Assembly (NCBI GenBank): GCA_050175015.1
Contig: JBFXJJ010000018.1
Location: forward strand, 1-43,748
Direction: 5' to 3'
Length of the DNA stretch: 43,748 nucleotides
From: Alphaproteobacteria bacterium
Lineage (GTDB): Bacteria; Pseudomonadota; Alphaproteobacteria; JBFXJJ01
Position numbers and translations under genes: made by a program. Below the pieces are notes generated by a model that had not been told where the DNA came from, ran no database searches, and saw only the letters and a list, made by a program, of their open reading frames with translations. Below are positions 1 through 43,748 of the stretch, in pieces (the stretch's first letter is position 1; the number at the start of each line of letters is the position of its first letter).

Positions 1-104
1 ATGATACCTTTCTTGAAGAAGAGACGTTTTTTAGTTATCGCAGGTCAACAAAACGTGCCGAAGCCGATTATGGCTGTCAAGTTTCGGTTATAGTTATTAA
101 ATAG
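1..104 (+). CDS. pgeF: 3' end of a PgeF/YfiH (DUF152, laccase-domain) protein, truncated by the window edge
   Basis: Frame from nt 3 reads DTFLEEETFFSYRRSTKRAEADYGCQVSVIVIK* (TAG 102-104). FFSYRR...DYG.Q.S.I is the typical C-terminus of YfiH/PgeF. Not in the supplied ORF track. Confidence 0.75.
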   Translation, partial: DTFLEEETFFSYRRSTKRAEADYGCQVSVIVIK

Positions 105-126
105 TTTTTTTAAATGGAGTTTTTAA

Positions 127-1746
127 ATGATTAAAGATGATTTATGGTGGAAGGGTGCTGTAATTTATCAAATTTATCCTAGAAGTTTTTATGATGGAAA
201 CAATGATGGTATAGGTGATTTAAAAGGCGTTACCGCTAAAATTGATTATTTGGCATCACTTGGAATAGATGCTATTTGGCTTTCTCCTATCTTTAAATCG
301 CCGATGAAAGACTTCGGCTATGATGTGTCCGATTATCGAGACATTGACCCTCTATTCGGTTCTATCGACGATTTTAAAGCTATGCTTGATAAAGCGCATA
401 GCAAAAATATTAAGGTCTTACTGGATTTTGTTCCCAGCCATACCTCTGATAAGCACCCTTGGTTTGAAGAAAGCCGTCAAAGCAGAGATAATCCTAAATC
501 CGATTGGTATATGTGGGCAGATGCCAAAGATGACGGCACTCCTCCTAATAATTGGATGTCAATATTCGGTGGCGTTGCTTGGGAGTGGGATTCTCGAAGA
601 AGACAATATTATCTTCACAATTTTTTAAAAGAACAGCCTGATTTGAATTGGAATAATCCTGAAGTTGTTGAAACAATGCTTTCGGAAATGGAATTCTGGC
701 TTAAACTAGGAGTTGACGGTTTTAGGCTGGACGTGATTTCTTTTTGTATTAATGATAAAGAACTGCGGGATAACCCTCCTTATGGCAAAGAAAAAATAAA
801 AACGTTTTCAGGGCAGTTTGCAGACAACCCTTATTATTATCAAAAACATATCTATGATAATAATCGTCCTGAGATGATAGCTATTTTGAATAAAATCAGA
901 AAATTGGTAGATAGCTACGGCGCTAATATGACGGTTGGTGAAATTTCATCAGATGATCCTATAAAAACCGCAGCCGAATATTGCAAGGGCAAAGATCGTC
1001 TGCATATGGGATATAATTTTGAACTTTTATCGGCTGATTTATCGACTAGGCATATTCAAAAAACCGTTGAAAGATTAGAATCTTTAATTGAAGACGGTTG
1101 GCCTTGCTGGTCCTTTAGTAATCACGATACGGTTAGAGTTCGTACAAGATGGGGCAAAGGCGTAAATCATAAGGATTTTAGTAAAGTTATTAATGCTTTA
1201 CTGCTTAGTTTAAGAGGAACAGTTTGTGTCTATCAAGGCGACGAGCTTGGCATTCCGCAGGCCTTTGTTCCTTATGAAAGGCTGCAAGATCCGTATGGCA
1301 TTACCTTTTGGCCAGCGGAAACAGGCAGAGATGGTTGCCGAACACCGCTTCCGTGGTCAGATCAAAAGTCATATAATGGCTTTTCTATGATAGATCCGTG
1401 GCTTCCTGCGATTGAGGAACACAAGCCGTTAGCCGTTAATATTCAAGAGGAACAGAAAACATCTATTCTTAATCATTTCCGCCAATTTTTAAAACGCCGC
1501 AATGAATTTAAAGCGATGAGAAATGGAGAAATAGAATTTTTTGATGCTCCTAAAGACTGCTTAATTTTTGCTCGAGTTAAAGAAGATGAAAAAATTCTAA
1601 CTGTTTTTAATCTTAGCTCAGATGATGTTAAGATTAATCTTCCTAAAGAAGTTGAAGCATTATCTGGTTTTGGGTTTGATGCGGCATTAGAAAGTTCTAA
1701 TACGGTTAATATGCCAGCTTGGAGTGCGTTCTTTGGAAAATTTTAG
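127..1746 (+). CDS. GH13 alpha-glucosidase (AglA/oligo-1,6-glucosidase-like)
   Basis: WWKGAVIYQIYPRSF, GYDVSDY, QPDLN, GFRLDV (nucleophile), VGEI (acid/base), SNHD, YQGDELG and GRDGCRTP motifs; GGAG RBS upstream. Confidence 0.93.
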   Translation: MIKDDLWWKGAVIYQIYPRSFYDGNNDGIGDLKGVTAKIDYLASLGIDAIWLSPIFKSPMKDFGYDVSDYRDIDPLFGSIDDFKAMLDKAHSKNIKVLLDFVPSHTSDKHPWFEESRQSRDNPKSDWYMWADAKDDGTPPNNWMSIFGGVAWEWDSRRRQYYLHNFLKEQPDLNWNNPEVVETMLSEMEFWLKLGVDGFRLDVISFCINDKELRDNPPYGKEKIKTFSGQFADNPYYYQKHIYDNNRPEMIAILNKIRKLVDSYGANMTVGEISSDDPIKTAAEYCKGKDRLHMGYNFELLSADLSTRHIQKTVERLESLIEDGWPCWSFSNHDTVRVRTRWGKGVNHKDFSKVINALLLSLRGTVCVYQGDELGIPQAFVPYERLQDPYGITFWPAETGRDGCRTPLPWSDQKSYNGFSMIDPWLPAIEEHKPLAVNIQEEQKTSILNHFRQFLKRRNEFKAMRNGEIEFFDAPKDCLIFARVKEDEKILTVFNLSSDDVKINLPKEVEALSGFGFDAALESSNTVNMPAWSAFFGKF

Positions 1747-2665
1747 TAAAGATTTTTTTACTTGGGATTTTTGGTATCATTTCGATAGTAACGCCAAAAA
1801 ATTCAAAGTTTTTTTCTTAAATGCCCCAATCTCATTGAAGCAGAATGAACAGCATCATTTTTCATCAAAAATTGGTTATGCGGAAACGGCAGATTTTGAA
1901 AACTTCGGTAATATTAATTACAATGTTTTTGAAGCCGAGCCGTCGTCTTGGGATAACAGCTCAATTTGGTCAGGAGATGTGATTGCTTCCAACGATAAGC
2001 TTTTGTTTTTTTATACATCAAGGGACAAAAATCTTGATGATGGTATGACTCAAAATATTGGGCTTGCTGTAAGCGATAATGGCGGACTTTCTTGGGAAAG
2101 AAGGGGTCTTAAACTAGAGCCTTGCGAAGATTATTTTTTAACCAAAGCTCTGCCTACCGAAAAAACAACGCATTCGTGGCGGGATCCATTCTTATTTAAT
2201 AGCGATGGTAAGGCTATGATGCTGGTTTCTGCTAAAAGTAAAGAGGGCGTAGATAATTATCGTGGAGCTATTGCCCTTTTAATGGCGTCCAAAGGAAGAT
2301 TAGATAATTTTGAGACTGCCGTGCCTTTTTTAGATCCTGGTTTGTTTGGTGAAATGGAAGTGCCGCAGATTTTTGTTGACGAAAATGGGGCAGGGTTGGT
2401 TGCTTTTTCGTGCTTAAAAGAACACGATCATTTTCTAGAAAAAGGCGGTTTTTATGCTATCAGGCTTCCTAGAAATAATTTTAGTAAGCCATCGAAGCCA
2501 GAATTAATTTTAAGCCAAGACAGCGGAATTTATGCTGCAAGAGTAATACCTGAACTTGGAGGCGAGATTATTGGCTTCGATTTTAAAAATGGCGGAATTA
2601 AAAAAAGCGGTCAAAAGGTCTTATGGCAGCACCCTAAACGCAATTTTGATGGTTTTAGTTTTTAA
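1724..2665 (+). CDS. Clan GH-J (GH32/GH68-like) five-bladed beta-propeller glycoside hydrolase, putative beta-fructofuranosidase
   Basis: WDFWY (nucleophile Asp), IWSGD, WRDPF (RDP motif) and EMEVPQ (acid/base Glu). No signal peptide and no C-terminal beta-sandwich. GTG start overlaps the upstream gene, so the start is uncertain. Confidence 0.75.
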   Translation: MRSLENFSKDFFTWDFWYHFDSNAKKFKVFFLNAPISLKQNEQHHFSSKIGYAETADFENFGNINYNVFEAEPSSWDNSSIWSGDVIASNDKLLFFYTSRDKNLDDGMTQNIGLAVSDNGGLSWERRGLKLEPCEDYFLTKALPTEKTTHSWRDPFLFNSDGKAMMLVSAKSKEGVDNYRGAIALLMASKGRLDNFETAVPFLDPGLFGEMEVPQIFVDENGAGLVAFSCLKEHDHFLEKGGFYAIRLPRNNFSKPSKPELILSQDSGIYAARVIPELGGEIIGFDFKNGGIKKSGQKVLWQHPKRNFDGFSF

Positions 2666-2737
2666 GACCTGTCATAGGGCAAAAATATAAACTTTATTTT
2701 TGAATGCAAGAAAATCAAAAGTACTCTAAATAAACAG

Positions 2738-2776
2738 TAATGCAAGGGGGCTAAATTAATAAGCCCCCTTGCATTA
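2738..2776. terminator. Hairpin between convergent genes, likely terminator
   Basis: Perfect 15-bp inverted repeat TAATGCAAGGGGGCT / AGCCCCCTTGCATTA with a 9-nt loop. Confidence 0.75.
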
Positions 2777-2807
2777 ACAAATAATTAGTCTTTTGCCTAA
2801 ATATAAA

Positions 2808-3488
2808 TTATTTTTCTTGAGCGCCAACAGGCATAAAGTAAATTACTTCTTCATCATTATCAAATTTGAATAAATCTTTAACAACGGTTTCATTAAAAGA
2901 AACAACCGTAACCGTTCCTAGTTTTAAGGCTTCGGCTGCTAAATAAAGGTTTTGACTAGCATGACCTGTTTCCATATAAGCAAACTTGCTTCCTAAATCT
3001 TTAAAACCAGCGGTTTTGTTGTGTATTGATGTAAAAATAACGACAGCTTTGGCATTAACCATAGATGCTTGATTATTTGCTGACGCAGCGATGCTTTTGC
3101 TGAAATCGCCCGCTAGCTTCAAAGTTAGGCTGTTTTCAGCGCCGTTGTATTGGTAAATACCTTGGGATAAACCATTGACGTTATTGACGACGACATAGGT
3201 ATTTAAAGGGTACGTAGCTCTAGCTGATGGAGCTGTTCTCTTCCCTGATGCATCGGTTTGTCCTTGAGCTGCAAAGAGAAGAGCTGCAACTTCTTCGACT
3301 TCTAAGGCACGGGCATCAAAAGTCCTGCGAGAACGCCTGTTCTTTATCGCATCATATAAAGAGGCATCATTAAAATTGGTAATTTCTGGAAGTTTTATAA
3401 TATTGTTTTCATTAGCTCTTGTTAGGTTTGTTGTTAAAAAGCTAATCGTTACTACTGCTGCTAATACAGCTAATTTTTTGCTAATCAT
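2808..3488 (-). CDS. SagB/ThcOx-type nitroreductase-fold flavoprotein with N-terminal signal peptide
   Basis: RRSRRTF, LLFAAQG, RTAPSA..TYP, METGHASQNLYL.AEALKLG motifs; N-terminus MISKKLAVLAAVVTISFLTTNLTRA resembles a Sec signal. Confidence 0.85.
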   Translation of the reverse strand: MISKKLAVLAAVVTISFLTTNLTRANENNIIKLPEITNFNDASLYDAIKNRRSRRTFDARALEVEEVAALLFAAQGQTDASGKRTAPSARATYPLNTYVVVNNVNGLSQGIYQYNGAENSLTLKLAGDFSKSIAASANNQASMVNAKAVVIFTSIHNKTAGFKDLGSKFAYMETGHASQNLYLAAEALKLGTVTVVSFNETVVKDLFKFDNDEEVIYFMPVGAQEK

Positions 3489-3512
3489 TTTTAGTTACTC
3501 TTATAATTATTG

Positions 3513-4091
3513 TTATTTTTTATTGTTTTTCTTCTTTTTTTTAACTGAAAATCCGAGTTTGCCAAGCCTTCTTCCTAGGGCGAAATACTGTCCGTGGCAA
3601 AAAGCAACCAGTTTGCTTTTTTCAATATGGAAAACCCCTTTTTTATCAATTAAACTTTCATCGACATTAACAGCAACAATTTCAGATAAGAACATATCGT
3701 GAGATCCTAGTGTAATAATGTCTTTTACCCTGCATTCAAGGCTGAGCGGGCTTTCGGCAATCATCGGGGTGTTAATGATATTGCTTTTTTCAGGTGTAAG
3801 CTGCATATCTTTGAATTTATCGAATTTTTCTCCAGATTTTACGCCGCAGTAATCAACAGCTCTTAACAGACTTTCATTGGGAAGATTAATAACAAATTCT
3901 TTCGTATTGGTTATTATTTTGTGAGAGAACCTGCTGGGACGAACCGAAATATAGGTCATAGCTGGGTCGCTGTTAATAATTCCTGTCCAAGCAATAGTTA
4001 AGACATTTGGCTTTTCCATATCACCGCAAGAAATCAGAGCAGGAGGAATGGGATATAACATTGTTCCCGCTTTCCACATAGTTTTAGACAT
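3513..4091 (-). CDS. Flavin reductase-like (flavoredoxin) family protein
   Basis: LYPIPPALISCG, NVLTIAWTG, ISVRPSRFS, EFVINLP, CGVKSG..DKF, P.IAESPLSLECRV and GSHDMF motifs. Confidence 0.88.
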   Translation of the reverse strand: MSKTMWKAGTMLYPIPPALISCGDMEKPNVLTIAWTGIINSDPAMTYISVRPSRFSHKIITNTKEFVINLPNESLLRAVDYCGVKSGEKFDKFKDMQLTPEKSNIINTPMIAESPLSLECRVKDIITLGSHDMFLSEIVAVNVDESLIDKKGVFHIEKSKLVAFCHGQYFALGRRLGKLGFSVKKKKKNNKK

Positions 4092-4187
4092 ACTTCACCT
4101 TGTGTTTATTAATTAGAATAAGAAACTATCAAAGCACAAAAAAAATATTTAGAAAAGATTTTTAAATAAAAAGAGCTTAGAAAAGCA

Positions 4188-6131
4188 TCATTCTGTGGCT
4201 AATGCTAAAACAGGATCTAATTTTGCAGCTTTGCGGGCAGGCAGAAAACCAAAAACTAATCCAGTCAAGAAAGCACAAGAAAAAGCTAAGGCTGCAGGCA
4301 TTACTGAAAAGACAACACTCATACCAAAACGCTCGGCAATTAAACCTGCAATCACTCCAAACAAAATACCTAAAACACCTCCAAGAGCAGAAACAACAGC
4401 GGCCTCAATATTAAATTGCAAAAATATGTCACGCATTCTGGCTCCAGTTGCCATTCTGATGCCAATTTCTTTGGTTCTTTCTGTTACACTAACGAGCATA
4501 ATATTCATAACACCGATACCGCCAACCAATAAGGATATTGCGGCAACAGCTGCCAGCAAGATCGTTAGGGTATCTTGAGCTGCGGTAACGGTATCTAAGA
4601 CAGATGACATATTGCGAACTTTAAAGTCTTCTTCTTGGTGGCGTTTGTTTAAAAGTTCAGTAATAGCATCTTGAGTGTCATTTATTGTGTCGACGTCAGT
4701 TACTCTAACCGTAATGGTATTTAAGTGGTTATTGCCGAATATTTTGGTAAGACCTGTCGTAACGGGAATCAGAATCATATCGTCTTGATCTCTTCCCATA
4801 GGGTTGGCGCCTTTTTCTTCCATAATGCCAATTACCTGGAACGGAATATTTTTGATAAGAATAAATTTGTTGATAGGGTCGTTTTCATAAGGAAATAGCG
4901 TATCTTTTATAGTTTTACCAATAACAGCGACGGTTGCATAAGAACTCATATCTCGTTTATTAAAGAAAAATCCCTGTTTAACGTCCCAGTCTTTGGCTTT
5001 AGGGAAGTCGGTGCTGACACCTTGGATAGATGTTTGATAATCAACATTACCATAACGAACAGTAGTTGTTGTGCTGCGTTCAGGTACAACAGCTTCAACA
5101 TTGGGGACTTCGGCTATTGCTTCGGCATCAGATATAACCAAGGTTACAATATCTCCAGAGCCTCTAAACCCAGGAAGACCAGGTCTTACCATAATCAAAT
5201 TAGTTCCCATTTCGCTGATTTTATCAACGATTTTTTGTTTACTGCCATCACCTATAGCAAGCATCGTTACAACTGCGGCTACTCCAATGATGATGCCAAG
5301 TAAAGTTAGAGCTGTGCGAAACAAATTGGCTTGTAAAGACTTGACGGCAATTCTTACAGCTTCATAAATGCTTTCTATTAGGCGACTTTCGGTTCTAGTT
5401 TTATCTTTGAAGGTTACGGCATTAAATGAGTTGTTTTCGTAAGTATTAGTGTCTTCAATGATTTTGCCGTCAGATATTTTTACCATACGTTTAGCGTGGC
5501 TCGCGATATTGATATCATGAGTAATGAGAACTATTGTGCGTCCTTCTTTGTTAAGCTGTTTGAGAAGAGTTAAAACATCTTCCCCGCTTTTGCTGTCAAG
5601 AGCGCCAGTTGGTTCATCGGCTAGAATAAGCGGAGGGTCATTAACTAATGCTCTAGCAATCGCTACCCTTTGCTGTTGACCGCCTGAGAGTTCGGAAGGA
5701 GTGTGTTCTGATCTTTCTTTAACGCCCAATTTATCGAGTAAATCAAGAGCGATAGATGAGCGTTCTTCTTTGGGAACTCCTGCATAAACAGAAGGCACTT
5801 CAACATTTTCTCTAGCATTAGATGTTGCTAAAAGATTATATCGTTGAAAGACAAAACCGAAGGTTTCGCGGCGTAATCTTGCTAATTCATCGACACTCAT
5901 TAATGAGGTTTCTTTTCCCGAAACAAAATATTTTCCTGAAGTTGGTTTATCAAGACAGCCAATAATATTCATCAGGGTTGATTTTCCCGAACCAGATTGT
6001 CCCATAATGGCAACAAACTCACCTTGGTGTATTGTTAAAGAGACCTTATTTAGGGCATATATCTTGTTATCGCCGTTTTGATAAATCTTAGTGATATTAT
6101 CAAGTTCCAGCAAAGGTTTTTGATTTGACAT
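4188..6131 (-). CDS. macB: MacB-family ABC transporter (ATPase-permease fusion)
   Basis: Walker A GQSGSGKS, LSGGQQQRVAIARAL, ILADEPTGALD, periplasmic domain, and FtsX-like C-terminus (GGIGVMNIMLVSVTERTKEIGIR). Confidence 0.93.
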   Translation of the reverse strand: MSNQKPLLELDNITKIYQNGDNKIYALNKVSLTIHQGEFVAIMGQSGSGKSTLMNIIGCLDKPTSGKYFVSGKETSLMSVDELARLRRETFGFVFQRYNLLATSNARENVEVPSVYAGVPKEERSSIALDLLDKLGVKERSEHTPSELSGGQQQRVAIARALVNDPPLILADEPTGALDSKSGEDVLTLLKQLNKEGRTIVLITHDINIASHAKRMVKISDGKIIEDTNTYENNSFNAVTFKDKTRTESRLIESIYEAVRIAVKSLQANLFRTALTLLGIIIGVAAVVTMLAIGDGSKQKIVDKISEMGTNLIMVRPGLPGFRGSGDIVTLVISDAEAIAEVPNVEAVVPERSTTTTVRYGNVDYQTSIQGVSTDFPKAKDWDVKQGFFFNKRDMSSYATVAVIGKTIKDTLFPYENDPINKFILIKNIPFQVIGIMEEKGANPMGRDQDDMILIPVTTGLTKIFGNNHLNTITVRVTDVDTINDTQDAITELLNKRHQEEDFKVRNMSSVLDTVTAAQDTLTILLAAVAAISLLVGGIGVMNIMLVSVTERTKEIGIRMATGARMRDIFLQFNIEAAVVSALGGVLGILFGVIAGLIAERFGMSVVFSVMPAALAFSCAFLTGLVFGFLPARKAAKLDPVLALATE

Positions 6132-7309
6132 TATAAGAATCCCGGAGGTGGCGGCATATTATCTTTGTTTTTGCTTTTTTCTCCTGAGGCTGCAGTTTTG
6201 CCATCTGCCAGTAAAACTTGATCCCCAACATTTAAGCCAGAAACAACTTGTGCTATGCTGCGATTGTTTAAACCAATGTTAATAATTCTTTCTACAGGTC
6301 TTCCATTTTCTAAAACCATTACCTTATAAGCAGTTGTATCATCAGTGTCTTTATCTTCAATATGATAAGTCAAAGTATCAGTTGAAATCATCGGAACATT
6401 TTCTGCTTTACCTATGACAAAGAAAACCTGTGTACTCATTCCTGTCATTAATTTGCGGTCTTTGTTATCAACGTCAATTAAGACATTATATAGAACAACT
6501 TCATTAACTATTTCTGGAGAAGGTTCAATCTGGCGAACTTTGCCGTACCATTTACGATTTTGCATACCAAGGGTAGTAAAATAAACGTCCATATTTTCAT
6601 TAATACGAGAGACATCTGCTTCTGCAACTTCAGCGATAACCGTCATTGTATCAAGATCTGCTACTTGAACAATAGTTGGAGCAGATTGGCTGGCGTTTAA
6701 AGTTTGTCCTTCTTTTGCTTCTTTTAATGCGATTATCCCTGACATAGGAGCATAGATTTTAGTATATCCAAGATTGGTGATGCTTTCAGATAAGTTAGAT
6801 TCCAGTTCCTCAATTTGAGCCTTAATTGATTCTAATTTAGAATAAGCAACATCTTTTTCTGATTCAATTTCTTCAAAGGTTTCTTGGCTAACATTGTTGG
6901 TTTCAAGGAGCCTTTTGTTTCTTTTATATTTACTTTCGGCAAGTTTGATGTTGGCATTTTGTTCAGATATTTGAGCTTTTAAAGATTTAAGTTTAGCTTT
7001 GTTAGCAAGAACTTGAGTTTCATAAACTCTAGGGTCTATCTCGGCTATGAGATCACCTTCTTTAACATAATCACCAATTTCGACGTGGAGTTTTTCTAAT
7101 TGGCCAGAAACTTGAGTTCCGACATCAACGTAATCTTTAGGTTCCAATGATCCTTGCGCGGTTACAAGTTCTTCAATGCTGCCGAGTGATACGGTGAATA
7201 TTTTTTGGCTAGGAGTTTTAGTCTCAACCTTTTTGGCACTAAATTTACTATATGCTGCAAAAGAAGCTATAATTAATATTAATAAAATAACCAGCGTTTT
7301 CTTTTTCAT
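6131..7309 (-). CDS. macA: MacA-family periplasmic adaptor (membrane fusion protein)
   Basis: N-terminal TM anchor, VDVGTQVSGQL lipoyl half-motif, coiled hairpin, YTKIYAPMSG, EGQTLNASQSAP; 1-nt overlap with macB. Confidence 0.9.
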   Translation of the reverse strand: MKKKTLVILLILIIASFAAYSKFSAKKVETKTPSQKIFTVSLGSIEELVTAQGSLEPKDYVDVGTQVSGQLEKLHVEIGDYVKEGDLIAEIDPRVYETQVLANKAKLKSLKAQISEQNANIKLAESKYKRNKRLLETNNVSQETFEEIESEKDVAYSKLESIKAQIEELESNLSESITNLGYTKIYAPMSGIIALKEAKEGQTLNASQSAPTIVQVADLDTMTVIAEVAEADVSRINENMDVYFTTLGMQNRKWYGKVRQIEPSPEIVNEVVLYNVLIDVDNKDRKLMTGMSTQVFFVIGKAENVPMISTDTLTYHIEDKDTDDTTAYKVMVLENGRPVERIINIGLNNRSIAQVVSGLNVGDQVLLADGKTAASGEKSKNKDNMPPPPGFL

Positions 7310-7351
7310 ATTTTTCTGCCCTTAATTTTATAATCATATAAAATATATTGA

Positions 7352-7413
7352 AGCATACTAAAGTATCAAAAATATTTCAAATCAAAGTAAGTTTTGTAAC
7401 AAATAGTAACAAA
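7352..7413 (-). promoter_or_regulatory. Putative macAB sigma70 promoter with upstream tandem repeat
   Basis: Minus strand TTGAAA (7380-7375)-17 nt-TATGCT (7357-7352); GTAACAAA direct repeat at 7396-7403 and 7406-7413. Confidence 0.45.
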
Positions 7414-7460
7414 ACGCCTAAGTATGTATAAAATTTAATCAGATTGTGAAAGTTTAAAAG

Positions 7461-9881
7461 TTAACGCTGTCTATTTTTCACATAAATTCTTGCAAGATTC
7501 TTGCTTATATTGTTTGCCTTGTTTTCGTTGGAATTAGCAGCTTTTTCTTCTAATTCTTTATGGCTTTCTTTATAATCAAGCCAAACTTTAACGTTTTCTA
7601 GCCAAGGATTGTAACGACCTTTTTCTGTGTTTTGTGCCCGTTCTTTTTTGGCATTTATAAGCTTGCTTGAAAGATCTATGGTCGGAATAGACAGACCGCA
7701 AAGATACATATTATCACCCGTATCTTTATAATCGAGACGCAGCCTTGATTGAATACTGCGGTCTATTTCTTGAGAACGTTTAGGATCAAGGTTGCCGGCA
7801 TATCCAACAGGCCTTGTGATGACAGGAACAGAAACATCTTTTTTGGTTTTTTCATCAAAGGCTAAAATGTAATTAGCAGGAAGCAAAACATTGTTATCAG
7901 CATCTTTTGCCAAGCGTAAAGGAGAAACAACACCTTGGTTTAAGGTATAAATATGTTTGTCGTAATCGTTGGCTCCTTGATAAAAAGGATCGCACAATTC
8001 GACTTGTTTTAGCCTTCTGCTGACTATGCCGTCAATAAAATCAACATTAAAATCAAATTTTATCATACCAGTATGTTCTTCAATTTTTTGTGATTCTTTG
8101 GCTAAAAAGAAGCCATCTTTGCGCCTAGCAGGATCTATTGGTGCCATAATTTCCATATCATAAGTTTTAAACTCAGAACCAAGATGGTTTAAAAAACAGT
8201 TGATAGCTTCAGCGTAACCATAATCATCATCTTTTAAGGCTGCAAAAATAGCATCTCCTAATTCTTGGTTCATTTTATCACGCTGCCAAACATCACATAA
8301 TAATTGTTTGGCTTGTGCGTGGTGTCTGCAATCACCTAATCCTAAAGCAAAGGTCGTTGTAATGCTTGTTGTGGAATCAGATGCTACTTTTTCATCGAAA
8401 GCCTCTTGTTTATTGCTGTTGCTTGGTCTGCCAATGCCGCTTAAAAAGGTAACAGCTTGAACGTGACGGTCATAATTATCATTATTTAAGGTTTCGATTC
8501 CTCTTTCTTCTGTAACAAAAGCAGATCTTACAATTTGGTCGGCAACATAAGAAAAAGTATTAGGGTCATTAATATTTCTAAGAGTTGTGTTTTTAAATTC
8601 TGGCATTTTAGCGAAGAATTTATCATCAATCAGCATTTCAACAGGAATATCTAATAATCTATTGAATTGTTCCCAATCAACGCGGCCAACAGAATGATCT
8701 GGAACTTGACCATTGAAGTTAAAATTTCCAGCAACGCTATTAGAAGTTATAAAACCATCAGGCAGGCTGCGATAATTAAAGGTCTTTTTATATAAAAGTT
8801 CTTCAGCAGTTAGCTCATTGTCAGTTTTTGCATCTTTCATAACAGTTAAAACGTCATTGTTAGTTTTTGTAATATCAGTAGAATTAGTAAAAAGCTTTTG
8901 AATTACAGCTTCTACCAATTCAGTTTTCTGATTTTGAGCTAATAATAGACTGCGTACGTTTGCTAATTCATAAAAAGTGATTCGTCTTTGATAGTAAGTT
9001 GCCGGAGTCTCTTTTAGCTTGTTAACAAAATCGTCAGCTTTTCTCGCTGGAACACCGGCAAGACAAGCGGCTAAGGTCATGGTCTCTGCTCTTTGATAAT
9101 CTGCAAGCTCAAGTCCTCCATGCTTCTCGCATACTAAAAGAGTTAATTCTGCAAATTGTTCAGCCCGAGTGCTTTGTCCAAGCTCTGCATATAGCATTGC
9201 GGTTTTCAAACCTGCTGAGCTGTCCATATTTTTTCTAAAACCTTTTTGGAAGCTGATTAAAGAACGAATCTTAGCTTTTTTTCCGTTCGCTTCAATTTCT
9301 GTTAAATTCTCATCGTTAGGGAAATTTTGAAGATATCTTTTTTTAGCGCTTTTGATTTGTCCTTCAGAGGAATGTCCTAAAGCAAAAAGAAGAGCCTCAG
9401 CTGATGTTGCTTTCATATACCAAGCTGAGCCCTCAATATTGTGGCGTAAATATCTTCCGTCGTTTCCTTTAGTAATTAATTGCCGGCACATATCAATAGC
9501 TTCATTATATTTTCCAAAGCGGCAATATGCATTCGCAACATTTTCCATACCAACAGGAGAATTTCTAAATTGTTCGTTATTACACATCTCATAAATTTTT
9601 ATAATGGAGTTAAAGTCTCCTAATTCACGAAATTTATGAGTTAAAAGTATAAGAGATTGGGTGTTTAAATTGTTGAGACCTTTGGTTCTAAAAACAAATT
9701 CTCTCAAACCAGAACGCACTCTTTTTTCTGGCAATTCTAAGATAGTTTTCAATTCTTTTCGGAATTTGCGATCACTGATGTGAGAAGCCGCATTTTGACG
9801 GCGTGCATGGTCAAAATCAATGCCTCTTTTTTTGCCATCTAAATTCAAACCGATAAATTCTGGTGCGTTATTTGAAGACAT
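7461..9881 (-). CDS. 806-aa uncharacterised protein: TPR-S/DUF4071-like helical N-terminus plus putative papain/transglutaminase-like (EDR1-like) C-terminal domain
   Basis: Long uninterrupted ORF. TPR-like helices (ANAYCRFGKYNEAIDMCRQL; AGLKTAMLYAELG). LGLGDCRHHAQAKQLLCD, EEH and LCDPFY motifs. Coding status is secure; function is inferred. Confidence 0.6.
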   Translation of the reverse strand: MSSNNAPEFIGLNLDGKKRGIDFDHARRQNAASHISDRKFRKELKTILELPEKRVRSGLREFVFRTKGLNNLNTQSLILLTHKFRELGDFNSIIKIYEMCNNEQFRNSPVGMENVANAYCRFGKYNEAIDMCRQLITKGNDGRYLRHNIEGSAWYMKATSAEALLFALGHSSEGQIKSAKKRYLQNFPNDENLTEIEANGKKAKIRSLISFQKGFRKNMDSSAGLKTAMLYAELGQSTRAEQFAELTLLVCEKHGGLELADYQRAETMTLAACLAGVPARKADDFVNKLKETPATYYQRRITFYELANVRSLLLAQNQKTELVEAVIQKLFTNSTDITKTNNDVLTVMKDAKTDNELTAEELLYKKTFNYRSLPDGFITSNSVAGNFNFNGQVPDHSVGRVDWEQFNRLLDIPVEMLIDDKFFAKMPEFKNTTLRNINDPNTFSYVADQIVRSAFVTEERGIETLNNDNYDRHVQAVTFLSGIGRPSNSNKQEAFDEKVASDSTTSITTTFALGLGDCRHHAQAKQLLCDVWQRDKMNQELGDAIFAALKDDDYGYAEAINCFLNHLGSEFKTYDMEIMAPIDPARRKDGFFLAKESQKIEEHTGMIKFDFNVDFIDGIVSRRLKQVELCDPFYQGANDYDKHIYTLNQGVVSPLRLAKDADNNVLLPANYILAFDEKTKKDVSVPVITRPVGYAGNLDPKRSQEIDRSIQSRLRLDYKDTGDNMYLCGLSIPTIDLSSKLINAKKERAQNTEKGRYNPWLENVKVWLDYKESHKELEEKAANSNENKANNISKNLARIYVKNRQR

Positions 9882-10104
9882 ATGTTTTAAAACCTTAGAA
9901 ACGATTTAACTTTTTAATTGAAATAAACTACTTTTTATTAAAGCTCAATCACATTTAAAAAGCAAGACTTTTTTGTCAAAATAGTCTAAAAATAAATAAA
10001 AATATTTTATCAAATATGTATAGTGTAAAAAGGGTTGATTTATATATGGTTATGACCATAAAATCCCCCTTAGAATTGTTAATAATAAATAATGAGAATG
10101 ACAA

Positions 10105-10644
10105 ATGGCATTATTAAAAATTGTAGAGCTTCCAGATCCTCTTTTGAAAAAAAAGAGCAAACCTATTGCGGTTATAGATGAAGAAATAAAAAAATTAGCA
10201 AGTGATATGCTCGAAACTATGTACTTTGAGGTTGGTGTTGGTCTTGCGGCTCCTCAGGTTGGGGTTTTAAAAAGAATCATTGTAATGGATCCTTATCACG
10301 AAGATAAGCCTGACAGAGCAATAGTTATGGTTAATCCTGAGATTATTGAAAAATCAGAGGAAACAGTTTTTTGCAATGAGGGTTGTCTCTCGGTTCCTGA
10401 TTATCAAGCAGAGGTGAAGCGTCCAGAAAAAGTTCGTGTAAAGTGGCAGGACTTAGACGGTGTTGAACATAATGAGCTTTTAGATAATTTTGCGGCTAGA
10501 GTAGTACAGCACGAAATAGATCATCTTAATGGTGTATTATTTATAGATAGAATCTCTAGAATTAAGCGCAGTATGATTACGAAAAAAATGCAAAAAAAAT
10601 CTCAAAATCAAGATGAGCAAGATTCAGATTTAGGAATTGAATGA
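10105..10644 (+). CDS. def: Peptide deformylase
   Basis: GVGLAAPQVG, EGCLS and QHEIDHLNG motifs. Confidence 0.97.
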   Translation: MALLKIVELPDPLLKKKSKPIAVIDEEIKKLASDMLETMYFEVGVGLAAPQVGVLKRIIVMDPYHEDKPDRAIVMVNPEIIEKSEETVFCNEGCLSVPDYQAEVKRPEKVRVKWQDLDGVEHNELLDNFAARVVQHEIDHLNGVLFIDRISRIKRSMITKKMQKKSQNQDEQDSDLGIE

Positions 10645-11567
10645 TGGTGAAACTGAGGGTTGTTTTTATGGGAACGCCTGATTTCTCTGTCCCTGTACTT
10701 GAGGCAGTGGCTAGAAAGTATGATGTCGTTTGTGTCTATTCCCAGCCTCCGCGTCCCGCAGGCAGAGGGCAAAAGCTTATGAAATCACCCGTTCATCAAA
10801 AAGCAGAAGAGCTAGGAATAATGGTTCGTTGTCCGCTTTCTTTGAAAAGTGTTGAGGAACAGCAGCTGTTGTCCAATTTAAAAGCCGATATTTCTGTTGT
10901 GGCAGCTTATGGTATGATTTTACCAGAAGCTGTAATAAGTATTTTTTCTTATGGCTGTATTAATGTCCATGCGTCACTTTTGCCTAGATGGCGTGGAGCT
11001 AGTCCTATTCAAAGTTCGATTATGGCAGGAGATAAAAAAAGCGGTATTTCCATAATGAAAATAGTTAAGGCGCTTGATGCTGGTGATGTTCTTTTGCAAA
11101 AAGAAGTTGTTATCACAAAAGAAGAAACCGCAGAAACTTTGCACGATAAGTTATCTTGTGCGGGGGCTAATGCTATTATTGAAGGGTTGTCTCTAATTGC
11201 GGAAGGTAATGCAGTTTTTAAACCGCAAGATGAGTCTTTAGTTACTTATGCGACTAAAATTAATAAAGAAGATGCTAAAATAGATTTTTCTCAAGATGCA
11301 AGCATTATTGAACAAAAGATTAGGGCATATAATCCTGCTCCAGGTGCTTGGTTTTTATTAGATGGCAACCGCATTAAAATTAATCTGGCGGAAGTTATCG
11401 AGTATAATGGAGAAAAGCCGTTCGGTACTATAATTGATAACAAGATGACTATTGCCTGCGGCAAAAATGCCTTATCTATCTTGAAGTTGCAAAAAGCAGG
11501 CAAATCAGTGATGAAAATAGATGACTTTTTAAGAGGTCTCAAAGAAATGCCAAGCAGAGTTGATTAG
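10641..11567 (+). CDS. fmt: Methionyl-tRNA formyltransferase
   Basis: FMGTPDF, SQPPRPAGRG, VVAAYG, INVHASLLPRWRGASPI and LDAGD motifs; follows def. Confidence 0.97.
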   Translation: MMVKLRVVFMGTPDFSVPVLEAVARKYDVVCVYSQPPRPAGRGQKLMKSPVHQKAEELGIMVRCPLSLKSVEEQQLLSNLKADISVVAAYGMILPEAVISIFSYGCINVHASLLPRWRGASPIQSSIMAGDKKSGISIMKIVKALDAGDVLLQKEVVITKEETAETLHDKLSCAGANAIIEGLSLIAEGNAVFKPQDESLVTYATKINKEDAKIDFSQDASIIEQKIRAYNPAPGAWFLLDGNRIKINLAEVIEYNGEKPFGTIIDNKMTIACGKNALSILKLQKAGKSVMKIDDFLRGLKEMPSRVD

Positions 11568-11570
11568 AAA

Positions 11571-12311
11571 ATGCGCAGGATTAAGCTCAAGATTGAATAT
11601 GATGGAACATCTTTAGTTGGCTGGCAAGCGCAAAACAACGGGGTTTCGGTTCAATCATTGGTCGAAGATGCGATTAAGGGGTTTAGCGGAGAAACGGTTA
11701 GTCTTTTTGGTGCAGGTCGAACAGACGCTGGAGTTCATGCTTTAGGGCAAGTCGCGCATTTTGATTTAGCAAAAGAAAATATTGCGGCAGAAAAAATTAA
11801 ATATGCAATTAATGCTCATCTTAAAAACAAACCAGTTGTAATTTTAGAGTCTGAAGAAACTAATTCCGATTTTCACGCTAGATTTTCAGCAAAATGGAGG
11901 AAATATCGTTATATAATATCGAATCGCAGCGTTCCTCTGGTTATTAATGAAAACAGAGCTTGGTGGGTTCCTCAATGGTTAGATGAAAGCAAAATATTTG
12001 AAGCTTCACAGTTCCTTGTTGGGAAACACGATTTTTCTAGTTTTAGAGCTGCGGAATGTCAGGCAAAAAGCCCAATTAAAACGCTTGACTATATTACCGT
12101 AGAAAGAGAAAGCGAAAATATAATTATAGAGGTTAAAGCCAGATCATTTTTACATCATATGGTTAGAAATATTGTCGGCACGTTAAAGTTGGTTGGGCAA
12201 GAAAAGTTATCGCCAGAAGATGTGAATCTAATTCTAGAAGCGAGGGATAGGAAGCGAGCTGGCGCAACGGCTCCAGCTTCAGGGCTTTATTTTTTAGAGG
12301 TGGGATATTAA
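11571..12311 (+). CDS. truA: tRNA pseudouridine(38-40) synthase
   Basis: EYDGT..GWQ, GAGRTDAGVHALGQVAHFD, FHARFSA, GKHDFSSFR and SFLHHMVRNIVG motifs. Confidence 0.97.
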   Translation: MRRIKLKIEYDGTSLVGWQAQNNGVSVQSLVEDAIKGFSGETVSLFGAGRTDAGVHALGQVAHFDLAKENIAAEKIKYAINAHLKNKPVVILESEETNSDFHARFSAKWRKYRYIISNRSVPLVINENRAWWVPQWLDESKIFEASQFLVGKHDFSSFRAAECQAKSPIKTLDYITVERESENIIIEVKARSFLHHMVRNIVGTLKLVGQEKLSPEDVNLILEARDRKRAGATAPASGLYFLEVGY

Positions 12312-12418
12312 TTTTTTTAATTTTAATTAAATTGTTGTTTTTTTTGCAATATAGATTAAGATATGGTGTCTATAAATTAAATTGTAGCGCTTTATTTAAT
12401 ATTTAAGGGTTTAAACTA

Positions 12419-12850
12419 ATGTCAATAATGCTCGAAGGTGAATACGCCATTTTAGTTAATGATGACGATGAAGTTATGATTTCAATGGCTAGTAAGTTAA
12501 ATGATCCTGAGAACCCTAGAATAATTTACGATGGCGGCGACCATGCCCTTTATTATCGTACACCATTAGAAACAATCCTACTTGATTATATTAATCCAGA
12601 AGTTCGTGAAGCGTTGCAAAAAGTTAAAATTTTACTCGTAGCTGAAGTTGAAATTGACGAAGAAAGAAGAGATGGTGAGGTTATAAGAGCTTTTGATGTT
12701 CCTTTGCAAATGGTTAAAAAACTTCCACTTTCAGGCGAACTTGCTCATCTTCCTACTATCGACGAGCTTTTTGATAAAATTGAAGCAGAAATAGATATGA
12801 TTGCTGAAGAAGAAGAAATTGATAGGCTTGCCGAATTAGAAGGTGACTGA
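12419..12850 (+). CDS. Acidic hypothetical protein
   Basis: 143-aa ORF with protein-like composition, its own intergenic upstream region and a terminator downstream; no family recognised. Confidence 0.7.
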   Translation: MSIMLEGEYAILVNDDDEVMISMASKLNDPENPRIIYDGGDHALYYRTPLETILLDYINPEVREALQKVKILLVAEVEIDEERRDGEVIRAFDVPLQMVKKLPLSGELAHLPTIDELFDKIEAEIDMIAEEEEIDRLAELEGD

Positions 12851-12878
12851 TTGTATTCATATTCTTTCAAATAATTAT

Positions 12879-12910
12879 AAGCCAGCATCAAAAGCTGGCT
12901 TTTTATTTTT
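12879..12910 (+). terminator. Rho-independent terminator
   Basis: AAGCCAGC-7 nt-GCTGGCTT followed by a T-rich tract. Confidence 0.7.
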
Positions 12911-12937
12911 GACTAAAGTCAAAGAATAAATTACAAA
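12908..12937 (+). promoter_or_regulatory. Palindromic operator overlapping the putative suf promoter -35
   Basis: TTTGACT-AA-AGTCAAA (12908-12923); TTGACT (12909-12914)-17 nt-TACAAA (12932-12937). Confidence 0.45.
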
Positions 12938-12990
12938 AGACATTATATTGATAACAACCTAATGTAAATTTCTCAAAAAAAGGTCTTATA

Positions 12991-14442
12991 ATGGTAAAAG
13001 AAGAAACTGAAAACACAATAAAAAAAATTTCAGAAGATTCTTATAAATACGGCTTTGTAACAGATATTAAAGCAGAGACTATAGGCAAGGGTCTATCTGA
13101 AGAAGTTGTCGCTCTAATTTCATCTAAAAATGATGAACCATCGTGGCTTTTGGATTGGCGTATTAAGGCGTATCGTTTTTGGCTTTCTTTGGAAGAGCCG
13201 ACTTGGTCAAAGCTTAAATATCCTAAAATAAACTATCAAGATATTCATTACTATTCATCTCCAGTCAAAAAAGGCATTAAGAGCTTGGACGAAGCCGATC
13301 CAGAGCTTCTTAAGACATATGAAAAGTTAGGGATTCCTCTTAAAGAGCAAGAAGTTTTAGCAGGCGTTGTAGCGGTTGATGCTGTTTTTGACAGTGTTTC
13401 GGTTGCCACAACATATAAAGAGAAACTCAAAGAAAAGGGTGTAGTTTTTTGCCCTATTTCTGAGGCGGCTAGAGAATATCCTGAGCTTCTACAAAAATAT
13501 TTAGGTTCAGTTGTGCCTTATACTGATAATTTTTTTGCTTGTTTAAATTCTGCGGTTTATAGCGATGGCTCGTTTGTATATATTCCAAAAAATGTAAGAT
13601 GTCCTATGGAGCTTTCAACGTATTTTCGTATTAACGAAAAAAATACAGGGCAGTTTGAAAGAACCTTAATTGTAGCCGAAGATAATTCTTATGTTAGTTA
13701 TTTAGAAGGTTGTACGGCTCCTCAGCGAGATGAGAATCAACTTCACGCTGCTGTAGTTGAAATTGTTGCTATGAATAACGCTGAAGTTAAATACTCTACG
13801 GTTCAAAATTGGTATCCTGGAGATAAGGACGGAAAAGGCGGAATTTATAACTTTGTAACTAAAAGAGGGGCTTGTCGAGGAGATGATTCCAAAATCTCTT
13901 GGACACAGGTTGAGACAGGCTCAGCGATTACTTGGAAATATCCCAGCTGCATTTTACAAGGCAAAAATTCTGTTGGTGAATTCTATTCAGTTGCAATCAC
14001 GAATAATTACCAGCAAGCAGATACTGGAACCAAAATGATTCATATTGGAGAAAATTCATCATCAACGATTGTTGCCAAAAGTATTGCGTCAGGTTTTTCT
14101 GATAACACCTATCGTGGTTTAGTCAGAATTTCTCCTAATGCTAAAAATGCTAAAAATAATTCTAAATGTGATAATTTATTGATAGGTGAAACTTGCGGGG
14201 CGCATACGGTTCCTTATATTGAAAATCGTAATGCTCAAGCAACTGTAGAGCATGAAGCAACAACATCTAAAATCAGTGAAGAACAGCTTTTTTATTGCCG
14301 TCAAAGAGGGATTGCTGAAGAAGAAGCGGTGTCATTGATTGTTAATGGTTTTTGTAAAGAAGTTATGCAGAAACTGCCTATGGAATTTGCCATAGAAGCA
14401 GCTAGATTAGTTAATATCAGCCTCGAAGGCAGTATAGGTTAA
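12991..14442 (+). CDS. sufB: Fe-S cluster assembly protein SufB
   Basis: [59 protein letters not shown] and TWKYPS motifs. Confidence 0.98.
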
Positions 14443-14455
14443 AGGATTTTAGAAA

Positions 14456-15199
14456 ATGTCTTTTTTAGAAATAGTTGATTTACATGCCAGTATTGACGGT
14501 AAAGAAATTTTAAAAGGTTTTAACCTCACTATTAATCAGGGTGAAGTTCATGCCATTATGGGACCTAATGGTTCGGGCAAAAGCACGTTGTCCTACGTTA
14601 TAGCAGGCAGACCTGGTTATGAGGTAACAAAAGGCAGAGTTTTGTTTAAAGGTCAGGACTTATTGGCTATGCCAGTTGAGGAACGAGCGAGAGAAGGTAT
14701 TTTTCTTGCTTTTCAATATCCTGTAGAAATTCCAGGGGTTGCTACGGCAGTTTTTTTAAAACACGCCTTAAATGCTGTTCGCAAACATCGGGGTGATGAA
14801 GAGCTTGATACTATGACTTTCATTAAAATAATGAAAGAAAAAGCAGGAGAACTAGGTATTAATCAAGATTTAGTTAAAAGATTTCTCAATGTGGGATTTT
14901 CTGGCGGAGAAAAAAAACGGGTAGAAACTTTGCAGATGTCTATTTTAGAGCCAAGTTTTGCGATATTAGACGAGATGGATTCAGGACTTGATATTGATGC
15001 CTTAAAAGTTGTTTCTGAAGGTGTTAATACTTTGCGTAGCCCAGAGCGCTCGATGCTTGTTATTACTCACTATCAAAGACTTTTGAATTATATTGTTCCT
15101 GACTATGTCCACGTTTTGGCTGGAGGAAAAATAGTTAAATCCGGCAATAAAAATTTAGCTCTGGAATTAGAAGAGCACGGCTATGGCGAATTCGTTTAA
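14456..15199 (+). CDS. sufC: Fe-S cluster assembly ATPase SufC
   Basis: GPNGSGKST, FLAFQYPVEIPGV, GFSGGEKKR, DSGLDIDAL and ITHYQRLL motifs. Confidence 0.98.
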   Translation: MSFLEIVDLHASIDGKEILKGFNLTINQGEVHAIMGPNGSGKSTLSYVIAGRPGYEVTKGRVLFKGQDLLAMPVEERAREGIFLAFQYPVEIPGVATAVFLKHALNAVRKHRGDEELDTMTFIKIMKEKAGELGINQDLVKRFLNVGFSGGEKKRVETLQMSILEPSFAILDEMDSGLDIDALKVVSEGVNTLRSPERSMLVITHYQRLLNYIVPDYVHVLAGGKIVKSGNKNLALELEEHGYGEFV

Positions 15200-15211
15200 G
15201 GAAGGCTTAAA

Positions 15212-16525
15212 ATGAATCTTAATTTAACTGCAAAACAGCCATTTTTAGATGATTATGAAGCGTCCTTTCCTAATATGGTGGGGGCTAAGCATAATTGGCT
15301 TTCTGCAATTAGAAAAAATGGTCTTCAGGCTTATAGCAATCACGGTATCAATTTAGAAAAAATAGAAAATTGGCATTATACGAAGCTGAAATTTTTAAAA
15401 ACGATTAACTTTGTTAAATCAAATGTTAAATCTAAAATTAAATTACCTGAAATTACAGATGTTAATGCCAGCTATGTTGCCGTTGTAGTAAACGGCAAAT
15501 TTAGAGATGATTTAAGTTTTGGAGATGTTCCTAAAGGCATTAAAATTTTTTCTTTAGCAAGCGTGTTAGAAAATGATACTCCAGATTGGATTTCAGAAAT
15601 ATTGGCTAAACAGGTCGATATGCAGAATGCCTCACTTGCGGCTTTGAATACTGCTTGGCTTGAAGACGGCTATGTTATAGATGTTATGCCTAATGTGTCG
15701 TTGAAAAAACCAATATTGATTTTGATGTTAAATGATGCGGGCAAAGAACCTTCGGCAATCTATACCCGAGGTTTAGTAAGGTTAGGGAAAAATGCTCATA
15801 TTAAGATTATTGAAGAGCATAGCCCCGTTGTAGAAAAAATTTGTTTTGTTAATGCGGTTACGGAGTTGGTGCTTAGTGAAGACGCCAAGCTTGGTTATTA
15901 TAAAAGAGTTAAAGGCAGCAGCGAAGCTTATCATATAGGATTTGTAGGAGCTATGGTTCTCAAAAATGCTGAATTAGAAAGCTTTATTATGCAAAATAAT
16001 GCAGCGTTATCTCGCTCGGAATATAATGTTAACCTTGCAGGTGAAGGTGCTAAGGCTGTCGTTAATGGTGCATATATGGGTGCAGAGCATCAAATTTCAG
16101 ATATTACCTGCTGTATTGAGCATAATGCCTCATATACTTGTTCGGATCAGATAATCAGAGGTTTGGTTGCAGGTGATTCCAAAGCAGTATTTCAAGGAAA
16201 AATTTTCGTAAATCGTGGTACGGCTAAGGTTGATGGCAATCAAAATCACAAAGCTCTTCTGCTTTCTAAAAATGCTGAGGTTGACTGCAAACCAGAGTTA
16301 GAAATTTATGCTGATGATGTTAAATGTTCTCACGGAGCGACGACAGGTTTTTTAGATAAAGATGCAATGTTTTATCTAAGAGCAAGAGGCGTTTCAGAAA
16401 ATGATGCTCAAAAAATGTTGGCGGCAGCTTTTTTGAAAGATGCTATCAGTACGATAAAAGATGACAATATCATTGACTATTTTGAGAAAAATTTAGAAAA
16501 GTGGCTGGACAATAATTTGTTATGA
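15212..16525 (+). CDS. sufD: Fe-S cluster assembly protein SufD
   Basis: ENWHYT, VFQGKIFV, KPELEIYADDVKCSHGAT and FYLRARG motifs; position in the operon. Confidence 0.95.
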   Translation: MNLNLTAKQPFLDDYEASFPNMVGAKHNWLSAIRKNGLQAYSNHGINLEKIENWHYTKLKFLKTINFVKSNVKSKIKLPEITDVNASYVAVVVNGKFRDDLSFGDVPKGIKIFSLASVLENDTPDWISEILAKQVDMQNASLAALNTAWLEDGYVIDVMPNVSLKKPILILMLNDAGKEPSAIYTRGLVRLGKNAHIKIIEEHSPVVEKICFVNAVTELVLSEDAKLGYYKRVKGSSEAYHIGFVGAMVLKNAELESFIMQNNAALSRSEYNVNLAGEGAKAVVNGAYMGAEHQISDITCCIEHNASYTCSDQIIRGLVAGDSKAVFQGKIFVNRGTAKVDGNQNHKALLLSKNAEVDCKPELEIYADDVKCSHGATTGFLDKDAMFYLRARGVSENDAQKMLAAAFLKDAISTIKDDNIIDYFEKNLEKWLDNNLL

Positions 16526-17748
16526 CAAACTCTGACTTAGATCCTTATAAAATTAAAAAAGATTTTCCTGTTTTTGAGCAAGAAAACGGCAAAAAACCAT
16601 TGATATTTCTTGATTCTGCGGCATCTGCTCAAAAGCCAAAAGTTGTTATTGAGCGGTTAAAAAGTTTTTATGAGACAGAATATGCCAATGTTCACCGAGG
16701 GATTTACCAGCTTTCTGATAAAGCCACAACCGAATATGAGAAAGCGAGAACAACTGTTGCCTCATTTCTAGGAGCAGAAAGTTCTAAAGAGATTATATTT
16801 ACACGAAATGCGACTGAGGCAATTAACCTCGTTGCCGCAACTTATGGCAGAAAATTTTTAAATGAGGGTGATGAAATTATAGTTTCTGAAGCCGAACATC
16901 ACGCTAATCTTGTTCCATGGCAGCAGTTAAGAGATGAAAAAAAACTTAAATTAACGGTTTTACCGATTGCTGATGATGGCAGTTATATTGATGGTTCTTT
17001 AGAAAAAATAATTTCTAACAAGACTAAACTTGTTGCCATAACCCAGATGTCTAATGTCCTTGGTTCTATTTTTCCTGTTAAAAAAATAGCAGAAACAGCT
17101 CACAGCTTTGGAGCTAAAATCCTAATAGATGGGTGCCAAGCTGCGGTTCACCTGCCGATTGATGTGAGAGATCTAAACTGCGATTTTTATGTTTTTTCAG
17201 GGCATAAAACGTACGGACCTTCGGGCATAGGGGTGCTTTACGGGAAATATAATATTTTGGAAGAAATGCCGCCTTATCAATACGGTGGAGATATGGTCGC
17301 ATCAGTTTCTTATGAAACCGCATCTTTTCATAATGCTCCAGCAAGATTTGAAGCGGGAACGCCAGCAATAGCTCAGGCGGTTGGTTTGGGCGCAGCATTA
17401 GAATATATGGAAAAATTAGACCGCAGTAAAATTGCGACATACGAAACCGATTTAGTGCAATATGCTATGGCAAAACTCCAAACGATTAAAGAGTTTATAC
17501 CAATCGGTACGGCTAAAAATAAGAGCGGAGTAGTAACCTTTGTCATTGATAAAATTCATTCCAATGATATTGCAACTTTACTTGACCAAATGGGAATAGC
17601 TGTTCGAACAGGGCATCACTGTGCTGAACCCCTTATCAGAAGAATGGGACATAATTCTACTATAAGGGCATCTTTTGCAGTTTATAATACTAGAGAAGAT
17701 GTTGATGCCCTTTATAATGGACTTGTTAAAGCGATAAGCTTTTTTTAA
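16522..17748 (+). CDS. sufS: Cysteine desulfurase SufS
   Basis: LDSAASAQKP, ANVHRG, EHHANLVPWQ, FSGHK (PLP lysine), FEAGTP and RTGHHCA motifs. Confidence 0.97.
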   Translation: MTNSDLDPYKIKKDFPVFEQENGKKPLIFLDSAASAQKPKVVIERLKSFYETEYANVHRGIYQLSDKATTEYEKARTTVASFLGAESSKEIIFTRNATEAINLVAATYGRKFLNEGDEIIVSEAEHHANLVPWQQLRDEKKLKLTVLPIADDGSYIDGSLEKIISNKTKLVAITQMSNVLGSIFPVKKIAETAHSFGAKILIDGCQAAVHLPIDVRDLNCDFYVFSGHKTYGPSGIGVLYGKYNILEEMPPYQYGGDMVASVSYETASFHNAPARFEAGTPAIAQAVGLGAALEYMEKLDRSKIATYETDLVQYAMAKLQTIKEFIPIGTAKNKSGVVTFVIDKIHSNDIATLLDQMGIAVRTGHHCAEPLIRRMGHNSTIRASFAVYNTREDVDALYNGLVKAISFF

Positions 17749-17761
17749 TAAAGGAAGACAA

Positions 17762-18127
17762 ATGTCAGAAACAGATAAAGAATATCAATATACTGCGGGA
17801 AAACCTTTGGAAGATAAGAGCAAGATTGCATCGGAAGAAGAGGTTATAGAAGCAATTAAGTTGGTAGAAGATCCTGAGTTATTACTTAATGTATATGATA
17901 TGGGATTAATTTATAGCCTTGATATTGATAACAACGGCGATGTAAAGATAGATATGACTTTGACGGCTCCAAATTGCCCCGTTGCTGAAGATTTACCAAT
18001 AAGGGTTGTTGAATCTGTTGCCTCTCTTCCTTCTATAGGAATTGCTATGCTGCGATTAGTATGGGAGCCAGAGTGGACGCCGGAGAGGCTTTCAGAAGAA
18101 GCTCGTATGATGATAGAAATTTTTTAA
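17762..18127 (+). CDS. sufT: SufT/DUF59 Fe-S cluster assembly protein
   Basis: DPEL..NVYDMGLIY, MTLTAPNCPVA and LVWEPEWT motifs. Confidence 0.9.
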   Translation: MSETDKEYQYTAGKPLEDKSKIASEEEVIEAIKLVEDPELLLNVYDMGLIYSLDIDNNGDVKIDMTLTAPNCPVAEDLPIRVVESVASLPSIGIAMLRLVWEPEWTPERLSEEARMMIEIF

Positions 18128-18142
18128 GGTGAAGTGTTTTCG

Positions 18143-18559
18143 ATGGATATTGAAGAATTAAAAGAAAATTTTGAATTTCTTGATGATTGGGAAGACAGGT
18201 ATCGTTATCTTCTAGACCTAGGAGCAAAGCTTCCGCCAATGGCAGAAGAAGAAAAAAATGAAACCAACAAAGTTAATGGCTGTACTAGTCAGGTATGGAT
18301 TAAAAGCAGCGTTAAGGAAGACGAAAAAAATCAGAAAACAATAGATTTTGTTGCTGACAGTGATGCTCATATTGTCAGAGGACTGATTGCTATTGTGAGA
18401 GTTCTTTTTATTGGCAAAACTTTTGAAGAAATAAAAACAATCGACGAAGAACAATTTTTTACTGATTTAGGACTTCACAACCATTTATCACCAAGCCGTC
18501 GTAATGGGCTTGCTGCTATGGTGGAAAAAATTAAATCTGATGCCGCAAATATGATTTAA
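18143..18559 (+). CDS. sufE: Sulfur acceptor SufE
   Basis: DWEDRYRYLLDLG, VNGCTSQVW, DSDAHIVRGL and LSPSRRNGL motifs. ATG 18143 preferred over GTG 18134 given the AAGGTGA RBS spacing. Confidence 0.93.
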   Translation: MDIEELKENFEFLDDWEDRYRYLLDLGAKLPPMAEEEKNETNKVNGCTSQVWIKSSVKEDEKNQKTIDFVADSDAHIVRGLIAIVRVLFIGKTFEEIKTIDEEQFFTDLGLHNHLSPSRRNGLAAMVEKIKSDAANMI

Positions 18560-18584
18560 GCCATATAGCTAAACTTAAATAATC

Positions 18585-19067
18585 TTAGTTATCTAATTTT
18601 AATAAAGAATCGATATCAAGTACAATCATTAGCTCTTTTTCTAATCTGATAACACCAGCAGAAATACTGCGCCATTTATGGTTTAGAGTTGAAGGATTCG
18701 GCTCAATCTTATCAGGGTTAAGAGAAATCACAGTACCAACATCATCAACCATAAGGCTATATAATTCATTGCCTAATTCGACGGTTGTACACATTCTGTT
18801 GGATTCATTAGAATCAGCAAGACCTAAGCGTTTTCTCACATCGATTACGGTAACAATCCTGCCTCTAAGATTGATAGCGCCCGCTACTTCCTTCGGTGCG
18901 AGAGGTATATTTGCAATTCTTTCAGGAATAAGAATATCCTGAACTTTTTCTACTGGAATGCCAAAGAGTTGTTTTTCAACATAAACAGTTACAAAAACCT
19001 GCTCTACAACAAGATGTTTTGGTAAAGCCGGCCTTTTAGAAGTTGTAGTTGCAAGTTCATTGCCCAT
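18585..19067 (-). CDS. cheW: Chemotaxis coupling protein CheW (orphan)
   Basis: FGIPVEKVQDI, IPLAP..VAGAINLRGRIVTVID and LMVDDVG motifs. Confidence 0.93.
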   Translation of the reverse strand: MGNELATTTSKRPALPKHLVVEQVFVTVYVEKQLFGIPVEKVQDILIPERIANIPLAPKEVAGAINLRGRIVTVIDVRKRLGLADSNESNRMCTTVELGNELYSLMVDDVGTVISLNPDKIEPNPSTLNHKWRSISAGVIRLEKELMIVLDIDSLLKLDN

Positions 19068-19233
19068 GAGTTTAGTCCTTAAAGCGTTTTTAAAAATATA
19101 ATTTAAACTGGATTATTGTAAAAAAAAATAAAAAAATCAAATTCTTTTGAAAGAGTTGCAAATTATCTTTAACGCTATAAACTAAAGACGACTTAAAAGA
19201 TATAAGAAAACTTAACAGACTAAGGAAAATTTT

Positions 19234-20433
19234 ATGAATATTCATGAATATCAAGCTAAAAAGCTGTTGTCAGGTTATGGCGTCGATGTTCTTAAAGGCG
19301 GCGTAGCTTATAATGCTGAAGAAGCAGTTCGTGTTGCTCAAGAAATTGAAGGCAATATTTGGGTGGTTAAAGCTCAAATTCACGCAGGAGGAAGAGGTAA
19401 AGGCAAGTTTATTGAAGAAAAAGCTGGTACAGGCGGCGGGGTTCGTTTGGCTAAAGCAATAGAAGATGTCTCAAATAATACTAAGCAAATGCTTGGTTCT
19501 ACATTGGTAACGCATCAAAGTGGGGCAGAAGGGCGCAGAGTTAAAAGAGTTTATATTGAAGAAGGCTGTGCTATTAAAAAAGAGCTTTATTTGGGAATGC
19601 TTGTTGACCGCAAATCATCTTGTATAACCGTTGTGGCATCTACTGAAGGCGGTGTCGAAATAGAAAAGGTTGCGGCTGAAACCCCCGAAAAAATCATCAG
19701 ACAAGAAATTGATGCTGTTGTTGGAATGAGTTCTTTTTATGCTCGAAAAATAGCTTTTGGTTTGGGGTTGAAGGGTAAGCAGGTTAATTATGCCGTCAAA
19801 TTCTTAACTTCAATGTATAAGGCTTTTATTGAGCTTGATGCTTCTATGATAGAAATTAACCCTTTAGTTGTTACCGAAGATGATAGGCTTATCGCTCTTG
19901 ATGCTAAAATGAATTTTGATGATAACTCACTTTTCCGTCAGAAAGAAATTGAAGAGTTAAGAGATGAAGACGAAGAAGATAAAAGAGAAATAGAAGCCTC
20001 TAAATACGGTTTAAGTTATGTCAGCTTATTCGGTAATATTGGCTGTATGGTTAATGGTGCTGGTTTGGCTATGGCAACTATGGATATTATTAAATATTAT
20101 GGTGGCGATCCCGCAAATTTCCTTGATGTTGGTGGCGGAGCAACCAAAGAAAAGGTTTGTGAAGCATTCAAAATTATCTTATCAGACCCAAAGGTTGAAG
20201 CTATCTTAGTTAATATTTTTGGTGGAATTATGCGCTGCAATATTATTGCAGAAGGGGTTGTCGCCGCAGCTAAAGAAATCGAATTAAAAGTTCCATTGGT
20301 AGTTAGATTAGAAGGTACTAATGTCAATTTAGGTAAACAGATTTTAAGTGAATCTGGCCTGCCTATTATTACAGCTGACAATCTTGAAGATGCAGCTAAA
20401 AAGGCCGTTCAAGCTGTTAAGGAGAAAGCATAA
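19234..20433 (+). CDS. sucC: Succinyl-CoA synthetase beta subunit
   Basis: [51 protein letters not shown] and NIFGGIMRC motifs. Confidence 0.98.
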
Positions 20434-21308
20434 TGTCAGTACTTGTTAACCAAAAAACTAGAGTTATATGCCAAGGATTTACAGGGGCTCAAGGTACATT
20501 CCATAGTGAACAGGCAATAGCTTATGGAACTAAAATGGTAGGAGGAGTTACTCCTAATAAAGGTGGGGAAACACATTTGGGACTTCCTGTTTTTAATACG
20601 GTTTTAGAAGCTAAAGAAAAAACTAATGCTAATGCTTCTGTTATTTATGTTCCCCCTCCATTTGCAGCCGATGCAATTTTGGAAGCGATTGATGCTGAGA
20701 TTGAGTTAGCTGTCTGTATTACGGAGGGTATTCCTGTTATAGATATGATTAGGGTGAAAAAAGCGTTAAAGAATTCTAAAACAAGGCTTGTTGGTCCGAA
20801 CTGCCCTGGAGTTATTACTCCTGGAGAATGTAAAATAGGGATTATGCCTGGTCATATTCATAAAAGAGGTGCTATAGGTATTGTTTCTCGTTCAGGAACG
20901 TTAACTTATGAGGCCGTTGCTCAAACTACAGCTGTAGGATTTGGTCAATCAACTTGTATTGGTATTGGAGGAGATCCAATTAATGGTACCAATTTCCTTG
21001 ATTGCTTAGAAATGTTTATGGCAGATGATGAAACTAAAGCAATTATTATGATTGGTGAAATTGGCGGCAGCGCTGAAGAGGAGGCTGCGGAATATTATAA
21101 GTCGCTAAAGAATAAAAAACCGATTGTGGCATTTATTGCAGGGGCTTCTGCTCCTAAGGGTCGCCGTATGGGACACGCTGGAGCTATAGTTTCTGGCGGC
21201 AAAGGTACTGCTGAAGATAAAAAAGAAGCTCTTCTTTCTGCTGGCATTGTTGTTTCAGAATCTCCTGCGGCAATCGGCACAACCATGGCGGAAGTATTAA
21301 ATAAATAA
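20433..21308 (+). CDS. sucD: Succinyl-CoA synthetase alpha subunit
   Basis: [32 protein letters not shown] and MGHAGA (phospho-His) motifs. Confidence 0.98.
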
Positions 21309-21328
21309 AATTTTTTAATCGGTATAAT

Positions 21329-21369
21329 AAAAAAGCCTTTAGTTTTTTTGAGAAACTAAGGGCTTTTTT
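21329..21369. terminator. Bidirectional rho-independent terminator
   Basis: AAAAAAGCCTTTAGTTT...AAACTAAGGGCTTTTTT inverted repeat with A and T tracts, between convergent genes. Confidence 0.8.
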
Positions 21370-21464
21370 GTGGGATTTATAATTATGTGTTATTCAAAAG
21401 GTAATGCTTTAATTTGCTAAGCAACCTTTTTCTTTTCATAAAATATTTAATTACTATTAAGGTT

Positions 21465-22370
21465 CTAATAGCGTCCTAAAACAATATTTCCTCTTGCCAG
21501 CACTTCTGTTCTTTGTCCTTCAAATTCACCACTGCGGTGGACAGCTACAACGTCTGCCACGTAGAGATGATTGTTACCGCTGGAGCAAGGAGGAAGATAC
21601 GCTGTCCCTCTCGCACTGCGTCCTCTATGTAATTGTTCAATAAAGGCATAAGGAGGAAGTTCAGTAGTTTCTCCTTGAACAGGAAGTAACCAAGCGGTTG
21701 TTGAACCATTATGATAATAACCTATTTTGCCGTTACCACCACCGTGACTGAGATAAATATTGTCAAGGTCGTTAAATTCAACAATGATAGCATTGGTTCC
21801 TTGAGGAATTTTGTTAATTACTAGTGGAGGAGTTGCACCATTGCCGCCGTCTCTTTGGCATACCTGAGCTCCAGGAATTTTGGTGCCGTTCCAAGGACTT
21901 GGACGAGCAAATTTGACATCTAAACGGCCGCCGCAGGTTATAACAGTTTCGGTTGGAAGATGACGACCTAAGTAAGCGCTGGTTAAACCACCACCCATTA
22001 ATGCCCCAGCAGCAAACCCAGTACTGCTCAATGCTGCGCCAATGCCGCCGCCTAAAGCAGCGCCGCCAATAACGCCCATAATAATCTTTTTGGCAGCAAT
22101 TTTGGTTTGCGGGGTTGGAATACAGGTTCCGTCCATTTGCTTCTTATAGCAAGCAGGGATAGCTTCTTGACGATGACGAAAAGCTTGATAAGCTCCGCCT
22201 GCGACATAGCCGATTAATGCGCCAGCTGGAAGATTAAGTCCGCTAGATAAAGATGCTGCAATACCGCCGCCAACAGCCCCTCCAATACCTCCGAACATAA
22301 ATTCTTCTTTTTTGGTATAGGAACAGCTTATAAAGCTTAATGATATAATAATAACTAATAATTTTTTCAT
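21465..22370 (-). CDS. Lipoprotein with two glycine-zipper segments and a C-terminal YbhB/YbcL (PEBP)-like domain
   Basis: Signal peptide ending SFIS-C16; two GxxxG-rich hydrophobic hairpins; C-terminal TPPL.I.KIP.GT.AIIVEFNDLD and YLPPCS.G.NHLY...V.AV. Confidence 0.65.
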   Translation of the reverse strand: MKKLLVIIISLSFISCSYTKKEEFMFGGIGGAVGGGIAASLSSGLNLPAGALIGYVAGGAYQAFRHRQEAIPACYKKQMDGTCIPTPQTKIAAKKIIMGVIGGAALGGGIGAALSSTGFAAGALMGGGLTSAYLGRHLPTETVITCGGRLDVKFARPSPWNGTKIPGAQVCQRDGGNGATPPLVINKIPQGTNAIIVEFNDLDNIYLSHGGGNGKIGYYHNGSTTAWLLPVQGETTELPPYAFIEQLHRGRSARGTAYLPPCSSGNNHLYVADVVAVHRSGEFEGQRTEVLARGNIVLGRY

Positions 22371-22451
22371 TTTGTTCTAAGCCCTTTTTGGTTAAAATAA
22401 CAAAAAAAAATTAGCAAACAGTTAATGAAAAGATTAAAGAGGTAAATTTTT

Positions 22452-23195
22452 TTGAGCTTTTGGATTTTTATTAAAAATTTTTCTCAAGTATTTTTTGATG
22501 CTGTTTTGCCGCATCGCTGTTTGGCTTGTGGTGAAATCGTCAGCAGTGGAGGCTTTGTCTGTCAAAATTGCTTTGATAAAATTAATTTTATTTCTAGTGC
22601 TTGCTGTCAAATTTGCGGAACACCATTTGATTATACTGAAGATGCTAATTTAACATGCCCGCGGTGTTTGCAGCATAAACCTGAATTTGATGCGGCTAAA
22701 GCAGTGTTTTTATATGATGGTGTAGGGCGAGATTTAATTAGAGCGTTTAAATATTCTGATCGAACAGAGGCGTGCAATTATTTTGCAAAATTAATGGTTA
22801 ATGCGGGCAGAAAATTTTTTGCAGAGGAAGAATTTAAGCCTGATTATATTGTTCCAGTTCCGATTCATTACAAAAGGCTTTTAGCAAGAAAATATAACCA
22901 ATCGGCATTGCTAGCCAGAGCAATAGCTCTGAATACAGGACAAAAAGTTTGTTATGATGCGTTAATAAGAACAAGAAATACTAAGCCGCAAGCCAATTTT
23001 TTTCAGAAAGAAAGGTTCAAAAATGTTAAAGGGGTTTTTAACGTTAACAAGCTTGAGATTGTAAAAGATAAAAAAATCCTGTTAATAGATGATGTTTTGA
23101 CAACAGGGGCTACGGTTTCAGAATGTGCTAAAGCTATGAAAGAACAAGGGGCTTCAAAAGTTTATGTTTTAGCTTTAGCTAGAACCAAAATTTAA
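22452..23195 (+). CDS. comF: ComF family protein (double zinc ribbon plus phosphoribosyltransferase domain)
   Basis: Four CxxC pairs, VPVPIH..RL..RKYNQS and LLIDDVLTTGAT; TTG start. Confidence 0.92.
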   Translation: MSFWIFIKNFSQVFFDAVLPHRCLACGEIVSSGGFVCQNCFDKINFISSACCQICGTPFDYTEDANLTCPRCLQHKPEFDAAKAVFLYDGVGRDLIRAFKYSDRTEACNYFAKLMVNAGRKFFAEEEFKPDYIVPVPIHYKRLLARKYNQSALLARAIALNTGQKVCYDALIRTRNTKPQANFFQKERFKNVKGVFNVNKLEIVKDKKILLIDDVLTTGATVSECAKAMKEQGASKVYVLALARTKI

Positions 23196-23207
23196 GTCGA
23201 GGAAGAA

Positions 23208-23645
23208 ATGATCCATTTTAATTTAAAATGTGCTTGTGGAAATAAGTTTGATGCTTGGTTTAAAAGCGGGGAAGATTATGACAATCAGTGCCAGAAAAGG
23301 CTGCTTAACTGCCCGTTATGCGGTGGTTGTGACATTGAAAAAGCTCCAATGTCTCCCAATTTAGGCAAAAAGTCGTTTAAAGAGGTTGCTAATTCTGAAA
23401 CAAATAACGCAGCTAAAAATAATGACAACCCGTTAGCAGAAATGGTTTCCAAAGTTAAAGAGAGTATTAAGAAAAACTGCGAATATGTTGGTTCAGAATT
23501 CCCCGCAGAGGCTCGTAAAATGTACTATGGAGAAAAGCAGGCAAAGGGAATTTACGGTGAAACTAGCACTGAAGAAGCTAAGAAATTAAAAGAAGAAGGA
23601 ATAGATGTTATAAGTCTTCCTTTTCCGATTAAAACTGATTCTTAA
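23208..23645 (+). CDS. DUF1178 family protein
   Basis: MIHFNLKC...FDAWF.S..DYDNQ, CPLCG, KAPMSP, YVG.EF..EARKM.YGE and IYGE motifs. Confidence 0.88.
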   Translation: MIHFNLKCACGNKFDAWFKSGEDYDNQCQKRLLNCPLCGGCDIEKAPMSPNLGKKSFKEVANSETNNAAKNNDNPLAEMVSKVKESIKKNCEYVGSEFPAEARKMYYGEKQAKGIYGETSTEEAKKLKEEGIDVISLPFPIKTDS

Positions 23646-23684
23646 AGAAAAACAGACAGATTCGATTTTGAGGATAAAAAATAT

Positions 23685-24554
23685 ATGAGACCGTTATCAG
23701 CTAATTTTTGTGGTGTATTAACCATTATTATGTGGTCGGTTTCTGCGCTACTTATTTCTTATACAGGTAAAGTTCCAGCTTTTTTATTAGCATCAATGGT
23801 TTTTGGCATATGTTCAGCCATATATTTAGTAAAATGGGCAATTAATAAAGAAAAATTCTGGCATTATTTTTATATGAGTAAGAAAGCTTATATAACAGTT
23901 GTTTGCGGTGTTGGAGGGTATATTTCTTTTTATTATATGGCGTTTAAAATGGCTCCTGCAATGGAGGTTAATTTATTGAACTATCTTTGGCCGATACTTA
24001 TGGTTATTACGTCAGCTGTGATTTTAAAAAACAAACTTTTAGGGTATCAGTTTTTAGGTATAATTTTAGGTTTTATTGGTGTTTTTTTAATTTTTGCAAA
24101 AGAGCAGAAGTTAGCATTAAATCTAGATTATCTTTTAGGTTATATTTTCGCAGTTGCTGGCGCTTTAATCTGGTCAATATATTCTGTTGTAACTCGTAAA
24201 ATAATTTTTACGCCTAATAATATGGCAGTATTTAATATTATTTTTAGCATCTTGTTTTTCGTAATGCATAAGATTTTTGAAAACACAGTTTATCCTAACG
24301 GAAGTGAATGGTGCGGAGTTATTTTGTTAGGATTTACAACCACATCATATATGCTGTGGGATTACGCTATGAAAAAAGGAGATGTGGAATTTTTAGTGTC
24401 ATTATCTTACTTTATTCCTTTGTTTTCTACACTGTTACTGGGTGTTTTTTATAGCCGTGATTTAAGCGTAAATATTTTTTGGTCAGCCGTTTTTATATTA
24501 AGCGGTTGTTTAATAGTTAATTACAAAAAAATAATGAAATTTTTTAAAATTTAA
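23685..24554 (+). CDS. EamA/DMT family transporter (YddG-like)
   Basis: About 10 hydrophobic segments; APAMEVNLLNYLWP, GALIWSIYS, LWDYAMKKGD and LSYFIPLFST motifs. Confidence 0.88.
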   Translation: MRPLSANFCGVLTIIMWSVSALLISYTGKVPAFLLASMVFGICSAIYLVKWAINKEKFWHYFYMSKKAYITVVCGVGGYISFYYMAFKMAPAMEVNLLNYLWPILMVITSAVILKNKLLGYQFLGIILGFIGVFLIFAKEQKLALNLDYLLGYIFAVAGALIWSIYSVVTRKIIFTPNNMAVFNIIFSILFFVMHKIFENTVYPNGSEWCGVILLGFTTTSYMLWDYAMKKGDVEFLVSLSYFIPLFSTLLLGVFYSRDLSVNIFWSAVFILSGCLIVNYKKIMKFFKI

Positions 24555-24916
24555 ACTCTGCCGTAGCTGTCTTCAAAGCGGATAATATCGTTTTCGTCCA
24601 GATTATTACCTGTTTGAATTTCTATAAAAACCATAACCTCGTTATAAGGATTTTCAATACGATGTTTTTGTTTCATAGGAATAAAAGTTGATTTTCCTGA
24701 TTCTAGTTCAAAAATATCTTCACCATTGGTAACTTTTGCGGTTCCATTAACTATTATCCAATGTTCACTACGATAATTGTGCATTTGTAAAGATAGAATA
24801 TGCTTAGGATTTACCGTAATTCTTTTAACGCAGAAACCTTCTCCTGCGTCGATAACTTCCCATCTGCCCCAAGGTCTATTATCATTATCACCTTTTTTAT
24901 AAACATTTTTTGCCAT
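24551..24916 (-). CDS. Stand-alone cupin, mannose-6-phosphate isomerase type II C-terminal domain
   Basis: RPWG, VKRITVNP...LSLQMH.YRSEHW, HRIENP, IEIQTG..L.ENDIIRFED.YGR motifs. Confidence 0.9.
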   Translation of the reverse strand: MAKNVYKKGDNDNRPWGRWEVIDAGEGFCVKRITVNPKHILSLQMHNYRSEHWIIVNGTAKVTNGEDIFELESGKSTFIPMKQKHRIENPYNEVMVFIEIQTGNNLDENDIIRFEDSYGRV

Positions 24917-25029
24917 AAAATCCCCCCTTATAACGAGATAAAACTTGCCTTTTTTATAAAATTAATATTATTTATAAACTCTTTTTGTTTTTTTAGAAAA
25001 CTTTTTTTAATGACTTTAGGGATACATTA

Positions 25030-26247
25030 ATGTCTTTAATTGTGCAAAAATTTGGCGGGACTTCGGTTGGTGATATCAATCGTATTAAAAATGTTGCACA
25101 AAAAATAAAACGTGAAGTTGAGAACGGAAACAAAGTTGCGGTTGTGGTTTCTGCAATGTCAGGCGTTACCAACCAACTAGTTTCTTACTGCGATTCGATA
25201 ACAACGCTTTATGATGCTAGAGAGTATGATGCCATCGTTTCATCAGGAGAGCAGGTTTCAAGCGGCCTTTTAGCACTGGCTCTACAAGAAGTAGGAATTC
25301 CAGCCCGTTCTTTTCTTGGTTGGCAAATTCCAATTATTACTGATGATGCCTTTGGTAAAGCTAGAATAGATGATATTAAATCTGATATTCTTAACAAAGT
25401 AATTGCTGATGGCATTGTTCCGGTTGTTTCAGGTTTTCAAGGTGTAACCAAGGATAACAGGATAACAACGCTTGGCAGGGGCGGTTCTGATACTTCGGCT
25501 GTAGCTTTAGCGGTTGCTCTTAACGCCGATCGTTGTGATATTTATACTGATGTTGATGGGGTGTATTCCGCAGATCCCAGAATAGTAAGTAAGGCGAAAT
25601 TATTAAAAAGAGTTTCTTACGAAGAAATGCTAGAGATGGCATCTCTTGGTTCTAAAGTTCTTCAGACCAGATCTGTTGAATTTGCAATGAAATACGGCGT
25701 TTGTTTAAGGGTGCTTTCATCTTTTCAAGGTGGCGAAGGTACAATCGTATGTGACGAGGAAGAGATCGTGGAAAAAGAAATTATTAGTGGTGTTACGTAT
25801 AGTCGTAATGAGGCCAAAATAACATTGGTTGGGGTTGAAGACAAACCGGGTGTTTCGGCAAATATTTTTGGTAAGCTTTCTAATGCTAATATAAGTGTTG
25901 ATATGATTGTTCAAAATATTTCAGAAGACGGCAAGACAACGGATTTAACTTTTACGGTTGAAAAAACTGATTTTGAAAGGGCTTTAAATGTTTTAAATGA
26001 TGCTGAAAACGGCATCGTTTACAGCCGATTAATTTCAGATAAGGAAGTTGTAAAAGTATCAGTTATCGGCGTAGGAATGAAATCTCACGTCGGCGTTGCC
26101 AGCACGATGTTTAAAGCGTTGGCTGACCAAGGAATAAATATTGAAGTTATTTCAAAATCAGAAATAAAAATAAGTGTTTTAATTGCTGAAAAATTTACAG
26201 AACTAGCTTTAAGATCACTACATACAGCTTATAATATGGACGCATAG
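25030..26247 (+). CDS. lysC: Aspartate kinase (alpha subunit)
   Basis: VQKFGGTSV, VVVSAM, TTLGRGGSDTSA and IYTDVDGVY.ADPR motifs; two C-terminal ACT domains. Confidence 0.97.
   Translation: MSLIVQKFGGTSVGDINRIKNVAQKIKREVENGNKVAVVVSAMSGVTNQLVSYCDSITTLYDAREYDAIVSSGEQVSSGLLALALQEVGIPARSFLGWQIPIITDDAFGKARIDDIKSDILNKVIADGIVPVVSGFQGVTKDNRITTLGRGGSDTSAVALAVALNADRCDIYTDVDGVYSADPRIVSKAKLLKRVSYEEMLEMASLGSKVLQTRSVEFAMKYGVCLRVLSSFQGGEGTIVCDEEEIVEKEIISGVTYSRNEAKITLVGVEDKPGVSANIFGKLSNANISVDMIVQNISEDGKTTDLTFTVEKTDFERALNVLNDAENGIVYSRLISDKEVVKVSVIGVGMKSHVGVASTMFKALADQGINIEVISKSEIKISVLIAEKFTELALRSLHTAYNMDA
25768..26247 (+). CDS. lysC: Putative aspartate kinase beta subunit from an in-frame internal GTG start
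   Basis: GAGGA (25756-25760) lies 7 nt upstream of in-frame GTG (codon 247), at the boundary between the kinase and ACT domains. Confidence 0.55.
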   Translation: MEKEIISGVTYSRNEAKITLVGVEDKPGVSANIFGKLSNANISVDMIVQNISEDGKTTDLTFTVEKTDFERALNVLNDAENGIVYSRLISDKEVVKVSVIGVGMKSHVGVASTMFKALADQGINIEVISKSEIKISVLIAEKFTELALRSLHTAYNMDA

Positions 26248-26275
26248 AATTTGAAGAAATTGAGGAAATGAAAGT

Positions 26276-27334
26276 ATGACAACATCAAATATAGAATTAG
26301 CAAAGGGATACGCTCAGCTTGATAACTTATGGCAGAGAGGCCGAGAATTCTTGGGTTCTCGTTATGCCATTATGGGTGGTGCCATGTCTTGGATTTCAGA
26401 AAAAAATCTAGTTTCGGCAATATCAAGAGCCGGTGGTTTTGGTGTTTTAGCTTGCGGTTCTTTAAAACCAGAAGAATTAAAAGTCGAAATAGCCAAAACG
26501 TTTGAACTAGCAGAAGGAAAGCCTTTTGGTGTCAATGCAATTACGTTGCGTCCAGATGTTGACGATCTAATTGATGCTTGTGGTGAAATGAAAGTGAGCC
26601 ACATCGTTTTAGCGGGCGGACTTCCTACAGCGAGTTCTATTAAGAGAGCAAAAGATACAGGGGCTAAAGTAATTTGTTTTGCTCCAGCACTTGTACTAGC
26701 AAAGAAACTTGCTAGAGCCGGGGCTGATGCTCTAGTTATTGAAGGTTCAGAAGCTGGCGGGCATATTGGTCCTGTTTCAACCAGTGTTTTAGTTCAAGAA
26801 ATTCTTCCTTTTGTAAAAGATGTTCCAATTTTTGTTGCTGGCGGAATTGGCAGAGGAGAGGCTATTGCAAGCTTTTTAGAAATGGGAGCTGCGGGTTGCC
26901 AGCTTGGAACTAAATTTGTTTGTGCCAATGAGTGTATTGCTCACGAAAAATTCAAAAAAGCATTTCTTAAAGCAAGTGCTAGAGACGCAATGCCGACAGT
27001 TCAAGTTGATCCTGCTTTTCCTGTTATTCCTGTTCGTGCCATTCTGAACGAAGGGACAAAAGAATTTATGACGTTCCAGCAGGAAATGATACACAAAGCC
27101 AAAAGTGGTGAAATCAGCGCTAAAGATGCCCAGCTCAAAATTGAGTATTTTTGGGCAGGAGCTTTAAGACGGGCTGTTATTGATGGCGATGTTGAAAGAG
27201 GGTCTTTAATGGCTGGTCAAAGCGTTGGTATGGTAACAAAAGAACAGCCTGTTGCAGAAATTATGGAAGAGTTAGTTCAAGAAGCTGCCCAAACGTTGGA
27301 AGAAAGAAATTGTAAACGAGCATTGTCTTTTTAA
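26276..27334 (+). CDS. Nitronate monooxygenase / FabK-like FMN-dependent oxidoreductase
   Basis: IMGGAMSWIS, AGGFGVLA, KPFGVN, EGSEAGGHIG, VAGGIG.G, GCQLGTKF and GSLMAGQSVG motifs. Confidence 0.88.
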   Translation: MTTSNIELAKGYAQLDNLWQRGREFLGSRYAIMGGAMSWISEKNLVSAISRAGGFGVLACGSLKPEELKVEIAKTFELAEGKPFGVNAITLRPDVDDLIDACGEMKVSHIVLAGGLPTASSIKRAKDTGAKVICFAPALVLAKKLARAGADALVIEGSEAGGHIGPVSTSVLVQEILPFVKDVPIFVAGGIGRGEAIASFLEMGAAGCQLGTKFVCANECIAHEKFKKAFLKASARDAMPTVQVDPAFPVIPVRAILNEGTKEFMTFQQEMIHKAKSGEISAKDAQLKIEYFWAGALRRAVIDGDVERGSLMAGQSVGMVTKEQPVAEIMEELVQEAAQTLEERNCKRALSF

Positions 27335-27391
27335 AAAACAAAAAGTATATTATTTAAAGCTTCAAATACGTAATTATGGGACTAGAGTAAA

Positions 27392-28570
27392 GTGGAAACA
27401 AAAGAAAATCAGCAAGCAGATAAAAAAATCCCAAGCATAGGAATTTTACTTAAAGCCGCAAGAGAAAGAAAAGGTCAAACATTAGAAACAATTACTAATG
27501 CCTTATGTATCAGATTGAAACACCTTCAGGCGATAGAAGGCAGCAAATATGAAGATCTGCCAGGTAAAACATACGCTATTGGCTTTGTTAAATCTTATGC
27601 CGAGTATTTAGGACTTGATGGCGACGAAATTGTTCGTCTCTTTAAGGAAGAAGTTGCAGAATTAAAGAAAAAACAAGAACTTTATCCTCTCGATACAGGT
27701 TCAGAAGCATCTGTTCCAAACTATTTTACCGTTTTTGTTGGTTTGGCCGTTGCTTTTTTAGTTTATTTTGGCTGGAGCCATCTAGGCAGTTTTAATGATA
27801 AAGATGTTGCTATCATAGAAGAAGTTCCTGAAGATATTGAAGAGATAGTTGCGGATCAACCAGAAACGCCAGAATTTATAAAAGATAAAGAGCCAGAGCA
27901 AAAAGCTGAAGTTTCAAATACAGTAAAAGAAATTAAAAAGGAAACTAAGAAAGAAGTTGAAGTTGCTGAAAATGAAGGAGAAAAAACTCCTGAAGTAGCA
28001 GAGAAAAAGGAAATTGAAACTAAGAAAGTTGAAGAAGCGGTGGTGGATGTTGTTGAAGCCGTTTCTGAGCCTGAAATTATTACAGATAATATTGAAGAAA
28101 TTGCCGAAGTCGTTGTTGAACCTGAAATTGTTGATATTCCTCTTGCTTCAAGTGCAGAATTAAGTGCAGAAAAAAACAGTCAAAACGAAGTTTCAACGGC
28201 ACCAGAAACTGCAGAAACAATAGTTACAGAGCCAGAAAAGAAAGAACATATTCCTCAAGTATATGGACAAGAAAATTCCACATCTAGAGTAACGATTAAA
28301 GCAAATAGCGATAGTTGGGTTCATGTTATTGGAACCAGAGAGACAGGTGAAGAAATAATCTTTATTTCTAAGCTCTTTTATACTGGAGACAGTTATCAGC
28401 TTCCTAATCGCAACGACTTGTTTTTGGATACAGGAAATGCCGGTGGCTTAAGTGTTTCCGTTGATGGAGCAGATCTTGGAGCTTTAGGTCCTAATGGAGC
28501 TGTGAAAAGAAAAATTCCATTATCACCAGAAGAATTGCTAAAAATTTATAGTAACGTCAATTCTAACTAA
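27392..28570 (+). CDS. rodZ: RodZ-like cell-shape protein (HTH, TM, acidic linker, DUF4115)
   Basis: IG.LLKAARE, L.AIE...Y..LPG.TYAIGFVKSYAEYLGLD, one TM helix, C-terminal SWV...TGNAGGL.V.VDG; lies upstream of ispG. Confidence 0.88.
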   Translation: METKENQQADKKIPSIGILLKAARERKGQTLETITNALCIRLKHLQAIEGSKYEDLPGKTYAIGFVKSYAEYLGLDGDEIVRLFKEEVAELKKKQELYPLDTGSEASVPNYFTVFVGLAVAFLVYFGWSHLGSFNDKDVAIIEEVPEDIEEIVADQPETPEFIKDKEPEQKAEVSNTVKEIKKETKKEVEVAENEGEKTPEVAEKKEIETKKVEEAVVDVVEAVSEPEIITDNIEEIAEVVVEPEIVDIPLASSAELSAEKNSQNEVSTAPETAETIVTEPEKKEHIPQVYGQENSTSRVTIKANSDSWVHVIGTRETGEEIIFISKLFYTGDSYQLPNRNDLFLDTGNAGGLSVSVDGADLGALGPNGAVKRKIPLSPEELLKIYSNVNSN

Positions 28571-28582
28571 GGCATTGTTGTA

Positions 28583-29674
28583 ATGTCTGAAACAAAAAAT
28601 TTTAACTATCTGCCTCAACGACGTAAAACCCGCAAAGTTTTCGTAGGAAAGGTTGCTGTGGGTGGTGATGCACCAATATCGGTGCAATCTATGACTAATA
28701 CCTTAACAACAGATGTTAAAGCAACGGTTGCTCAAATTGCTAGAATGACTGAAGCTGGAGCTGATATCGCAAGGGTTTCCTGCCCAGATGAAGATTCAAC
28801 AAAGGCGCTTGCAGCGATTGTTAAGCAATCTGAAATTCCTGTTGTTGCTGATATTCATTTTCATCATAAAAGGGCTGTGGAAGCTGCTATTGCTGGTGCT
28901 GCTTGTCTGCGAATTAATCCTGGAAATATTGGAAGTATTGATAAGGTTAAAGAGGTTATTAAAGCAGCTAGAGATTATGGTGTCAGTATCAGAATAGGTG
29001 TTAATGGCGGTTCTTTAGAAAAAGAACTTTTAAAGAAATATGGCGAACCTTGTTCTGATGCTATGGTTGAATCGGCTTTAAACCAAGCTAAAATTTTAGA
29101 AGACAATGATTTTTTTGAATTCAAAATAAGTGTTAAGTCGTCTAATACATTAATGACAATCGATGCTTATCGTAAATTATCACAAAAATGTGATTATCCG
29201 CTTCATTTAGGTGTTACCGAAGCAGGCGGTATGCGCTCTGGTGTTGTGAGATCGGCTTTGGGCATAGGTTCTCTGCTTATGGAAGGCATCGGAGATACGC
29301 TTAGGGTTTCTTTAAGTGCTGATGTTAGAGATGAAGTTTTGACAGGACACGAAATTCTTAAAACCTTGGGGTTGAGAAGGCATGGTGTCAGTATTATTTC
29401 CTGTCCGACTTGTGCTAGAAAAGGTCTTGATGTTGAAAAAACCGTAGCGGTTTTAGAAAACAGTTTAGCAAACATAAAAAAACCTTTAACCGTAGCTGTT
29501 ATGGGGTGTGTTGTTAATGGACCTGGAGAAGCTAAGGGCGCTGATATTGCGGTTGTCGGTGGTGGCAACGGCAATGTTTTAGTATATTTAAAAGGTGAGC
29601 AGTTTGAAAAAATATCTGAAGAAAATGTTTCAGATTATCTTATCGCATTAATAAATAAAAATTCTGACATTTAG
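28583..29674 (+). CDS. ispG: (E)-4-hydroxy-3-methylbut-2-enyl-diphosphate synthase
   Basis: [49 protein letters not shown] and [10 protein letters not shown] motifs. Confidence 0.97.
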
Positions 29675-29686
29675 TAGGAGAGTGTT

Positions 29687-30931
29687 TTGGCAGGGTTGCA
29701 GACAGTTCGTGGGACTCATGATTTAGTTGGTGAAGAACTAAAAAAACATCAATTTATTGAAGAAACGATAGAAAAGGTCGTTCAGACCTATGGCTTTTCT
29801 GGCTTAATTACGCCTATTTTTGAATTTACAGACGTTTTTGCAAGATCTTTGGGCGAAACAACCGATGTTGTAACTAAAGAAATGTATAGCTTTACGGATA
29901 AAGGCGGAGAAAGTTTAACTCTTCGTCCAGAAGGAACAGCAGGTGTTGTCAGAGCTTTTATTTCACTTGGTTTGCAGCAAAATCTGCCTGTAAAAGCCTT
30001 TTATAAAGGACCAATGTTTCGTTATGAACGTCCTCAAAAAGGAAGACAAAGACAGTTTCATCAGGTTGGCATTGAACTTTTAGGAGTTGACCAGCCGCAA
30101 GGTGATGTTGAGGTTTTGTTAGCAGGAGTTGATTTTTTAAGTGCTATTGGTATTTATGACAAAGTCAAACTGGAAATTAATTCTCTCGGAGATAAGGAAA
30201 GCCGAGATAACTATAAAGAAAAGCTCATATCGTATTTAAAAAAATATGAAACATCATTATCTGAAGACAGCAAAAATAGATTAGAAAAAAATCCGTTAAG
30301 GGTTTTAGATTCTAAAGATGACAAAGACAGAGATATTGTTTTAAATGCCCCTTTGTTTTCCGATAGTTTAAATGATGAATCTAAGAAGTTTTTTGATGAA
30401 GTTTTATCATCATTAACAGATTTAGGGGTTAAATATGAATTAAATCAAAGACTTGTTAGAGGTCTTGACTATTACAGTCATACGGCATTTGAATTCACAA
30501 CAACAGAGCTGGGATCACAAGGAACAGTTCTTGGTGGTGGACGTTATAATGGCTTAGTTAAACAAATGGGCGGCAGTGACGTTTCTGGTATTGGCTGGGC
30601 TGCTGGCGTTGAACGTTTAGCGATGATGATTGCCGACTATCCGCAAGATATAAGACCAATCACGGTTGTTCCAATGGGAAGTGAGGCTCAAAAAATAGCA
30701 ATGAGAATTTCTTGGGACTTAAGAAAATCAGGAATTAACGTGGATATGGGATATTCTGGTAATTTGGGCAAAAGATTGAAAAGAGCTAATAAAGTTAATG
30801 CGGGATTTGCGGTTATGATTGGTGAAGATGAGCTGGCAAAAAAGGTTTGTTTAGTTCGAAACCTTGATAACGGTGAGCAGGAAGAAGTAAGCTTAGATAG
30901 CATCGTAGCGTTTTTTGAAAACAGGAGATAA
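29687..30931 (+). CDS. hisS: Histidine--tRNA ligase
   Basis: RGTHD, LRPEGTA, FRYERPQKGRQRQFHQ, LVRGLDYY and GGGRY motifs; TTG start with AGGAG RBS. Confidence 0.97.
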   Translation: MAGLQTVRGTHDLVGEELKKHQFIEETIEKVVQTYGFSGLITPIFEFTDVFARSLGETTDVVTKEMYSFTDKGGESLTLRPEGTAGVVRAFISLGLQQNLPVKAFYKGPMFRYERPQKGRQRQFHQVGIELLGVDQPQGDVEVLLAGVDFLSAIGIYDKVKLEINSLGDKESRDNYKEKLISYLKKYETSLSEDSKNRLEKNPLRVLDSKDDKDRDIVLNAPLFSDSLNDESKKFFDEVLSSLTDLGVKYELNQRLVRGLDYYSHTAFEFTTTELGSQGTVLGGGRYNGLVKQMGGSDVSGIGWAAGVERLAMMIADYPQDIRPITVVPMGSEAQKIAMRISWDLRKSGINVDMGYSGNLGKRLKRANKVNAGFAVMIGEDELAKKVCLVRNLDNGEQEEVSLDSIVAFFENRR

Positions 30932-30933
30932 CT

Positions 30934-32004
30934 TTGAGTTTTGAAATTAAATTAAGAACGATATCCGCTCGTTATGATGAACTTAGCGTTTTGCTTTCTG
31001 AAGGGACAGATTCTAATTCTTTTGTAAAAATGTCAAAAGAGTTCTCTGAAATCGAGCCGATAGTTCAAAAATTTAAAGAATATGAAAAAATCAGAGCAGA
31101 TTTAGAAGAGATGCAAACTCTGGCAGATGATGCTAGCGCTGATTCTGAAATGCGCAATATGGCGAGAGAAGAAATCAGAGAGCTATCTCATAAAGTTGAA
31201 GATATTGAAAATGAACTCAAATTTTTATTAATTCCTAAAGACGAAGCCGACGAAAAGAATGCGTTACTTGAAGTAAGAGCAGGGACAGGCGGTGAAGAAG
31301 CCGCTCTATTTGCGGCGGAACTATTTAGAATGTATGAACGCTATGCGGCAGTTAGAGGCTGGAAATTTGAAACAATAGAATACAGCGATACTGGTATCGG
31401 CGGTGTAAAAGAAGCAATAGGACTAGTTACAGGCAAAAATGTTTTTGCTGATTTAAAATTTGAATCTGGAGTTCATAGAGTTCAAAGAGTTCCCCTTACT
31501 GAGGCTAATGGCAGAGTTCACACTTCTGCGGCAACGGTTGCGGTTATGCCTGAGGCAGAAGATGTTGATGTCAAAATCGAAGATAAAGATTTGAGAATAG
31601 ATGTTTTCAGAGCCTCTGGAGCTGGTGGACAGCACGTTAATAGAACGGAAAGTGCGGTTAGAATTACGCATCTTCCAACAGGAACCGTGGTTCAATGTCA
31701 AGACGGAAAGTCGCAGCATCAAAACAAAGAGCAGGCGATGAAAGTTCTAAAATCACGTATTTATGATAAAGAATTAGAAGAAAAAAATCGTGAACGTGCC
31801 AGTCAGAGAAAAAATCAAGTTGGCTCAGGAGACCGTTCCGAGAGAATTAGAACCTATAATTTTCCTCAAGGAAGAGTTACAGATCATAGAATAAACTTAA
31901 CTCTTTATAAAATTGATGAAATTATGAATGGGGAAGGTCTTGGAGAAGTGATACAAGCTTTGATTGCTGAGGATAGGTTATCCAAGCTCTCTGAGATAGA
32001 GTAA
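30934..32004 (+). CDS. prfA: Peptide chain release factor 1
   Basis: EVRAGTGGEEA, GVHRVQRVPLT (PxT), GAGGQHVN (GGQ) and RTYNFPQGR motifs. Confidence 0.97.
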   Translation: MSFEIKLRTISARYDELSVLLSEGTDSNSFVKMSKEFSEIEPIVQKFKEYEKIRADLEEMQTLADDASADSEMRNMAREEIRELSHKVEDIENELKFLLIPKDEADEKNALLEVRAGTGGEEAALFAAELFRMYERYAAVRGWKFETIEYSDTGIGGVKEAIGLVTGKNVFADLKFESGVHRVQRVPLTEANGRVHTSAATVAVMPEAEDVDVKIEDKDLRIDVFRASGAGGQHVNRTESAVRITHLPTGTVVQCQDGKSQHQNKEQAMKVLKSRIYDKELEEKNRERASQRKNQVGSGDRSERIRTYNFPQGRVTDHRINLTLYKIDEIMNGEGLGEVIQALIAEDRLSKLSEIE

Positions 32005-32006
32005 AT

Positions 32007-32861
32007 ATGCCGTTTAGAGATATTTTAAACCAAGGACAAAAAATTTTAACCGAAAAGAATGTTGCCAATCCTAGATTTGATGCCCGCATTTTACTAACGT
32101 ATGTTTTAAAAAATAATATTGATAAAATCCTTTTTGATTATGATGCGGCGATAACTAAAGAGCAGCAAACGCAGTTTTTTGAGTTAATAAGCCGTCGTTC
32201 TAAAAGAGAACCTGTTTCTAGAATTATTGGCAAAAAAGGGTTTTGGAAATATGATTTTAGTATTTCTAAAGAAACACTCGATCCCAGACCAGATACCGAA
32301 ACCTTGATTGAAGCGGTATTATCTGAATTCCAAGACAAAGAAAAAAAGTTAAGAATAATTGACTTGGGAACAGGAAGCGGCTGCATAGCGATTTCTCTGG
32401 CTGGAGAGTATCTTAATTCTGAGGTTATTGGAGTTGATGCCGCTAAAGATGCGGTTTTAACCGCTCAAAAAAATGCTTCATATTTAGGTTTTAGTGATAG
32501 ATGCCAGTTTATAAATAGTGATTGGAACAGTCTTGAAGAAAATTTTTTGCAAGATTGCGATATTGTCATTTCGAATCCTCCCTATATTAAAGCAGACGAC
32601 ATAAGAGATTTGGAAGAAGAAGTTAGAATCTTTGATCCTCATTTGGCTCTTTCAGGTGGTATATCTGGACTTGAAGCATACAGAGAACTGTCAGAATTAT
32701 TTTTAAAAAAGTTGAAGTCGGGAACCGTAGTTTTTGTTGAAATAGGTGACGGCCAAGATAAAGACGTAATAGAAATAATGACCAATTCAGGTTTAATTTT
32801 TAAGAAAAAATATTATGACCTAAGCCAAAAGATAAGATGCTTGAGTTTTACTTATAAATAA
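32007..32861 (+). CDS. prmC: Release factor glutamine methyltransferase
   Basis: EPVSRIIG, LDPRPDTETL, DLGTGSGCI and SNPPYI motifs; follows prfA. Confidence 0.95.
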   Translation: MPFRDILNQGQKILTEKNVANPRFDARILLTYVLKNNIDKILFDYDAAITKEQQTQFFELISRRSKREPVSRIIGKKGFWKYDFSISKETLDPRPDTETLIEAVLSEFQDKEKKLRIIDLGTGSGCIAISLAGEYLNSEVIGVDAAKDAVLTAQKNASYLGFSDRCQFINSDWNSLEENFLQDCDIVISNPPYIKADDIRDLEEEVRIFDPHLALSGGISGLEAYRELSELFLKKLKSGTVVFVEIGDGQDKDVIEIMTNSGLIFKKKYYDLSQKIRCLSFTYK

Positions 32862-33045
32862 AAAGCATTTTTATAATAAAAAAGGTTGAACTTGTTGTCA
32901 TTTTAGTTCTACACTATCAAGGTATGTTTCCTAAAAGATTAGTTTCAATAAATCCCCTCATCAAAAGAGTTTGGGATTTACTAACTAGGATTCTTAAAGG
33001 TTTAAGAATAATTTTTGAAATTCAATATAATTACGGTAGAAAAAA

Positions 33046-33642
33046 ATGAAAAAAAGCTCCAAGCAAAGGGGTCGTTCGTATGGACGGAACAATAATAACA
33101 ATAATAATTTTAGAAATATAAATGCTTGCCTTGATAGTAATGGTCCAGGAGGACGAATTAGAGGAACTCTTCCTCAATTGATTGAAAAATATATGCTTAT
33201 GGCACGAGATGCCAACGCACAAAATGATAAAATCTTAGCAGAAAATTACTATCAATATGCAGAACACTATACCAGAATTATTAATAGTTTCCCCGCAGAA
33301 GTAAGAGAACATAGACATCATAATCCTGAAGACAAGAAAGTCTTAGAAACTTCATCTGAAAATCAAGAAAATTTAGATAAAGAGCATCAATCTGAAAATT
33401 TAATTGAAGAAAACGTTGAAACATTATCTGAAGAATTAACTGAAGATGTTAGTGTTGCAGCAGGTAAAGATGATGCTGCAAATGAAGAAGATAAAAAGAT
33501 TCGTCGGAGAAGAACTCCGAGAGAAAGACCCCTAAAAACAAAAATTAGAAAGATTAAAGAAGAAGTGCCTGAAGGCGATATGATTAAAGAAATAGGATTT
33601 TTAACAACGCCTGCTTCAATGGTAACAACTGCGGCGGAATAA
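33046..33642 (+). CDS. DUF4167 domain protein
   Basis: R/N-rich N-terminus, DSNGP..RIRGT..QL.EKY...ARDA...D.ILAENYYQYAEHY.RI; usual alphaproteobacterial position between prmC and clpB. Confidence 0.88.
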   Translation: MKKSSKQRGRSYGRNNNNNNNFRNINACLDSNGPGGRIRGTLPQLIEKYMLMARDANAQNDKILAENYYQYAEHYTRIINSFPAEVREHRHHNPEDKKVLETSSENQENLDKEHQSENLIEENVETLSEELTEDVSVAAGKDDAANEEDKKIRRRRTPRERPLKTKIRKIKEEVPEGDMIKEIGFLTTPASMVTTAAE

Positions 33643-33659
33643 AAAACAGTTCTGATCTT

Positions 33660-33688
33660 CTTGAAGTAATAAAAAACACTCCCTATAT
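33660..33688 (+). promoter_or_regulatory. Sigma32 (RpoH) heat-shock promoter of clpB
   Basis: CTTGAA (33660-33665)-N16-CCTATAT (33682-33688), matching the alphaproteobacterial RpoH consensus, directly upstream of clpB. Confidence 0.75.
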
Positions 33689-33716
33689 ATTTATTAAAAT
33701 ATTAGGGGGTTTTTTT

Positions 33717-43748: not shown

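What the first reader, a model, noticed from the sequence alone, without database searches (positions are those of the whole stretch)
7461..9881. Orphan 806-aa protein: TPR-S/DUF4071-like sensor fused to a candidate Cys-His-Asp papain/transglutaminase-like enzyme
Seen: residues ~70-300 contain SLILLTHKFRELGDFNSIIKIYE, ENVANAYCRFGKYNEAI, ISFQKGF...SSAGLKTAMLY...G and ADYQRAETMTLAACLAG. The C-terminal half has LGLGDC518RHHAQAKQLLCD, EEH603 and LCD631PFY. Known: the N-terminal motifs follow, in order, the pattern of the TPR-S / MAP3K TRAF-binding (DUF4071) domain (LLLSYR..DY..MV; WY.KGFE...YSGIN.A.L; DYW..AT..EA), which in bacteria is found fused to effectors in nucleotide-signalling conflict systems. 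GxCRH.A..K.L.D matches the catalytic-Cys helix of the EDR1/CTR1/ARMC3 peptidase-like domain (GLCRHRALLFKVLAD). Inference: a single-gene ligand-gated protease, deamidase or acyltransferase, either an anti-phage sensor-effector or a host-directed effector. It stands alone between macA and def. I do not recognise this architecture as a characterised system.
Basis: partly seen in the sequence, partly recalled or inferred. Interest (0 to 1): 0.75.

Follow-up and report, generated by a model that had tools for sequence, protein, structure and literature searches.

The report
ASK1-type TPR fused to thiol enzyme
This 806-residue bacterial gene joins a repeat domain of the kind that regulates the human stress kinase ASK1 to a previously unclassified cysteine enzyme; the family is real, rare and uncharacterised, and its cellular role is still open.

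Summary
The ORF is real: 806 aa on the minus strand, 7461-9881, between macA and def. It is not a true orphan. Word-indexed searches found only itself, but an exhaustive HMMER search found 143 clusters including itself.

The EDR1 likeness is confined to the Cys helix and is not significant.

Nothing supports a nucleotide-signalling defence role. There is no conserved partner, no TIR in 24 loci or in the genome, and no defence island.

Verdict: new variant of the TPR-S-plus-effector kind, function unproven.

The parts
7461..9881 (-). Whole CDS, 806 aa plus stop codon (7461-7463)
   Evidence: ORF list and translation. 143 HMMER hits including itself. AF2 full-length model with pLDDT 88.8 and pTM 0.91.
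8931..9800 (-). Residues 28-317: ASK1-type MAP3K_TRAF_bd-like all-helical repeat domain
9192..9614 (-). Residues 90-230: TPR-S (PF20308) core within the repeat domain
   Evidence: PF20308 hits in P0002, P0003, P0013, P0028 and P0037 map to residues 89/90/111 through 188/229/230. In this protein itself Pfam gives only sub-threshold TPR_7/TPR_10 hits at 112-140.
8832..8876 (-). Residues 336-350: low-confidence linker between the two halves
   Evidence: pLDDT is below 50 for residues 336-350 in the full-length model.
7677..8807 (-). Residues 359-735: C-terminal Cys-His-Asp domain, an unclassified branch of the transglutaminase/NAT fold group
8328..8330 (-). Cys518 codon, predicted nucleophile, within the motif G-L-G-D-C-R-H-H-A
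   Evidence: Cys in 51 of 51 (A1), 70 of 70 non-gap rows (A2) and 22 of 22 (A5). It is the first residue of helix 518-549 in both models. Codon checked.
8073..8075 (-). His603 codon (E-E-H-T), predicted general base
   Evidence: His in 51 of 51, 71 of 71 and 22 of 22 rows. It lies in beta-strand 592-616. Glu601 is also invariant.
7989..7991 (-). Asp631 codon (D-P-F-Y), predicted third triad member
   Evidence: Asp in 49 of 51 rows (2 Cys), 70 of 71 and 22 of 22. It lies two residues after strand 619-629. The hairpin register (turn at 617-618) pairs position 603 with about 632, so Asp631 faces His603; this is an inference from the DSSP strings.
7464..7673 (-). Residues 737-806: three C-terminal helices, net basic tail (16 K+R against 10 D+E)
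   Evidence: Helices 737-750, 759-783 and 786-805. Composition. Partly kept in the paralogous fragment.
7310..7460 (-). 151-nt spacer to macA on the same strand; no terminator-like site on the minus strand
   Evidence: Co-transcription with macAB is possible but not shown.

Best explanation
The gene encodes a cytoplasmic two-module protein. It has no signal peptide and no membrane segment. Residues about 28-335 form an ASK1-type TPR-S/MAP3K_TRAF_bd helical repeat domain. Residues about 359-735 form a thiol enzyme with a Cys518-His603-Asp631 triad. This enzyme belongs to a previously unclassified family within the transglutaminase / arylamine-N-acetyltransferase / papain-like fold group.

Shown: the two-domain anatomy, its homology and fold relationships, near-absolute conservation of the triad, and the lack of any conserved partner gene.

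Inferred: Cys518 forms a thioester (acyl-enzyme) intermediate, so the enzyme cleaves, deamidates, cross-links or acylates a target, most likely a protein. The TPR-S module, which is predicted to pack rigidly against the enzyme, selects the target or gates the active site in response to a bound ligand or protein.

The biological setting is open: host or competitor manipulation, intracellular conflict, or stress signalling. The context argues against a TIR-coupled (Thoeris-like) circuit.
For: Real gene and family.

N-terminal domain:
- 21 of 51 homologues match PF20308 and 19 of 51 match PF13281 at E<=0.01.
- 6 of 16 re-scanned homologues hit, including the two nearest: P0002 TPR-S 29.9 bits (cut-off 27.6) and P0003 MAP3K_TRAF_bd 33.7 bits (cut-off 24.1).
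- These hits map to residues 28-317 and 90-230.
- The family profile hits ASK1 5ulm_A at E 1.1e-8 in one 270-column stretch.

C-terminal domain:
- Model pLDDT 88.1, pTM 0.89.
- Lower rows include Ceg10, vasohibins, PNGase/Rad4, PeiP/PeiW, SpvD and RavJ.

Triad:
- Cys518 51/51, 70/70 and 22/22; His603 51/51, 71/71 and 22/22; Asp631 49/51, 70/71 and 22/22.
- Cys is at the first residue of a long helix. His and Asp are on adjacent antiparallel strands.

Other points:
- Full-length pTM 0.91 indicates a defined mutual arrangement of the two halves.
- Cytoplasmic: the maximum 19-residue hydropathy is 0.83.
- Stand-alone: the only recurrent neighbours are housekeeping genes shared among related gut alphaproteobacterial MAGs.
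- One full copy per genome in 5 genomes checked.
Against: Pfam, NCBIfam and PADLOC do not recognise either domain in this protein itself, and PF20308 finds nothing in the genome.

The three triad residues could not be shown to meet in space, because no coordinates are returned.

NAT and transglutaminase matches are tied, so the chemistry (acyl-CoA transfer to a small molecule, or protein modification) is undecided.

No ligand, target or phenotype is known, and gating by the TPR-S module is pure inference.
Confidence: 0.55

Rival explanations
1. Thoeris-like or other nucleotide-signalling anti-phage effector. The TPR-S domain senses a TIR- or cyclase-made NAD-derived signal such as cADPR, as proposed for ThsI of type VIII Thoeris. 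It then unleashes the thiol enzyme to kill or arrest the infected cell.
For: Passages read in bioRxiv 10.64898/2025.12.03.692087 say that ThsI (CMP hydrolase + TPR) is activated by cADPR and that its TPR is presumed to be the sensor. Earlier AI notes, which I did not check, call that TPR ASK1-type/DUF4071. Some giant homologues carry NUDIX, HD, HATPase_c or FHA domains. A few loci have NAD- or ADP-ribose-related neighbours: NUDIX in L035; ADP-ribosylglycohydrolase in L025; NrtR, QRPTase and NAD synthase in L033. The family is patchily spread across phyla, and a paralogous fragment sits beside an IS element and a relaxase.
Against: No TIR domain among 152 neighbour proteins in 24 loci. No TIR_2, ThsB_TIR, TIR or CAP12-PCTIR_TIR match in the 99.4%-complete own genome. 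No PADLOC match for the protein. Neighbours give only generic-domain PADLOC hits and no complete system. The window neighbourhood is housekeeping: macAB, def, fmt, truA, suf. The gene holds a conserved syntenic position next to a P-type ATPase in 16 loci of one clade, unlike typical defence cargo. None was found on viral contigs.
Confidence: 0.12
2. Secreted effector aimed at a eukaryotic host or a neighbouring cell. The ASK1-like repeat domain binds a host protein, and the thiol enzyme modifies it, as Legionella transglutaminase-like or papain-like effectors do.
Against: The family also occurs in a Methanosarcinales archaeon, a Levybacteria (CPR) genome, Myxococcales, a deltaproteobacterium and Obscuribacterales. 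Only 1 of 4 chlamydial loci has the chaperone. No secretion signal is recognisable. The only VirB4-like ATPase of the own genome sits with TcpQ, secretin and PilO genes, which I read from general knowledge as a conjugation or type IVb-pilus layout. There is one copy per genome, not an expanded effector family.
Confidence: 0.2
3. Acyl-CoA-dependent N-acyltransferase or amide synthase acting on a small molecule (NAT-like chemistry) rather than on a protein, with the repeat domain as a scaffold.
Confidence: 0.13

Closest known systems
ASK1 (MAP3K5) central regulatory region; Pfam MAP3K_TRAF_bd PF13281 / TPR-S PF20308
   Different: This protein itself stays below every Pfam cut-off. The domain is fused to a thiol enzyme, not to a kinase. 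I did not examine whether the PH-like part of the ASK1 region has a counterpart here.
ThsI, effector of type VIII Thoeris (CMP hydrolase + TPR; bioRxiv 10.64898/2025.12.03.692087, passages read)
   Same: The logic is the same: a TPR module presumed to be the sensor, fused to an enzymatic effector in one polypeptide.
   Different: The effector domain is different (Cys-His-Asp fold, not a CMP hydrolase). There is no adjacent TIR gene in 24 loci and no TIR in the genome. I did not test whether ThsI's TPR belongs to PF20308/PF13281; only earlier unchecked notes say so.
Transglutaminase-like thiol enzymes (TG2, TG3, FXIII, TglA, LapG/C93, PeiW/PeiP C71) and arylamine N-acetyltransferases
   Different: No sequence-profile match to any Pfam family of this group at E<=10. 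About 85 residues, including two helices, lie between Cys and His. The family-specific invariant residues are R452, E463, D517, R519, Q526, E601, F633, Y634 and G729.
EDR1/CTR1/ARMC3 peptidase-like domain (PF14381)
   Same: The Cys helix looks alike: G-D-C-R-H-H-A...L-x-D here against G-V-C-R-H-R-S-L-L-F-K-x-L-A-D in bacterial EDR1 domains. In 3 of 4 hhalign runs this stretch was the best local alignment. Many EDR1 proteins also carry PF01841 hits, so that family sits in the same superfamily.
   Different: The likeness is not significant: P 0.034-0.27 and probability at most 1.5% in those runs, and the fourth run aligned an unrelated segment at P 0.33. The alignment covers only 19-28 columns. 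PF14381 matches none of 22 C-domains and nothing in the genome. Cys-to-His spacing is about 34 residues in EDR1 (C134, H168 in A4) against 85 here.

Membership tests
TPR-S (PF20308) / MAP3K_TRAF_bd (PF13281, formerly DUF4071) | The protein's own sequence scores above the Pfam gathering cut-off | tested here: not met
   Only TPR_7 (25 bits) and TPR_10 (24 bits), both below cut-off, at residues 112-140. PF20308 finds nothing in the genome.
TPR-S (PF20308) / MAP3K_TRAF_bd (PF13281, formerly DUF4071) | Homology to family members shown through collinear homologues and a family profile | tested here: met
   21 of 51 and 19 of 51 homologues hit at E<=0.01. The nearest homologues P0002 and P0003 pass the cut-offs, and their hits map to residues 90-230 and 77-306. 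The profile of A1 hits ASK1 at E 1.1e-8.
TPR-S (PF20308) / MAP3K_TRAF_bd (PF13281, formerly DUF4071) | Fold matches the ASK1 central regulatory region better than generic TPR proteins | tested here: met
Transglutaminase-like / papain-like thiol enzyme superfamily | Conserved Cys-His-Asp triad with Cys at a helix N-terminus and His and Asp on adjacent beta-strands | tested here: met
   Conservation. Secondary-structure positions. That His and Asp face each other is inferred from the hairpin register.
Transglutaminase-like / papain-like thiol enzyme superfamily | The three residues meet in space in an active-site cleft | not testable with these tools
   Structure prediction returns no coordinates, and none are placed in /data.
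Transglutaminase-like / papain-like thiol enzyme superfamily | Structural similarity to solved members | tested here: inconclusive
Transglut_core (PF01841) | HMM match | tested here: not met
   No hit at E<=10 in 22 of 22 C-domains.
EDR1/CTR1/ARMC3 peptidase-like (PF14381) | HMM match | tested here: not met
   No hit at E<=10 in 22 of 22 C-domains. No match in the own genome, with 4 candidates scored.
EDR1/CTR1/ARMC3 peptidase-like (PF14381) | Profile-profile similarity beyond the Cys helix | tested here: inconclusive
   hhalign A2-A3: P 0.034. A5-A3: P 0.049. A5-A4: P 0.27; in these three only the Cys helix is aligned. A2-A4: P 0.33, an unrelated segment.
Arylamine N-acetyltransferase (NAT) family | Sequence family match, or structural match clearly above other folds | tested here: inconclusive
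Thoeris-type TIR signalling system (type VIII-like) | A TIR-domain gene next to the TPR-effector gene | tested here: not met
   0 TIR among 126 neighbours in 18 loci (E<=1e-5) and 26 neighbours in 6 loci (E<=1e-3). No match to four TIR Pfam families in the own genome.
Known anti-phage defence proteins (PADLOC-DB 2.0) | HMM match of the protein, or location in a defence island | tested here: not met
   No PADLOC family at E<=1. Neighbours give only generic helicase, kinase, ankyrin and methyltransferase matches.

The most novel reading that the evidence does not exclude
This family would be a self-contained, TIR-independent bacterial 'signalosome'. An ASK1-type TPR-S domain directly senses a stress signal, or a molecule from a host or invader, for example an NAD-derived nucleotide that the bacterium cannot make itself. 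It then switches on a new class of thiol protein-modifying enzyme. If the C-domain really is a distant sister of the EDR1/CTR1 peptidase-like domain, one bacterial protein would unite the regulatory modules of two eukaryotic MAP3K lineages: ASK (TPR-S) and CTR1/EDR1. That would point to a prokaryotic origin of a coupled sensor-plus-peptidase-like unit later attached to MAP3K kinases.
Probability: 0.1. Interest if true: 0.8.

Novelty: new variant of a known kind. Interest (0 to 1): 0.55.

Why it matters
TPR-S/ASK1-type repeat domains are only now gaining experimental support as sensors in bacterial immune effectors; ThsI is activated by cADPR. This family couples that domain to an enzyme fold that no Pfam, NCBIfam or PADLOC model covers, and it does so without any signal-producing partner gene. 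Finding what the repeat domain binds and what the Cys-His-Asp domain modifies would do three things. It would define a new enzyme family. It would test whether TPR-S domains can work without TIR partners. It might also show what the equivalent region of human ASK1 evolved from. As it stands, this is a well-supported annotation of an uncharacterised family, not a demonstrated new mechanism.

Tried and rejected
- Word-indexed homologue searches, with the protein and with alignment A1, returned only the query.
- The search for related loci with the single protein in genome contigs confirmed none of 64 pattern matches.
- Foldseek of the C-domain model against the PDB (best E 7e-3, unrelated folds) and against BFVD (best E 1.5e-2) gave nothing usable.
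- The ESM Atlas gave only scores of 0.78 or less and structure TM of 0.26 or less. One cluster with DUF553 on 13% of members is a weak lead only.
- PADLOC and NCBIfam gave no family. One NCBIfam hit of 15.7 bits against a cut-off of 1200 was ignored.
- Viral contigs: none of 27 pattern matches was confirmed.
- RNA runs: no RNA holder was listed.
- Earlier findings by place (near), by sequence and by combined words returned nothing.
- Literature searches for 'TPR-S', 'TRAFs-binding domain', 'Tetratricopeptide Repeats-Sensor' and related terms found no paper that describes the domain. 'DUF4071' found 5 papers; the 4 listed concern eukaryotic ASK kinases, C. elegans Tribbles and an Arcobacter plasmid, seen as listing only. 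'transglutaminase-like + anti-phage + TPR' found one unrelated HEPN paper, listing only.
- The J Bacteriol 2020 paper that I recall as the source of the TPR-S prediction is not held. What it says about TPR-S and its effector partners is recalled, not seen.
- eLife 2020 e52696 does not mention ASK1, MAP3K or EDR1 (find passages).
- EDR1 membership was rejected as unproven.
- A link to the adjacent macAB genes was considered, because a TolC-like gene follows the homologue in 10 related loci. It was set aside: those loci are close kin, and MacB-type pumps, from general knowledge, do not export cytoplasmic proteins.
Full report
**Observation.** The window holds an uninterrupted 806-codon ORF at 7461-9881 on the minus strand. 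With the window's base composition, the chance of 806 codons without a stop is about 5e-27. I checked that the codons at 8328-8330, 8073-8075 and 7989-7991 encode Cys518, His603 and Asp631.

The gene lies between a HlyD-family macA-like gene and def. macA (6131-7309) has the same orientation and is followed by macB, a flavin reductase and a nitroreductase. def-fmt-truA is transcribed divergently, and a suf cluster follows. The 151-nt spacer to macA has promoter-like sites but no terminator-like site on the minus strand. G+C is 35.9% for the gene against 37.9% for the window, so there is no compositional anomaly.

**Is it an orphan?** Only to word-indexed searches, which returned the query alone. 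The exhaustive HMMER search of 1.84 billion cluster representatives found 143 proteins at E<=1e-3, the query included: 96 at <=1e-10 and 40 at <=1e-30. The best outside hits are only 30-31% identical over residues 23-701.

The own genome (G000: 2.53 Mb, 49 contigs, 99.4% complete) has one further match. It is a 219-aa ORF, 45% identical to residues 563-771, that lacks the Cys part. It sits between a CN_hydrolase gene and an IS630-like transposase, with a relaxase and a NikA-like gene about 2 kb further on. It is therefore a truncated copy in a mobile-element setting.

**N-terminal half.** Pfam gives this protein only two sub-threshold generic TPR hits, and the PF20308 model finds nothing in the genome. 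The homologues decide the matter.
- Among the 51 members of alignment A1, 21 match TPR-S (PF20308, best E 1.5e-17) and 19 match MAP3K_TRAF_bd (PF13281, best E 8.8e-17) at E<=0.01.
- Among 15 long homologues, 10 list TPR-S and 6 list MAP3K_TRAF_bd at E<=1e-3; 5 have no family.
- Of 16 homologues re-scanned for coordinates, 6 hit and 10 do not. The 6 include the two nearest relatives, both above the curated cut-offs.
- Through A1 these hits map consistently to residues 89/90-229/230 (TPR-S) and 28-317 (MAP3K_TRAF_bd).
- A profile of A1 hits the ASK1 central regulatory region in one 270-column stretch: 5ulm_A at E 1.1e-8 and 8qgy_A at 7.7e-8. Designed consensus TPRs match only by repeated short stretches.
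- The full-length AF2 model (pLDDT 88.8, pTM 0.91) is all-helical from 23 to 332.

**C-terminal half.** Residues 350-806, modelled with a 71-sequence alignment, give pLDDT 88.1 and pTM 0.89.

No sequence library recognises the domain. There is no PDB sequence hit with the family profile. There is no recurrent Pfam family even at E<=10 in 22 of 22 C-domains from diverse lineages. Foldseek finds nothing in the PDB or BFVD.

- 9 transglutaminase-type or related thiol enzymes: TglA 6.7; TG2, TG3 and FXIII 6.0-6.1; LapG 5.9; a TGase; protein 4.2; a putative cysteine protease;
- 2 axonemal chains.

Lower rows include Ceg10, vasohibins, PNGase/Rad4, TgpA, PeiP/PeiW, SpvD and RavJ. Each Z alone is below the tool's caution line. 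The near-exclusive recurrence of one fold group is what carries weight.

The residues fit that fold.
- Cys518 is the first residue of a 32-residue helix.
- His603 lies in strand 592-616.
- Asp631 lies two residues past strand 619-629.
- The strands are joined by a two-residue turn, so position 603 pairs with about 632 and Asp631 faces His603. This is my inference from the DSSP strings.

Conservation is near absolute. Cys518 is present in 51/51, 70/70 non-gap and 22/22 rows. His603 is present in 51/51, 71/71 and 22/22. Asp631 is present in 49/51 (two Cys), 70/71 and 22/22. Also invariant in A1 are R452, E463, G516, D517, R519, Q526, E601, F633, Y634 and G729. I could not measure whether the three residues meet in space, because no coordinates are available.

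**The EDR1 claim.** I fetched real bacterial EDR1 domains to test it. PF14381 was found in 3 of 401 genomes of the phylum, 2 of them over the cut-off, and not in G000. I then gathered 204 EDR1 proteins and built alignments A3 (3 domains) and A4 (67 proteins).

Their Cys helix (G-V-C-R-H-R-S-L-L-F-K-x-L-A-D) does resemble G-D-C-R-H-H-A-Q-x-K-Q-L-L-x-D. In three of four hhalign runs that stretch was the best local alignment. The statistics are weak: P 0.034 (probability 1.5%), 0.049 (1.1%) and 0.27 (0.2%). The fourth run aligned an unrelated segment at P 0.33. The motif likeness is therefore real, but membership in or a special relationship to EDR1 is unproven. Many EDR1 proteins also carry precomputed PF01841 (Transglut_core) hits. 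A 2023 classification describes EDR1 as highly similar to C71 and C93 peptidases (PMC10318531, passages read). Both families thus plausibly sit in the same broad fold group.

**Distribution and context.** A pattern-plus-tblastn scan of one genome per species found 34 loci:
- 22 in alphaproteobacterial MAGs, several of them labelled rumen or gut;
- 4 in Chlamydiae;
- one each in a Clostridia MAG, Altimarinota, Obscuribacterales, a Methanosarcinales archaeon, Levybacteria, a deltaproteobacterium and Myxococcales;
- one contig binned as Limosilactobacillus that carries the alphaproteobacterial synteny.

The metagenome scan added 27 loci, mostly the same clade. No viral contig was confirmed. Among 60 class-level relatives of G000, only one has the gene.

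Neighbour clustering found only two recurrent neighbours. A divergent P-type cation ATPase occurs in 16 genome loci and a TolC-like protein in 10. All of these are in the related alphaproteobacterial group, so this is synteny among kin. Tandem partial paralogues occur in L010, L029 and L031. Five genomes checked have one full copy each.

Pfam annotation of 126 neighbours in 18 loci and 26 in 6 further loci shows mostly housekeeping genes and no TIR domain. PADLOC on the 126 gives only generic-domain matches. Scattered points of interest:
- a CesT-family chaperone directly downstream in chlamydial locus L007;
- ankyrin genes in L005 and L025;
- ADP-ribosylglycohydrolase in L025;
- NUDIX and a Gp49/HTH pair in L035;
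- NrtR-like, QRPTase and NAD synthase genes in L033;
- Transglut_core proteins in L008 and L037.

The own genome has no match to four TIR families. It has one VirB4-like ATPase next to TcpQ, secretin and PilO genes, and 27 Ank_2 matches in about 13 ORFs.

**Mechanism.** Shown: the anatomy, the fold relationships, the conserved triad, a confidently predicted fixed arrangement of the two halves (pTM 0.91), a cytoplasmic character and the absence of a conserved partner.

Inferred: Cys518 attacks a carbonyl to form a thioester intermediate. The outcome is peptide or isopeptide cleavage, Gln deamidation or transamidation, or acyl transfer. The TPR-S module provides target choice or gating.

The only experimental precedent I could read is ThsI of type VIII Thoeris. 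There a TPR-bearing effector is activated by cADPR, and the TPR is presumed, not shown, to be the sensor (passages of bioRxiv 10.64898/2025.12.03.692087). Earlier notes of this scan say that TPR is ASK1-type; I did not test this. The statement that TPR-S domains were predicted as sensors in NAD- or nucleotide-based conflict systems is recalled from a paper that is not held here.

Because no TIR or other signal-producing gene accompanies this family, I rate a Thoeris-like circuit at about 0.12. I rate a secreted host- or competitor-directed effector at about 0.2 and small-molecule NAT-like chemistry at about 0.13. The general statement, a TPR-S-controlled Cys-His-Asp enzyme that most likely modifies a protein, I rate at 0.55.

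**Novelty and verdict.** Sensor repeat domains fused to effector enzymes are a known kind. This enzyme domain is covered by no Pfam, NCBIfam or PADLOC model. None of the eight literature searches I ran turned up a description of it. The architecture also lacks the usual signal-generating partner. I therefore class it as a new variant of a known kind, with moderate interest (0.55). Its EDR1 assignment and conflict-system setting are not supported by what I could test.

Noticed in passing
G000:C4:197542-198162 (L002 1450-2109; L054 11492-12151), minus strand: A 219-aa paralogous fragment, 45% identical to residues 563-771. It keeps the His and Asp region but lacks the Cys. It lies between a CN_hydrolase gene and an IS630-like transposase (DDE_3 plus HTH ORFs), with relaxase and NikA-like genes about 2 kb further on. 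A CN_hydrolase gene also lies next to the homologue in metagenomic locus L056.
   Followed up: partly
L007 11171-11677 (+): A CesT-family type III secretion chaperone (E 4.7e-31) lies directly downstream of the chlamydial homologue (8246-10795, +). The other three chlamydial loci show none among the neighbours scanned.
   Followed up: partly
whole genome G000: All 60 'relatives' offered are only 'same class', each from a different family, so no order-level relative is held. The genome has 27 Ank_2 matches in about 13 ORFs in 2.5 Mb.
   Followed up: no
L014 12439-13581, L019 12360-13505 and three more loci: A DUF6782 putative metallopeptidase (H-E-x-x-H motif) follows the homologue in 5 alphaproteobacterial genome loci: L013, L014, L016, L019 and L028.
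   Followed up: no
L021: A contig binned as Limosilactobacillus gorillae carries the alphaproteobacterial synteny (P-type ATPase, TolC-like gene), so it is probably mis-binned. No long family ORF was called there, only pieces of 102-230 aa, so the gene may be broken or misread.
   Followed up: no
P0098 (4995 aa), P0031 (2529 aa), P0057 (2787 aa), P0122 (4515 aa): Giant homologues combine the TPR-S and Cys-His-Asp unit with NUDIX, HATPase_c, HD, FAD/NAD-binding or FHA domains. Five other long homologues have no Pfam family at all.
   Followed up: no
window 38598-43744: A complete rRNA operon: 16S, two tRNAs in the spacer, 23S, 5S and a further tRNA.
   Followed up: no
window 12419-12850 (+): A 143-aa ORF between truA and sufB with no Pfam family at E<=0.01.
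   Followed up: no
L053 (G000:C9:8000-27999) 8404-19680: The VirB4-like ATPase (831 aa) lies near a 978-aa ORF without any family and near TcpQ-like, secretin and PilO-like genes. This looks like a conjugative or type IVb-pilus cluster.
   Followed up: partly
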